DNA from: a virus
Reading direction: 5' to 3' (one strand)
DNA length: 35,851 nucleotides
UHGV virus genome: UHGV-0135983
Part shown: positions 1-35,851 of the stretch, piece by piece
How the letters are laid out: each line of letters starts with the position of its first letter
Numbering within the stretch: the first letter of the stretch is position 1
Program-made: the position numbers and the translations under genes
Notes under the pieces: model-generated
What the model was told of the DNA's origin: nothing
Databases searched by the model: none
The model's input: only the letters and a program-made list of their open reading frames with translations

Positions 1-125
1 TCATTTAGCCGGCACGGCCGGTTCATCAAATCCGGGGATGGCGTTGGCCGCGTCGATTGCTCGTTGGCGCAACTGCACAGCATCACTATCAAACTTGCAC
101 ACAGTACGATTCGGGTCATTGACAT
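1..125 (-). CDS. Rz1: o-spanin (Rz1-like outer-membrane lipoprotein), embedded out of frame in Rz; 3' end runs off the window
   Basis: My own translation from the ATG at 125 gives MSMTRIVLCASLIVMLCSCANEQSTRPTPSPDLMNRPCRLN... This has a signal peptide, an L-C-S-C lipobox-like motif and a Pro-rich mature part. It is not in the ORF track because it is under 60 aa and truncated. Confidence 0.55.
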   Translation of the reverse strand, partial: MSMTRIVLCASLIVMLCSCANEQSTRPTPSPDLMNRPCRLN

Positions 126-378
126 ATTTCACCACATCACGATAAACAGTACGGTAAATCACTTTGGCTTCAGCATTCGCCGTCGCCGCCTTCTGCTCGC
201 CTTCTGCTACCGCTTTTTCCTGTTTTGGCAGTCTGGCTTTAGCCTGGCTGTTCACTTGCTCAGAATGCGCGTACCAGCCTTTCAGATACCCCGCCCAGAA
301 AATACCAGCGGCCACCGCCAGCACTCCCCCAACGATCATCATTTTGGTTTTGCCGTTCACTCGTACAGCCCCCAGCAC
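1..378 (-). CDS. Rz: i-spanin (Rz-like)
   Basis: It has an N-terminal TM segment (MMIVGGVLAVAAGIFWAGYL) followed by a charged coiled-coil, and it directly follows the endolysin. The start is GTG at 378 or ATGATG at 342. Confidence 0.7.
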   Translation of the reverse strand: MLGAVRVNGKTKMMIVGGVLAVAAGIFWAGYLKGWYAHSEQVNSQAKARLPKQEKAVAEGEQKAATANAEAKVIYRTVYRDVVKYVNDPNRTVCKFDSDAVQLRQRAIDAANAIPGFDEPAVPAK

Positions 379-893
379 GTTAGCGCACTTTCCTGCTCCC
401 GGCGGTCAACCTGCCCGTAACAGCCGTTTTTCTGTCCTTTGGTCAGTCGGCAATCCCGTCCACCATCGAAAACCCAGCGCCGGATCTCCGCGCACGCCCC
501 TTTGCGGTCGCCGGCATTGAGTTTGCGGTAGAACGTCGAGGGGAAGCATTTACCCGGACCGATGTTGTAGGGGCAGAAGCTGGCGATCCCGACCTTCTGC
601 GGCGGCGTCAGCGGAACGTGCACATTCTTTTCAACCCATGCCAGCGCCTTATCGCGCTCGATGGCGTTAACTTTCTTGCACTGAGCCTCGGTTGCTCTTT
701 GACCCTTAATGACACGCTTGCCATCTATAACGGTTACTCCGTGGCACAACGACCACACACCGCCGGGGTCAACAACGGCCACCAGCGCGTTACCTTCTTT
801 TTCGCTGATAAACTGATCGAACAGCACCGGCGCAGATGCACCGGCGGCCAGAAGCGCCAACATTGCGGCGCTGAACTTAGCTTTGTTGCTCAT
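357..893 (-). CDS. SAR endolysin (phage 21 R-like lysozyme)
   Basis: The ATG at 893 gives [25 protein letters not shown], a Gly/Ala-rich signal-anchor-release segment. It is followed by E-x8-D-x5-S in [16 protein letters not shown], matching the E-8-D-5-T catalytic pattern. It overlaps the holin 3' end. Confidence 0.88.
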
Positions 894-1107
894 AGTCCTG
901 TGCCTTCCGCCGGTCGTCTTTAATTTTGAAATACAGATTAGTGAGGTAGGTAAGCAACCCGAAAACAATACTTGCCAGAACGCCTATAGCCGCCCACTGG
1001 CTGGGGCTTACCTTGTCGAGAAGTTGCAGCAGCCAGAAGCTGCCGCTTACTGTGGATGTGATGTACGACGTTCCCGCCGCCACATCCGGTAGATTCTTCA
1101 TTCGCAT
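877..1107 (-). CDS. Pinholin (S21-like class II holin) with dual-start motif
   Basis: [44 protein letters not shown] closely resembles my recollection of the S21 sequence. MRMK provides two Met starts separated by Arg, the holin/antiholin arrangement. Confidence 0.85.
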
Positions 1108-1153
1108 GCCTTACCCCTCGGGGGTTCACTGTGTAGTGAAGCGAGGGTAAGGC
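1108..1153 (-). promoter_or_regulatory. 18-bp interrupted hairpin (6+6+6 bp) whose 3' arm covers the holin SD and abuts the ATG
   Basis: Pairings are 1108-1113/1148-1153, 1115-1120/1142-1147 and 1125-1130/1135-1140, with loop GTGT. All were checked base by base. Confidence 0.5.
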
Positions 1154-1177
1154 GTTAACCAGGTCGGAATCCTGACT
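1144..1177 (-). promoter_or_regulatory. Late-promoter candidate e (dyad + N12 + TACCCT) upstream of the lysis cassette
   Basis: Minus strand reads AGTCAGGATTCCGACC-N12-TACCCT, ending 37 nt upstream of the holin ATG. Confidence 0.5.
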
Positions 1178-1183
1178 AAATAT

Positions 1184-3304
1184 TTAAGCGTTGAAACCAC
1201 CGACTCGAACTTTTAGCGTAGAGAGGTCAACATTAGCAGTTATGTTTAATACACCACTCCCCGCTGAAATAGAGAATAAGCGCCGTCCGCCTGACGTTCC
1301 GCCCCCCGCCGGTGGAGTGGTATCGAGTTCACCTGTGATCGATATTGAAATGGTACCCTCACGGTTAGCAACGAGTAGCTCTAAACATTCAGCCCAGGTG
1401 AATTGTGCTGACGACCATGCGTCAATAAAAATACGCTGAGTAGTTCGGTTTGGAATTGTGATGGATTTCACTTCCCCTGTATTTACCAGCCCCTGAAAAC
1501 GGGTTCCGTAATCTATCCAGCTGATACTGTACCCTGGCGACCCCGTTGTGGGATTTTGAGATGTATACCAGGTCTGAGTCCGCACTCCTGTATGACTGAT
1601 TGACTGGAGAGGTCGAGCAAACTGATCGCGGTGGATGTATGCATTCGCCCGTATACCATTACTTTGCAGATCTATATCTGCTGTTCGGGGGTTAGGATAT
1701 AAACCAGATCCCCCCACATCAAACATCGCATAATGATTTGCTACGGCGGGTATCCAGCCATTTCTGTCGAGGTTCCTGAAAAAATCTTCAAAGGCAAGCC
1801 AGTACGATTGCTGATGCCCAAACAAATTGGGGTGAACAGTCTGTATTTCCGGCGTCCGATTGAATAATGCCGTTTCGCCATATTTAGCTACAGCATCAAA
1901 CCAGTATTTTTCAACATCAATCAGCACACAGCCCATTTCTACCGCGATTTGCCTGATGGCATCGTTTCCACGCAGGAAGCGAACACCTGCCTGTATGTTT
2001 ACACCATTCCATTCAAACGTGACGTTTGACTCTGCCGCTGAAGGGATAATGTCCTCATCGGAAACAGGAAGTGGAGAAAATGATGGCCACACCTGATTAA
2101 CAGACGGCGGCATGCTCCAGCTGTACTCAGCTATATTTGGATGCGGTGTGGTTGTCAAAACAACATCACCGCCAGCCTCCCTGACTAAATTAATCGCGGC
2201 TCTAAGACGCTGCTTAAATCCATTTTCATTGAACGTTTGCCCGGCATTATAGTTTGCCGTTGGGAAATCATTCATACCATAGACAAAGAGCGCGATATCA
2301 GGATATACACCTTCTGCGACGACGCCAGACCACTGATTTACAATGAAGTTATTTATCGACGAACCATTAGCCCCCCTGTTTTCGAAAGTAAGAGGATAAA
2401 TTCCTTGTTTGTTAAGAGTTTTATTTAAGTATTCGAAAAACTTAGCGATAGGGGCTTGCGTTGCAGGATCTGGAAGTGTTGCACCCACTTGCACTGAACT
2501 ACCGAAACCGTAAGCTCTGAACAAATCCTGATAGCCGGTAACGCCATGCCGATAAGCTGTTAATTTATTAATAAACTTTGGAAACAGAGCCTGTGATGAG
2601 CCAGACGCAGCACGAATAGATGCCTCTACCGTTCTTCCTGTTTCAGTAGCAACTAAGCCAGCACCGTCCTTCGAAGCCAGCTTAATAGCCAGATCTGCAG
2701 TTTGAGTCTGTCCGGCGATCGGTACCGGGTTTCCCTGGTCATTAAATCCCAGAAGCATATTTGAACGCGGAGCCACCGGATAAAGCATGCCTACCTGATT
2801 TTCAGGAACGCGTAACGTACGGGAAAAGTTTACCTGTTCAGTTTGGATAACGTATTTTTTTGTAGCGGCGTCCTGATTATCAACAGGGTCCAGTAAATTG
2901 CTAATTCTGTATCCCTGAGCATTAAACGGCCCACCGGACAGCGGGCGAGTTATTGCCAGTCCGAGTTCGAGGAATGCCCGTTGGATAGCCATCCAGATAC
3001 GGTCAAAGTCCTTATTAATAGTATCCGCCAGTAAGTCCCCGTTATCCTGATAATCCGTTAACCGGAACGTCGGAACAACACGCTGTAACATAACGACAGC
3101 GCCATTCGCCGGCGGCGTCAGAAAGGAGATATCACCACCATCTTTATTTCCAACCCCCGCGACGGAATACCCACTGGTAACAATATTTCCGTTTATGCTT
3201 ACCTGCAGATCGCTGGCACTAATGATATAGAACTGGTACGTAAAAACGGTTGTCAGGCCGTTAGCCGTATAGATGTTATAGGGTATCTGGTTCGGTACCG
3301 ACAT
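1184..3304 (-). CDS. Tail fibre/tailspike: T7 gp17-like N-terminal adaptor plus SGNH/GDSL-type esterase domain
   Basis: The ATG at 3304 follows a GGAG SD. The N-terminus MSVPNQIPYNIYTANGLTTVFTYQF...DNQDAATKKYV is typical of podovirus fibre adaptors. SGNH-like blocks are present: GFGSS, YGMNDF and VHPN. Confidence 0.8.
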   Translation of the reverse strand: MSVPNQIPYNIYTANGLTTVFTYQFYIISASDLQVSINGNIVTSGYSVAGVGNKDGGDISFLTPPANGAVVMLQRVVPTFRLTDYQDNGDLLADTINKDFDRIWMAIQRAFLELGLAITRPLSGGPFNAQGYRISNLLDPVDNQDAATKKYVIQTEQVNFSRTLRVPENQVGMLYPVAPRSNMLLGFNDQGNPVPIAGQTQTADLAIKLASKDGAGLVATETGRTVEASIRAASGSSQALFPKFINKLTAYRHGVTGYQDLFRAYGFGSSVQVGATLPDPATQAPIAKFFEYLNKTLNKQGIYPLTFENRGANGSSINNFIVNQWSGVVAEGVYPDIALFVYGMNDFPTANYNAGQTFNENGFKQRLRAAINLVREAGGDVVLTTTPHPNIAEYSWSMPPSVNQVWPSFSPLPVSDEDIIPSAAESNVTFEWNGVNIQAGVRFLRGNDAIRQIAVEMGCVLIDVEKYWFDAVAKYGETALFNRTPEIQTVHPNLFGHQQSYWLAFEDFFRNLDRNGWIPAVANHYAMFDVGGSGLYPNPRTADIDLQSNGIRANAYIHRDQFARPLQSISHTGVRTQTWYTSQNPTTGSPGYSISWIDYGTRFQGLVNTGEVKSITIPNRTTQRIFIDAWSSAQFTWAECLELLVANREGTISISITGELDTTPPAGGGTSGGRRLFSISAGSGVLNITANVDLSTLKVRVGGFNA

Positions 3305-3321
3305 ATGGGGAACTCCGGCGG

Positions 3322-4932
3322 CTAATAATCTACGGCGACCATGTGATCGCCATCGTTTGGTTGCCAATGTTCCCGCGCCTGTGCGGTCGGAATCCCGACC
3401 AATTTACCTATACGTACCGGAGTTGAGCTGATAGCACCGGAGCCGGAGTCGATAAAGTCATCGGGCTGATTAGTCAGCGCCGGGTTAAAGTCTCGCATCT
3501 GGTCGTACATTGGGCCGTCGAGCACGTCGGTGTGCGCCCAAAGGAACCGCGACGACAGCGGCGCTTCGAAGGCATCGAGGATGCGTTTCTGTTTATTGGT
3601 CACGCTGAATTCTTCCCGGACGCCGCAACCTGTACCCTTCAACGCCTGAATCAGCAATTTGCCGGCGAAGCTGCCCGGGCCGTTCACCTCGACGCAAATC
3701 AGGGGGATCTGATACTTCAACACCAGCTCTTTAATCTGCATCACCTGACCGCCGGTGATTTTGTCGTTGTCGTCAAATTCTGCCAGTTCGCCCGTAAGCC
3801 CCTGGCAAACATGCCAGTACAGATGCCCGCGCGCGTCGGTGAAAATCAGAGAGAACGCCGAGGCGTCGGCCTTAACTTTGCCGGTGGCCACATCCCACCA
3901 GGCGACAGCACCAACAATTTGCGTCTGGCCAAGCCACATCGAACAGGAGCGGTTCGCGTATCGGATTTCAGGCTGAACGTTGTATTCTCGGATACGGTCA
4001 GGATCAAGACGAACCTCGCCAACCGGTTTACTGTGCAGCTGGTACTGACTGTCCCATTCGTTAATTGTGCGAGTCTCGCGGCGGCGCTTTGTCATTTCCT
4101 CCGGAGTGAATCTTTCCGGCCATTCACAATCGGCGTAACAGTCAACCGTGGTACCGGGAGCCTCGGCAAACTCGATACCATCATCGTTAAGACGATAATC
4201 AACACCTTCAACGAGCAGTCGCGCGCCAATGTGAATACCGACGAAAACATATTCAGGCCGGAACGGTAACGAGTAACGGCTAGCGGTAGCCTGTTTTTCC
4301 TCGATGCGAAATTCTTTGCCGAATAGTTTGATGGTCAGACAGTCGGCGCCCATAGATTCAACCTCATCGTAAAGGCTATCGTGGGTATGCGGCGTGCCGA
4401 TAAACAGCTTTCGCCCGCCGGGGACAAGAATGTGTGTCTGTTCACCCAGACGATAACGCAGCTTTTCCCGCGCCTCCGGCGTCTGGATATTCCGGGGCAC
4501 TTCTACGTCATCGTTCTGACATTCATCGGCACGGGCCGAGGTGACGTTAGAGAGGATCCCCTTTGCGTACATGCTGCCGTTACGCATATCCAGCGAGCCG
4601 TTAACCCACCATTGCTCAACGGTTCCCTGTCCGTCGGGTAGCATACCTTTGGTCAGCGGATGATTGCGTAAAACGTTCTGCGTATCGCGGCTGGTTTTGT
4701 ACGCGGTGCCGTCAGCTTCAGACTGGTGAAGAATGCGGTACTGGCGGTTCTGGTAATATCGCCATGCGTTATACACCGCCAGAATGGTGGATTTTCCGAA
4801 GCCACGGAAACAGCGAAGCACCGCGAGATCCCCGCGGTGTTCCAGCCAGTGGCAGGCTCGATAATGGCAGTCGGGAACCTCCCACCCCATCCGCTCCGCC
4901 CATATGATGAAAAAGGCGACGAATGAAATCAT
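3322..4932 (-). CDS. Terminase large subunit
   Basis: Walker A-like motif CFRGFGKST is present. Size and position (after the small subunit, with an ATGA overlap at 4929-4932) fit. The C-terminal half looks nuclease-like. Confidence 0.85.
   Translation of the reverse strand: MISFVAFFIIWAERMGWEVPDCHYRACHWLEHRGDLAVLRCFRGFGKSTILAVYNAWRYYQNRQYRILHQSEADGTAYKTSRDTQNVLRNHPLTKGMLPDGQGTVEQWWVNGSLDMRNGSMYAKGILSNVTSARADECQNDDVEVPRNIQTPEAREKLRYRLGEQTHILVPGGRKLFIGTPHTHDSLYDEVESMGADCLTIKLFGKEFRIEEKQATASRYSLPFRPEYVFVGIHIGARLLVEGVDYRLNDDGIEFAEAPGTTVDCYADCEWPERFTPEEMTKRRRETRTINEWDSQYQLHSKPVGEVRLDPDRIREYNVQPEIRYANRSCSMWLGQTQIVGAVAWWDVATGKVKADASAFSLIFTDARGHLYWHVCQGLTGELAEFDDNDKITGGQVMQIKELVLKYQIPLICVEVNGPGSFAGKLLIQALKGTGCGVREEFSVTNKQKRILDAFEAPLSSRFLWAHTDVLDGPMYDQMRDFNPALTNQPDDFIDSGSGAISSTPVRIGKLVGIPTAQAREHWQPNDGDHMVAVDY
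3367..3400 (-). promoter_or_regulatory. Late-promoter candidate d, inside the terminase 3' coding region, upstream of the tail fibre
   Basis: Minus strand reads GGTCGGGATTCCGACC-N12-GAACAT, ending 63 nt upstream of the fibre ATG. Confidence 0.45.
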
Positions 4933-5270
4933 TTTTTCCGCTGTTGTATGCGTTCGATAACTTCCTGTGCTGCACGTTCAGCGGCAGATACCTGTTGGCC
5001 CAGGCGGAATGCTTCATCGTCCGGATCCTCGCCGGGTTTAGGCGTTCCCCCGCGCGTATGCATGCCAATCAGCGAATGGACTTTTACCAGCAGGGTTAGC
5101 GATGCGGCCGCATTCTTCTTATGCCAGTACCGATCGCCGCGTTCCTGTTTGGTGTGCTTTGTGACTTCCTTCCCTGCCCCCGGCCAGTTATCCGGATCGG
5201 CTTCTTCAAGAACTACATCGGTGAGCTTATCGCTAAGAGCGGTCAGGCGGGTTTTGTAATCTGAATGCAT
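4929..5270 (-). CDS. Putative terminase small subunit
   Basis: This is a 113-aa charged protein translationally coupled to the large terminase. The assignment rests on position only. Confidence 0.5.
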   Translation of the reverse strand: MHSDYKTRLTALSDKLTDVVLEEADPDNWPGAGKEVTKHTKQERGDRYWHKKNAAASLTLLVKVHSLIGMHTRGGTPKPGEDPDDEAFRLGQQVSAAERAAQEVIERIQQRKK

Positions 5271-5299
5271 AAAAAAGCCCCGTGGTTATCCATAGGGCT
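5271..5299 (-). terminator. Intrinsic terminator-like hairpin plus U6 immediately upstream of the small-terminase ATG
   Basis: Minus-strand RNA is AGCCCU (5299-5294), a 12-nt loop, GGGGCU (5281-5276), then UUUUU and AUG. The stem has 5 Watson-Crick pairs plus one G.U pair. Confidence 0.45.
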
Positions 5300-5333
5300 A
5301 TAATGTGCCGGGCTAGAGGTCGGAATCCTGACT
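5300..5333 (-). promoter_or_regulatory. Late-promoter candidate c upstream of the terminase genes
   Basis: Minus strand reads AGTCAGGATTCCGACC-N12-CATTAT, ending 30 nt upstream of the ATG at 5270. Confidence 0.5.
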
Positions 5334-5404
5334 ATTGCATATGCAGCGATGTACGTATAAAACTAGCCGACATTAATATAATCATTTTCATTCAGAGGCT
5401 CCCT

Positions 5405-5842
5405 GTGAAAACTTTATTCCCCTTAATACTGTTTATCGTAACTTCTACCGTTTGCGCCAAAGAAGTTAAATATGACTTTCCTCCAGATGGGGAAATGGCA
5501 AAATCACTCAAACCAGAAATTGTTGGCGTGGCTAATTATGAAATGGTCAATAGAAGCGTGCGCTTAAAAGCTTTAGATGTTGGTGAAAAAAATGTTTCTC
5601 TCCTGGTAGTCATAGGTGCTACCGACACCAGAAAACCCGTTACTCAAGCTAACATCCCTGACAAACAATCAATCTCATTAACTAAACAGCAAATTGTGAA
5701 CAAATATTGTGCACCATTCGGGTATGGCAATTGGTACTTTGATGCCTTCAAACAGCGGGGTGTAAAACTGCACTATTACTTTTACTCGGCAGTAGACACC
5801 CCGTTATTTACATTCACGGTAAATAAATCTGATTGCGATTAA
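5405..5842 (+). CDS. Secreted (periplasmic) moron protein of unknown function
   Basis: GTG at 5405 lies 6 nt after GAGG. The signal peptide is VKTLFPLILFIVTSTVCA|KE, and there are two Cys in the mature part. The gene is AT-rich, opposite in orientation to all neighbours, and its stop overlaps the convergent gene. A possible promoter is TTGCAT (5335) with TATAAA (5356). Confidence 0.6.
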   Translation: MKTLFPLILFIVTSTVCAKEVKYDFPPDGEMAKSLKPEIVGVANYEMVNRSVRLKALDVGEKNVSLLVVIGATDTRKPVTQANIPDKQSISLTKQQIVNKYCAPFGYGNWYFDAFKQRGVKLHYYFYSAVDTPLFTFTVNKSDCD

Positions 5843-8733
5843 CGCATACCGGGATCGACCTGGTTAATCAGCGGCGCAATCCAGAACAGATTATTACCGG
5901 GTAACAGCGTACGCACGTTATGCAGCACACGGTCGCCGGCGTCGCCATTCAGCACGCCGGCGGTTACATCTGTAACGGTATCCAGCAGGCCAAAGGTTGG
6001 CCCCAGAGCAGAACCGATAAAGCCGCGGCTGGCGTAACGGGACTGCGTACCGGTGCCGAGCAATGGCCCTAGCCCTACCATCCCGCCGGATGCCTTTTCA
6101 GCCATGTTGTTATATTCCATCAGTGGACCGAGGATACCAGAACGGTCGATGCCCTCGAGAACCATCTTCTGCGGGGTCAAATCAACTTCCCGGCCATTAG
6201 CCGCCTGCTTAAGCGCATAGGTCAAAGAGCCCAGGCCAATCTGGAAGGCGGTGCCGTAATAGAACTGCGCGGTACCTTCCTGCAGGCCGCCGAGCGTTGC
6301 GCGATTATAGGATGCCGTAGCAAAAGACTTAAACTGGAATACGGTTTTCCCCAGCGGGGTACTAGCCCACAGCGGCGTATCACCGATCCCCGGCGTGATA
6401 ACTGTATTGTTTACGTCTTTCAGTACCGCGGATTGCAGCAAACCGGCGGCGTACTGGTCATCCCATTTTTCGAAATTGCCGATATGCCAACCCTGAATAA
6501 CTTCGCCGTGCTTCTGAAATTCTCGCTGGATGCGTTCGGCCATCTTCTCATTGATGCCGAGTTTTGCCAGGCGCTTCGCAGGGAACGCGCCGGACAGAAT
6601 ACCGTCGGACGTGATCATGCCATTCACCGATTTGTTCATATCGTCAAAGTGGCCCATCATGGTCAACTTGCCGAACACATCGGTAATACGTTCCATGCCA
6701 GCTTCTGCAGCTGTCGTACGTGAAGAGCTATCGACCAGATCCCCCATCGTACGCGCGCGGGTATGCAGTATGGTTTCAAGTCCAACGGCCATTTTCTTCT
6801 GATCCGCCCGGCTGGCGAGGTAAGCCGGCGAGCGGGTAATCAGTGCGCCATATCCACGCATGGTATTGCTGAAGCCGTTAACCATCATGCCGCGCGCCAG
6901 ATCCGGGATAGCGGATACCGTCATGCCACCGAGTTTTGTTACAAAGTTGGCGCTACGCAGGAAAGCACCGGCGCGGACGAAAAATGATGATGGGTCATCC
7001 GGCATACCGTAGGTACCAACGAGGCGATCGCGGAGCGCCAGAATATCGCGCAGGTCGGCTTCGCGCGCCTTCGCCAGCTTTTCCTGTTCTGCCGGGCGTA
7101 AACGCATCAGCGCGTCGTATTCGTCCTGGATGGCGGCGAGCTGCGAATCCAGCGACTTATTGCCAAAGGTGCGGGTTAATTCGATTTCTGCTGAGGCTTC
7201 ACGAATATGACGCTGCAGGACGTAGTTAGCATCGCTCTCCAGATAATCTTTCATCAGGCGATCGGGAACGCTCAACGTACGCGATTTTGTGCTACCCGGC
7301 GCTTTCACCATAAAGACGTTGGCGAACTCCTGCGGAATTTTGGCCCCGACAATACGGTTGATAGTGGTATCTGCGGCAATTTCGGCATCTTCGCGGGACA
7401 TGGTTTTTTCACCGCGTGACCACCAGTCAACCAGCATGTTGCGGAATTTATCGCGCTCGCTAACGATTTTCCCTACCTTGTACACGCGTGGGAAATAGCT
7501 GGTCTGTCCCATCGCTTTCAGTTCGGCATCCGGCGGAAGTAAACCCAGTTCCTGCTGTGCCGTCTTCACACGATTGATGACCGTACGCATTGCCTGTGCC
7601 GCTTCCTGCACTTTCGCATTAACGTGCACGTCACCGTTGCGCAGCGCCTCGCCAACCTGTTCACGGAAGGCCGTATAACCCAGATCGCCGCCTTCGGCTT
7701 TGTACTGGGTGTATGCCTGCTTATTCGCAGTAACGACGGCCGCCTCTTCACGGCGCCAGCCACGTACGCGCGTCTCAGCTGCAACCGGCGTTTCAATACC
7801 GCGCAGGTTGCCTTCCAGCGTGAAGTTATTCTCTGCAAGTTCCAGCGCTGTCCGGCGCGCTTCTTTTGATGGGGATTCCATCAGGCGGGTGATCGGCGTC
7901 AGATAGCTACCGGCTTTTTTAGCCAGCTTGCCTAGTGGGCCGCCAGACACCGGTGTGAGATCATCCAGCGTAGCTTCGCGGATACGCATGGCGCCGACGC
8001 TGCCACCATTCGGTAAAGTATCCGCCAGGGCATCAGCTGCGTTGTTAATCGTTGGCGAGGCGTTCATATTATCGAGCGCCTCCGCCACTTCACGGGTGGC
8101 CGCATTTCTTACCGACGGGGTGATCATCGCGCCAGCAGTGGCAAATACACCGCTGAGAAGTGCGCCGGCAGTAATGTGTGCGGCGCTCTCCCTGGCTGTT
8201 CTGGTGTACTGCTCGTTATTGAGCGCAACCTCGCTAAGTGCGGTACCGGCAGCGCCAATAGCAACCTGAGAACCAATACGCGCAGCCAAGCTTCCCTGCG
8301 CACCAGGAATAAACATCGATGCGACCGTGACAGGGTCGATAATTCCGGCGGCGATACTAGCCAAAGTTCCTTCAGCGCCTGTTTCAGACAGCACCCGGCG
8401 GTCTTCGTTTTCATCGTCTATCTGGTTTTTAATCCAGGCGGTTTCCTCTGGGGATTTTGAATCCGCAAAGGCGGATCCCCATTGTTCGTACCCCTTTAGT
8501 TCGTTTTTATCAGAATAAGGGTTATAACCGTCCGCCGGTTCGAATTGTTTAGCCGGGCGGAACATTCCGGCCAGCAGGTTATTCTGACGAAAAGCGGCAT
8601 CCCATACAGACGGTTGCTGTTGCAGCGGTTCCGGGTTAGTTCCTTTAGGCAGAGATACATCAAAACCAGTTGGCTCCTGAAGAGCATTATCCATTACGCT
8701 TAGCGGTTCGTCAGATTGTGGGTAGAAAGGCAT
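5839..8733 (-). CDS. Large internal virion/ejection protein (T7 gp15/gp16-class)
   Basis: The protein is 964 aa, Ala/Gly-rich, coupled (TAATG) to the preceding SLT protein, and lies last in the internal-protein block. Confidence 0.6.
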   Translation of the reverse strand: MPFYPQSDEPLSVMDNALQEPTGFDVSLPKGTNPEPLQQQPSVWDAAFRQNNLLAGMFRPAKQFEPADGYNPYSDKNELKGYEQWGSAFADSKSPEETAWIKNQIDDENEDRRVLSETGAEGTLASIAAGIIDPVTVASMFIPGAQGSLAARIGSQVAIGAAGTALSEVALNNEQYTRTARESAAHITAGALLSGVFATAGAMITPSVRNAATREVAEALDNMNASPTINNAADALADTLPNGGSVGAMRIREATLDDLTPVSGGPLGKLAKKAGSYLTPITRLMESPSKEARRTALELAENNFTLEGNLRGIETPVAAETRVRGWRREEAAVVTANKQAYTQYKAEGGDLGYTAFREQVGEALRNGDVHVNAKVQEAAQAMRTVINRVKTAQQELGLLPPDAELKAMGQTSYFPRVYKVGKIVSERDKFRNMLVDWWSRGEKTMSREDAEIAADTTINRIVGAKIPQEFANVFMVKAPGSTKSRTLSVPDRLMKDYLESDANYVLQRHIREASAEIELTRTFGNKSLDSQLAAIQDEYDALMRLRPAEQEKLAKAREADLRDILALRDRLVGTYGMPDDPSSFFVRAGAFLRSANFVTKLGGMTVSAIPDLARGMMVNGFSNTMRGYGALITRSPAYLASRADQKKMAVGLETILHTRARTMGDLVDSSSRTTAAEAGMERITDVFGKLTMMGHFDDMNKSVNGMITSDGILSGAFPAKRLAKLGINEKMAERIQREFQKHGEVIQGWHIGNFEKWDDQYAAGLLQSAVLKDVNNTVITPGIGDTPLWASTPLGKTVFQFKSFATASYNRATLGGLQEGTAQFYYGTAFQIGLGSLTYALKQAANGREVDLTPQKMVLEGIDRSGILGPLMEYNNMAEKASGGMVGLGPLLGTGTQSRYASRGFIGSALGPTFGLLDTVTDVTAGVLNGDAGDRVLHNVRTLLPGNNLFWIAPLINQVDPGMR

Positions 8734-11447
8734 TATTCATTACTCCATGAAAAGTAGTTTTTGACCCTGTTCATACGCTCATCATGTAAGCGCTGATACT
8801 GTTCATCGAGAGCACGATGTTTTTCCTTAAAGCCCCGAATATCTTTACCACGTAATATTTCCTCTTCGCCTTGTTTCTCCCTCTCCTGCTGCATTTTTTG
8901 ATATGGCCCCCATTTTTCAATGTCAGGTTTCCAGCGCATGGGACGACCAAATTTATCGTAATAAGGCTGTACGCTCTCGATTCCATCTTTATCTTTCATG
9001 CGAACAACAACTGAATATTTGCGGTCGCGAGGGGTATCCAAATCAGGCGTAATCTCTAACTCTCCACCAATACGAGATTCAGGTGTATTGGTGGTTATTA
9101 CGGGCGCAGCCCCGGAAGTTATTCCAAGCTCTGTTGGGCTCGTTAATATTTCTTTACTGCGTTCCCCATACATTAGTTCTTCTTTTTCTTCTTTCCACTG
9201 TGCAGCCTGCCACCCTGCCGGGCCATAATTATAAAGTGCTTCAGGTGCATATTTCATAAACTGGGCGCTGCCATTTACATCGCTAATACTCCATGTTCGG
9301 GATATCTGTACGTTGGTCATTTTTTTAGCTAATTCGGCGTTACCACCCGAATTGCGATAATTGATGTCATACAATGACTGGTAGTCATTACGGAATTTTA
9401 CAGCATTAGGATTCTGGTCATCCGCAGCGGGACCGCCAAAGCTGTACCATGGTTTCATGCTGCTGACTGCAGAATCCATCGCGCTGGCACGCTCTTTTTT
9501 GTACTCCTTCGTGCTCTGTGTAGAAGACAATTGAGATTTCAGTGCGTCGGTCTGGTTGTAGGTCACGTTCTGTGCTTGTTTTACAGCCGCATCGGGTGCC
9601 ATTCCAGCATCGGATAACTGTTTAACTGTCAGGTAAAAACTTTGCATATCCTTTGGCATGTCGCTAATAGATGCAGGATCCGCCCTGTACAGGGAATCGA
9701 ACAAATTAGCCCCCTGCTTCACCACGTCTGGGCTATCAGAGCGAGAAATAGCATTCAGCTGCGATGTAACTTGTGATGGGATAATGCCCGTCTGGTTAAC
9801 CTGCTGCACGATGGCGTCGTGAGTGGTGGCGTCGTTAATGCGGAAGTTAAGCGCCGATGGCGTATTGTCCGCCGCCTTCTGCATGGATTTGTTGCTCGGG
9901 TCGAGTTTCTCGCCGGAGATCAGCGCGTCGTTAAAGCGGGTAGCATCACGCTGCGCCTGAATATTGGCGTTGCTCTTCTGAACCAGCGCACTAAGTTTGC
10001 CGTACGCATCGAGTTTCAATGCGTAATCCGGGTCGTTTGCCTGCGGCTTCACTTTCGCCAGTTCGGCCTGCTGCTCTGCCGGGGTGACGTACTGGATAGC
10101 CTGGAAGGTTCTGGCGGTATCGATCGCGATATCCAGTTGCTTTACTACCTGCTGCCCTTTCTCGCCGTACATGAACATGATGGTTTCGGCATTAGGCATC
10201 GCTTCGGGAACATCACCATTGTACAGCTGAGAAAATGTATTATTAACGATGGGCTCCATCTGCTGGCGCAGCGCCGCTCGCTGTTCTCGGATCTGCGATT
10301 CGGCGATATTGTCGATTTTGTTTACCGCTACCGGGTCGAGGCCAGTTTTATTTTTGTTGTAACGGGAAAGCCAACCACGCGTTTCGGCTGGCAGCTGCTT
10401 AACGAAATCCGCCATTGAGATTTCGCCTTTGCGCGGATCGCCAACTTTAGCGATCAGCTTATCGACGTTACCCATACCCCAGTTATATGCAGCACCGGCC
10501 AGCGTTTCAGACTGATATTTTTTACTGAGCTGCCCGGCATAATCGCGCGCCAGCTGCGCATGCTGCACAGAGTCGTCCGGGTTGTACTCTACTCCACGTT
10601 TAGCCGCCAGTTCTTTCCCGGTGTCCGGCATCAACTGAAATTCACCCTGCGCGCCCGCGGGGGATGTAACAAGGCTACCATCTGCATTGCGGTGCTTGCC
10701 GCCAGATTCCACCAGGCCAACGGCGCGCATATCAAGTTCGCCGGTGCTGCTGTTGACCAGCGTAAAATCGCCATTAAGCCAGCCGGTGGGATTGGTTACT
10801 GCGTAGTTCTGCGCGCGCTGCTCCAGCGCTTTTTGATTCGCTTCGGAGACCGCACCGTCGATGCGTTCCTGCGACCAGCCGCGAGCCTGGCCATACATCT
10901 CGATCGAGTGTTTACGGGCGCTGCGTATCAGCCCCGCCTGCATCGGGTTATCGTAGGCGCTGGCCTCCTGTTCAACTGAAGAGGTCACCGTCGCGTTAAG
11001 CTGCTGGCGCTGGGCTTCCTCAGTCTGCGCCCGTTCGAAACCGCTATAGGTGCTTGTCCGGCGTACCTGCCCCGCTTTCCACTGCGCATCAAAATAGTTT
11101 AACTGGCTGGGCGGCACGCGCTTGCGCGCTTCCTCGTAATCGCCAGCGTCGGCCTTATCCATATCGATGACCACACCTGACGATTTAAAGCCCTGACGCG
11201 TAACCGTGGCGCCCGTCTCCGGGTTTTCCCAGCGGTCATTAGATTTAGCTTCCAGATCGGTCAGAATAGCCTGCGTGGCCGCGACGTCGGCTTTATCCTG
11301 ATCACGCTGCACCTGCTCTGCTACCTGCCCAGCAGCAGCGCCAAAACCAGATACTGCGTTACCCACAGCGCCCACATTGCTGACTGCGACGCGCGTAGGT
11401 TGTACCTGCGGCGTTACATTGCCAAAATTACCCGTTGGAATTCTCAC
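8733..11447 (-). CDS. Internal virion protein with lytic transglycosylase (SLT) domain
   Basis: SLT motifs are ESGGKH..., GEFQLMPDTG and AAYNWGMGNV. The start is GTG at 11447, after GGAGTAA. Confidence 0.8.
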   Translation of the reverse strand: MRIPTGNFGNVTPQVQPTRVAVSNVGAVGNAVSGFGAAAGQVAEQVQRDQDKADVAATQAILTDLEAKSNDRWENPETGATVTRQGFKSSGVVIDMDKADAGDYEEARKRVPPSQLNYFDAQWKAGQVRRTSTYSGFERAQTEEAQRQQLNATVTSSVEQEASAYDNPMQAGLIRSARKHSIEMYGQARGWSQERIDGAVSEANQKALEQRAQNYAVTNPTGWLNGDFTLVNSSTGELDMRAVGLVESGGKHRNADGSLVTSPAGAQGEFQLMPDTGKELAAKRGVEYNPDDSVQHAQLARDYAGQLSKKYQSETLAGAAYNWGMGNVDKLIAKVGDPRKGEISMADFVKQLPAETRGWLSRYNKNKTGLDPVAVNKIDNIAESQIREQRAALRQQMEPIVNNTFSQLYNGDVPEAMPNAETIMFMYGEKGQQVVKQLDIAIDTARTFQAIQYVTPAEQQAELAKVKPQANDPDYALKLDAYGKLSALVQKSNANIQAQRDATRFNDALISGEKLDPSNKSMQKAADNTPSALNFRINDATTHDAIVQQVNQTGIIPSQVTSQLNAISRSDSPDVVKQGANLFDSLYRADPASISDMPKDMQSFYLTVKQLSDAGMAPDAAVKQAQNVTYNQTDALKSQLSSTQSTKEYKKERASAMDSAVSSMKPWYSFGGPAADDQNPNAVKFRNDYQSLYDINYRNSGGNAELAKKMTNVQISRTWSISDVNGSAQFMKYAPEALYNYGPAGWQAAQWKEEKEELMYGERSKEILTSPTELGITSGAAPVITTNTPESRIGGELEITPDLDTPRDRKYSVVVRMKDKDGIESVQPYYDKFGRPMRWKPDIEKWGPYQKMQQEREKQGEEEILRGKDIRGFKEKHRALDEQYQRLHDERMNRVKNYFSWSNE

Positions 11448-11452
11448 GTTTA

Positions 11453-11941
11453 TTACTCCGCATATAATCCGTATTTGCCAGTTTTAGCCTTTTGCCAGCC
11501 GCTGTACGCCGTCCCGCCGGCGCTTAATAGCGAACTGCCGGCGCTGATATTTCCAGCCGTCGCCGCATTCCTGCCACTGATACGATCGGCCTGTGCCTGC
11601 GCCTGCAGACGGTTAGACGAATTCACGCCATTAAGGATCGTCTGGTAAGCGTCCTGCTCTGCGTCTTCGGTAATGCCAGAAGTAATGCGCAGTGCAGTGC
11701 CTTCGCCGGTTTCCACACCTGACGCCGCCAGCGAAGCGTTAGCCGCTGCAGCCTGTTTACGCCCTGCTTTACGGATGCGGTCGGCTTCCACCCGTGCGGC
11801 TTTCTGACTCGCCTCGGCGTCAGCTTCCGCCTGTGCAGCCTGATAGTTCGCCATTTTTTTCTGCTGCTGCCCGCTATACGCTGCGCCGCCAGCGGCCAGC
11901 ACTGAGGACGCTATTACAGCGATTTCTACGCCAGTGCACAT
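11453..11941 (-). CDS. Small internal virion protein (gp14-class)
   Basis: It has a hydrophobic N-terminus, an Ala/Gln-rich body and a GGAGG SD. It lies between the GNAT and the SLT protein. Confidence 0.5.
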   Translation of the reverse strand: MCTGVEIAVIASSVLAAGGAAYSGQQQKKMANYQAAQAEADAEASQKAARVEADRIRKAGRKQAAAANASLAASGVETGEGTALRITSGITEDAEQDAYQTILNGVNSSNRLQAQAQADRISGRNAATAGNISAGSSLLSAGGTAYSGWQKAKTGKYGLYAE

Positions 11942-11943
11942 CG

Positions 11944-12396
11944 TTAAACCTCCATCGAATAAAGCAGGCCTGTTTGCTGCAGGCCGAGACGCGAATACAA
12001 CTGGCCGGTGCGTTCTGCGTGCACCCCAGTGGTGATCCCCATGTTGATAACGGCGGCGCCGTGCTCTTTTGACCAGTCGATAAAGGCGCGTGCCAGTCGC
12101 GGCCCGGCGCTGCCGCCTCGATGTTCTGGCGCGACAAATAAGCCGTATTCAAAAGCCATCAACTGGCGGGAGAAAAATTGCTCTGCGATACCGCCGCCAA
12201 GCCAGCCGATCACATGCCCGTCTTTTTCAGCGACCAGCACACAACCAGACGGCGAATAAATCAGGCTCTGCGCCAGTTCTGCACATTTATCCGCGTCAAA
12301 CGGCGAATTTAGCGAGTAACGGGACTCGAGATACATCCGGGTCCCCAACTCGATAAGCGCCGGGATATCCCCGGCTGTGGCGTTACGAATCATCAT
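11944..12396 (-). CDS. GNAT family N-acetyltransferase embedded in the virion module
   Basis: The start is ATGATG at 12396, with a TAATG overlap onto the upstream gene. A motif-A-like segment HRGGSAGPRLARAF is present. The GNAT fold pattern is VLVAEKDGHVIGWLGG...FVAPEHRG. Confidence 0.75.
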   Translation of the reverse strand: MMIRNATAGDIPALIELGTRMYLESRYSLNSPFDADKCAELAQSLIYSPSGCVLVAEKDGHVIGWLGGGIAEQFFSRQLMAFEYGLFVAPEHRGGSAGPRLARAFIDWSKEHGAAVINMGITTGVHAERTGQLYSRLGLQQTGLLYSMEV

Positions 12397-14384
12397 TAGC
12401 CCCCGTTGCTGGTAAATACGATGACAATGGCGAGAAGATGAAATGGCAGCGGCTGGCGCTGCTGAATAGTCAGCGTGTCTTCTCCGCGCTCCCAGCCAAG
12501 TTTTCCCCAGTAGTGATCGCCGGTGAACAACGGCGCCGGCTGGTTGAGGATTTTTGGCCCGAACGTGCGGAACGGGATCACCTGGCCGTTGCACTCTGCG
12601 CCAGTGGTTTCGAGGAAACGCATAGTGACTTCACTTGTGCGCTTACGGGTGTTCTGCGTGGTGCCTTCAGACGTGGCGACTTCAGGTGTCAGCGTGGTAA
12701 TGGTTGTTTCAAAGTGCAGGCCGATTTCGACTTTGTAGGCTTTGCGCGATAGCGTGATTTGGCCGGATGAAACGACCGCCTGCGGCATCACTGAGCCATC
12801 AGCGACAATATCGACGGTCTCGCCTTCGAGGTGCGACAGTCCGCCCCATGTCGTTGCGCCAGTATCACTGGAGCCCGTCACGGCTGCATCGGTGTACAGG
12901 GCGTTACTGAACATTTCGACATAGCGAACGGTCTGGCCGTTGACCGTACGGCGCACAATGGCGTACACCACATCGTCAGTCGCTGAGGGAATAGTCGCTA
13001 CGGACTCAAACGCACCACTGGTGATCTGTCGTGACCACGCGACAACGTTCTGCACCCGGTCGATAGCCATTGTCACCATTACGCCATCATTGCGAACCAG
13101 CCAGGTAAACGCATCAGGTTGCTGCTGATACGCCATATCGATCACACCGCCTTCTGTGATGTGTTCCGCCAGTACAGTCATATCGTTGGCCGAGTAAGCT
13201 ACATAGCTGTCGGGGTCATAGGCGACAGCGTAGAGCTTACGGCCAGAACGCTGGACGAACATAATTTCGGTACCGACGCGCACCGGCCGGATCCCGTTGC
13301 ATCCGTACGGGCTGGGATTTTTTACCGAAATATTGGTAGGCGTAATCGCCGCATCATTGCCGGCGGTGATGGTGAACTCGCCGCCGTACGTCAGCGCAAT
13401 TAGCGTATTCATCTGCGCGAGGTGAACAATCGGGTTAAGCTGGTCAGAAGAGAGCGTAAAGCTGATCGCGTCGTCGTCATCGGTTCCCAGCTCGAAAGAG
13501 AGGTATACGCCCGATTCGCTCCACCAGATAGTTTGCGGATACTGCGGCGAACCAGCCAGAACCAACCGCTGCTGGTAAAGCGTTACCGCACCCGGGTATC
13601 CAAATTCATCCGTCCAGACAGAATCCTCGCGAGTCCAGGCGCCCGGCGATGCTGCCTGCGTTGCGCTTAAATCGGTGCGAATGGTACCGACAGCAACCTG
13701 TGCACTGGTTACGCTCTTGATCAGCACCAGACCGCTGTTAATCCTTACGTACGAGCCCACATCTTCAGGCACCCAGCCATCACCGGTGAGCGTTCCGTCT
13801 CCGCTTTCTGGCGGTTCATCATCGCTCAGTGTCAGCGTGATTTCCGAGCCGACGAATTCTTTCACTGATGGCTTGCACCACTTTTGCGGTGTGTCGCGTA
13901 CTTCGTCGAAGGGTTCAACGATAAACGGCGCCGGTTCCAGAACCCAATCGGTTTGCCCGCGTCGCTGCAGGCGATACGGTTTAACGGCCTGATGCACCAG
14001 AAACATGGTATCGGCGCCCTGAACGTAATTTACCGATGGCAGCATGTCAGAGGTGTACGGGCTGGCGATTTCATACGGCGTGTTATCGTCGTTCACCAGC
14101 TGCTTACCGTCCTGGTAAATTCGCAGATAGCCGTCGCCAAATTCCAGAATGTACGCCTGCGTGCGGTTAAAAACGTACGGAATGAGGCGGGATTTTTTAT
14201 CACCGTACTTTGTGGCCGCTACATACTGCGAACCGGGACGACGCATTACCCCGCCCTGTACCACGACCACGCTATTTTCCAGCGTCTTCGCGCCGTTCGC
14301 ATAGCGATCGATATCCACGCGCCCCATAAGACGTGGGGAAATTTCGCCGGCGGTGAAGTTGGTTTTAATCAGACTGGCGCGCAT
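12396..14384 (-). CDS. Tail tubular protein B (T7 gp12-class)
   Basis: The ATG at 14384 gives MRASLIKTNFTAGEISPRLMGRVD. The protein is about 660 aa and sits directly after the tubular protein A-like gene. Confidence 0.65.
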   Translation of the reverse strand: MRASLIKTNFTAGEISPRLMGRVDIDRYANGAKTLENSVVVVQGGVMRRPGSQYVAATKYGDKKSRLIPYVFNRTQAYILEFGDGYLRIYQDGKQLVNDDNTPYEIASPYTSDMLPSVNYVQGADTMFLVHQAVKPYRLQRRGQTDWVLEPAPFIVEPFDEVRDTPQKWCKPSVKEFVGSEITLTLSDDEPPESGDGTLTGDGWVPEDVGSYVRINSGLVLIKSVTSAQVAVGTIRTDLSATQAASPGAWTREDSVWTDEFGYPGAVTLYQQRLVLAGSPQYPQTIWWSESGVYLSFELGTDDDDAISFTLSSDQLNPIVHLAQMNTLIALTYGGEFTITAGNDAAITPTNISVKNPSPYGCNGIRPVRVGTEIMFVQRSGRKLYAVAYDPDSYVAYSANDMTVLAEHITEGGVIDMAYQQQPDAFTWLVRNDGVMVTMAIDRVQNVVAWSRQITSGAFESVATIPSATDDVVYAIVRRTVNGQTVRYVEMFSNALYTDAAVTGSSDTGATTWGGLSHLEGETVDIVADGSVMPQAVVSSGQITLSRKAYKVEIGLHFETTITTLTPEVATSEGTTQNTRKRTSEVTMRFLETTGAECNGQVIPFRTFGPKILNQPAPLFTGDHYWGKLGWERGEDTLTIQQRQPLPFHLLAIVIVFTSNGG

Positions 14385-14385
14385 G

Positions 14386-14949
14386 TCAGAACCTCGATTC
14401 GTACGTTGGATAGCCGCCAAGCTCTTCCGGCGGGTCTTCCTGACCATCTACCGCTTTCGCCTGCTTCAGCAGTACCAGCGATTCCTGGGCGATACTGTCG
14501 CGCAGACTGGTAGAGCCGGTGACGGCATAGGCCAGCTTTGCCTGCATCATCATTTCTGCCACATCAACGAGCGCGGCATCCCAGGTGGATTCGTCTTCGT
14601 TGCGGAACACATAACGCAGCTTCAGTACCTGCACGTTCGCCAGCAGCCGGTTTCCTTCGACGCGGTACGGGATATCGTCGTAAGGTTCCCCAACGGACAG
14701 AACGCGAAGAAGATCACCGGGTAGTGCGAACTGAAAGCGGAAACCGAATACCGGTGCCGTACTGACAGGAGAGAGAACCACACGTTTTACAACGCAGTTC
14801 CACGGATGCACGCGCAGTAGCTTATTGCGTACGGTGGGATAAAGGTTTGAGCACAGGCGGGCGTGATCGGTGTTTTCGTCGAAACTGTTAATCGGGTGAG
14901 CACCGAGCGCCAGCAGTGCGTTAGAGCAGATAGAAATACTGTCAGCCAT
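14386..14949 (-). CDS. Tail tubular protein A (T7 gp11-class)
   Basis: The protein is 187 aa, has a GAGGTAAGG SD, and is the first gene after the capsid terminator, matching T7 gene order. Confidence 0.6.
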   Translation of the reverse strand: MADSISICSNALLALGAHPINSFDENTDHARLCSNLYPTVRNKLLRVHPWNCVVKRVVLSPVSTAPVFGFRFQFALPGDLLRVLSVGEPYDDIPYRVEGNRLLANVQVLKLRYVFRNEDESTWDAALVDVAEMMMQAKLAYAVTGSTSLRDSIAQESLVLLKQAKAVDGQEDPPEELGGYPTYESRF

Positions 14950-14962
14950 AGCCTTACCTCAG

Positions 14963-14992
14963 ATGAAAAAAGGCCGGGAGATATCCCCCGGC
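14963..14992 (-). terminator. Intrinsic terminator directly after the major capsid gene (T7 Tphi-like position)
   Basis: Minus strand reads GCCGGG, an 8-nt loop, CCCGGC, then CTTTTTTC. Confidence 0.6.
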
Positions 14993-15008
14993 AAAGGCAC
15001 CAGCGGCT

Positions 15009-15920
15009 TTATGCTACGAAATCGATGGCGACTACTTTGTTTTCCGCTGCGCGGCCTGCACCATAGGACGCATCGACGGAAATCTGAATGGTGTTGTTTT
15101 TATCGCGGCGCGGGCCGATATCGACGTTGTACTCTTCGCCGGTACCAAAATGCACAGCAGATTTACACCAGGCTGCGGCGGTTTTGGTGGTTACAGCGGG
15201 ATCACCTGCTGAAGCAGAATCCAGTTTTTCATACGCCAGCCACTTAAAGCCCAGCCAGTTACCAGACACTGCGCCTTCCTGCAGCATTTTCACTGCCATA
15301 AAGTCGGCGCTGGTCAGCGTGGTATCGCTGAGGATTTGGGTCAGCATGTCGGCGTTGTAGGTGATATACAGCTCTTCACCGTTCTGCTCGTCACACTCGT
15401 TACGGCGGAACATGGCTTTCGCGGCGATCAGCTTCGCTTTGGTCATCCCTGTACCGCCAGCAACGATTTTCTGCGATGCAGGCAAGGCAACTGGAGCGTA
15501 CGCGCCAGTATTGGAGGTTTTACGCAGAACGGTATCGAGCAGCGCGCGATAAATAACATCGTCTTTTTTGCGGTTGGATGCGGCCAGCGTCAGCTGCAAA
15601 TATGGCCCCTGCGGGTCAGCCAGCAGTTTGCGCAGGTCGCGCTTTTCCACTGGCACGAATACGCCATAGTCAGCCATCAGCGCATTACGGGTGCCGGCAT
15701 CAGGCAGATCCCAGACGGTATCACCGAAACGCTCGGTGATCTGGGTCATTTCGATGGTACCCATATCGTTGATGGTGAACGACGCACCGGTAATATTGCC
15801 ACGGTCGTAAACAGCAGCTTGCAGGCGGGAATCCTTCTGCTGTGCGGCAATTTCGAAAGAATCATGGAACTGCTGAACAAACGCAGCGGTGATCATGTTC
15901 TTAGCGGTATCAAATGACAT
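15009..15920 (-). CDS. Major capsid protein
   Basis: The ATG at 15920 follows a GGAG SD and gives MSFDTAKNMITAAF... The protein is 303 aa and lies between the scaffold and tail tubular genes. The longer ORF-track start at 16001 was rejected. Confidence 0.8.
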   Translation of the reverse strand: MSFDTAKNMITAAFVQQFHDSFEIAAQQKDSRLQAAVYDRGNITGASFTINDMGTIEMTQITERFGDTVWDLPDAGTRNALMADYGVFVPVEKRDLRKLLADPQGPYLQLTLAASNRKKDDVIYRALLDTVLRKTSNTGAYAPVALPASQKIVAGGTGMTKAKLIAAKAMFRRNECDEQNGEELYITYNADMLTQILSDTTLTSADFMAVKMLQEGAVSGNWLGFKWLAYEKLDSASAGDPAVTTKTAAAWCKSAVHFGTGEEYNVDIGPRRDKNNTIQISVDASYGAGRAAENKVVAIDFVA

Positions 15921-16056
15921 AACAATCACTCCAGAAAGTATCGCCTGCGGGGTATCGGTTTCCCGGCCCAAATCAGCACAATGCGGTTGGCGCTGGCGCA
16001 TTGCGGGAAAATCAGGTATCCGGCGTCCCCGCCGGGCTGGTTGTGGAGTGATTGTT
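15921..16056 (-). promoter_or_regulatory. Long-range 13-bp perfect anti-SD/SD pairing flanking the capsid 5' leader
   Basis: 16056-16044 (AACAAUCACUCCA) is the exact complement of 15933-15921 (UGGAGUGAUUGUU). The latter contains the capsid SD and abuts the AUG. Confidence 0.5.
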
Positions 16057-16084
16057 AGCGAGGAGAGCGGTCGGAATCCCGACC
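16051..16084 (-). promoter_or_regulatory. Late-promoter candidate b upstream of the capsid gene
   Basis: Minus strand reads GGTCGGGATTCCGACC-N12-AACAAT. Confidence 0.5.
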
Positions 16085-16109
16085 AAATGAGCGAAAGTAA
16101 GCCGTGCTG

Positions 16110-16994
16110 TTACCCTCTGGGTTCTTTTATCCTATAACCTGTGCCAGGCATGAATTCATCAATAACTCTTGCCGCGTGACCTATAACTCGAAACGCTGAG
16201 CGTGCTTCTTCATCGGTAATTTTAGTCGCTTTAGTCGGGTCATAATCAGGAGTTTGGTCATCGTCAAAATGTACTCGATAGCCAAATTTTGATATTTCTC
16301 TGAAAATGGAACTAACTGACCTATCAATAGTTGCCATAGTGTCCATTAATCTATTTTTATCCTCCTCAATTTTATTTTTTATTTTCTCATAAGGGCCTAG
16401 CTCATCTACTAAATCTTTAAGAGCATCCGACTTAGAATTTATTTCACCTTCAATTTCATTAAGTTTCCCTTCCGCCAACTCAAGCTTCGAACTTAAAATA
16501 TTAAATTGTTCTTCAGCTTCTTCATATGACTTCTTAATGCTCTCGATATCATGTGTAACTTTAGTAACCTTGAGTTCTTCTTCTGCATTCCTTTTTGCAA
16601 ACAGAGATGTTTGATAAGCTAGTGCGCTATCTGCTTTAGCTGTGTATTCAGCAATGATTTCACGAGCCTCACTCTCAGATTTTGCCCTTTTGATATCGTT
16701 ACCATCAGCGATTTTTTGCGCGCATCTTTGAAAAAAACTCACAGCATGACTAGCATAAGGAAAAAGAACGGCAATAATAAAACCCAAAAGGATAGGAGCA
16801 ACTACAGAATACCAAAAAATACATGGTTCACTTTTCACTTTAATGATTCTATCTTGTAGTTCTCCACTACCCATTAAAACTATCAATAAACTATCCCAGT
16901 TAAACCCCAGCCATGAGAGGACTATGAACCCGAAAAGAGGAGTGTTTATTCTTTGAATTAAAGTTTTCTTTACCGCATCAGCTAATTCGTCCAT
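16110..16994 (-). CDS. AT-rich moron: membrane-anchored coiled-coil protein of unknown function
   Basis: The protein is 294 aa with two predicted TM helices (res ~18-42 and ~57-80). A ~120-aa heptad-like charged region and a C-terminal globular part follow. The gene has its own promoter-like ATGACT-17-TTAAAT and an AAGGG SD. Confidence 0.7.
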   Translation of the reverse strand: MDELADAVKKTLIQRINTPLFGFIVLSWLGFNWDSLLIVLMGSGELQDRIIKVKSEPCIFWYSVVAPILLGFIIAVLFPYASHAVSFFQRCAQKIADGNDIKRAKSESEAREIIAEYTAKADSALAYQTSLFAKRNAEEELKVTKVTHDIESIKKSYEEAEEQFNILSSKLELAEGKLNEIEGEINSKSDALKDLVDELGPYEKIKNKIEEDKNRLMDTMATIDRSVSSIFREISKFGYRVHFDDDQTPDYDPTKATKITDEEARSAFRVIGHAARVIDEFMPGTGYRIKEPRG

Positions 16995-17066
16995 ACGCTT
17001 ACCCTTATGAAGAAACTATCGAAGGATATTTAAGAGTAAAAGGCAAGAAAAGTCATTAACTTTAAA

Positions 17067-17095
17067 TAGAAAAAGCCAGCGAAGTTATACTGGCC
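17067..17095 (-). terminator. Intrinsic terminator after the scaffold gene, upstream of the moron
   Basis: Minus strand reads GCCAG, a 10-nt loop, CTGGC, then TTTTTCTATTT. Confidence 0.55.
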
Positions 17096-17115
17096 TTTGA
17101 TATTACCGTGGCGTG

Positions 17116-17964
17116 TCACACTACGGTTTGCTCGCCGTAACGCTTCTGGTAGTACGCTTTAACCTGTGCAGATACGCGTTCATGGTCGGTATGCTTCGGA
17201 TTCATGTACGCTTCGGACTTCATCAGGTCGCGGATTGATTGCTGCTCTGCCGGGTTGCTGTCTGCGCCCGCTGGCGCGTCTTCCTGCATTTCCGCACCGA
17301 TTTTCGCCAGCATGCGGATCACCATCGGGTTATTGCCGATTTCATCAATGCGGCCGCGATCACCTTCATCGGTCAGGGAATTGAACGCGCGGAAAGCCAG
17401 ACCGATATTCTTGTTAAATTCCGCGTCAGTCTTCCAGACTTCGCGCAGCTGCGTGGTGGCCGCCTCCGAATCCAGCGCCGCGGCGCCGTTGACCAGTTCA
17501 GGCGCAATCTGCGCGTATTCGCTGATAATAAATCCCATCTGATCGTTAGTGATGCCCTTGGCGTGCGCCGACTTCATGAATGATTGCATGCGGGGATCGG
17601 CCTTGAACTCGTCCCAGTTGAAGCCCTCGGCCTTCACCTCAGGTGCATAATCATCTGCCGTTTTCGGCGGCGCGTCGCCGCTGCCCATGCGCTTTTCAAG
17701 GTGCGAGTAAGCATGCGCCAGTTTGCGGGCAGAGCCTTCAATGTCGAGTTTTCCACCTTCGCCCATAACGCGGTATTTTTCAGGTATCCAGTCATTCGCG
17801 CCCGGTTCGCCCGCTCCGGTGCTGAGAAGTGTATTGCCAGCAGAATTATCAGCGCCCTGATTTTCAGTACCACCGCCATTGCCACCATCATTACCCCCTG
17901 TGCTGCCTGCTGGCGCTTCGGCGCCCTGCTCGGCGTTCATGAATAAGTGTTTAATCTTCCACAT
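17116..17964 (-). CDS. Scaffolding protein
   Basis: The protein is 282 aa, acidic and low-complexity (a GGNDGGNGGG tract). It lies between the portal and capsid genes. Confidence 0.65.
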   Translation of the reverse strand: MWKIKHLFMNAEQGAEAPAGSTGGNDGGNGGGTENQGADNSAGNTLLSTGAGEPGANDWIPEKYRVMGEGGKLDIEGSARKLAHAYSHLEKRMGSGDAPPKTADDYAPEVKAEGFNWDEFKADPRMQSFMKSAHAKGITNDQMGFIISEYAQIAPELVNGAAALDSEAATTQLREVWKTDAEFNKNIGLAFRAFNSLTDEGDRGRIDEIGNNPMVIRMLAKIGAEMQEDAPAGADSNPAEQQSIRDLMKSEAYMNPKHTDHERVSAQVKAYYQKRYGEQTVV

Positions 17965-18184
17965 CGTCGTTTACTCCATCTACACGGTTGATTTGCATCA
18001 GAATGAAATCGAGCACGGCACGTTGTCCGGCCCGGTAACAGGTTTCGCGGTCGCCCTCGGCGCCGCCGGGAACGTATGCCGCACGCCCGAATCGGCGCGT
18101 TAAATCATCCAGTACCTGCGTGCCGCCCGGCATTTCCTCGAAAATGCGTTTGTAGTCCGCCGGTGATACTTGTTTAGTAGCCAT
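17951..18184 (-). CDS. Small hypothetical virion-module protein
   Basis: The protein is 77 aa and is coupled to the portal stop (ATG at 18184 overlaps TAA). Confidence 0.5.
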   Translation of the reverse strand: MATKQVSPADYKRIFEEMPGGTQVLDDLTRRFGRAAYVPGGAEGDRETCYRAGQRAVLDFILMQINRVDGVNDDVED

Positions 18185-19806
18185 TAACCCCCCGCTACTC
18201 GTTGGCCCAGTGCTGCGCCTGCCTGCTGCCCTGCGGCGGTTGCCGCTTCGCTACCTGCCTGCATCATTAGCGCTTGCCCTGCCTGTTGCTGCTGCGCCTG
18301 CTGGCGCTGCTGGCGAAGTTGCTCGACGGCATCAGACGAGCGAATGACTTTCGCCGGTACGCCCAGCGCATCCGCTATCACGCGGGTCGCTTCGTCGGTG
18401 TCGATTAGGTCGGTGACTTCTGGTGATACCTGCGCCAGATTGGCCACGTTCGCGCCAAGGCGTTCAATAGCGGTGACGTTTTCCAGCTGCTGCGCGCGGG
18501 CAAGCGGCGAGATATAGCGCACGTTGAAATTGGCGTTTTGCAGGCTATCCGGCGCTGGCGGGAATACACCGGCGCGGAATGCCAGACCGAAACAGCGTTC
18601 TACCAGTGGTTGCAGGTATTCAGCCTGGAATCGGCCATAGACCGGGCCGAGCAGCTGGCGGATCAGCGCGACACGCACATGCACTTCGGTAGCGGTCATT
18701 GCCGGGCCGTCCTGCGGTTGCAGCTGGTCGGCCATCATGATTTTGCGGATCGACGCCTGCAGGCGTTCTTCTGCAGTAAACGCCACGTTGAAATCGGCGC
18801 CGGTGAGCAACGGTTTCATGCTGTCTACGCTGTTCGCCACGATGATGCGGCGCGGGCCGACCTTGACCGTGCGCGGATTGAGTACGCCGTCATCTTCGGC
18901 AATCCACATCCCGGCGATAGCCAGATCCTGCGCGGCTTTCTCCATGCGCTTCGTTTCGTTCAGCTCTTTGCAGTCCGGCAGCGCGTCGTATACCGGGCCG
19001 ATACCGTACGGCGTGCCGGGGATTTTCATCCAGCGCGGTACGCAGCAGGGGAATTCGTGATAGCCGGATTCGCGCACGATGAGCTTGCCGCTCACCTCCA
19101 CGTTGTACGATGCAAAGCGCAGGTTTTTAGCCAGGCGCGCATTCACCACGTAGTTTTCACGCGGGAAAATGCAGTGCAGGAAGTCGAATTTGTCATCCGG
19201 CTTTTTGGCGGCTGCGTCGCGAATCTTCTTGCTGACCTTATCCGCGCCGAATTCTTTAATCGCCTGCTCTGCGGTGAGCTGGTAGCGGCGATAAATCGTG
19301 TCCACGATGCCGTCGCGACGGGTGGAAGTGACAAAGCACTGCGCCAGCGGCCACTGCTGGAACGAGAATCCGCCCTCTTCGCGGTCTTCGTCGATGTACA
19401 GCGCAAACCAGCCAGCACACACCACATCGAGATTCACCTCGTAGCCTTCGGCGTCGAAATTGGCGGCGTGGATGTTTTCCCATACCAGCGTTGCGCAGGT
19501 GGACAACCACGCGGCGGCATCATCCGGCAGCGATTCGCTGTCGAGGTTCAGCCACTGCGCGTTTGCCGGGGTCATGCCGGACATGAGAGCAGACGCCAGC
19601 ATGCGGGCGCTGTCGGTGGCCGTGCCGTCAAGCAGCCGTGCCACCTTCGATTTCGCGCTCTGTGCGTCCAGCACCTCATCGGATAGCCCCGCGCCGCGCA
19701 GCGGATAGGTGTAGTCGTAGCATTCCCGCCAGACACTTTCGTGCACCTGTCGGTTGGCTTTCAGCGTATCGGCACGCTTAACCAGCTTTACGGCGAGTTC
19801 ATCCAT
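18184..19806 (-). CDS. Portal (head-to-tail connector, T7 gp8-class)
   Basis: The N-terminal pattern RQVHESVWRECYDYTYPLRG...DGTATDSARMLASALMSGMTP is typical of podovirus connector proteins. The protein is 540 aa. Confidence 0.85.
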   Translation of the reverse strand: MDELAVKLVKRADTLKANRQVHESVWRECYDYTYPLRGAGLSDEVLDAQSAKSKVARLLDGTATDSARMLASALMSGMTPANAQWLNLDSESLPDDAAAWLSTCATLVWENIHAANFDAEGYEVNLDVVCAGWFALYIDEDREEGGFSFQQWPLAQCFVTSTRRDGIVDTIYRRYQLTAEQAIKEFGADKVSKKIRDAAAKKPDDKFDFLHCIFPRENYVVNARLAKNLRFASYNVEVSGKLIVRESGYHEFPCCVPRWMKIPGTPYGIGPVYDALPDCKELNETKRMEKAAQDLAIAGMWIAEDDGVLNPRTVKVGPRRIIVANSVDSMKPLLTGADFNVAFTAEERLQASIRKIMMADQLQPQDGPAMTATEVHVRVALIRQLLGPVYGRFQAEYLQPLVERCFGLAFRAGVFPPAPDSLQNANFNVRYISPLARAQQLENVTAIERLGANVANLAQVSPEVTDLIDTDEATRVIADALGVPAKVIRSSDAVEQLRQQRQQAQQQQAGQALMMQAGSEAATAAGQQAGAALGQRVAGG

Positions 19807-19809
19807 CGA

Positions 19810-20031
19810 TTATGCCCCTAAGGTGTTTTTTGCTGCCTGGGCGCCAGAGGAAAGCAGGGATGAACCTGTATCCGTCGCGCCTTCTGCGCCGCTGGCCAGC
19901 AGGGATGATCCCTGTTTGCGCTTTTTGCGCGCTGCGGCGTCGGCGTTCGCTGCCTTTGCTGCGGCGTCGGCTGCTGCATCTGCCTCAGCCTGCGGATCCT
20001 GCTGTACAACTTTGGGTGCGCTACCACACAT
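19810..20031 (-). CDS. Small Ala-rich hypothetical protein
   Basis: A strong AAGGAG SD lies 7 nt upstream of the ATG. The protein is 73 aa. Confidence 0.55.
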   Translation of the reverse strand: MCGSAPKVVQQDPQAEADAAADAAAKAANADAAARKKRKQGSSLLASGAEGATDTGSSLLSSGAQAAKNTLGA

Positions 20032-20041
20032 AAAATTCTCC

Positions 20042-20482
20042 TTAGCCCGGAACGTGCCAGCCGTGTTCGGTTAATACGGGTGCGCCGCGTACCGGCTGCG
20101 GCTTGCCCTCTTCGTTCGTCACCATTGCGCCCGTACCGCCGGTGGTAGCCTCAGTGGCTTTACGTACGAGGGTGAGGAATTCGAGATTGTCGGTAAGACT
20201 CTGGTCGTTCAGATCGGTAAAGCCCAGCTCTTCGAAGCGGGCAACGATGGTGGCGCCCTGCGCATTGAGTGTGCCAAGAATGGCGTTGCGCTCGGCCAGT
20301 GCGGTCGCGCCCAGCAACGTCGCAACGTTCTGCTGCACGGTCTGTTCGTCGCTACCGTTACCCTGCTGCTGCGCGCCGTTCTGTTCAGCAGTAATTAATT
20401 GCCCCTCTGTAACGAGCGTTTTTTCTTCCGGCGCCGTTTTTTCCTGCCCCGGCGTCTCAACGATTTTTTTCGGTCGAGCCAT
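20042..20482 (-). CDS. Hypothetical protein, first gene of the virion module
   Basis: The ATG at 20482 lies 9 nt after AGGAG. The ORF-track GTG at 20491 falls inside the SD. Confidence 0.55.
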   Translation of the reverse strand: MARPKKIVETPGQEKTAPEEKTLVTEGQLITAEQNGAQQQGNGSDEQTVQQNVATLLGATALAERNAILGTLNAQGATIVARFEELGFTDLNDQSLTDNLEFLTLVRKATEATTGGTGAMVTNEEGKPQPVRGAPVLTEHGWHVPG

Positions 20483-20509
20483 TTTTTTCACTCCTGAATT
20501 AGTGAGTCG

Positions 20510-20806
20510 TCATTGTGTGTTGCCCTTCTGGTCAGTTTCCCGACCAAAAACAGGGCGGCGGAACGTCCACCACTGCCGATAAAGCACTGTGGGGAGTTTT
20601 TTACGGTCTGAGCTGGTAGCCAGACACCAGAGAGCGATAAGTGCCTCACCGTGACCGTGGCGAGGTTCTGATCCGGATTTCCAACCGAGAACGGCAGATT
20701 TCGAAACGCCAAGTTCATCGGCGATTTGCTGAGTGGTGAGGTTTTTTCGTGTCAGGTCAGTAATGACTCTGAACCAGTCTGTACGGAAGGTGGCGACCAG
20801 CGGCAT
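20510..20806 (-). CDS. Small HTH DNA-binding protein, a candidate late-gene regulator
   Basis: LTTQQIADELGVSKSAVLGW is a sigma-region-4/HTH_23-like helix-turn-helix. This is the last gene before the virion module. Confidence 0.6.
   Translation of the reverse strand: MPLVATFRTDWFRVITDLTRKNLTTQQIADELGVSKSAVLGWKSGSEPRHGHGEALIALWCLATSSDRKKLPTVLYRQWWTFRRPVFGRETDQKGNTQ
20512..20545 (-). promoter_or_regulatory. Late-promoter candidate a
   Basis: Minus strand reads GGTCGGGAAACTGACC-N12-CACAAT. It lies inside the 3' end of the HTH gene, 30 nt upstream of the ATG at 20482. Confidence 0.5.
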
Positions 20807-20961
20807 AAATCAGCCCCCTAAACGCGCGCGTGCGCGAGCATAGAGAAGGGCAAAATCGCCGCCCGCCAGAATGAAAAAGGAGCCTGAACAGAATTTCATG
20901 CTTTCCGGACGCGCTGGCCAACCGCATTTTTTAGCGTTATCTGCTGCTCCTAGAGACGGAA

Positions 20962-21264
20962 TTAAATTCTGCATAAGCGTAATTCCTTTACCTCGCTAGT
21001 GACCTGTTCGAGCAATTCAGTCTCCGTTCCGTAGTTTTCTTCCCATGTTTTTTGCCCTGCGTGGATAGCTACGCCGTGTCCGCCGGTTCTGTGGTGTGGA
21101 GGGCAAAGCGGGAGAGTTTCTTTGTGGTCGGCGCGCTGGGCTATGCCCTGCCCTTTGCGGATATGGTGAACCTCTGCAGGTGTAGCGCCGTAGCCAAGAT
21201 TTCTGCATACGACGCAACCCAGTGATGCAACGTCTTCCAGCCAGCGTTTATCGTCTTTGGTCAT
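20962..21264 (-). CDS. Ref-like RecA-dependent HNH-type nuclease (DUF968-like)
   Basis: Motifs are CVVC...EVHHIR...LPLCPPHH...H. Confidence 0.65.
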   Translation of the reverse strand: MTKDDKRWLEDVASLGCVVCRNLGYGATPAEVHHIRKGQGIAQRADHKETLPLCPPHHRTGGHGVAIHAGQKTWEENYGTETELLEQVTSEVKELRLCRI

Positions 21265-21275
21265 GGCGATATTTC

Positions 21276-21872
21276 TCAGGCGGCATAGCTGAATAATTGC
21301 GAGGCTGCGTTTTCTGCTGCCTGCTGATTGGGGAATGTGCGGAATAAAATAAAATTCCAGAGGACGTCTAATACGGATTTATACAGCTGAGAAAATTCTA
21401 CATCGTCCATTTTTGCGAACGATATGGATTTGGGTTCCTTGCGGGTAGTGCCATCAGGCATCTGGTATTCGGTATAAAAACCGGCTTCGATAGTTACCCA
21501 GGAACGGAACGCTTCAAACGATTTAACCGCACTAATATTTCCGGCGCGTTTTTCTGCTTCATCGCGGAGATACTGATCAGCCAGTTCCTGCAATGTGTCG
21601 GCATGCCCGGCATAGTGGGCCACCAGCTGCACGTAACCACGAACCAGTTTTTTATCGGCTGGCGATATTGCACCGCCGGAAGGTTGCCAGTAATCAAATC
21701 CCAGATTCAGGAGGGCAAAAAATTTGCGGTGGAACGCCGGGTTTCTTGCCTGCTTAAAATCCGCATACAGAATACCGCCCATGCGAACTTTTTTTTCTAA
21801 GAATTCGCGGGCGTCAGGCGTTGCTGGAATTAATACACCGCCAGGTGCTTTTACAAAAGAATACTGCGCCAT
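21276..21872 (-). CDS. DUF1367-like phage protein
   Basis: The N-terminus MAQYSFVKAPGGVLIPATP...ADFKQARNPAFHRKFFALLNLGF matches my recollection of this family. Confidence 0.55.
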   Translation of the reverse strand: MAQYSFVKAPGGVLIPATPDAREFLEKKVRMGGILYADFKQARNPAFHRKFFALLNLGFDYWQPSGGAISPADKKLVRGYVQLVAHYAGHADTLQELADQYLRDEAEKRAGNISAVKSFEAFRSWVTIEAGFYTEYQMPDGTTRKEPKSISFAKMDDVEFSQLYKSVLDVLWNFILFRTFPNQQAAENAASQLFSYAA

Positions 21873-21940
21873 TGGGTTCCCCTTTAGCGCAGCAATTGTT
21901 CAGAATTACATGGTGTTGGGTGTTCAGGCCAACGGGGTAA

Positions 21941-22132
21941 TTATAGCATATTGCCGTCTGGTTTGATAATGGTATAACCAGTCAATTTAGCTAATTCAAA
22001 CAACGCGTTAAGTGTCGCTACGTGCTCATCGGAATGGACGATTCTCGTCTTCTTAATTTTGCCCTTTTTACATGTTATCAGCACATCACCATCATCGGGG
22101 AGAAGGTCTCCTGCATCTTTCTTATCAATCAC
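21941..22132 (-). CDS. Small AT-rich protein behind a LexA box, a candidate SOS-controlled antirepressor
   Basis: The maximal ORF runs to a TTG at 22201, but the predicted promoter and SOS box lie inside that extension. GTG at 22132 lies 5 nt after GGGAG and gives 63 aa. Confidence 0.45.
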   Translation of the reverse strand: MIDKKDAGDLLPDDGDVLITCKKGKIKKTRIVHSDEHVATLNALFELAKLTGYTIIKPDGNML

Positions 22133-22152
22133 TACCTCTCCCTCGCTGATAA

Positions 22153-22201
22153 TACTGTATAAATTCACAGTATATATACTACCAACTGACAGTGAGCGCA
22201 A
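22153..22201 (-). promoter_or_regulatory. Sigma70-like promoter followed immediately by a LexA (SOS) box
   Basis: The promoter is TTGCGC (22201-22196), 17 nt, TATATA (22178-22173). The box TACTGTGAATTTATACAGTA (22172-22153) has intact CTGT-N8-ACAG arms. It has 3 mismatches to TACTGTATATATATACAGTA, all in the spacer. Confidence 0.7.
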
Positions 22202-22261
22202 ACTTTTAAGAGCACGAATCGTTAAAAATCAACAATAAAACTGAAAATATCCGTTTGAATT

Positions 22262-22288
22262 CAAAAGAAAACCGCCATTTCTGGCGGT
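22262..22288 (-). terminator. Intrinsic terminator after gene 22315-22653
   Basis: Minus strand reads ACCGCCA, GAAA, TGGCGGT, then TTTCTTTTG. The stem is a 7-bp perfect match. Confidence 0.7.
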
Positions 22289-22314
22289 TCTGTTTTATCT
22301 GGTATGGTTGTTCG

Positions 22315-22653
22315 CTATGCTGACAATTTAGTTTCGTGCCACCCTCGCGTTACCCAGCATTTCGAATCACCAGCGCACGGGCAGGAGGTGATCGGCAGCG
22401 ACTCACCGCATTTTCTACACAGACGTTTGCTGATCGATTTGATATGGCCACTAAGCCGCGCATCATCCTGACGGATCAGCATAGATATATACTCGGCCAG
22501 TTCGTACGGTTCACGGCCCGGGCGCCGGGCGGCGCAGTTACGCGCCAGCATGTCCATTTCCTGCGCATCGAGAACCAGCTCAATTTTCCGGTTGCCGGCG
22601 GCAGATTGCCGCGCCCTCTGCGCGGCTTTACGTTCTGCGGATGATTTAGCCAT
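22315..22653 (-). CDS. Hypothetical protein with a C-terminal Cys cluster
   Basis: The protein is 112 aa. CRKCGESLPITSCPCAGDSKC looks like a zinc ribbon. The SD is GAGAAGG. Confidence 0.55.
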   Translation of the reverse strand: MAKSSAERKAAQRARQSAAGNRKIELVLDAQEMDMLARNCAARRPGREPYELAEYISMLIRQDDARLSGHIKSISKRLCRKCGESLPITSCPCAGDSKCWVTRGWHETKLSA

Positions 22654-22686
22654 AAATCACCTTCTCGCAGCACTTACAGCATTTTG

Positions 22687-23520
22687 TCATGCTGCACGCT
22701 CCTGTTTCTGTTGTGCTGCAGGGTTAAGCCAGAGGCATTCAGTACGGACTTTCGTACCGCGCCCGGCACTGATGCGCGATGCTTTCTCGGTCTTCGCCCA
22801 GCCGGATAGCATGTCGTTGTAGACATCAGTGTCGTAACCGCTAATCATCACCATGCCTTTCATCGTTCTGGACACAGCGAGCAATTGCTCATGCCCTTCA
22901 ACGGTCATTTCATGGTTGTAATAACGATTTTTCTGCACTCGTGTTTCCGGCATATATGGCGGATCGATGTAATGCAGCGTCGTTTCTGCGTCGTGGGCGC
23001 GCATTACCGCCAGAGCGTCTTTGTTCTCGATGATGACTCCTTGAAGGCGCTGACAGACAACAGCGAGATTAGCCGGGTAACGCTCCCATAGATGCGCCGC
23101 CGTAGCGTATTTGCGTTTGCTGTCGCTGCGGAAGCCGGATTGACCGCCGATACCTGCGGCAGAGCCGAACCCCATACAGGCACGAACCACCATGCGGCGG
23201 GCGCGTTCGATAGGGTCAGTGGCTGGTTGCTGAGCGTGACAGAACTCATCGCGTGAATACGGGGTCAGGCAACAGGCATCCTGCAGGCGCTGGTTTAATT
23301 CAGGGTCGCGCAATACACGAAACAGGTTCACCACCTCGCCGTCGAGATCGTTGTACACCTCTGAATAGCTACGCGCTTTTTGTAGCAATACGCCAGCAGC
23401 CCCGCCGAACGGTTCGACATAGCAGACGTGTTCCGGCATCTGCTCGATAATCCAGTGTGCCAGTCGGAATTTCCCGCCGTGATATCTGATTACAGGATGC
23501 CTGATTTTTTTTTCAATCAT
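22687..23520 (-). CDS. dam: Dam-type (D12 class) N6-adenine DNA methyltransferase
   Basis: Motifs are EPFGGAAGV (SAM binding) and IDPPY. The protein is 277 aa. Confidence 0.85.
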   Translation of the reverse strand: MIEKKIRHPVIRYHGGKFRLAHWIIEQMPEHVCYVEPFGGAAGVLLQKARSYSEVYNDLDGEVVNLFRVLRDPELNQRLQDACCLTPYSRDEFCHAQQPATDPIERARRMVVRACMGFGSAAGIGGQSGFRSDSKRKYATAAHLWERYPANLAVVCQRLQGVIIENKDALAVMRAHDAETTLHYIDPPYMPETRVQKNRYYNHEMTVEGHEQLLAVSRTMKGMVMISGYDTDVYNDMLSGWAKTEKASRISAGRGTKVRTECLWLNPAAQQKQERAA

Positions 23521-23699
23521 TGATCATCACCCCATTCGTCATAAAAAAAATCATCAACTCGCTTATATGCCTCGTAAGCGGCTTCAATCTCCATTTCTGT
23601 GATATCGAATGATTTACCATTTAATTCGACGATTAATTCCAGCGCGTCGCCCCAATCTTCGAGCGACGCGGTTCTTTTGGTTGCGCTAAAATCTGCCAT
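23517..23699 (-). CDS. Small acidic hypothetical protein
   Basis: The protein is 60 aa and is coupled on both sides. Confidence 0.45.
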   Translation of the reverse strand: MADFSATKRTASLEDWGDALELIVELNGKSFDITEMEIEAAYEAYKRVDDFFYDEWGDDQ

Positions 23700-24290
23700 C
23701 TATGCTACCTCCCCGATATATTCTGCAATGCCCGGCAGCAGCGCCACCGCTGGCGATTCACACTGGTTGCCCCACACGTCGAAACCATGCGACGACTGGC
23801 GGGCGAATAACTCAATACGCGGTACATCGCCCAGCAGCTGCACCAGCTTTTCGCGCACGATATCCGGTTTGCGCGAATGCTCCAGACGCGGGGCCGTGAA
23901 TGACTGAACGATCCCGGCATCCAGCCGGGCGGGTAATTTCCCCTGCACAGCGAAAAGGCAATCTTCACTGTTCGCCCTGGTCATATGGCCCATTCCTATG
24001 GCCAGTTTGTCGGTCTGCCGGCTGTAGCATTTGTTCCACGTAAAGCCTTTCATGGTCATCAGGCGGAAGCCCCACGCCTCGACTACTCGCAACGCCTCCA
24101 GCGGCTGAGTCGGTACCCACCACATAGCCAGCAGGCAGTTTTCAGCGGCCAGTTCCCAGACCGGAAGACGGCAGATATCGAGCACAGTCATGGTCTGGTA
24201 TTTATGCCCGACGCCACGCTCGCCATCTTTGGCTTTATCGCGGTACGTCCAGGGCGGATCGCAATAAATTAAAGTGTATTTTTCATTCAT
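23700..24290 (-). CDS. MT-A70 family N6-adenine methyltransferase
   Basis: IYCDPPWTY carries the DPPW motif. The protein is 196 aa. Confidence 0.8.
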   Translation of the reverse strand: MNEKYTLIYCDPPWTYRDKAKDGERGVGHKYQTMTVLDICRLPVWELAAENCLLAMWWVPTQPLEALRVVEAWGFRLMTMKGFTWNKCYSRQTDKLAIGMGHMTRANSEDCLFAVQGKLPARLDAGIVQSFTAPRLEHSRKPDIVREKLVQLLGDVPRIELFARQSSHGFDVWGNQCESPAVALLPGIAEYIGEVA

Positions 24291-24817
24291 TATTTCGAAT
24301 CCTTAATAATATTGGCAACACGATTAAATGATTCATACGTTTCAATGTTTCTTGAGAAATTAAGGAGCCTTGTCTTACCAGATGGATAAACCCGACCTGA
24401 ATAAGTCTTGTTCTGCGTTCTAAATTCAATTGTTTGTTTTATAGAACCAATATTTTTATCACTAACAATCTCACTAGCAGCCATAAAACCCACTTTTTCC
24501 TCTTCAATTACAACGAACGCGTAAAAGTCACAGGAACCATAATTAGTTGCTCTGCAAGTTCCTTTCCCTGTTCTGGTGCTGAACCGAAAAACATTCTTCG
24601 ACTTTCCATAGTCGCGCATACACAAGGTTGTTCTGACTTGCCCTCTTAATAAATACTCGCCAGATTGAACAACTATATCGTATGGCAATCCTTGGTCTGA
24701 GGGGAAACATATAAAACCCTGCTTACTGAGTTTAAATATGGCGTAATACTCACCACATTTGCCAAGTTCTAACTCGCTCGAAAAATCGCTTATGTTTATA
24801 TCAATAGTCCCATTCAC
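24290..24817 (-). CDS. PD-(D/E)XK nuclease-fold protein (PDDEXK_5-like), AT-rich
   Basis: The pattern is GKCGEYYAIFKLSKQGF...PYDIVV...LRGQVRT...CDFYAFVV, i.e. E ... D ... Q-V-[K>R]. Its stop overlaps the MT-A70 ATG (TAATG). Confidence 0.6.
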   Translation of the reverse strand: MNGTIDINISDFSSELELGKCGEYYAIFKLSKQGFICFPSDQGLPYDIVVQSGEYLLRGQVRTTLCMRDYGKSKNVFRFSTRTGKGTCRATNYGSCDFYAFVVIEEEKVGFMAASEIVSDKNIGSIKQTIEFRTQNKTYSGRVYPSGKTRLLNFSRNIETYESFNRVANIIKDSK

Positions 24818-24984
24818 GCCAGCACCCCGCTACTGCGGAGATATTCCAGCGCCCACTGCGCAACCTCACATCCAGCCCATATCAGAGCGATAATGACTAT
24901 CCAGCCAACCACGTTTGCACTGAGTACAAACAGCATCAGCGTCCTGCGGCTGCAATGCATAAAATCAGGTGTTGAAAATTTCAT
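24814..24984 (-). CDS. Small single-TM membrane protein
   Basis: The ATG at 24984 (ATGA coupling, GGGAGAAG SD) gives MKFSTPDF...LMLFVLSANVVGWIVIIALIWAG. Confidence 0.45.
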   Translation of the reverse strand: MKFSTPDFMHCSRRTLMLFVLSANVVGWIVIIALIWAGCEVAQWALEYLRSSGVLA

Positions 24985-25214
24985 GTCCGCTTCTCCCGCC
25001 AAAAATTTAATCGTTCTTTGAAAAACTCTCGGTAGCTTTCCGGCGTCGCTGCAATCTGCTCAACGATGGCCTGTCGAGTAACTTTCTTCTCGAACAGCTG
25101 GCGTATGAGTGCCGAGGCGCGCATGTCGTAGTGCTCTTTGATCTGGCACTCCTGCGGCCATTTGGCGCGATTGAGCGGTAAGCCGGGCGGCAAGTAATCT
25201 GATTGCCCGGCCAT
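24981..25214 (-). CDS. Hypothetical protein
   Basis: The protein is 77 aa and lies in the operon with coupled ends. Confidence 0.5.
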   Translation of the reverse strand: MAGQSDYLPPGLPLNRAKWPQECQIKEHYDMRASALIRQLFEKKVTRQAIVEQIAATPESYREFFKERLNFWREKRT

Positions 25215-25217
25215 GCC

Positions 25218-25886
25218 TTATGCCCTCTTGTTCTTCGCTGACTCGATGTAATAACGGGGATCAACGCTGTTAAGCGTGAAGTGAACCACCGGCATATCGT
25301 CGTGACGGGTGATACCCACGTAATTCGACATGAACATGCCGAACACGCGATCGTGAAGTTCTTTAATCGTCACCTGACAATCTGGATAGTGCTTCTGGAT
25401 TAATGCCAGGATGCCCTGGTAAGAAAGCGTTTTGCCTTTCATCACGGCTACCAGCTGCTGCGCGGTGACGCTCCCGGCGTCCTGCTGTTCGTCGCTGGCC
25501 TGCAATGGGCGGATACTCTCCAGCACCAGACGGTGACGGCCAATACTGCCGACGCGCTGGCCCGTTTTTTTATCGAAATGCTCATTGGAGCCAGCAGACC
25601 AGACGGTCGCACCTTCGCTAAGGCGAACGCTTTTTTCACCTCTGGAATAAATCACGGTGCCGATGTGGGTTTTACGCCTGCGGCCGGAAACCGTAGGGGC
25701 GATAATTTCACGCTTAATCGGTTTTTGCGGGGTGATGCCGGGTACAGGGGCCGGACGTGGCGCCGCTACGAACACGGAACGGCTACGGGCGCGCGCGCCG
25801 GCGTTCATGCGCCAGAGAATAACGGGGAGCCAGTTGCAGCCATCATCCGGTTTTACTGGTTTTGGGTAATTTAAATTCGTGGTCAT
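25218..25886 (-). CDS. Hypothetical protein (222 aa)
   Basis: The ATG is preceded by the conserved GAGGAAAGACCAATG cassette. Confidence 0.6.
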   Translation of the reverse strand: MTTNLNYPKPVKPDDGCNWLPVILWRMNAGARARSRSVFVAAPRPAPVPGITPQKPIKREIIAPTVSGRRRKTHIGTVIYSRGEKSVRLSEGATVWSAGSNEHFDKKTGQRVGSIGRHRLVLESIRPLQASDEQQDAGSVTAQQLVAVMKGKTLSYQGILALIQKHYPDCQVTIKELHDRVFGMFMSNYVGITRHDDMPVVHFTLNSVDPRYYIESAKNKRA

Positions 25887-25906
25887 TGGTCTTTCCTCGG
25901 TTAAAT

Positions 25907-25923
25907 CGCGCTGGTCAGGCGCG
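25907..25923 (-). promoter_or_regulatory. Hairpin with CUGACCA loop immediately after the dnaB stop
   Basis: Minus strand reads CGCGC, CUGACCA, GCGCG. Confidence 0.45.
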
Positions 25924-25924
25924 G

Positions 25925-27331
25925 TTAAAATGCATCGGTATTGAATTTCTCAGAGTATTTACGGGGTTGTTTCCGGGGTTTCGCGGCCTCCAGTTGGATA
26001 CGTGTTTTCTCTTTGCCAACATGCTGATCCATTGACAGAAAGTGTCCGTTTTTAAATTCCTGATAAATAATTGCTCCTGCGGCGCTGAAGCGGCTTTTAC
26101 CCAGGATAATTTCAGCGACGCCAGCCGCCGGGCTTTCCGGGTTGTAAACCTCATCGCGGTACAGAAACATGATGCTGTCGGCGTCCTGCTCAATGGATCC
26201 GGAATCACGCAGGTCTGACATGACCGGGCGACGCTGAGCCGCAGGGCGGGAATCGACGGCGCGGGAAAGCTGGCTAAGCGCGAACGTCGGCGTATGCAGG
26301 CGCATAGCCATAGTTTTTAGGTTTCGGGATATGTGGGCGATCGCAAGGTCGTTACGCTCTGCCTTCGGTTTTTTAATCAGGCCAACGTAATCGACAACGA
26401 TCATCGCCAGATGCGGATACCGGCGCTTATGCGTTTCGGCAACGGCGCGGATTTGCTCAATCGTCAGATCGGTAGCATCAACGATCCAGATATCGCGCCC
26501 GTTCATGGTCTCCATGGCCGCTGTAAAGCGCGCCCAGTCCTCGTCCTGCATATCGAGGGGATTACGCAGGCGTGACACTGACATGTTTCCAGAACCCGCC
26601 AGAGAGCGTTCTACGATTTGCGCAGCGGCCATTTCCATGCTGAATATCAACGCGCCACCGCCGGCAGCGGTAACACCATCGACAATCTTCAGCGCAAATT
26701 CTGTTTTACCCATACCCGGACGCCCAGCGACGACAATCAAATCCTGCAGGTTAATTCCGCCGGTCGCATCGTCCAGTTCCTCGATCCCGGTTTTCAGGTT
26801 TCGGGTGCCCTCTTCGCCGTCCATGCGCTTCTGCATGGTTTCCATGTACACCGGCAATAATTCGCTCATGTGTACCGGCTGCACGTCGCCAGTGTCGCCG
26901 GTCATGTCCAGCAGCTGCGCAACGGCAGTTTCGACAACCTGATCGCGCTGTTCCTGGTTTATCGCATCACGAATACCATCCGCACCATCCTGCAGTAATT
27001 GCGCGATGGTTCTGCTTCGCCAGGCCTTAACCATTTTTTTGGCGTAGCCTTTGAGATTGACAATCGATGTCGGGAATTTGCAAATATCGGCGAGATTGGC
27101 CAGCGTCCCCTGTCCGCCAATGGCTTCGCTAATGTACATCATGTCAATTAAGCCGCCGCTCAAGGCCTGCGCTTTGATCACACCGTAAATCTGCCTGTAG
27201 TATGCGACGCTGAAAGCTTCGCTCGGAGTGCTGGCAATCACATCAAAGGCGTCTGGCGTGGCGCCACCGTTCATCAGGCAGCCAAGAACCAGACATTCCA
27301 GCTCCTGAGTGGAATACATCATCTGCATCAT
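25925..27331 (-). CDS. dnaB: Replicative DNA helicase (DnaB family)
   Basis: Walker A is GRPGMGKT. It has the typical DnaB C-terminal RecA-like domain, including IEQDADSIMFLYRDEVY. The protein is 468 aa. Confidence 0.9.
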   Translation of the reverse strand: MMQMMYSTQELECLVLGCLMNGGATPDAFDVIASTPSEAFSVAYYRQIYGVIKAQALSGGLIDMMYISEAIGGQGTLANLADICKFPTSIVNLKGYAKKMVKAWRSRTIAQLLQDGADGIRDAINQEQRDQVVETAVAQLLDMTGDTGDVQPVHMSELLPVYMETMQKRMDGEEGTRNLKTGIEELDDATGGINLQDLIVVAGRPGMGKTEFALKIVDGVTAAGGGALIFSMEMAAAQIVERSLAGSGNMSVSRLRNPLDMQDEDWARFTAAMETMNGRDIWIVDATDLTIEQIRAVAETHKRRYPHLAMIVVDYVGLIKKPKAERNDLAIAHISRNLKTMAMRLHTPTFALSQLSRAVDSRPAAQRRPVMSDLRDSGSIEQDADSIMFLYRDEVYNPESPAAGVAEIILGKSRFSAAGAIIYQEFKNGHFLSMDQHVGKEKTRIQLEAAKPRKQPRKYSEKFNTDAF

Positions 27332-28311
27332 AAAGCGCCCTCCCTGGTCTTACGCAATGTCTCTGGTTTCATCAGATAGTCAAAGCTGGCGCGCCATCCG
27401 CCATTTTCACCAAAGTAAAAATCGGAGGCGTCAGCGCGGAATTTTTCGAAATAGCCCAGAAATGCGCCCGTGGTTTTGTTTTTCATATGGGCGGCCAGAC
27501 GGGTGATCATCCGGCGGCGGTCTGTGTCCAGTTCAGCAGCAGGCAGAACGTCAGCAAAAATTTCGTTGTAGCCGTTCATAACGGCTTCCGGATCAATATC
27601 GGTTTCGGTCACCGCCCATGCTTCAGCGTCAGCGAGATAACCATCAAAGCGGTTTACCCGGCAGATGTTCGCTGGCTTCGGCAGGCTATCGCCACGGCGG
27701 CGCCATGTGGCCAGCACCCAGCGGATAACTAACTGCAATTCGTCCAGGGTGTACCCTTCCCGGGTGGTGGTCGGCGTCAGCATCATCACAAACGGTTTCA
27801 GGTCACGGCAGCGGGTACCGGTTTGCTCGTTGTAAAATTCCAGCGCTTTTTTAGCATCAGAATTAATTTTTTCATCGCCTTCCCCCGTCTGGGGGTTAGG
27901 GGGATCTTTAGGTTCTATGACTGGTTCAAAAGAGTGACTGGTTCTGGTGCCGCCACACGGCATAGGGGCTATGCTTTTTGGCGGCATACCTGTGCTTTCT
28001 GACGGCATAGGGGCTATGCTTTTTGGCGGCATAGGGTTATCAAGTTTCATACAGTACAAATTCGACGCGTTACCCTTCCCGTTTTTTACGCCCGGGCGAT
28101 TTTCTTTCACCAGCAGGCCCATGGAAATTAACGCATCGATATGGTCACGCACCGCGCTTTTGCTGCACTCGCAGTGATCCGCAATATGTTTGTAAGACGG
28201 CCAGCATTCGCCGTAATCATTGGCGTTATCAGCCAGTTTGATCAGCACCAGTTTTCGAATCGGGTTTCCGGTCTTGATTGCCATTGCTTTGGCCATAAGC
28301 GTCATACTCAT
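27328..28311 (-). CDS. Replication initiator: N-terminal winged-HTH plus phage conserved C-terminal domain
   Basis: The ATG at 28311 follows the upstream stop. The N-terminus is KLVLIKLADNANDYGECWPSYKHIADHCECSKSAVRDHIDALISMGLL. An ATGA overlap links it to dnaB. Confidence 0.75.
   Translation of the reverse strand: MSMTLMAKAMAIKTGNPIRKLVLIKLADNANDYGECWPSYKHIADHCECSKSAVRDHIDALISMGLLVKENRPGVKNGKGNASNLYCMKLDNPMPPKSIAPMPSESTGMPPKSIAPMPCGGTRTSHSFEPVIEPKDPPNPQTGEGDEKINSDAKKALEFYNEQTGTRCRDLKPFVMMLTPTTTREGYTLDELQLVIRWVLATWRRRGDSLPKPANICRVNRFDGYLADAEAWAVTETDIDPEAVMNGYNEIFADVLPAAELDTDRRRMITRLAAHMKNKTTGAFLGYFEKFRADASDFYFGENGGWRASFDYLMKPETLRKTREGAL
27958..28033. repeat. Iteron-like repeats inside the initiator gene (putative ori)
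   Basis: The 31-bp unit CGGCATAGGGGCTATGCTTTTTGGCGGCATA occurs twice (27958-27988 and 28003-28033). This gives four CGGCATA cores at about 22-23 bp spacing. An AT-rich patch at about 27861-27892 lies next to them. Confidence 0.6.
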
Positions 28312-28313
28312 AG

Positions 28314-28535
28314 TCAAATCCCCAGCGAGTCAGCCAACTGACGGCAGGCGATTTCGTATTCTTTCTGGGTGAGTCCCGCTTCCTGCAGGTCTGCCTTGCG
28401 CAGTTCATAGCGTTCCCAGATTGTCAGCGCAGTAGCGCGACGCTCTTCGAAAATCGATTCGATATCTTCCATCGGGACTTGTACCCCGTTCCGGCGAAAC
28501 CCATTCCGCCAGGTGATGCGGTCTTGTGTTCTCAT
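28314..28535 (-). CDS. Small protein with Arg-rich N-terminus
   Basis: The ATG at 28535 follows the GAGGAAAGACCAATG cassette and gives MRTQDRITWRNGFRRNG... Confidence 0.5.
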   Translation of the reverse strand: MRTQDRITWRNGFRRNGVQVPMEDIESIFEERRATALTIWERYELRKADLQEAGLTQKEYEIACRQLADSLGI

Positions 28536-28555
28536 TGGTCTTTCCTCGGTACAGG

Positions 28556-29002
28556 TTAAACGCTGGTCAGGCGCTGTGTTTCTCGCATAGCTTGCAATGC
28601 TCTGGCGACTTGCTGCGGCCCGTCTCTGGCGTCGAGTAACAACGCGATAATCGCCGCTGCAAACTCGCGAATGGCCACACAAATTAAATACTGGGTGGAC
28701 ATACCCAAGCGCGCGTAACGTTCTGCCGGCAGCGCCGCTTCCATCGCTTTGACCAGCGCCAGAGTTTTGGCTCTCGCGGCTTTGGTCTCGCCTCGCAACC
28801 AACGAAAAATTTGTTGGCGGTTATTGTTGATTGCCCGCCAGTCGGCGTTTCCATCTGCATCTTCGATCTGGTGCAGCTTCAGCGAACCGGTATTACCACC
28901 AAGACGAAACCACATGCGGCTTATCTCGATAGCAACCAGCTCCTGCCCGCTTTCCGCTGCCCAGTTAAAGATCTCTCGTTTAAGTTCTTCGAGGTATTCC
29001 AC
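28556..29002 (-). CDS. CII-like / YdaT-family regulatory protein
   Basis: The protein is 148 aa with a GTG start after GGAG. It lies directly downstream of the YdaS/Cro-like gene, as in the Rac ydaS-ydaT pair. Confidence 0.5.
   Translation of the reverse strand: MEYLEELKREIFNWAAESGQELVAIEISRMWFRLGGNTGSLKLHQIEDADGNADWRAINNNRQQIFRWLRGETKAARAKTLALVKAMEAALPAERYARLGMSTQYLICVAIREFAAAIIALLLDARDGPQQVARALQAMRETQRLTSV
28559..28575 (-). promoter_or_regulatory. Hairpin with CUGACCA loop at the 3' end of the CII-like gene
   Basis: Minus-strand RNA reads AGCGC, CUGACCA, GCGUU. It includes a G.U pair that would be an A.C mismatch on the other strand. Confidence 0.45.
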
Positions 29003-29023
29003 TTCGAGCGTCTCCTGTCGCTG

Positions 29024-29044
29024 AAAATTGATTAAGCGTAATCA
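29024..29044 (-). terminator. Weak tR1-like hairpin between cro-like and cII-like genes
   Basis: Minus strand reads TGATTA, CGCT, TAATCA, then ATTTTC. The stem is AT-rich and only 6 bp. Confidence 0.3.
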
Positions 29045-29064
29045 GATTTCGATAACGCCTGTAG

Positions 29065-29262
29065 TTATGCTTTAGACGTGTTTTGCTCTTCGTAAAAAGT
29101 AGGGTCGTATTTCAAGGCGCCTGCAGTTACATGCTCAAGTCGCGCAGCTCGCTTTTCAGGAACAACAGCACCCCAGCGGGTTACAGCGACTTGAGAGATA
29201 CCTAATGCACGCGCAACAGCGGTTTTAGTTCCAAAAAATCTGATAACAGTTTCGGTCTTCAT
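29065..29262 (-). CDS. cro: Cro-like HTH repressor (YdaS family)
   Basis: The HTH is GTKTAVARALGISQVAVTRW. The protein is 65 aa, has an AGGAGAGG SD, and is divergent from the repressor gene. Confidence 0.75.
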   Translation of the reverse strand: MKTETVIRFFGTKTAVARALGISQVAVTRWGAVVPEKRAARLEHVTAGALKYDPTFYEEQNTSKA

Positions 29263-29272
29263 AGTTTCCTCT

Positions 29273-29333
29273 CCTAACGTCAGTTAGGAACATAAATACT
29301 AACGAAAGTTATGTCAAGTTAACTTATATTATG
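29273..29333. promoter_or_regulatory. Immunity switch: three TAAC-N4-GTTA-type operators overlapping divergent promoters
   Basis: O1 is CCTAACGTCAGTTAGG (29273-29288). O2 is ACTAACGAAAGTTATG (29298-29313). O3 is GTTAACTTATATTATG (29318-29333, weaker). The minus-strand PR-like promoter is TTGACA (29317-29312), 17 nt, TATGTT (29294-29289). Confidence 0.6.
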
Positions 29334-29744
29334 GACATGAAAAAATTGACCTTTAACGATCGCATTACATCGAGACGGAAAGAGCTTGGCTTAACCCAAC
29401 AGCAGCTCGCCGATGCCGTTGGCATATCTGGCGTAAGCGTCTACAAGTGGGAAGCAGGTATTAACACCCCAAAAGGGCAAAATCTGTTTTCTCTCGCTGA
29501 GGCTCTTCGTTGCTCTCCGACATGGTTACTTAACGGAACCGATAGCGATGAACCGTTGAAGGCGGAAGACCTTTTACCTCGGTTAGATGATCGCCAAAAG
29601 CTATTGCTTGATCTTTTTGACTCCCTACCTGAATCAGAAAAAGATAGACACATCAATGAGTTGAAAGATAAAGTTGACGGATTCCAGCGATTGTTTGATG
29701 AGTTACTTTTGGTAAAAAAGAAAAAAAACACTCCAAAAAAATAA
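29331..29744 (+). CDS. cI: CI-like XRE-family repressor lacking an S24 peptidase domain
   Basis: The HTH is LTQQQLADAVGISGVSVYKWEAG. The protein is only 137 aa with a helical, charged C-terminus. There is no SD, and TATATT at 29325-29330 would give a leaderless mRNA starting at the second ATG (29337). Confidence 0.8.
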   Translation: MDMKKLTFNDRITSRRKELGLTQQQLADAVGISGVSVYKWEAGINTPKGQNLFSLAEALRCSPTWLLNGTDSDEPLKAEDLLPRLDDRQKLLLDLFDSLPESEKDRHINELKDKVDGFQRLFDELLLVKKKKNTPKK

Positions 29745-29748
29745 ATTA

Positions 29749-29780
29749 AAGGCAATGTTTTCAATGCATTGCCTTTTTTT
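29749..29780 (+). terminator. Intrinsic terminator after the repressor gene
   Basis: The sequence is GGCAATG, a loop, CATTGCC, then TTTTTTT. Confidence 0.7.
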
Positions 29781-29793
29781 ACACCTCAAATAT

Positions 29794-29844
29794 TAACTTT
29801 TGTTAGTAAAAAATATTGCCAATAAAAATACCTTTGGTTATGCT
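29794..29844 (+). promoter_or_regulatory. Fourth operator copy plus candidate promoter(s) for the downstream + strand genes
   Basis: The operator is TTAACTTTTGTTAG (TAAC-N4-GTTA at 29794-29805). One promoter option is TTGTTA-18-AAAAAT. The other is TTGCCA (29816), 17 nt, TATGCT (29839). Confidence 0.4.
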
Positions 29845-29926
29845 TCATCACATCAACGACGCACTAACCACGCGGCAGTTGTTCAGAAACGTTCCGCCGA
29901 CCCGGCGTTAAGGGGGAGGAGAAGTG

Positions 29927-30145
29927 ATGGAAAACGCTGTATTAGGTGCCGTCGGACCAACGCTGAATGTGTTGCTGGATGCACTGAAAGAAGAGAAAGG
30001 AGCCGCCAACGTCGAGGACGTCAAAGCGGTCATCCAGGTTATCAGTGAAGTTGTAGGCAAGTGCGATGGTGATCTGGCTACTGGTTACGCGGTTTGGGAT
30101 GAACTGCTGAATGCGGTGTTACGACATATTTCGACAAAGGGTTAA
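29927..30145 (+). CDS. Hypothetical acidic 72-aa protein in the immunity-adjacent slot
   Basis: A strong GGGGGAGGAG SD precedes the ATG at 29927. Confidence 0.5.
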   Translation: MENAVLGAVGPTLNVLLDALKEEKGAANVEDVKAVIQVISEVVGKCDGDLATGYAVWDELLNAVLRHISTKG

Positions 30146-30320
30146 GGCTAATACCCTCTGGTGGGTATAACTCTCGATTGATTCTCACGACTGCTGACAT
30201 GAAATCTACACGGTTATCAATCGGCATCGTAGACAAAATTACTGTCAATAATACCTGGTGTGCTTTCAGCTCTTCTCTGACTGCAGCTAGCTCAGATTTA
30301 AGTTGTTCAAGTTCCGACAT
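30078..30320 (-). CDS. Hypothetical 80-aa protein with an N-terminal coiled-coil, convergent with and overlapping the previous gene
   Basis: The ATG at 30320 follows AAGGG and gives a protein-like sequence, MSELEQLKSELAAVREELKAHQ... I could not find a convincing promoter. Confidence 0.35.
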   Translation of the reverse strand: MSELEQLKSELAAVREELKAHQVLLTVILSTMPIDNRVDFMSAVVRINRELYPPEGISLNPLSKYVVTPHSAVHPKPRNQ

Positions 30321-30424
30321 TTGTAATCCCTTTTGCTGTTGTTGGAATGGCAAAGGTAGCACGACCGGGCGTGTTGAAAAATCCCGGAACTGAATTCTTC
30401 GGGTCGCCGACAGTACGATGACAT

Positions 30425-30772
30425 GCGGGAAAGACCGCAACGAACATCCATTGCTGTGTGTAGTCTTGGCCGGGCGCCCCGGGCATTTTTTTAACACAGT
30501 AACGATTTATGCGACCCTTCAGTGAAAACTGAAGCCCTCGAAAAGAGGGACCCCGTGAGGAAAGACCAGTGAGCCTGACCAGCTCTGGCGCCGGGAAAGA
30601 CCGGGAGGAAAGACCAATGACCTACGGGCATGACCAGCCCTGACAGCCGGGAAAGACCGGCAACCTTTAGATGGCAAAAGGCCCGCACAAGGCGGGCCAG
30701 TTACCCCGAACGGTGACCAAACCATTCGGACTTATCACAAGCGACCAAGCTTGTGATGAGGAAAGACCAATG
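30425..30772 (+). repeat. ORF-poor array of repeated hairpins and RBS cassettes (possible structured RNA or regulatory array)
   Basis: CGGGAAAGACCG occurs three times (30426, 30592, 30648) and GAGGAAAGACCA three times (30557, 30605, 30758). The array holds seven stem-loops plus the terminator hairpin. It includes an imperfect tandem unit at 30557-30604 and 30605-30661. Confidence 0.55.
30470..30492 (+). terminator. Plus-strand intrinsic terminator
   Basis: The sequence is CCGGG, CGC, CCCGG, then GCATTTTTTT. The T7 run is on the + strand only. Confidence 0.5.
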
Positions 30773-30824
30773 CCGACAGAGTCAACACTGATCGGCTCTG
30801 AGTATACATCAACAAGGAGTCGCT

Positions 30825-31148
30825 ATGGAAGCGCTTACCATCCCCGTGAAGCTGTACATTCACTACATCACCAACACTTTCTCATCCGATAAATATCACG
30901 TTTCAATCTGTGACATGTCACGGAACCACCCGGACATTTATGTGCTGCTGGAAACGCGTGATATCACCATCGATATAAACCAGCCGGAACCCTTCGACCT
31001 TATAGCCTTGCAGGTTGACCAGCTGCGCAGCCAGAAAGAAAACCTTGCTGCCGACGCTCAACGCCAGATCGCCGCGGTCGATGACAAAATTCAGCAGCTG
31101 CTTTGCATCGATCATTCTCAGATTGAAGAAAGTGATATTCCCTTCTGA
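30825..31148 (+). CDS. Hypothetical protein (107 aa)
   Basis: An AAGGAG SD lies 6 nt upstream. The C-terminus is coiled-coil-like. Confidence 0.6.
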   Translation: MEALTIPVKLYIHYITNTFSSDKYHVSICDMSRNHPDIYVLLETRDITIDINQPEPFDLIALQVDQLRSQKENLAADAQRQIAAVDDKIQQLLCIDHSQIEESDIPF

Positions 31149-31155
31149 GGCGCTT

Positions 31156-31401
31156 ATGAAGAAAAATCCAGTTATCGAAAAAGTTATGGCTTCCGGCCTG
31201 TCTGTATTCGAGCATGAAAATAATAGCGACTTTGGTTCAGGAACTATGCATATCACTATTATCGGTGGTGTCCGACGCGTCGAATTCTATCCAACGACAG
31301 GCACAGTCTATGCCAATGCCGAGAAGGGAAAGTTTCCTGCATTCCGACAGAAAAAAGCCGGTATCGAAGTTGCAATCCGTCTCGCTAAATCCGGCGCCTG
31401 A
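31156..31401 (+). CDS. Hypothetical protein (81 aa)
   Basis: The ATG at 31156 follows GAGG and gives MKKNPVIEKV... Confidence 0.55.
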   Translation: MKKNPVIEKVMASGLSVFEHENNSDFGSGTMHITIIGGVRRVEFYPTTGTVYANAEKGKFPAFRQKKAGIEVAIRLAKSGA

Positions 31402-31430
31402 CCTGCGCCAGTAACTAAGAGGAAAGACCA

Positions 31431-33650
31431 ATGACCATCTACAACGGCTTATTTGAGCCAAAGAAATCGGCGATTAAAGACTGCGGCGCCGTGCAGCTGG
31501 CGATCGCCATCGATGCGCCAAACAAAAAAGTGGCCGAAAGCATTATGACCGGCAAACTCTGGGAATCATACCCGGCCAATGGTGACAACTATTTCAAACC
31601 GAAACTGTGGGAACACGTTGAAGGCCAGCCGCTGCCGACCGTTGGCCAGTTCGATGAGTCATTCGCCCAGCAGCATACTTTTGACGGTGAAAAATGGGTT
31701 TCTACTGCGCAGGATAGCGCTTCCGGAAGCAGTGCAGGTTTACCTGCCGACGATGAAGTGATCGACCTGATGACCGTTTCCGCAGAGGAACGCTTTGCTG
31801 CCGTCCTGCTTTTTAGCACCGCTGCGATTGATGGCCATCTTTATTCTCAGGTTGTGGATTATCTGGATAACCTGAAAAACCACGATGGCGAATTTGAAGA
31901 GGAAGATCGCTTTAACTTTAATGTGCTGTGCGCCCTACAAAATAACTTCCCGGTTCAAAGCATGCATGTGGAAGGTCTGAATAACCTTGTTCAGGGGATT
32001 TTCTCCCACTTTGAAAACCAGACGCCAGGCAAAGCGGCTATCTCTCAGTTCGTTAAACGCTGGCTTGAGAATCCGGGCAAGCGCGACGAACTGGCCCCCG
32101 GCGTATATAAAAATACCGCTCTCAGCACCAGCACCAGCACCAGCACCGATGATAAAACACCCGTGGTAATTTCTAAGCGGGGTTATAAACACACATATGC
32201 AACGCTGGATCAGGAGATCGCTACCGCCCTTCTCCCGCTGGCGCCTGATGCGCCGGTACTATCCGGAAACCTTCTGGACGCTAAGAAGATGATTGCCGAT
32301 GACCGGGAAGATTTTAAACGCTGGTCTGCATCGCTGCACACCACTCCGCAGATACTCAAATATGACCGCGCCAGCATCTTCGGTGTAGTGCAGAACGTAC
32401 CGGCGAAAGATACCTACCATTTCCCTGACAGCCTGCGCCGCCATATCGATTCATGGCTGGAGGCCAACGGCCGCTTTGAAGAAACCGATACAGGATCCGT
32501 TAAACAGACAGAGGCAACGCAAAATATCGCCTCAAACGTGGGCGAAAAAGCGGAAGTGCCGCAGACGGTTGTAACCGATAACCAAGCGAAACAGGCGCGT
32601 GAGGCGCTCAACGATATGGGCTATGGCGTATATGCATCTGGTGAAGGTGCGGAACCGGAAGATAAGTTAAGCGTTAAGGCTGAGAAAATAGCAGATGAAG
32701 CTGCTCGTTTGTCTCGTGATATTAACCTCAAAGATCGCATGCCAGATGCCGGAGATTTGATTCCAGCAATTCAACCAAATGAAAATATAGCCTCAAAAAA
32801 AATTGAATCATATCTATCTGAATTGAATGACGACCAGGCCAAAGCAAACCTTAGCGTCTGGAATCGCGTCCAGCGCACAGATCCGGCCTTCGTCGAAAAG
32901 AACAGTTTCGGCGCAGGGCTTCACTCAATCCGGGCGCAGTACATGCTGATGCGCGCAACGGAAGTTCTCGGAATGGAAGGAACCGGTTGGGGCGTTGATA
33001 TCAAAGAAGAGCGCATAGATCGAGGTGTGCCGCTTATGGAGCCAATACAGGACCAATCAGGAAAAATAATTGGCCAGAAACCGGTAAGGGACGGGGATGG
33101 CTCATTATTCTGTTTATCCGTACATACAATTCGGATTGAACTCTGGTACCTGCGAGACGGAAAGAAGGGGCGCATTCCGGCCTATGGACATACGGATTAC
33201 ATCACCAAGGGTGGTGATGGTGCATTAAAAATGGAGAAAGAAGCCGCCAAAAAATCACTGACTGACGCTACAACCAAAGCACTATCCCATCTCGGATTTG
33301 GTGCAGACGTGTACATGAACATGCATAACGACAACGAATACACTTCAAAATTGAATGAGATATTCGAAATCAAAAAAGCCAGCGAAAGCATAGAAGATAT
33401 AGTGCGACTTCGTCAGGAATTAGACGACGATCTTACCTCCGTTGCTGAAACCCTATCTACTGGCGTGACTGTTAACGAAGTTGAAAAGGTTTTTGGCACG
33501 ATAGCCCGAAAACTCGAAGTTCACCGCAAGGATGCAGAATCAAAAGGCGATACACAGCGCTCTCGGTACCTCAGTGGCCGGTTGCGCCGCCTGACTGAAA
33601 TCAAAAATGGACGTCTCGCCGAACTAAATAAATCCGAGGAGAAAGCATAA
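31431..33650 (+). CDS. Large fusion protein: unknown ~470-aa N-terminal region plus Rad52/Sak-type single-strand annealing domain
   Basis: The C-terminal part contains GLHSIRAQYMLMRATEVLGMEGTGWG...KEAAKKSLTDATTKALSHLGFGADVY, a Rad52-family signature. The RBS cassette lies at 31419. Confidence 0.6.
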   Translation: MTIYNGLFEPKKSAIKDCGAVQLAIAIDAPNKKVAESIMTGKLWESYPANGDNYFKPKLWEHVEGQPLPTVGQFDESFAQQHTFDGEKWVSTAQDSASGSSAGLPADDEVIDLMTVSAEERFAAVLLFSTAAIDGHLYSQVVDYLDNLKNHDGEFEEEDRFNFNVLCALQNNFPVQSMHVEGLNNLVQGIFSHFENQTPGKAAISQFVKRWLENPGKRDELAPGVYKNTALSTSTSTSTDDKTPVVISKRGYKHTYATLDQEIATALLPLAPDAPVLSGNLLDAKKMIADDREDFKRWSASLHTTPQILKYDRASIFGVVQNVPAKDTYHFPDSLRRHIDSWLEANGRFEETDTGSVKQTEATQNIASNVGEKAEVPQTVVTDNQAKQAREALNDMGYGVYASGEGAEPEDKLSVKAEKIADEAARLSRDINLKDRMPDAGDLIPAIQPNENIASKKIESYLSELNDDQAKANLSVWNRVQRTDPAFVEKNSFGAGLHSIRAQYMLMRATEVLGMEGTGWGVDIKEERIDRGVPLMEPIQDQSGKIIGQKPVRDGDGSLFCLSVHTIRIELWYLRDGKKGRIPAYGHTDYITKGGDGALKMEKEAAKKSLTDATTKALSHLGFGADVYMNMHNDNEYTSKLNEIFEIKKASESIEDIVRLRQELDDDLTSVAETLSTGVTVNEVEKVFGTIARKLEVHRKDAESKGDTQRSRYLSGRLRRLTEIKNGRLAELNKSEEKA

Positions 33651-34210
33651 TGACTTCCACTACTGCTATTGCCATCGCCGCGGACTATCAGAACCTGCTG
33701 CAACTGCTGGAAAGCTCTGATGACCTGACTCCGGAAATGATCGCCGATACCCTCGAAGGCATGGAAGGAGAGCTAGCCGATAAACTGGATTCCATCATGG
33801 TTATCGCACGTAATAACCTCGGCAATGCCAGCACCTGCGATGATGAAATAAAACGCTTGGCCGAACGTAAGAAGTTCTTTGAGAATAAGGATAAGGCTCT
33901 GCGTAAGTATATTCTCTCCTGCCTGATGGCGGCCGGGCTGGATAAGCTGAAAACGGCAAAAAACACTTTCACTGCTCGCAAAGGTAGCGTAAGCGTTGTG
34001 ATTGATAATACCGATCTTCTTCCCGATGAACTGGTGACTACCCAGGTTGTTATCGCGCCCGATAAAAAGGCCATCAAGGAAGCGATTGAATCAGCACAGG
34101 CAGCAGCGGCCCAGATTACCGCTGACGGCGGAGAGATACCGGAAGAACTGTTAAACCCAGTGCCGGGCGCTCACCTTGAGATTGGCGAACGTTCATTACA
34201 GGTGCGCTGA
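33650..34210 (+). CDS. Sipho_Gp157-family protein
   Basis: ADTLEGMEGELADKLDSI...EIKRLAERKKFFENKDKALRKYIL...KLKTAKNTFTARKG matches the family pattern. An ATGA overlap links it to the upstream gene. Confidence 0.7.
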   Translation: MTSTTAIAIAADYQNLLQLLESSDDLTPEMIADTLEGMEGELADKLDSIMVIARNNLGNASTCDDEIKRLAERKKFFENKDKALRKYILSCLMAAGLDKLKTAKNTFTARKGSVSVVIDNTDLLPDELVTTQVVIAPDKKAIKEAIESAQAAAAQITADGGEIPEELLNPVPGAHLEIGERSLQVR

Positions 34211-34211
34211 T

Positions 34212-34397
34212 ATGCTCAAAATCACCCTGAAGCGAGGGGATGCCATTCACGTTATTTTTCCTGATGGCACCAAAGGTAAGATCGAAGCCTGCGCACGTTG
34301 CGAGTTTGACTTTAATTTTCCCTATAGCGTGAAAATCACCAGAGAAAATGGCGCGCTACGGAATAAACCAAACCTGATTAAGCCTAATCAGAAATAA
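34212..34397 (+). CDS. 61-aa protein with a CsrA-like sequence pattern
   Basis: The sequence is MLKITLKRGDAIHVIF...NFPYSVKITREN. My recollection of E. coli CsrA is [15 protein letters not shown]...[12 protein letters not shown], the same 61-aa length. In an ungapped alignment L2, T5, G9, N35, P37, V40, R44 and E45 coincide. Confidence 0.4.
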   Translation: MLKITLKRGDAIHVIFPDGTKGKIEACARCEFDFNFPYSVKITRENGALRNKPNLIKPNQK

Positions 34398-34446
34398 AAA
34401 CCAACCATCGCTAGCATAGCTGCCCCTTTTGAAAACGGAGAACGCT

Positions 34447-34641
34447 ATGCTGCGATGGCAACCGGGAGCTGTATTGCTCTCAGATTTCGATATCAAGATT
34501 GGCCGGTTATCCGCCAGCGTACGAAAGAAGACCCTGACCAGGACTGAAATCGAACGCGCATGCGAAGAAGCTGATAACGCGATCGCCGGCATGATGAGGA
34601 AAGACCATGGTCAGAAAAAACGACCTTCTCACCGACGCTGA
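34447..34641 (+). CDS. Hypothetical small protein
   Basis: The ATG at 34447 follows GGAG. It overlaps the next gene by 35 nt, so support is weak. Confidence 0.3.
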   Translation: MLRWQPGAVLLSDFDIKIGRLSASVRKKTLTRTEIERACEEADNAIAGMMRKDHGQKKRPSHRR

Positions 34642-34831
34642 GATGATTGAATTTACAGGTTGTAAACAACCAATCAAACAAAAAGAGGTTCTAGATCGTG
34701 GAGGTGTCTCATACATACAGGATAGAGAGGGGCGCCCTATGGTTACCTGGACGCATATTAATGCAGTTCTGAATGGACAAATAACCATCCAATTAGGCAG
34801 CGAAGAAAAACCAAATTTTGAGGCGATATAG
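34607..34831 (+). CDS. DUF4224-type protein, a likely excisionase or recombination directionality factor
   Basis: LLTDAEMIEFTGCKQPIKQKEVLDRGGVSYIQDREGRPMVTW fits the DUF4224 pattern. It lies immediately upstream of int (TAGATG junction). Confidence 0.6.
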   Translation: MVRKNDLLTDAEMIEFTGCKQPIKQKEVLDRGGVSYIQDREGRPMVTWTHINAVLNGQITIQLGSEEKPNFEAI

Positions 34832-35851
34832 ATGGGAAGGAGAAGAAAAGATCCAACAGATAATAAATTGCCACCTCGTGTTTCAAAAACCAAAACTCGG
34901 TATTACTACAAACCCACAGCACGAGAAACTATAACGCTAGGGCCAATAACTCTTTCAATGTCTGCATTGTGGAAACGTTATGAGGAAGAAAGACGAAATC
35001 ACTCAGGAGTAATGACGTTTGAAAAGCTCTGGGGAATGTTTTTAAAGAGCGCCTATTACACCGAACTCGCAATTCGTACCCAAAAAGATTATTTGCAACA
35101 TCAAAAAAAATTATTAGTCGTTTTTGGAAAAATGAAAGCTGATCTTATCAAGCCCGAAGAAGTTCGCCAGTTTATGGATCGACGTGGCCTAAAAAGCAAA
35201 AATCAGGCTAATCAGGAAATGAGTAGTATGTCGAGGGTGTTTCGATGGGGTTTTGAACGTGGTTATGTAAAAGGCAACCCATGTGCCGGGGTTAGTAAGT
35301 TTTCGTTAAAGGCACGTGAACAATATATTACCGATGAAGATTATCTGGTTATCTATAAAAATGCTGATTCAGTTGTGCGGGCTGCAATGGAAATATCATA
35401 CCTGTGTGCTGCCCGCCAGGCTGACGTGTTGGGATTGTGCTGGATGCAGATAACAGACAAAGGGATATTCATTCAACAGGGTAAGACGGGGAAAAAGCAG
35501 ATCAAGGTCTGGACCCCTCGCCTTCATCAAGCCTTCGTTACGGCACAAATAGATTGCCCCAAACTGTCTGCTAACGGACTAGTGATCTACAACAACGATA
35601 AAGGCCAGTTTATCCGTAAGACGTTCAATAATCGCTGGCTTAAAGCCGTACGCGCAGCACAAAACGAATTGGGGCGACAACTGGACTATACATTTCACGA
35701 TATCAAAGCGAAGGGGATTTCAGATTTCGAGGGTAGCAGTAAGGACAAGCAGATGTTCAGTGGCCACAAGACGGAAAGTCAGGTTCTGGTGTATGACAGA
35801 AAGGTACAAATAAGCCCTACTTTGAATCTACCCGTAATTGGCGGTGATTGA
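34832..35851 (+). CDS. int: Tyrosine integrase (lambda Int family)
   Basis: It has an arm-binding-type N-terminus. The C-terminal catalytic region contains ...RQADVLGL...HDIKAKG...GHKTESQVLVYDR. The stop codon is the last triplet of the window. Confidence 0.9.
   Translation: MGRRRKDPTDNKLPPRVSKTKTRYYYKPTARETITLGPITLSMSALWKRYEEERRNHSGVMTFEKLWGMFLKSAYYTELAIRTQKDYLQHQKKLLVVFGKMKADLIKPEEVRQFMDRRGLKSKNQANQEMSSMSRVFRWGFERGYVKGNPCAGVSKFSLKAREQYITDEDYLVIYKNADSVVRAAMEISYLCAARQADVLGLCWMQITDKGIFIQQGKTGKKQIKVWTPRLHQAFVTAQIDCPKLSANGLVIYNNDKGQFIRKTFNNRWLKAVRAAQNELGRQLDYTFHDIKAKGISDFEGSSKDKQMFSGHKTESQVLVYDRKVQISPTLNLPVIGGD

Follow-up and report, generated by a model that had tools for sequence, protein, structure and literature searches.

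What is the small hairpin that recurs, with changing stems, at gene junctions in both early operons of the virus genome UHGV-0135983? A preliminary description had reported two copies on the minus strand, after dnaB and at the end of a CII-like gene, each followed by UUUAACC and GAGGAAAGACCAAUG, and had likened them to the boxB sites of an N-dependent antitermination system. The window analysed here is the whole stretch of 35,851 nucleotides. We found that the hairpin is one half of a cassette, a cis element of the sense-strand RNA that consists of two parts (Table 1). The first part is a G+C-rich hairpin of 4–5 bp with a 7-nt loop N-U-R-A-C-C-N, mostly CUGACCA (hairpin A in the table). An invariant 9-mer, GGAAAGACC, makes up the second part; GGA within it is the core of a Shine-Dalgarno (SD) sequence. 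An A/C-rich unstructured linker of 5–25 nt lies between the two, and the 9-mer ends 0–7 nt upstream of the start codon that opens each gene block.

Table 1. Hairpins and cassettes of the early region, with positions in the window
Feature	Sequence	Position	Strand	Basis or context
SD-containing cassette	GAGGAAAGACCAAUG	25884–25898	-	AUG at 25886 starts the 222-aa gene g222 (phrog_4183)
Hairpin A	CGCGC-CUGACCA-GCGCG	25907–25923	-	Sequence; equals MFE structure; covariance-model match
Cassette	GAGGAAAGACCAAUG	28533–28547	-	AUG at 28535 starts the 73-aa gene p73 (phrog_2465)
Hairpin A	AGCGC-CUGACCA-GCGUU	28559–28575	-	One G.U pair; last codons of the YdaT-family cII-like gene
Hairpin B	GCGG-GAAAGA-CCGC	30425–30438	+	Within RprA-like segment, upstream of intrinsic terminator 30470–30494
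Leader pseudo-cassette	GAGGAAAGACCAGUG	30557–30571	+	No conserved ORF; in relatives AUG/GUG often ACG or absent
Leader hairpin A	GAGC-CUGACCA-GCUC	30571–30585	+	Sequence and covariance model
Hairpin B	CCGG-GAAAGA-CCGG	30591–30604	+	9-mer GGAAAGACC straddles the stem-loop junction
Leader pseudo-cassette	GAGGAAAGACCAAUG	30605–30619	+	
Leader hairpin A	GGGC-AUGACCA-GCCC	30626–30640	+	Sequence and covariance model
Hairpin B	GCCGG-GAAAGA-CCGGC	30646–30661	+	
Leader hairpin H5	CCGAACGG-UGACCAAA-CCAUUCGG	30706–30729	+	
Leader hairpin H6	UCACAAGC-GACCAA-GCUUGUGA	30735–30756	+	Directly 5' of cassette 30758–30772
Leader cassette	GAGGAAAGACCAAUG	30758–30772	+	AUG replaced by ACG in many relatives
Hairpin A	GGCGC-CUGACCU-GCGCC	31393–31409	+	UGA stop of gene 31156–31401 within loop
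Cassette	GAGGAAAGACCAAUG	31419–31433	+	AUG at 31431 starts the 739-aa exonuclease-like gene
Degenerate hairpin A	AGACC-CUGACCA-GGACU	34529–34545	+	A.A mismatch; inside coding region; covariance model 7.8 bits
Cassette	GAGGAAAGACCAUGG	34596–34610	+	AUG at 34607 starts the DUF4224 (xis-like) gene

The observations from which the earlier proposal had started were accurate. Both minus-strand hairpins lie exactly where they had been placed, UUUAACC and then GAGGAAAGACCAAUG follow at both sites (in the DNA, TTTAACC and exact GAGGAAAGACCAATG, at 25898–25884 and 28547–28533), and the copy at 28559 has the G.U pair ascribed to it. UUUAACC itself is not conserved in relatives. The description had also counted four hairpins with four different stems and one loop; the varied stems hold, while the single loop does not, as AUGACCA and CUGACCU are also present.

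The copy at 25907 begins 2 nt past the dnaB stop codon (25927–25925) and matches the covariance model with 58.4 bits (25888–25925, E = 5e-12); its orthologues have the stems UGCGC/GCGCA, CACGC/GCGUG and AGCGC/GCGCU. The copy at 28559 (53 bits, 28537–28577) is made up of the final codons of the cII-like gene (29002–28556), whose TAA stop is the TAA of TTTAACC, and its G.U pair becomes A-U or G-C in relatives. The synonymous sites of this gene are frozen at the 3' end, where the hairpin lies, and variable farther upstream. In two relatives (L072 and L119) the cII-like reading frame is reduced to its last codons, yet the hairpin is retained. These findings argue for selection on the hairpin at the nucleotide level, as does the reading frame across it, which differs between copies. 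On the plus strand, the copy at 31393 scores 52.3 bits (31391–31429). The one in the region of 34534 is weak in the window, with its mismatch in the centre of the AGACC/GGACU stem; the orthologue in relatives is a perfect GGACU-CUGACCC-AGUCC, located ~57 nt upstream of the xis cassette.

Both parts are far more frequent than expected and strictly oriented. CTGACCA occurs 12 times in the window (2.9 expected) and GAGGAAAGACCAATG with up to three mismatches 8 times (0.9 expected). The 9-mer has 10 exact occurrences, all within 25888–34606 and all in the sense orientation of whichever of the two divergent early operons they lie in, and the five hairpins of the N-U-R-ACC-N family are likewise all sense. 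With the loop relaxed and a minimum stem of 4 bp, 8 hairpins were counted, against 1.4 in 300 shuffles (maximum 5). The orientation switches at the divergent promoters (~29300), not at the replication origin iterons (~28000). GGUC, the complement of GACC, is depleted on the early sense strand (9 versus 57), and no other 4-mer pair is as asymmetric. Folding energy alone is not significant for hairpins this small (z of -0.5 to -1.9), and the SD region is predicted to be unpaired. The covariance model gave E <= 1e-10 for three full cassettes, the window copies being part of its training set. Rfam 15 yielded no match at the gathering threshold, and none on the cassettes at E values up to 5.

Stem covariation was tested on an alignment chosen irrespective of stems. 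In this alignment 75.7% of the stem cells were paired, compared with 59.1% in shuffles, none of which reached the observed value (0/500). There were 11 distinct 4-bp stems, and 24 cells held G.U versus 7 with A.C. The covariance-model search of related phages that had been suggested as a check returned 133 matches in 41 protein-anchored relatives, every one of them sense. The hairpin is maintained in homologues with covarying stems, and the proposed RNA-level function in the sense orientation of each operon is borne out by the sense-only motifs, the stem covariation and the excess of G.U over A.C. An unbiased census of loops upstream of the 9-mer gave CTGACCA 71 times, GACCAA 22, ATGACCA 11 and GAAAGA 9 times, and GGAAAGAC lies at most 45 nt downstream of 379 of the 446 hairpins.

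The relatives comprise ~100 related prophage loci from Klebsiella, Raoultella, Citrobacter, Enterobacter, E. coli, Serratia and Rosenbergiella. Across these genera, the hairpin loop and the 9-mer are near-invariant, with proteins down to 40–60% identity, and each phage has 5–11 copies at gene junctions. In the window the 9-mer stands 5' of the starts of g222, p73, the exonuclease-like gene and xis, and in relatives 5' of their orthologues or replacements. At mosaic joints with two upstream and two downstream gene families, all four combinations were seen, and the pattern is reticulate. Since the cassettes are shared, they would also act as joints for gene-block exchange. We conclude that the hairpin with its 9-mer is a real, strongly selected element, which flags the opening gene of every block in the two early operons of a widespread Klebsiella/E. 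coli/Serratia prophage family.

The same parts, devoid of start codons, form an array in the long untranslated pL leader. This array also has GACCAA-loop and GAAAGA-loop hairpins (H6 and hairpins B), both of which display GACC. GAAAGA hairpins are found shortly after pL, ahead of a conserved intrinsic terminator; the stems of the one at 30591 covary in relatives (CCCG/CGGG, GUCUG/CAGAC, GCGG/CCGC). GACCAAACC of the H5 region is kept in relatives. H6 has a folding z of -5.5, and its stems in relatives are wholly different (CCGUAGGG/CCCUACGG, GCUACAGGG/CCCUGUAGC, CGGGA/UCCCG) around the same GACCAA loop. After the cassette at 30758–30772, the real gene start is 30825, with an AAGGAG of its own. 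Because the leader copies lack start codons, translation initiation cannot be the sole role of the cassette.

The reading that we favour, to which we give a little less than an even chance, is that the cassette is a module which works at the RNA level in translation initiation or in its regulation and is read by a putative conserved factor. The cassette would be a portable translation-initiation region, in which the hairpin shields an open, strong ribosome-binding site from any upstream gene. Hairpin and SD-adjacent AAGACC(A) would both offer single-stranded GACC(A) to the putative trans-acting factor, which may set or time the translation, or the coupled stability, of early-block genes; the leader array would serve as a decoy, titrating or loading site. 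As the motifs are essentially invariant from Klebsiella to Serratia/Rosenbergiella while proteins are at 40–60% identity, a conserved component of the host is a likelier candidate for the reader than a rapidly evolving phage protein. However, as the distance between 9-mer and AUG varies, the SD of some relatives lies at a sub-optimal 7–14 nt from the start, and an insulator role alone leaves the conservation of the loop unexplained. It also counts against this reading that the complementarity of the cassette to 16S rRNA is no better than chance.

A further-reaching version is rather unlikely. Here, the cassettes would make up a previously unrecognised phage-wide post-transcriptional regulon, in which a highly conserved RNA-binding factor, probably from the host, reads GACC(A) twice, in the U-turn loops of hairpins and next to the SD that heads each early block. 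The pL leader, with an RprA-like sRNA module, the intrinsic terminator and the cassette array, might then be a sponge or timer. In a more exotic variant, which builds on the identity of the 9-mer to positions 2056–2064 of 23S rRNA (the A2058 region), the cassettes could mimic this segment for a ribosome-directed enzyme or factor.

BoxB is a short hairpin whose GNRA-like or U-turn loop is bound by the arginine-rich motif of N. Lambda boxB has the loops GAAAA and GAAGA, which the GAAAGA loops of the companion hairpins resemble. Like lambdoid nut sites (phage 21 boxB, PDB 1NYB), the hairpins are short, sense-oriented RNA elements present in both early operons. With 4–5 bp stems and 7-nt loops CUGACCA or CUAACCA, they are closer to the phage 21 boxB hexaloop CUAACC (PMC12550061), which the second loop contains and from which the first is one base away, than to GACAA of P22, to which they had originally been compared; this is a resemblance only, and the loop is one base longer than that of phage 21. 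A lambda-style N/nut site, with gene 28535–28314 (p73) as the N-like partner, is not supported. BoxA (YGCUCUU(U)A) was found in neither early leader nor near any hairpin, and window-wide it occurs 27 times (27.7 by chance). A nut site would be expected once per operon, close to the promoter and before the first terminator; the window has 10 9-mers and five hairpins, at gene junctions, and the first on the pR side is at 28575, ~730 nt downstream of pR and past the putative tR1. The tR1-like hairpin that had been noted at 29024–29044 is CTGATT-N6-AATCAA, which matches 11 of the 12 positions of the published YdaT operator TTGATTN6AATCAA (PMC9986795). N proteins are disordered, carry an alpha-helical Arg-rich motif at the N-terminus and are encoded by the first pL gene; no early ORF matches N in Pfam or PHROG. 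The p73 gene belongs to the pR operon and is not the first pL gene; its product (73 aa) has no Pfam, PDB or fold match, and the AlphaFold2 model predicts a disordered N-terminus with a beta-hairpin, plus three helices. Its conservation is limited to the motif DRITWRNGxxLNG, and no p73 homologue was found in 8 kb of a motif-bearing prophage locus (L243). Nor is its Arg-rich N-terminus conserved, with Arg2 and Arg15 lost in relatives.

Processive antitermination of a looser, nut-like kind is unlikely as well. In that case boxB-type hairpins, phage 21-like U-turns and lambda-like GAAAGA loops, would load a factor from phage or host, or contact RNA polymerase themselves in the manner of put RNA, for read-through of terminators such as 30470–30494. 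The loops, the sense orientation in both operons and the GAAAGA hairpins just past pL and 5' of the terminator would fit. However, most leader copies lie downstream of that terminator, boxA, an N homologue and a conserved Arg-rich motif are absent, the many junction copies are tied to an SD-containing 9-mer, and the first on the pR side lies ~730 nt from pR.

We consider it equally improbable that the cassettes are punctuation marks of the mRNA, processing or stability sites at which RNase E or a T4 RegB-like phage enzyme would cut the A/U/C-rich linker or the SD. The hairpin would then become a protective 3' end upstream and the block downstream would gain a defined 5' end, which would also provide a switch-off of early genes. 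The intercistronic arrangement of a hairpin and a single-stranded A/U-rich linker (GAUUUAACC, GUUUAACC, AAUAUAACC) and the confinement to early operons agree with this, but a 5-bp stem is a weak exonuclease barrier (-6 to -9 kcal/mol), the linker sequence is poorly conserved, and the invariant loop and 9-mer are left unexplained.

Quite improbable, too, is that the cassettes are merely good ribosome-binding sites that spread by duplication and were kept as short homology (linker sequence) for lambdoid module recombination. Copies A and B share the frame R-L-T-S-x-stop, which suggests a duplicated gene end with its intergenic region, and the cassettes do lie at mosaic joints. Against this stand the near-invariance of both motifs across genera, the compensatory stem changes around a fixed loop and the ordered arrays in a non-coding leader. 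Orientation-dependent protein sites on the DNA, similar to mycobacteriophage L5 stoperators, or a methylation target, are very unlikely indeed: the asymmetric 9-mer, which contains AGACC, follows the direction of transcription in short intergenic spaces, RACC is common to all motifs, and the phage encodes MT-A70 and Dam-type methylases, but fixed loops in covarying stems and the G.U excess point to single-stranded sense RNA, the pR/pL operator regions (29262–29330 and 29790–29850) lack GGAAAGACC at up to one mismatch, and MT-A70 was found in only 36 of the 65 relatives with at least 2.5 kb examined downstream of g222, several of those without it extending to the DUF1367 gene.

Stoperators occur genome-wide; they are sites on double-stranded DNA at which a repressor binds, and their sequence is that of the promoter operator. 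Those of cluster A mycobacteriophages (L5 gp71 sites) were reportedly described by Brown et al. in 1997, a work cited in PMC3203893. Cassettes resemble them as short, asymmetric intergenic sites in many copies oriented with transcription, but are absent from operators, confined to early operons and linked to a covarying RNA hairpin. In HK022, a lambdoid phage that lacks N, put is likewise a structured RNA that acts in cis in either early operon; however, each operon has a single copy just downstream of the promoter, with a length of ~70 nt, two long stems and a triplex (PMC9378689), unlike the many 17-nt hairpins here, and no similarity of the cassettes to put RNA was found. The PeSL mobile regulatory cassettes of T4-type phages (Arbiol et al. 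2010, PMC2839356) are also repeated stem-loop elements of early regions that flank variable genes and mark recombination joints, and our cassettes, too, lie where shuffled genes meet. A PeSL is a fusion of a terminator-like stem-loop and an early promoter, whereas the second part of the cassette is a ribosome-binding motif; a scan found no promoter-like or terminator-like site at any cassette (no promoter consensus, no U-tract).

The cassette is analogous, not homologous, to the start-associated sequences (SAS) and extended SAS (ESAS) of cluster K mycobacteriophages (Pope et al. 2011, PMC3203893). The sequences are unrelated (GGGATAGGAGCCC versus GGAAAGACC), the hosts belong to another phylum, and the cassettes contain neither GGGATAGGAGCCC nor 17-bp sequence-conserved inverted repeats. 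The ESAS arms are 17 bp long and conserved in sequence, with changes that do not support RNA pairing, and the authors favour a DNA-binding site (PMC3203893); cassette arms are 4–5 bp, variable and covarying, and the conserved part is the loop. Unlike SAS, the cassettes also form a leader array of start-codon-less copies. Nevertheless, both are asymmetric, highly conserved motifs with an SD core inside and extra invariant bases that have no rRNA partner, and both stand in one orientation a few nucleotides 5' of the starts of some non-structural genes, attached to genes that belong to different families. An inverted repeat lies upstream of about half of the SAS (PMC3203893), a feature in common with the cassettes.

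The early region of this lambdoid prophage is organized into divergent pR (minus-strand) and pL (plus-strand) operons, and the first gene of every early gene block is preceded by a cassette: a hairpin with a 4–5 bp stem and a 7-nt loop N-U-R-A-C-C-N (mostly CUGACCA), a linker, and the 9-mer GGAAAGACC, which contains the Shine-Dalgarno core. This cassette is a conserved two-part element of the sense-strand RNA, present also in the pL leader; its stems covary, and its loop and 9-mer are invariant.

Early-region features of the prophage (window coordinates)
Feature	Coordinates	Strand	Remark
222-aa gene	25886-25218	-	pR operon; nin-type genes also driven by pR
Hairpin CGCGC-CUGACCA-GCGCG	25923-25907	-	starts 2 nt past dnaB stop
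DnaB gene	27331-25925	-	pR operon
O-like initiator gene	28311-27328	-	pR operon
Iterons, 3-4 (ACGGCATAGGGGCTATGCTTTTTGGCGGCATA and related)	27957-28036		inside O-like gene; presumed replication origin
p73 (73 aa)	28535-28314	-	pR operon
Hairpin AGCGC-CUGACCA-GCGUU	28575-28559	-	built from final codons of cII-like gene; one G.U pair
YdaT-family cII-like gene	29002-28556	-	pR operon
cro	29262-29065	-	pR operon
pR promoter	29317-29289	-	drives cro through nin-type genes
cI-like repressor	29331-29744	+	
pL promoter	29816-29844	+	drives long leader, then genes to xis and int
72-aa ORF	29927-30145	+	in inserted segment
80-aa ORF, phrog_20080	30320-30078	-	in inserted segment; overlaps 72-aa ORF
Intrinsic terminator	30470-30494	+	ends conserved pL RNA
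Hairpin with UGACCAAA loop (H5)	30706-30729	+	after array
GACCAA-loop hairpin (H6), 8-12 bp	30735-30756	+	stem wholly different among relatives; then one more cassette
107-aa gene	30825-31148	+	pL operon
81-aa gene	31156-31401	+	pL operon
739-aa exonuclease-like gene	31431-33650	+	pL operon; then Gp157-family gene, xis, int
9-mer copies	25888, 28537	-	
9-mer copies	30428, 30559, 30594, 30607, 30650, 30760, 31421, 34598	+	

Both minus-strand hairpins are present exactly as the preliminary description had them. Each is followed by UUUAACC and then by an exact GAGGAAAGACCAAUG, whose AUG is the start of the next gene. CTGACCA occurs 12 times in the window (2.9 expected) and the 15-mer, at up to three mismatches, 8 times (0.9 expected). 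All ten exact copies of the 9-mer in the 35.8 kb lie within the early operons, on the sense strand of their own operon. Hairpins with an N-U-R-ACC-N loop and a stem of at least 4 bp number 8, versus 1.4 in shuffled sequences, and the five family members among them (25907, 28559, 30571, 30626 and 31393) are all sense. A copy at 34534 that had also been counted is degenerate in the window, but the orthologous site of relatives forms a perfect hairpin. In the window only, UGACCA of this weak copy (34534-34540) is complementary to UGGUCA in xis codons 1-3 (34608-34614); the minimum free energy structure pairs the two, and the pairing is not kept in relatives. Folding energy alone did not distinguish the small hairpins (not significant).

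We took every N-U-R-ACC-W heptamer with the 9-mer at most 45 nt after it and left the flanks unconditioned, which gave 102 distinct 23-mers, including 17 unrelated sequences that were left in. The five flanking pairs were paired in 75.7% of cases, versus 59.1% in shuffles (0 of 500 as high), and both sides had changed in 73 cells, versus 33.5 (0 of 500). Registers shifted by 1–3 columns gave just 19–46% pairing. Eleven different fully paired 4-bp stems were seen, including GCGC, GAGC, GGGC, ACGC/GCGU, GGGA/UCCU and GGGG/CCCU. G.U cells outnumbered A.C cells 24 to 7, as pairing in the sense strand predicts. Sites acting at the DNA level are a rival explanation; the G.U excess, the covarying stems and the sense orientation of all hairpins and 9-mers support the function at the level of the sense-strand RNA that had been proposed from the window. 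In relatives, A-U (CAG to CAA) or G-C (GUU to GCU) takes the place of the G.U pair at the cII junction. Synonymous sites there are frozen over GAAACACAGCGCCUGACCAGCGUUUAA and variable just upstream, and two relatives that lack most of the cII-like gene still retain the GAAACACAGCGCCUGACCAGCGUUUAA stretch and the cassette.

A search for hairpins upstream of the 9-mer that was blind to the loop returned CTGACCA (71), GACCAA (22), ATGACCA (11), GAAAGA (9) and CTGACCT (8). Conversely, GGAAAGAC lies within 45 nt after 379 of the 446 family-type hairpins in 1.1 Mb. We also built a covariance model on hairpin, linker and 9-mer. Its training sequences match by construction; the informative part is the orientation of the matches and their absence elsewhere. 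All 133 matches in 41 relatives are sense. The window contains three full copies at E<=1e-10 and leader copies at E of about 0.03–0.05, with no match in its late region.

The relatives comprise 51 loci obtained via the p73 protein, a selection blind to the RNA, further loci from viral contigs scanned for the exact 15-mer GAGGAAAGACCAATG, and still more in which the hairpin-plus-9-mer pattern was detected when a single genome of each species was scanned. Every locus of this prophage lineage harbors 5–11 copies of the 9-mer. When loci are oriented by p73, plus-strand 9-mers lie solely downstream of the divergent promoters and minus-strand ones almost exclusively on the pL side. The lineage is widespread in Klebsiella, Raoultella and Citrobacter, which also carry the close p73 homologues, and in Enterobacter and Serratia. 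It extends to prophages of Serratia, Rosenbergiella, Shimwellia, Enterobacter, Pseudescherichia, Citrobacter and Escherichia whose early proteins are just 40–60% identical to those of the window; in these, GGAAAGACC and CUGACCA are essentially invariant, and the linker and the distance from 9-mer to AUG (0–7 nt) are variable. Of 5426 complete E. coli genomes, 454 have part of the pL leader, unannotated there. Only two cultured phage records have the leader. The nearest cultured phages are the 'Stenotrophomonas' phage records BUCT708 and BUCT709 (~89% identity). The two closest cultured phages (loci L001 and L002; OM816835 and OM816834) were deposited as Stenotrophomonas phages; since all further relatives identified are prophages of Enterobacterales, the host on record may be incorrect.

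The cassette is also a junction between modules. One cassette joins two upstream and two downstream gene families in all four combinations, and inserted genes bear cassettes on both flanks. Two window copies, A and B, have a common reading frame R-L-T-S-x-stop, which suggests that the cassette may have spread by duplication. A pure recombination linker is a further rival to be weighed against the covarying stems.

In most relatives, a conserved RNA directly follows pL. It holds GAAAGA-hexaloop hairpins with covarying stems (CCCG/CGGG, GUCUG/CAGAC and GCGG/CCGC). Past its terminator lies an ordered array in which one unit is repeated twice: a pseudo-cassette GAGGAAAGACCA(A/G)UG, an N-UGACCA hairpin and a CCGG-GAAAGA-CCGG hairpin. 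The leader region has an overall folding z of -7.3, and H5-H6, the two hairpins after the array, of -5.5. Relatives frequently have ACG in place of the AUG of the leader cassettes. Conserved leader peptides were ruled out, as the AUGs are not conserved and no peptide is kept among relatives; therefore, the 9-mer is selected beyond, or besides, its role as an ORF start. Single-stranded GACC(A) is the feature common to all elements. GACC/GGTC is the most strand-asymmetric 4-mer pair of the early sense strand (25200-34900; GACC versus GGUC 57 to 9, or 33 to 9 with the motifs masked, versus 72 to 41 over the late genes at 1-20000). The strong depletion of GGUC is consistent with selection keeping GACC unpaired, with a contribution from general purine-rich bias.

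The leader RNA at 30388-30494 (+), ending at the intrinsic terminator, is RprA-like: the Rfam family RF00034 aligns with it full-length (32.6 bits, below the gathering threshold of 70; E 0.024 in a 261-nt search), and it has CAACGAA, an unbroken 17-base stretch (TTGCTGTGTGTAGTCTT) and the terminator in common with true E. coli K-12 rprA. RprA base-pairs with the rpoS leader through this common region. Relatives keep the segment immediately after pL, and in E. coli prophages it carries no annotation; it may be a host-sRNA mimic encoded by the prophage. Its pairing with the cassettes was rejected, as duplexfold gave long-range, non-specific structures only. In the window, a ~500-bp segment is inserted between pL and the conserved leader; most relatives lack it. 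The 3' end of cI with its terminator (29702-29784, +) weakly matches Rfam STnc240 (27.5 bits, E=1.1); a co293-like sRNA, svsR, is reported from the cI 3' end of the E. coli prophage NC-SV (PMC12803456).

We propose that the cassette would serve as a portable translation-initiation and regulatory unit, with its GACC(A) determinants read by a conserved factor. This putative factor is more likely to come from the host than from the phage, as the motifs show no co-variation with the diverging phage proteins. The preliminary description had instead proposed boxB-type antitermination with p73 as a speculative N-like partner. We keep antitermination as an unlikely rival because of a resemblance in the loop: the boxB hexaloop of phage 21, CUAACC (PMC12550061), is contained in the loop variant CUAACCA and is one base off CUGACCA. 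However, no boxA was found, copy number and position are unlike nut, and p73 was rejected as an N-like protein. It is without family, structure or fold match, its conserved N-terminal motif is DRITWRNGxxLNG and not an Arg-rich helix, relatives have other residues in place of Arg2 and Arg15, and a profile search found no homologue in 8 kb of the motif-bearing locus L243. No resemblance to put RNA was found either. The supposed tR1-like hairpin at 29024-29044 (-) reads CTGATT-ACGCTT-AATCAA, matches the published YdaT operator TTGATTN6AATCAA (PMC9986795) at 11 of 12 positions and lies shortly before the YdaT-family cII-like gene; of the two readings, DNA operator or terminator, the former is more likely, though both may apply. 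A role in mRNA processing or stability is another rival.

Other partners and functions were rejected. 16S rRNA holds no complement of CUGACCA, GACCAA, GGAAAGACC or AAGACCAAUG, with matches limited to chance 5-mers, and there are no antisense copies able to encode a complementary RNA. Methylation of RACC (DRACH-like) by the MT-A70 enzyme of the phage does not fit, as that methylase is not co-conserved: only 36 of the 65 relatives with enough flank have it. An OOP-like antisense terminator at the cII 3' end would gain an A.C mismatch in its stem, and the dnaB copy has no U-tract. A function at the level of replication was rejected, as orientation flips at the promoters and not at the iterons. 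A hammerhead-like CUGANGA/GAAA has the wrong topology, differs at position 6 and has no Rfam match; CsrA sites were rejected, the hairpin loops having no GGA; and mimicry of the tRNA-Val anticodon arm (loop U-G-A-C, A35 and C36) would leave the GACCAA and 9-mer contexts uncovered. Positions 2056-2064 of E. coli 23S rRNA, in the peptidyl-transferase loop around A2058 (rrlH, record L173), read exactly GGAAAGACC, and 16S positions 302-311 equal AUGACCAGCC. With a chance of ~1.7% for a single 9-mer and numerous comparisons, the 23S identity is probably a coincidence.

Prophages of this lineage are common, and a fixed 9-mer and 7-nt loop beside proteins of about half identity point to strong constraint on early expression in an N-less lambdoid phage. 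Knowing the reading factor would show by what means delayed-early genes are controlled in these prophages once they are induced, and could also account for the start-associated sequences of other phages. It could further supply a cassette for use in enterobacteria, compact and portable, that serves expression or insulation. Neither in the literature nor in Rfam did we find an entry for the motifs: Rfam gave no match at the gathering threshold and none on the cassettes at E<=5, and a literature search by literal motif sequence returned unrelated primer matches only. The closest published analogue is the SAS/ESAS of cluster K mycobacteriophages (PMC3203893); it has another sequence, and its inverted repeats, unlike those of the cassette, do not act as RNA stems. 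With the PeSL cassettes of T4-type phages, the cassette has a module-shuffling role in common (PMC2839356).

Follow-up and report, generated by a model that had tools for sequence, protein, structure and literature searches.

A Predicted Antisense Small RNA and Gene-Less Start Cassettes in the Early-Left Control Region of a Lambdoid Prophage

Introduction

Short cis-antisense RNAs are found in the early and immunity regions of phages, P22 sar and λ OOP being examples. The c4 RNA of phages P1 and P7 has among its targets a ribosome-binding site in P1. An antisense RNA mechanism is also used by phage P4, in the form of the CI RNA with its seqA and seqC elements (PMC4825925). A different kind of element is the start-associated sequence, SAS, of the Cluster K mycobacteriophages. 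SAS is an asymmetric short repeat that sits directly before the starts of certain non-structural genes; an inverted repeat is found upstream of about half of the copies (ESAS), and the function of SAS is unknown (PMC3203893). Two further systems are host and prophage sRNAs. RprAproc is the processed 47-nt 3′ form of the sRNA RprA (PMC9262595), and AgvB and AsxR are prophage-encoded anti-sRNAs, i.e., sponges (PMC4104026).

Here, we analyze a prophage locus that has points of likeness with each of these systems. The window is the whole 35,851-nt stretch of the virus genome UHGV-0135983, a lambdoid prophage whose closest protein match is in Klebsiella michiganensis.

Layout of the Region

The segment from 30425 to 30793 is part of the early-left control region. 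An original prediction, made from the letters alone, had read most of it as a single array of plus-strand stem-loops, a candidate structured regulatory RNA. The segment is better described as three adjoining RNA elements rather than one RNA, as follows. The 3′ end of the PL leader, 30425-30492 (+), consists of the F1a hairpin, then an 18-nt box, then a terminator. The middle array, 30495-30672 (+), repeats the start cassette GAGGAAAGACCA(A)TG with no gene behind it and also has hairpins with UGACCA loops (F2) and GAAAGA loops (F1). The right third, 30674-30793, is a predicted antisense sRNA of about 120 nt on the minus strand, here called asC. Thus, the plus-strand reading holds for the leader and middle array but not for the right third. 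All the stem-loops listed in the prediction, and the terminator, were found where they had been placed (Table 1), and the tandem cassette-F2-F1 units are recovered as repeat families D1-D3. Two of the stem-loops (30680-30698 and 30734-30757), although correctly positioned, had been given the wrong strand: both are part of the opposite-strand RNA, as is a further stem-loop at 30706-30729 that was absent from the earlier list.

Table 1. Features of the early-left control region and of the gene starts that carry the cassette.
Feature	Position	Strand	Remarks
PL-type promoter TTGCCA-17-TATGCT	29816-29844	+	promoter scan; start of early-left leader
F1a GCGG-GAAAGA-CCGC	30425-30438	+	in PL leader RNA; orthologues in all relatives
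RprA box ATTGCTGTGTGTAGTCTT	30450-30467	+	18/18 nt identical to E. coli K-12 rprA
Intrinsic terminator CCGGG-CGC-CCCGG + U7	30470-30492 (stem 30470-30482)	+	ends RprA-like leader RNA
Hairpin pair CTTCAGT-GAAA-ACTGAAG and CCCTC-GAAAA-GAGGG	30517-30549 (30517-30534 and 30535-30549)	+	adjacent
Gene-less cassette copy 1 GAGGAAAGACCAGTG	30557-30571	+	predicted duplex with asC anti-cassette -29.0 kcal/mol
F2a GAGC-CTGACCA-GCTC	30571-30585	+	coordinates checked
F1b CCGG-GAAAGA-CCGG	30591-30604	+	coordinates checked
Gene-less cassette copy 2 GAGGAAAGACCAATG	30605-30619	+	predicted duplex with asC -27.1 kcal/mol
F2b GGGC-ATGACCA-GCCC	30626-30640	+	coordinates checked
F1c GCCGG-GAAAGA-CCGGC	30646-30661	+	coordinates checked
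asC (predicted)	30793-30674	-	5′ hairpin, anti-cassette, two UUGGUC-loop hairpins, terminator
asC -10 hexamer TATACT	30801-30806	-	conserved
asC H0, 5′ hairpin	30793-30765	-	starts at invariant G, 7 nt downstream of -10
asC anti-cassette CAUUGGUCUUUCCUC	30772-30758	-	UUUCCUC single-stranded
asC H1, 9-bp stem, loop UUGGUC	30757-30734	-	
asC H2, loop UUGGUC	30729-30706	-	
asC terminator + U run	30698-30680	-	GGCCCGC-ACAAG-GCGGGCC on + strand
Cassette, 739-aa YdfE-like exonuclease gene (31431)	31419-31433	+	duplex -26.9, net cofold -12.1 kcal/mol
Cassette, DUF4224/excisionase-like (xis-like) gene (34607)	34596-34609	+	duplex -29.6, net cofold -13.3 kcal/mol
Cassette, phrog_2465 gene (28535), after YdaT-like gene	28533-28547	-	duplex -27.1, net cofold -11.5 kcal/mol
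Cassette, phrog_4183 gene (25886), after DnaB-like helicase	25884-25898	-	duplex -26.9, net cofold -14.4 kcal/mol

The region is non-coding, as had been proposed: no ATG is present at the array cassettes of about half of the homologues (GACCAACGA, GACCAAAGAG). Short ORFs are out as the functional units, the start codons after the array cassettes not being conserved. Selection at the RNA level for conserved loops on variable stems was also anticipated correctly. Among homologues, the loops are kept and compensatory stem changes are present. G·U and A·C cells, moreover, are distributed asymmetrically between the strands, which excludes a purely DNA-level reading. The claim of compensation in the F1 family needs qualification. 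Because the 12-mer common to its members already contains three pairs, compensation within the window is limited to the outer one or two pairs; real compensation is seen in homologues, as in GCCCG-GAAAGA-CGGGC and GUCCG-GAAAGA-CGGGC.

The Antisense RNA

The fold of asC has a minimum free energy of -65.8 kcal/mol (z -8.8). By RNAalifold and pair counts, 99.3% of 743 stem cells are paired and 11 pairs show double changes. The covariation score is 0.406, versus 0.223 in shuffles (0/500), and slid controls are 40-53% paired. A model-based alignment of 43 distinct sequences (A8) has 95.6% of cells paired and double changes in 13 of 19 pairs; the pairing figures of 95.6-99.3% cover 29-43 distinct homologues. 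The strand is indicated by the wobble pairs: 151 cells that read G·U on the minus strand read A·C on the plus strand, and three cells are the other way.

The predicted asC promoter has TATACT or TATAAT as its -10 hexamer in all homologues, extended to TGnTATAAT or TGnTATACT in diverged relatives. The promoter scan gave the window-type promoter no recognisable -35 and no TGn, so that it may be weak or activator-dependent. Repressor operators of the form TAAC-N4-GTTA were not found at the asC promoter. At the other end, the terminator is followed by U6-7 in most relatives.

The asC model (R1) matches the window once, at 92.9 bits (E 5.5e-20). It has 83 matches in 100 loci, with one full copy per phage, and the hosts range from Klebsiella to Serratia and E. 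coli ST131. Rfam had no match at gathering score for the window and four related loci; in E-value mode, the only informative similarity was to the RprA 3′ end. No description of the element was found in the literature on RprA with prophages, on ST131/EC958 sRNAs or on the cassette sequence. A preprint on Pas-sRNA is unrelated. A protein scan of genome contigs found no relative, and an exact 15-mer scan of the contigs was swamped by single chance matches. We conclude that asC represents a new RNA family, absent from Rfam 15, with 83 members found here; this conclusion is well supported.

The Start Cassette and Its Complement

The original prediction treated the ribosome-binding cassette as a local feature. 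It is instead a phage-wide start-associated motif, found upstream of more than 25 gene families. The core, GGAAAGACC, occurs in six exact copies in the 348-nt region (30425-30772) and in 10 in the window, where a 9-mer would be expected about 0.27 times, both strands of the 35.8 kb counted; the 10 copies all follow the orientation of the divergent early operons. On genes, the cassette is the SD-to-AUG region of four early genes distributed over both operons (Table 1). Hairpins precede the cassettes of the exonuclease gene (GGCGC-CTGACCT-GCGCC), the phrog_2465 gene (GCGC-CTGACCA-GCGT) and the phrog_4183 gene (GCGC-CTGACCA-GCGC). Such hairpins beside gene cassettes are sense-strand RNA structures, with 12 G·U versus 0 A·C.

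The cassette is exact over 10 nt in 133 of 144 distinct modules and shows no change in relatives from Serratia, Jejubacter and Enterobacter, whose proteins are about 52% identical. Other genes of the cassette-bearing phages have ordinary SDs. Nine of 11 cassette variants are A>G or C>U changes, which keep the pairing to asC as G·U; the statistics behind this are weak (p about 0.04) and confounded by SD function. In a clade whose asC ends in CCUA, the gene cassettes have NAGG in 10 of 12 cases versus 1 of 384 elsewhere, and this covariation at position 1 could be plain shared ancestry of one clade. The invariance of the cassette across genera would equally fit a universal protein or ribosomal partner. 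As a side observation, the cassette core is identical to 23S rRNA 2056-2064, the A2058 loop.

The anti-cassette of asC is perfectly complementary, over 12-15 nt spanning SD to AUG, to the starts of genes 31431, 34607, 28535 and 25886. In the window as a whole, the seven most stable duplexes are those of the anti-cassette, at -27 to -36 kcal/mol against a background of -7.3 ± 2.9. When 47 gene starts are ranked by net cofold gain (median -2.2), the four cassette genes, at -11.5 to -14.4 kcal/mol, come next after the cis site. For the array units, the gains are -15.5 and -16.4 kcal/mol. RNAduplex, when applied to full-length RNAs, gave meaningless long duplexes. Within asC, the UUGGUC half of the anti-cassette is taken up by H0, and only about 4-7 nt stay open. 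Strict covariation of the asC loops with the target loops was not found, and UAACCA loops coexist with UUGGUC loops in L231-type phages.

The Leader and the Middle Array

The leader sequence CATCAACGACGCACTAACCACGCGGCAGTTGTTCAGAAAC is conserved among relatives. In compact relatives, the PL-type promoter is about 170 nt upstream of the terminator, and a second leader F1 copy, GUCCG-GAAAGA-CGGGC, is present. The box and terminator correspond by homology to the 3′-terminal ~47 nt of RprA, a host sRNA. In cmscan, the RprA model (RF00034) scores 32.6 bits (E 0.16) in the window and 37.4 bits (E 0.012) in an E. coli SE11 prophage; the gathering threshold of 70 is not reached, and the homology covers only the 3′ third. 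What is present is an RprAproc-type 3′ domain, i.e., the box AUUGCUGUGUGUAGUCUU, then the terminator and UUUUUUUAACA; the L137 copy additionally has the K-12 rprA terminator stem. Upstream of the box, comparison with K-12 rprA gave no credible alignment to the 5′ stem-loops or the rpoS-pairing region, and unrelated inserts of 190-350 nt occupy this position in relatives. In 36 distinct homologues, the box is nearly invariant and the terminator stems are varied; at least six different compensatory stem variants are seen. Thus, the terminator that the prediction placed inside an array is correctly located but is the end of an RprA-like leader RNA. It follows from the position of this module at the end of the leader that the first PL product would be a short RprA-like RNA. 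A search of the phage genome with its RprA-like seed found no target except its own antisense. Cofolding with asC gave no gain for the F1 hairpins (-0.1 kcal/mol for the RprA-like RNA) and so does not support F1 as a decoy.

The F1 hairpins are confined to the PL leader, on both sides of the terminator; they are not in the rightward operon and never at gene boundaries. F1 looks to be selected for shape and not for pairing to asC, since the orthologue GCCCG-GAAAGA-CGGGC retains the hairpin yet drops a pairing base.

In the middle array, cassette-F2-F1 is the minimal conserved unit between the two terminators and is retained from Klebsiella to Serratia phages. Array length varies from 262 to 439 nt across relatives, whole units having been gained or lost. 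The site of cassette copy 1 is without a start codon in homologues (GACCAAAGAG, GACCGTAGAG), and F1c has the compensatory variant GCCCG-GAAAGA-CGGGC. In the adjacent hairpin pair, the CTTCAGT hairpin has a conserved GNRA loop on variant stems (CTTCGGT/ACCGAAG, CTCTGGT/ACCAGAG); the loop of the CCCUC hairpin varies among orthologues (GAAAA, GAGGA, GAAGA, CAAGA, GUAGA). Compared with shuffles, the middle part has a more stable fold on the plus strand alone (z -2.44 versus -0.03 on the minus strand). For the F1 and F2 array hairpins, it was these one-strand folding scores, and not wobble counts, that assigned the strand. RNAalifold on close orthologues of the middle array found almost no covariation. 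It also proposed a long-range pairing of the RprA box with F1c, behind which there are invariant columns alone.

A Proposed Switch

A sponge or decoy role for part of the region, raised in the original prediction, is plausible. Our proposal is that asC occludes the cassette ribosome-binding sites of early genes and that the leader copies are decoys; we regard the chances of this as evenly balanced. It would operate as follows. asC would pair with the cassette ribosome-binding sites, blocking translation of the early-gene set. Its UUGGUC loops may assist by kissing the UGACCA loops that precede cassettes. PL read-through of the RprA-like terminator would be the sole condition under which 30495-30672 is transcribed. 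Upon induction, strong PL transcription would cross the asC promoter convergently, and the PL RNA would bring both the gene-less cassette decoys and a sequence complementary to the whole of asC; the block would thereby be relieved. The sequence comparisons establish anatomy, strand, covariation, conservation and complementarity; expression of asC, repression by it and its titration by the array are inferred. The F1 hairpins fall outside this model, which does not explain them.

A more elaborate version is a three-RNA switch in the immunity-proximal leader of a widespread prophage family, in which asC silences the early set of both operons, the decoys titrate asC upon induction and the terminated leader mimics the active RprA 3′ domain, thereby linking the phage to the host Rcs/RprA regulon. 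We hold this to be improbable. That the cassette/asC pair interfaces with a ribosomal or rRNA-binding factor, through the likeness to 23S rRNA, is a still longer shot.

If asC works as proposed, one sRNA and one shared cassette would govern an early regulon of several genes that spans two operons and comes with its own decoys. The logic is known piecemeal, from P1 c4, P4 CI, P22 sar and sponge RNAs, and not in this combination. If true, it would also be the first testable mechanism for start-associated sequences, the function of which has been open since 2011 (PMC3203893). The family is common in hosts of clinical importance. About 8% of complete E. coli genomes carry it, most of them of the ST131 lineage, including EC958 (NZ_CP138232.1, around 3277258-3277438), and it is also found in Klebsiella, Salmonella, Enterobacter and Serratia. 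A prophage RNA mimicking RprA could affect host control of stress, biofilm or conjugation. Whatever its mechanism, the asC family could enter annotation pipelines.

Alternative Explanations

asC might act in cis only, by RNase III cleavage or by transcriptional interference with, or termination of, PL read-through before the recombination-xis-int genes, in the manner of P22 sar or λ OOP. The cassette would then be kept for other reasons, e.g., as a start region of high efficiency that modular recombination has spread, and the trans complementarity would be a by-product. asC is convergent with PL and fully complementary to 120 nt of its transcript, as such a role would have it. The hairpin-cassette module is also found exactly at the boundaries of many unrelated genes, like recombination linkers, and half of the anti-cassette is hidden by H0. 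Nevertheless, the cassette inside asC serves no gene, its ATG being missing in about half of the homologues, and yet it is invariant in 83 loci. The 12-15 nt of perfect complementarity to four genes exceeds that of most proven sRNA-target pairs and, because it runs from SD to AUG, a trans effect would be hard to avoid if asC is made. Finally, neighbouring genes use ordinary SDs, so translation as such does not require the cassette. We consider an exclusively cis role unlikely.

A second explanation, the sponge reading of the original prediction, invokes a protein. The cassettes and the GAAAGA and UGACCA loops would bind an RNA-binding protein of the phage or host, perhaps CsrA-like, and the array would be its cis platform or sponge. 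In its favour, loops are invariant on variable stems; the F1 shape is retained where asC pairing is lost, the motif is invariant across host genera, and the cassette contains AGGA. A candidate partner, phrog_2479, is encoded next to the array. Its AF2 model is confident (pLDDT 86), but it matches no PDB fold at E below 0.3 and has no RNA-binding signature, and it was rejected. Pfam and PHROG place no RNA-binding domain in the early genes, there is no CsrB/CsrC/RsmZ-type Rfam match, and the GGA in F1 straddles the stem-loop junction instead of lying in the loop. Protein binding would also leave a dedicated, covarying antisense RNA with the exact complement unexplained. We judge it quite improbable.

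Processive antitermination has a real problem to solve. A strong terminator (30470-30492) separates PL from the whole set of recombination, xis and int genes, and downstream of it no plus-strand promoter was detected; thus, some read-through device is needed. The F1 and/or CCCUC hairpins would be boxB-like or put-like sites that load or modify RNA polymerase and so let it pass the RprA-like terminator. F1, with its GC stem and purine-rich GAAAGA loop, is found only in the PL leader, flanking the terminator, and presumably resembles boxB. The prediction itself had likened CCCUC-GAAAA-GAGGG to λ boxB, an analogy that fails: the loop of this hairpin is not conserved, the leader has no boxA, and no N-like protein was found. 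The conserved F1 loop, for its part, has six nucleotides and is not a pentaloop. In the boxA search (CGCUCUU(U)A, up to three mismatches), 29850-30830 contained no match, and the window contained 28 versus 31 expected. Among the early ORFs, Pfam and PHROG revealed no N-like or arginine-rich protein and no antiterminator, and compact relatives are without any ORF between PL and the terminator. The rightward operon has no counterpart site, and there is no Rfam match. Antitermination by these hairpins is thus very unlikely.

Iterons, protein-binding sites on DNA or scars of linker recombination that removed intervening genes would account for dense, partly tandem repeats and for arrays of 262-439 nt whose whole units come and go between relatives, but such a DNA-level origin is scarcely credible given that every copy follows the direction of transcription in the two divergent operons, that the G·U versus A·C asymmetry is strand-specific and of opposite senses in the asC and mRNA hairpins, that cassette-F2-F1 holds its position from Klebsiella to Serratia phages, that F1 is never at gene boundaries and that thermodynamic structure is on one strand alone.

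Comparison with Known Systems

The leader shares with the λ and P22 nut sites small GC-stem hairpins with purine-rich loops, positioned in the early-left leader upstream of a terminator. It differs in that the boxB-like loop is not conserved and boxA and an N-like protein are not found; the other hairpin family, moreover, recurs before many genes and not once per operon. With RprA, the leader module has in common ATTGCTGTGTGTAGTCTT, a GC-rich terminator and TTTTTTTAACA. Unlike RprA, it has no 5′ stem-loops or rpoS-pairing region, and it is the end of a prophage PL leader rather than a chromosomal, Rcs-controlled gene.

As in AgvB/AsxR and the CsrB-type sponges, the repeated target-like motifs of the array could titrate a regulator. 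In contrast to these sponges, the presumed titrated regulator is the phage's own asC, and the motifs copy a translation-initiation cassette rather than the target of a host sRNA. In CsrB and RsmZ, GGA is displayed in hairpin loops, whereas here AGGA is single-stranded within the cassette SD.

P22 sar and λ OOP are like asC in being small RNAs opposite an early operon, with an intrinsic terminator; their own, constitutive-looking promoter has a putative counterpart in the conserved -10 of asC. They are also complementary to a ribosome-binding region and convergent with a strong early promoter. By the measures applied to such RNAs, asC has a defined 3′ end, with terminator and U run, and a conserved structure on the minus strand. 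It has no sequence or Rfam relationship to sar or OOP. In addition, its cis "target" is a cassette without a gene, and these 12-15 nt are found again at four real gene starts in both operons; asC is therefore expected to act in trans on a gene set.

The P4 CI and P1 c4 RNAs resemble asC as antisense RNAs directed against short repeats at several sites of the early transcript, including untranslated leader copies. Recognition elements in hairpin loops are likewise shared, as is a role in silencing lytic genes, which for asC is a proposal. Processing of a transcript from the target strand gives rise to CI and c4; asC, in contrast, is encoded opposite its cis target and has a -10 and 5′ hairpin of its own. 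No C4, CI or IsrK-type Rfam model reaches gathering score; the best are isrK at 14.1 bits (E 3.2) and isrB at 16.6 bits, matching the terminator only. The targets also differ, those of asC being a conserved SD-to-AUG cassette on several genes.

SAS is like the cassette in kind, not by homology: it is co-oriented, lies before starts, has an upstream inverted repeat in part of its copies and has a conserved tie to particular gene families. The consensus sequences differ (GGGATAGGAGCCC for SAS, GAGGAAAGACC for the cassette), as do host phylum and phage type, the present phages being enterobacterial prophages. Neither an antisense RNA nor an array without genes has been reported for SAS; in the present phages, a dedicated complementary sRNA would supply a mechanism.

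Prophage Setting and Relatives

The window is a lambdoid prophage; its features are collected in the table. The protein adjoining the repeat array, phrog_2479, is 98% identical to its Klebsiella michiganensis counterpart. Relatives are also found in Raoultella, Citrobacter, Salmonella, Enterobacter, Serratia, and Jejubacter, and include two deposited 'Stenotrophomonas' phages. Of 5426 complete E. coli genomes, 450 carry the prophage family bearing asC, a predicted antisense sRNA of ~120 nt, at 95–100% identity; among the strains listed, the carriers are mostly O25b:H4-ST131, EC958 included. In annotated relatives, the 0.7–1.0 kb from the repressor to a 107-aa gene is without any gene call. Likely repressor operators (TAAC-N4-GTTA) flank the repressor gene, and none lies near the predicted asC promoter in the window.

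Features of the window discussed in the text
Feature	Coordinates	Strand	Remarks
Cro-like gene	29262-29065	-	
Likely operators, TAAC-N4-GTTA	29275-29311		between cro and repressor gene
HTH repressor	29331-29744	+	
Likely operator, TAAC-N4-GTTA	29794-29808		just upstream of PL
PL-type promoter	29816-29844		early-left promoter
PL -10/start region	29834-29852		TTGGTTATGCTTCATCACA
Extra leader module	29924-30320		
73-aa acidic ORF	29924-30145	+	part of extra leader module
80-aa ORF, phrog_20080	30320-30078	-	convergent, overlaps 73-aa ORF
RprA match	30388-30494	+	
RprA-like terminator	30470-30492	+	
Middle array	30495-30672	+	GNRA-loop hairpin; CCCUC hairpin with a non-conserved loop; a unit of cassette, UGACCA hairpin, then GAAAGA hairpin, in two copies
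asC (predicted)	30793-30674	-	
Anti-cassette and H1 5′ arm	30752-30770		TTGGTCTTTCCTCATCACA
Cassette under asC	30758-30772	+	no gene
GATC (Dam site)	30790-30793		
Predicted asC promoter hexamer	30806-30801	-	
Other genes		+	YdfE-like 739-aa exonuclease, Gp157/Gam-like protein, DUF4224 excisionase-like gene, integrase
Other genes		-	YdaT-like, replication, and helicase genes

The Cassette

On reading 29800–31400, the stem-loops and the terminator of the original prediction were all found in place, and a repeat finder recovered its tandem units. Between 30428 and 30768, the + strand has exactly six copies of the 9-mer GGAAAGACC. Four further copies (31421+, 34598+, 28545-, 25896-) are each inside GAGGAAAGACCA(A)TG, immediately 5′ of an ORF. 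By chance, ~0.27 copies of an exact 9-mer are expected in 35.8 kb, both strands. The orientation of all 10 copies is that of the two divergent early operons.

Across the phage family, a conserved module containing this cassette, a ribosome-binding/start motif, is found 5′ of more than 25 different N-termini. The order is the upstream gene's stop codon, a GCGC-CUGACCA-GCG(C/U) hairpin, a 7–24-nt spacer, GAGGAAAGACC, 1–5 nt, and AUG. The exact 10-mer AGGAAAGACC is present in 133 of 144 distinct modules; the remaining 11 differ by A>G (5), C>U (4), or A>U (2). An identical cassette is kept at the same four classes of gene in relatives from Serratia, Jejubacter, and Enterobacter, in which the neighbouring protein is only ~52% identical. 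Ordinary SDs precede the other genes of these phages.

Another phage type (loci L133, L136, L155, L174, L180, L212, L221, L240, and L243; contigs of 51–85 kb where listed) has a single GAGGAAAGACCAATGACCAAA cassette directly 3′ of a terminator-like hairpin (GGGCGCA...TGCGCCC), with no asC-like element near the cassette.

A Predicted Antisense RNA, asC

In orthologues, each single mismatch in the hairpins at 30734–30757 and 30706–30729 is A·C on the + strand and G·U on the minus strand, and the window's own 30706–30729 hairpin displays the same pattern. RNAalifold, applied to 35 homologues (29 distinct) aligned in the minus orientation, gave three hairpins, H0, H1, and H2. Pairing is kept in 99.3% of 743 cells, with both-side changes in 11 pairs. 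G·U pairs fill 151 cells when the alignment is read on the minus strand, versus 3 when it is read on the plus strand. Of the array as originally predicted, a series of + strand hairpins, the left and middle parts are read on the + strand, and the right-part hairpins are assigned to the predicted minus-strand asC. Covariation in these homologues was 0.406 versus 0.223 for shuffled controls (0/500), and slid controls paired at 40–53%.

The minus-strand RNA folds at -65.8 kcal/mol (z -8.8) versus -54.0 for the plus strand. Its GGCCCGC...GCGGGCC hairpin is followed by a U run, U6–7 in most relatives. The predicted promoter hexamer is TATACT or TATAAT in all homologues, extended to TGnTATAAT or TGnTATACT in diverged ones, and an invariant G 7 nt downstream is the start of H0; the predicted promoter of the window has neither a -35 nor a TGn. 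A covariance model trained on 37 sequences found a single full copy in the window (30674–30770, 92.9 bits, E 5.5e-20), only 13-bit fragments opposite other cassettes, and 83 full-length copies, one per locus, in 100 related loci. In the model-based alignment of 43 distinct sequences, 95.6% of cells are paired, and 13 of 19 pairs have double changes. Rfam 15 holds no asC family, and no description of the cassette, asC, or a prophage RprA mimic was found in the literature searched. asC is predicted to be a new antisense sRNA.

The GATC site lies exactly at the predicted asC start, in the first bases of H0, and is kept in nearly all homologues (CCGATCAG, CTGATCAG), raising the possibility that asC expression is methylation-sensitive. 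Separately, the PL -10/start region and the anti-cassette with the H1 5′ arm are identical at 15 of 19 positions, a similarity returned by the repeat finder as inverted repeat I4; given the variation of H1 stems from phage to phage, this likeness may be fortuitous.

Putative Targets of asC

The functional statements on asC and on the PL leader are drawn from sequence, structure, conservation, and predicted energies. asC carries CAUUGGUCUUUCCUC, perfectly complementary to the cassette, and UUUCCUC is predicted to be single-stranded between H0 and H1. Since there is no gene behind the + strand cassette under asC, the ATG of which is ACG in about half of the homologues, its conservation is best explained by a need for the anti-cassette.

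A window scan with the anti-cassette gave a background of -7.3 ± 2.9 kcal/mol and seven best sites at -26.9 to -35.7 kcal/mol: the cis site, two array cassettes, and four gene starts. The next-best match (-21.3 kcal/mol) is a degenerate GAGGCGAGACCAAAG at 28795 (-), inside the YdaT-like ORF and not at a start codon. With opening cost included, the gain with asC is -16.4 and -15.5 kcal/mol at the array units and -11.5 to -14.4 kcal/mol at the four cassette genes. Among 47 gene starts (median -2.2), the cassette genes come straight after the cis-overlapping site. An asC acting purely in cis is a rival reading.

In a clade with asC ending in CCUA, NAGG is found in 10 of 12 gene cassettes versus 1 of 384 elsewhere, a correspondence that is suggestive but that shared ancestry could explain. 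The loop sequence of H1 and H2, UUGGUC, complements the GACCA core of the cassette-preceding loops and could form kissing interactions with them; strict covariation between the two sets of loops was not found. A diverged clade of IMG/VR contigs (L279, L295, L305, and L327) has asC loops GUGGUU instead of UUGGUC, an anti-cassette ending in CCUA, gene cassettes mostly beginning with NAGG, and some preceding loops reading CUAACCA. It offers a natural test bed for covariation.

The Middle Array

Flanked by two convergent terminators, the middle array exceeds shuffled sequences in structure on the + strand (z -2.44) but not on the minus strand (z -0.03). Its stems hardly vary among close orthologues, and it is paralogous copies, together with more distant ones, that supply the structural evidence; the minimal unit, a cassette followed by the UGACCA- and GAAAGA-loop hairpins, is held in this position as far as Serratia phages. 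We propose that the array cassettes would serve as decoys for asC on a PL read-through transcript. The decoy proposal does not account for the GAAAGA-loop hairpins: they give no cofold gain with asC, and in one orthologue the hairpin is intact although a pairing base is lost.

A protein-binding or sponge function of the array is a rival reading, but it has no candidate protein; phrog_2479 models well yet matches no known fold. N- or put-like antitermination is another rival; the likeness of CCCUC-GAAAA-GAGGG to lambda boxB, pointed out originally, fails on loop conservation, boxA, and N protein. DNA-level repeats, including the iteron array once considered, fail on strand asymmetry, seen in the asC hairpins and in those preceding the cassettes. 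The latter are sense-strand RNA structures: their 42 distinct four-pair stems include G·U 12 times and A·C not once.

The RprA-like Leader

Rfam gave no match at gathering score. In E-value mode, the RprA match scored 32.6 bits (gathering 70), and that of the SE11 prophage 37.4 bits. Alignment with K-12 rprA places the common sequence in the 3′ part only: ATTGCTGTGTGTAGTCTT (18/18), a GC-rich terminator, and TTTTTTTAACA. This part is the counterpart of RprAproc, the 47-nt 3′ end of RprA that is released by processing and has activity by itself (PMC9262595). Among 36 distinct homologous regions, the RprA box is nearly invariant and the terminator stem occurs in at least six compensatory forms. 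In compact relatives, a 169-nt leader after PL includes two GAAAGA-loop hairpins and ends at the RprA-like terminator; therefore, the first PL product is predicted to be a short RprA-like RNA.

The extra leader module, present in the window and in SE11-type phages, takes the place of the first GAAAGA hairpin seen in compact relatives. In many relatives, the RprA box is separated from the first GAAAGA hairpin by a 190–350-nt insert (L003:3125-3445 in the E. coli SE11 prophage, with variants in L001, L002, L010, L137, and L223) that the window does not have. The 3′ end of the insert is a tRNA-like element (GGTTCGATTCC T-arm) with a weak tRNA-Sec match (19 bits); neither ARAGORN nor Rfam at gathering score matched the insert. 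Its fold z-score is -2.5, and it may be a processing signal or a novel structured RNA.

Relation to Known Sequences

The cassette core GGAAAGACC (window 30428–30436 and nine other copies) equals nt 2056–2064 of E. coli 23S rRNA, inside ACGGAAAGACCCCGU (2054–2068); the probability of a chance 9-mer match to ~4.5 kb of rRNA is ~2%. Therefore, asC would also be complementary to the A2058 segment, a site to which macrolides and Erm bind and which TLR13 recognises (PMC12887398, PMC3661153). Among phage repeats, the SAS/ESAS repeats of Cluster K mycobacteriophages, SAS being of unknown function (PMC3203893), are alike in kind to the cassette.

Follow-up and report, generated by a model that had tools for sequence, protein, structure and literature searches.

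The 61-aa ORF that lies between the Gp157 gene and xis in the DNA analysed here (the window: a stretch of 35,851 nucleotides, virus genome UHGV-0135983, which is a prophage) is a genuine conserved gene. Its family, PHROG 2482, shows in profile comparisons a weak, in-register similarity to CsrA that stays below formal thresholds. The explanation that we favor, and to which we would give slightly less than an even chance when all its parts are taken together, is that the product is a very diverged, helix-less nucleic-acid-binding protein of the CsrA fold, active soon after induction. Such a protein would be a small, probably dimeric regulator with nucleic acid, most likely RNA, as its ligand; it would control early lytic growth or induction, and its C-terminal LIxxNQK tail might dock a partner protein. 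The CsrA interpretation is put forward because unbiased scans recur on CsrA, because the register of the agreement is kept at either end of the protein, because the two architectures are shared and because the similarity rises towards helix-less phage members of the CsrA family. Homology to CsrA, dimerisation, the binding of RNA and the choice of a given target are inferences. CsrA homologues occur in phages (PMC7366521), with 88 records and 384 IMG/VR loci already documented; PHROG 2482 would be, at best, a new sub-threshold variant of a protein already known from phages.

The ORF had been singled out in an earlier note, made from the letters alone, for a CsrA-like sequence signature; the translation given there is identical to the one encoded at these coordinates (Table 1). 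The gene is part of the leftward early operon of a temperate phage resembling ZF40. Upstream of it are a repressor-like gene, a promoter-like site (positions 29816-29844) and a structured leader; the ZF40 gene at the position equivalent to that of the repressor-like gene is named putative cI repressor. Gene order in the operon is as follows: a 739-aa exonuclease-like gene (phrog_2489, with relatives that match Pfam Exonuc_VIII), the Sipho_Gp157 family gene, the 61-aa ORF, a 64-aa ORF (phrog_27062), xis (DUF4224) and int. No promoter-like or terminator-like sites were found between the operon genes on the coding strand. The Shine-Dalgarno-like site of the 61-aa ORF falls within the 3' end of the Gp157 gene. 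Because the TGA of the Gp157 gene ends 1 nt ahead of the ATG of the ORF, the two genes are probably translationally coupled.

Table 1. Coordinates of the features discussed in the text.
Feature	Position in the window	Strand	Remarks
Exonuclease-like (739-aa) gene ribosome-binding cassette GAGGAAAGACCAATG	31419..31433	+	Candidate target only, unsupported
Sipho_Gp157 family gene	33650..34210	+	Pfam PF05565, E 2.7e-36; upstream of the 61-aa ORF
Shine-Dalgarno-like AGGTG	34200..34204	+	7 nt 5' of the ATG of the 61-aa ORF; sequence reading
61-aa protein CDS	34212..34397	+	ATG to TAA, 61 codons, stop included; PHROG 2482 family
xis ribosome-binding cassette GAGGAAAGACC-ATG	34596..34609	+	Candidate target only, unsupported

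Eight copies of the ORF were compared in pairs. The same reading frame was found in every pair, and dN/dS ranged from 0.05 to 0.18, with dS values up to about 2, in the 26 pairs for which it could be estimated (the other 2 of 28 were saturated). The ORF is under purifying selection. The dN/dS values, which lie in this range in all 26 estimable pairs, refute the notion that the frame between the Gp157 gene and xis is open by chance, with no functional gene behind it, a notion to which the shortness of the ORF and its name in every database, "hypothetical protein", might otherwise lend some color, and which we consider practically eliminated. Frame, length and both termini are also kept across the host genera given in the protein records, namely Klebsiella, Raoultella, Serratia, Salmonella, Citrobacter and Enterobacter, and further Pectobacterium, Brenneria, Yokenella, Escherichia, Sodalis and Rouxiella, and the ORF has a Shine-Dalgarno sequence of its own.

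The 61-aa protein matches phrog_2482 in the PHROGs collection over its full length (residues 1-61 to 1-61; E 1.5e-27), and the phrog_2482 profile is matched by all 54 of the aligned members. The family has at least 54 members and a narrow range, being found in ZF40-like temperate phages and in prophages of Enterobacterales. Homologues include gp05 of Pectobacterium phage ZF40 and proteins of phages vB_SmeS_BUCT708/709; some 70 clusters (at 90% identity) are found in prophages, where all are named "hypothetical". The function of phrog_2482 is listed as unassigned for every member. When 1.84 billion representative proteins were searched exhaustively with HMMER, only about ten real relatives were returned; the family is therefore small and narrowly distributed. 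The remaining matches of this search were to large repeat proteins and were rejected as artefacts: one (P0010) carries a chance motif in 13 copies, another (P0020) contains IPT-like repeats.

Seven residues are invariant in the 54-member alignment (M1, G9, D10, I24, P37, I56 and N59) and eight others are conserved in 90% or more of the members (L2, D18, G19, G22, R29, R44, Q60 and K61). The conserved C-terminal motif is LIxxNQK. Residue 6 is L, A or M where CsrA has R6. T5, N35, E45 and both cysteines, C27 and C30, vary across the family. A zinc finger built on the CARC motif was considered and rejected, since family members have S, G, R, L, E and other residues in place of the cysteines; the match to zf_Tbcl_Rhp7 in Pfam (E 0.14) was obtained with the window sequence only and with no other member.

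The CsrA signature had been proposed from a comparison of the window protein with a quoted sequence of E. coli CsrA. The quoted sequence is identical to that of PDB 1y00. The nine identities read from the ungapped alignment (M1, L2, T5, G9, N35, P37, V40, R44 and E45) are correct, and so are, as judged by eye, the six conservative pairs at positions 4, 7, 10, 12, 14 and 42. Set against the family, these matches fall apart into two groups: G9-[DE]10, P37 and R44 are true family features, whereas T5, N35 and E45 are variable, so that part of the matches first listed are chance features of a single sequence. As a single pair, the two sequences are only weakly similar. The ungapped BLOSUM62 score at offset 0 (residues 1-48) was 6, as compared to -42 +/- 14 for shuffled sequences (P = 1.3e-3); the nine identities had a P value of 5e-3, and offset 0 was the best among all offsets from -6 to +6. 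A BLASTP comparison of the window protein with E. coli CsrA gave no match at E <= 100, and Pfam gave none either. The resemblance of this single pair, as read from the two sequences, is thus correct and, on its own, only mildly unusual.

Extending the comparison from the single protein to the family left the signature in an intermediate position: sub-threshold matches in register with CsrA recur across PHROG 2482, and the Pfam cut-off is never reached. A profile search, proposed in the earlier note as one way to check the idea, yielded no CsrA match for the window protein itself, even at E <= 10, but sub-threshold matches for 18 of the 54 members. None of the 54 attained the gathering threshold of the Pfam CsrA model (PF02599; 27 bits), the best score being 19.6 bits (E 9.1e-4, member P0156). 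With 18 of 54 members, all below threshold, CsrA was nonetheless the commonest of the 24,736 Pfam families matched, and the matches are co-linear, running from 1-45 to 1-45, from 1-14 to 1-14 or from 28-46 to 28-46. The second commonest weak match, SH3_2, was seen with 11 of 54 members (best E 0.04). No match was obtained with the NCBIfam CsrA models, CsrA was absent from the results of the search of 1.84 billion representative proteins, and phmmer and hmmsearch against PDB sequences returned no CsrA, their top match being a C-repeat of Bap (see below).

Profile models built in the two directions gave scores above those of decoys. With 400 natural small ORFs as decoys, 30 of 31 non-redundant CsrA sequences scored above the 95th decoy percentile on the PHROG 2482 HMM and, reciprocally, 31 of 54 PHROG 2482 proteins scored higher than the best decoy on a CsrA HMM that included diverged members (the window protein had 7.0 bits, versus a decoy maximum of 5.0). 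When composition-matched shuffles were used for comparison, the real sequences ranked at the 98th to 99.5th percentile. The canonical CsrA profiles used with hhalign were derived from gammaproteobacterial and from IMG/VR homologues; against them, PHROG 2482 reached probabilities of only 3-5%, with a P value of about 0.01, in agreement with column permutations.

The similarity is stronger towards a set of diverged phage CsrA-like proteins, five of which were retrieved by permissive tblastn searches and from the literature (PMC7366521). The helix-less group comprises gp54 of Burkholderia phage Bcep22 (PHROG 8397), the proteins of Escherichia phages Pondi and PTXU04 (gp28 in the latter) and an ORF of the faecal phage contig MT837633. 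The MT837633 ORF, the csrA gene product of Pondi and Bcep22 gp54 all pass the Pfam CsrA cut-off (57.9, 48 and 32.3 bits, respectively) and all lack the EEIY helix region; a fourth diverged protein, L181, scored 45.8 bits on a CsrA HMM built in the course of this analysis. The MT837633 ORF begins with MLKLSLKPGE where the consensus of PHROG 2482 has MLKLSLKRGD. On the PHROG 2482 HMM this ORF scored 14.7 bits (P about 1e-6 per sequence). When it was compared with 38,880 PHROGs, phrog_2482 was among the six matches obtained (1-44 to 1-44; E 0.18), and four of the other five were families strongly matched by canonical E. coli CsrA. No relatives of the MT837633 ORF were found in IMG/VR.

In hhalign comparisons, PHROG 2482 matched the four diverged phage proteins with a probability of 94% and a score of 38.1, a value reached by 0 of 240 column permutations (9.6 +/- 2.2; maximum 18.6). 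The probability was 68% with a CsrA profile that included the diverged proteins and 91% with the MT837633 ORF alone; individually, 51 of the 54 family members exceeded all 400 decoys. Leaving out the MT837633 ORF lowered the probability to 41%, and the high values hang largely on this one sequence. In the default alignment, compensating gaps of 6 residues place family residues 10-24 on CsrA residues 16-30, which is unlike a strand-for-strand match. Under high gap penalties, segments 1-14 and 32-45 align in register, each above or near the null maximum, and the middle segment is shifted relative to CsrA. For calibration, a hand-picked fragment of Bap gave 94% and a fragment of AbrB 72%; since such fragments score as high, pairwise hhalign probabilities on profiles this short must be regarded as inflated.

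The helix-less phage proteins resemble PHROG 2482 in being phage-encoded, about 60-90 aa long and devoid of the EEIY helix region; the sequence that follows their conserved R is polar, basic or rich in proline. They differ in that they pass the Pfam CsrA threshold (32-58 bits) and in that they are found in virulent or unrelated phages, away from Gp157, whereas PHROG 2482 adjoins Gp157.

The structure predicted by AlphaFold2 bore out part of what would be expected of a CsrA-like protein: it has five strands in a CsrA-like order, whereas it lacks helix H1 and no CsrA structure is a neighbor of the monomer model. The strands span residues 2-6, 11-15, 21-25, 30-34 and 41-45; there is no helix, and the tail (46-61) was modelled at low confidence. 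Alignments of 12 and 54 sequences led to the same result (pLDDT 82.6 and 84.3, respectively, the latter with pTM 0.64). CsrA is an obligate strand-swapped dimer. The monomer model matched none of the CsrA structures, but a monomer cannot show an intertwined dimer, so that the lack of a match weighs neither for nor against the fold. A Foldseek search of the PDB with this model gave a non-significant best match to the Bap C region (E 0.71), and the best match in BFVD was an uncharacterised 67-aa phage protein (E 0.014).

Strands beta1 to beta5 of CsrA presumably occupy about the same residue numbers as the five predicted strands. CsrA/RsmA proteins (PF02599; PDB 1y00; RsmE-RNA complex 2jpp) and PHROG 2482 are alike in their length of about 61 aa, in the M-L-x-[hydrophobic] start, in the five short beta-strands that follow each other in the same order, and in having G9-[E/D]10, P37, hydrophobic residues at positions 40 and 42, and R44. 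The last of these, which at least 90% of the 54 members share with CsrA down to the residue number, corresponds to a residue essential for RNA binding by CsrA, the architecture of which is beta1-beta5 plus H1 (PMC7366521). The differences are no less definite. Helix H1 and the EEIY motif (EEIYxxI region) of CsrA are missing from PHROG 2482; R6 of CsrA is replaced by a hydrophobic residue; the D18-G19 turn between beta2 and beta3 (mostly PDG), invariant or nearly so in the family, is not seen in CsrA; the C-terminal LIxxNQK tail is a family feature that differs from CsrA; and the 61-aa protein has a net charge of +6, versus +1 for CsrA.

Other small beta folds have to be weighed against these features. 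The best PDB-wide sequence match of PHROG 2482 is not CsrA but the C-repeat of Staphylococcus Bap (PDB 7dm0 and 6m3a), which is akin to other V-x-V-x-F-P-D-G-T repeats of surface proteins: family residues 11-42 (32 residues) match TVKLTFPDGTTATGTADDQGNYTIDIPSNVDL. The reported E value of 1.1e-5 is inflated because two identical repeats are present in one chain; a single repeat gives 0.13-0.74. Bap is a surface protein according to the PDB record, its repeats are spaced 86 residues apart (7dm0) and are each longer than the entire 61-aa protein, and the match leaves out both conserved ends of the PHROG 2482 family.

Swapped-hairpin proteins of the AbrB/MazE/SpoVT type share the hairpin motif L-x-x-G-D-x-V-x-V-x-F-x-x-x-G with PHROG 2482, and the segment LKRGDAVHVVFPDG..GII is similar to the latter half of domains of the AbrB type. 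These domains are intertwined dimers. They are small, basic nucleic-acid binders, and the PHROG 2482 proteins are likewise small and basic, with nucleic-acid binding as a putative activity. The protein might accordingly be a small DNA-binding regulator made of AbrB/MazE-like or SH3-like beta-hairpins, acting in excision, integration or early transcription and not on RNA. Its strongly basic character and the proximity of the gene to xis and int are consistent with this role, as are the matches to AbrB chains in the PDB (E 0.65-0.83), the hhalign value for the AbrB fragment given above and the rank of SH3_2 in the Pfam scan. However, a whole-domain match to AbrB/MazE/SpoVT was not found, PDB AbrB chains being matched only over about 23 residues; the Pfam AbrB/MazE families were matched by 0 of 54 members at the threshold applied; the motifs would have to be circularly permuted to match the order in AbrB; and neither the profile nor the fold searches identified an SH3-like small beta-barrel. 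The AbrB and SH3 matches cover about 20 residues, whereas those to CsrA span both ends of the protein in register. We regard a DNA-binding role of this kind as quite improbable.

A different alternative comes from the genomic neighborhood. The gene order described above is also that of ZF40, BUCT709 and Serratia, Salmonella and metagenomic prophages. Throughout, the family gene comes directly after the Gp157 gene and upstream of xis/int, and it is present in all 27 of the IMG/VR loci with a Gp157 homologue and sufficient DNA downstream. The order holds where xis and int differ (Exc, HTH_17, Arm-DNA-bind integrases), which indicates that the gene is tied to the Gp157/exonuclease module rather than to integration. 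The 61-aa protein could therefore have a small beta fold of its own and serve as an accessory of the recombination module, made up of the RecE-like exonuclease and Gp157, through protein-protein contact; the LIxxNQK tail could be the contact site and the likeness to CsrA would be due to convergence of short beta-hairpin motifs. Several observations agree with such a role. The adjacency to Gp157 persists while the xis/int families vary (DUF4224, Exc, HTH_17) and only 1 nt separates the Gp157 stop from the start of the ORF. Residues I56, N59, Q60 and K61 of the tail are invariant or nearly so in a segment modelled at low confidence, a pattern like that of a docking peptide. The single-chain AlphaFold2 fold is confident (pLDDT 84, pTM 0.64) and matches no CsrA structure, and the raw similarity to motifs of unrelated folds is comparable to that to CsrA. 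An accessory function would, however, leave unexplained why CsrA recurs in register in a scan of 24,736 Pfam families and why the likeness to helix-less phage CsrA lies far above 400 natural decoys. Moreover, the interaction with Gp157 is itself putative, and many other phages have Gp157 homologues with no neighbor of the 61-aa family. On balance we consider the accessory role unlikely, though it is the main competitor of a diverged CsrA-fold protein.

If the 61-aa protein is CsrA-like, its targets might be sought among the GGA-containing sequences of the phage, which had been suggested as natural binding sites. The candidate forms are the cassette GAGGAAAGACCAAUG and the hairpin GCCGGGAAAGACCGGC. 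The motif [AG]GGAAAGACC is present in 12 copies, at no more than one mismatch, where about 2 are expected. Seven of the 12 copies are (G)AGGAAAGACCA(A)TG cassettes located directly 5' of start codons, on both strands; they precede the exonuclease gene, xis, two rightward genes and three short leader ORFs. The GAGGAAAGACCA cassettes are ribosome-binding sites in use phage-wide. Three other copies make up CGG-GAAAGA-CCG hairpins, loops as well as stems, in the early leader, a highly structured region (z = -6.7); an intrinsic terminator follows the first of these hairpins at a distance of about 35 nt. The three leader hairpins look like boxB/nut sites. Comparison of the early leader with Rfam yielded no match above threshold.

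Related prophages have the cassette at the same genes; the one preceding xis recurs in BUCT709 and in Serratia and Salmonella prophages, and the GGAAAGACC cassette co-occurs with the 61-aa family gene; loci that seemed to have the cassette and not the family gene proved to be truncated. Co-occurrence was nevertheless rejected as evidence for a target, as every carrier belongs to one phage lineage, and the association is uninformative because it reflects shared ancestry only. ZF40 carries the family gene but has GAGGCAAGACC as its cassette, with GGC and not GGA; the cassette is missing from one lineage (P0018), and a diverged Serratia subtype keeps GGA. The variants of the cassette did not covary cleanly with the subtypes of the protein. 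The hairpins and GGA cassettes are thus candidate targets only, unsupported beyond their co-occurrence with the gene within a single lineage.

The fullest version of the CsrA interpretation would see in PHROG 2482 an unrecognised, helix-less CsrA clade, fixed in ZF40-like temperate phages and running a phage-autonomous, Csr-like translational circuit. A dimer would sit on the GAGGAAAGACCA(A)TG cassettes of the exonuclease gene, of xis and of several other genes, and perhaps also on the three CGG-GAAAGA-CCG leader hairpins, and its binding would time the recombination and excision functions after induction. The LIxxNQK tail would dock an antagonist, possibly Gp157, in a way comparable to the action of FliW or CesT on CsrA. 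FliW and CesT act on CsrA as antagonists. Taken as a chain in which every step has to hold, this scheme is a long shot.

The role of CsrA in phages has barely been tested. We found a single knock-down, that of the phage homologue PTXU04_00028, which resulted in smaller plaques (PMC11879866). Should the resemblance prove to be the result of convergence, the 61-aa protein would be an ordinary small phage protein. If the CsrA interpretation is true, CsrA-type post-transcriptional control would extend to a widespread group of temperate phages whose hosts are Klebsiella, Serratia, Salmonella, Pectobacterium and related bacteria. This would mean that the CsrA fold can lose its helix and drift under the detection limit of standard models, and that current surveys undercount CsrA-like genes in phages. 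The unusually uniform ribosome-binding cassettes of ZF40-like phages would then have a candidate regulator.

The profile of the family to which the 61-aa protein belongs also scored P0010, an 810-aa predicted protein made up of 13 tandem repeats (E 2.4e-14). This protein was rejected as a relative of the family because its score derives purely from one chance motif, SSNGILKCTKQCLLDFHFF, that recurs in it. The case illustrates how homology can be mimicked when repeat scores are added together. The whole early-left module of "Stenotrophomonas" phages BUCT708 and BUCT709 is shared with enterobacterial prophages and is 74% identical in nucleotide sequence to the window. The copies of the 61-aa protein in vB_SmeS_BUCT709 (L001; OM816835.1) and in an IMG/VR locus (L228) differ at a single residue. 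The stated Stenotrophomonas host of these phages may deserve a second look.

The 739-aa "exonuclease" has itself no Pfam match; its relatives match Exonuc_VIII (RecE). Inspection by eye pointed to a motif in the C-terminal part (KSLTDATTKALSHLGFGADVY) that may resemble Rad52-type annealing proteins. The 64-aa ORF of unknown function shares its last 35 nt with the start of xis, holds the xis cassette (see below) in its 3' end and is kept in several, not all, related loci.

Coordinates of sequence features
Feature	Position	Strand	Location
Hairpin 1	30425-30438		early-left leader
Terminator, intrinsic	30470-30492		~35 nt downstream of first hairpin
Hairpin 2	30590-30603		early-left leader
Hairpin 3	30644-30659		early-left leader
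Cassette	25884-25898	-	ahead of start codon
Cassette	28533-28547	-	ahead of start codon
Cassette	30557-30571		ahead of start codon
Cassette	30605-30621		ahead of start codon
Cassette	30758-30772		ahead of start codon
Cassette, exonuclease	31419-31433		ahead of start codon
Cassette, xis	34596-34609		ahead of start codon
"Exonuclease", 739 aa (phrog_2489)	31431-33650		
64-aa ORF (phrog_27062)	34447-34641		between 61-aa ORF and xis

The 400-nt early-left leader folds far better than shuffled sequences (z = -6.7) and contains three CGG-GAAAGA-CCG hairpins (GC stem of 4-5 bp, loop GAAAGA). These putative boxB/nut-like elements resemble the lambdoid sites, but the first ORF past the promoter-like site, placed by eye at about 29928-30146, does not look arginine-rich.

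Immediately 5' of seven start codons, on both strands of the window, stands a ribosome-binding cassette that scarcely varies, (G)AGGAAAGACCA(A)TG. Related prophages carry it at the same genes (exonuclease and xis), whereas Pectobacterium phage ZF40 has GAGGCAAGACCA in its place. The leader has two short ORFs (30569-30643), one with 24 codons and a GTG start, the other with 8 codons (MTYGHDQP). Both begin directly 3' of a cassette and both are followed by a GGGAAAGACC hairpin, a layout reminiscent of leader-peptide attenuation. Translation-initiation regions this uniform are unusual. The cassettes could be sites for a regulator or, alternatively, recombination linkers joining gene modules.
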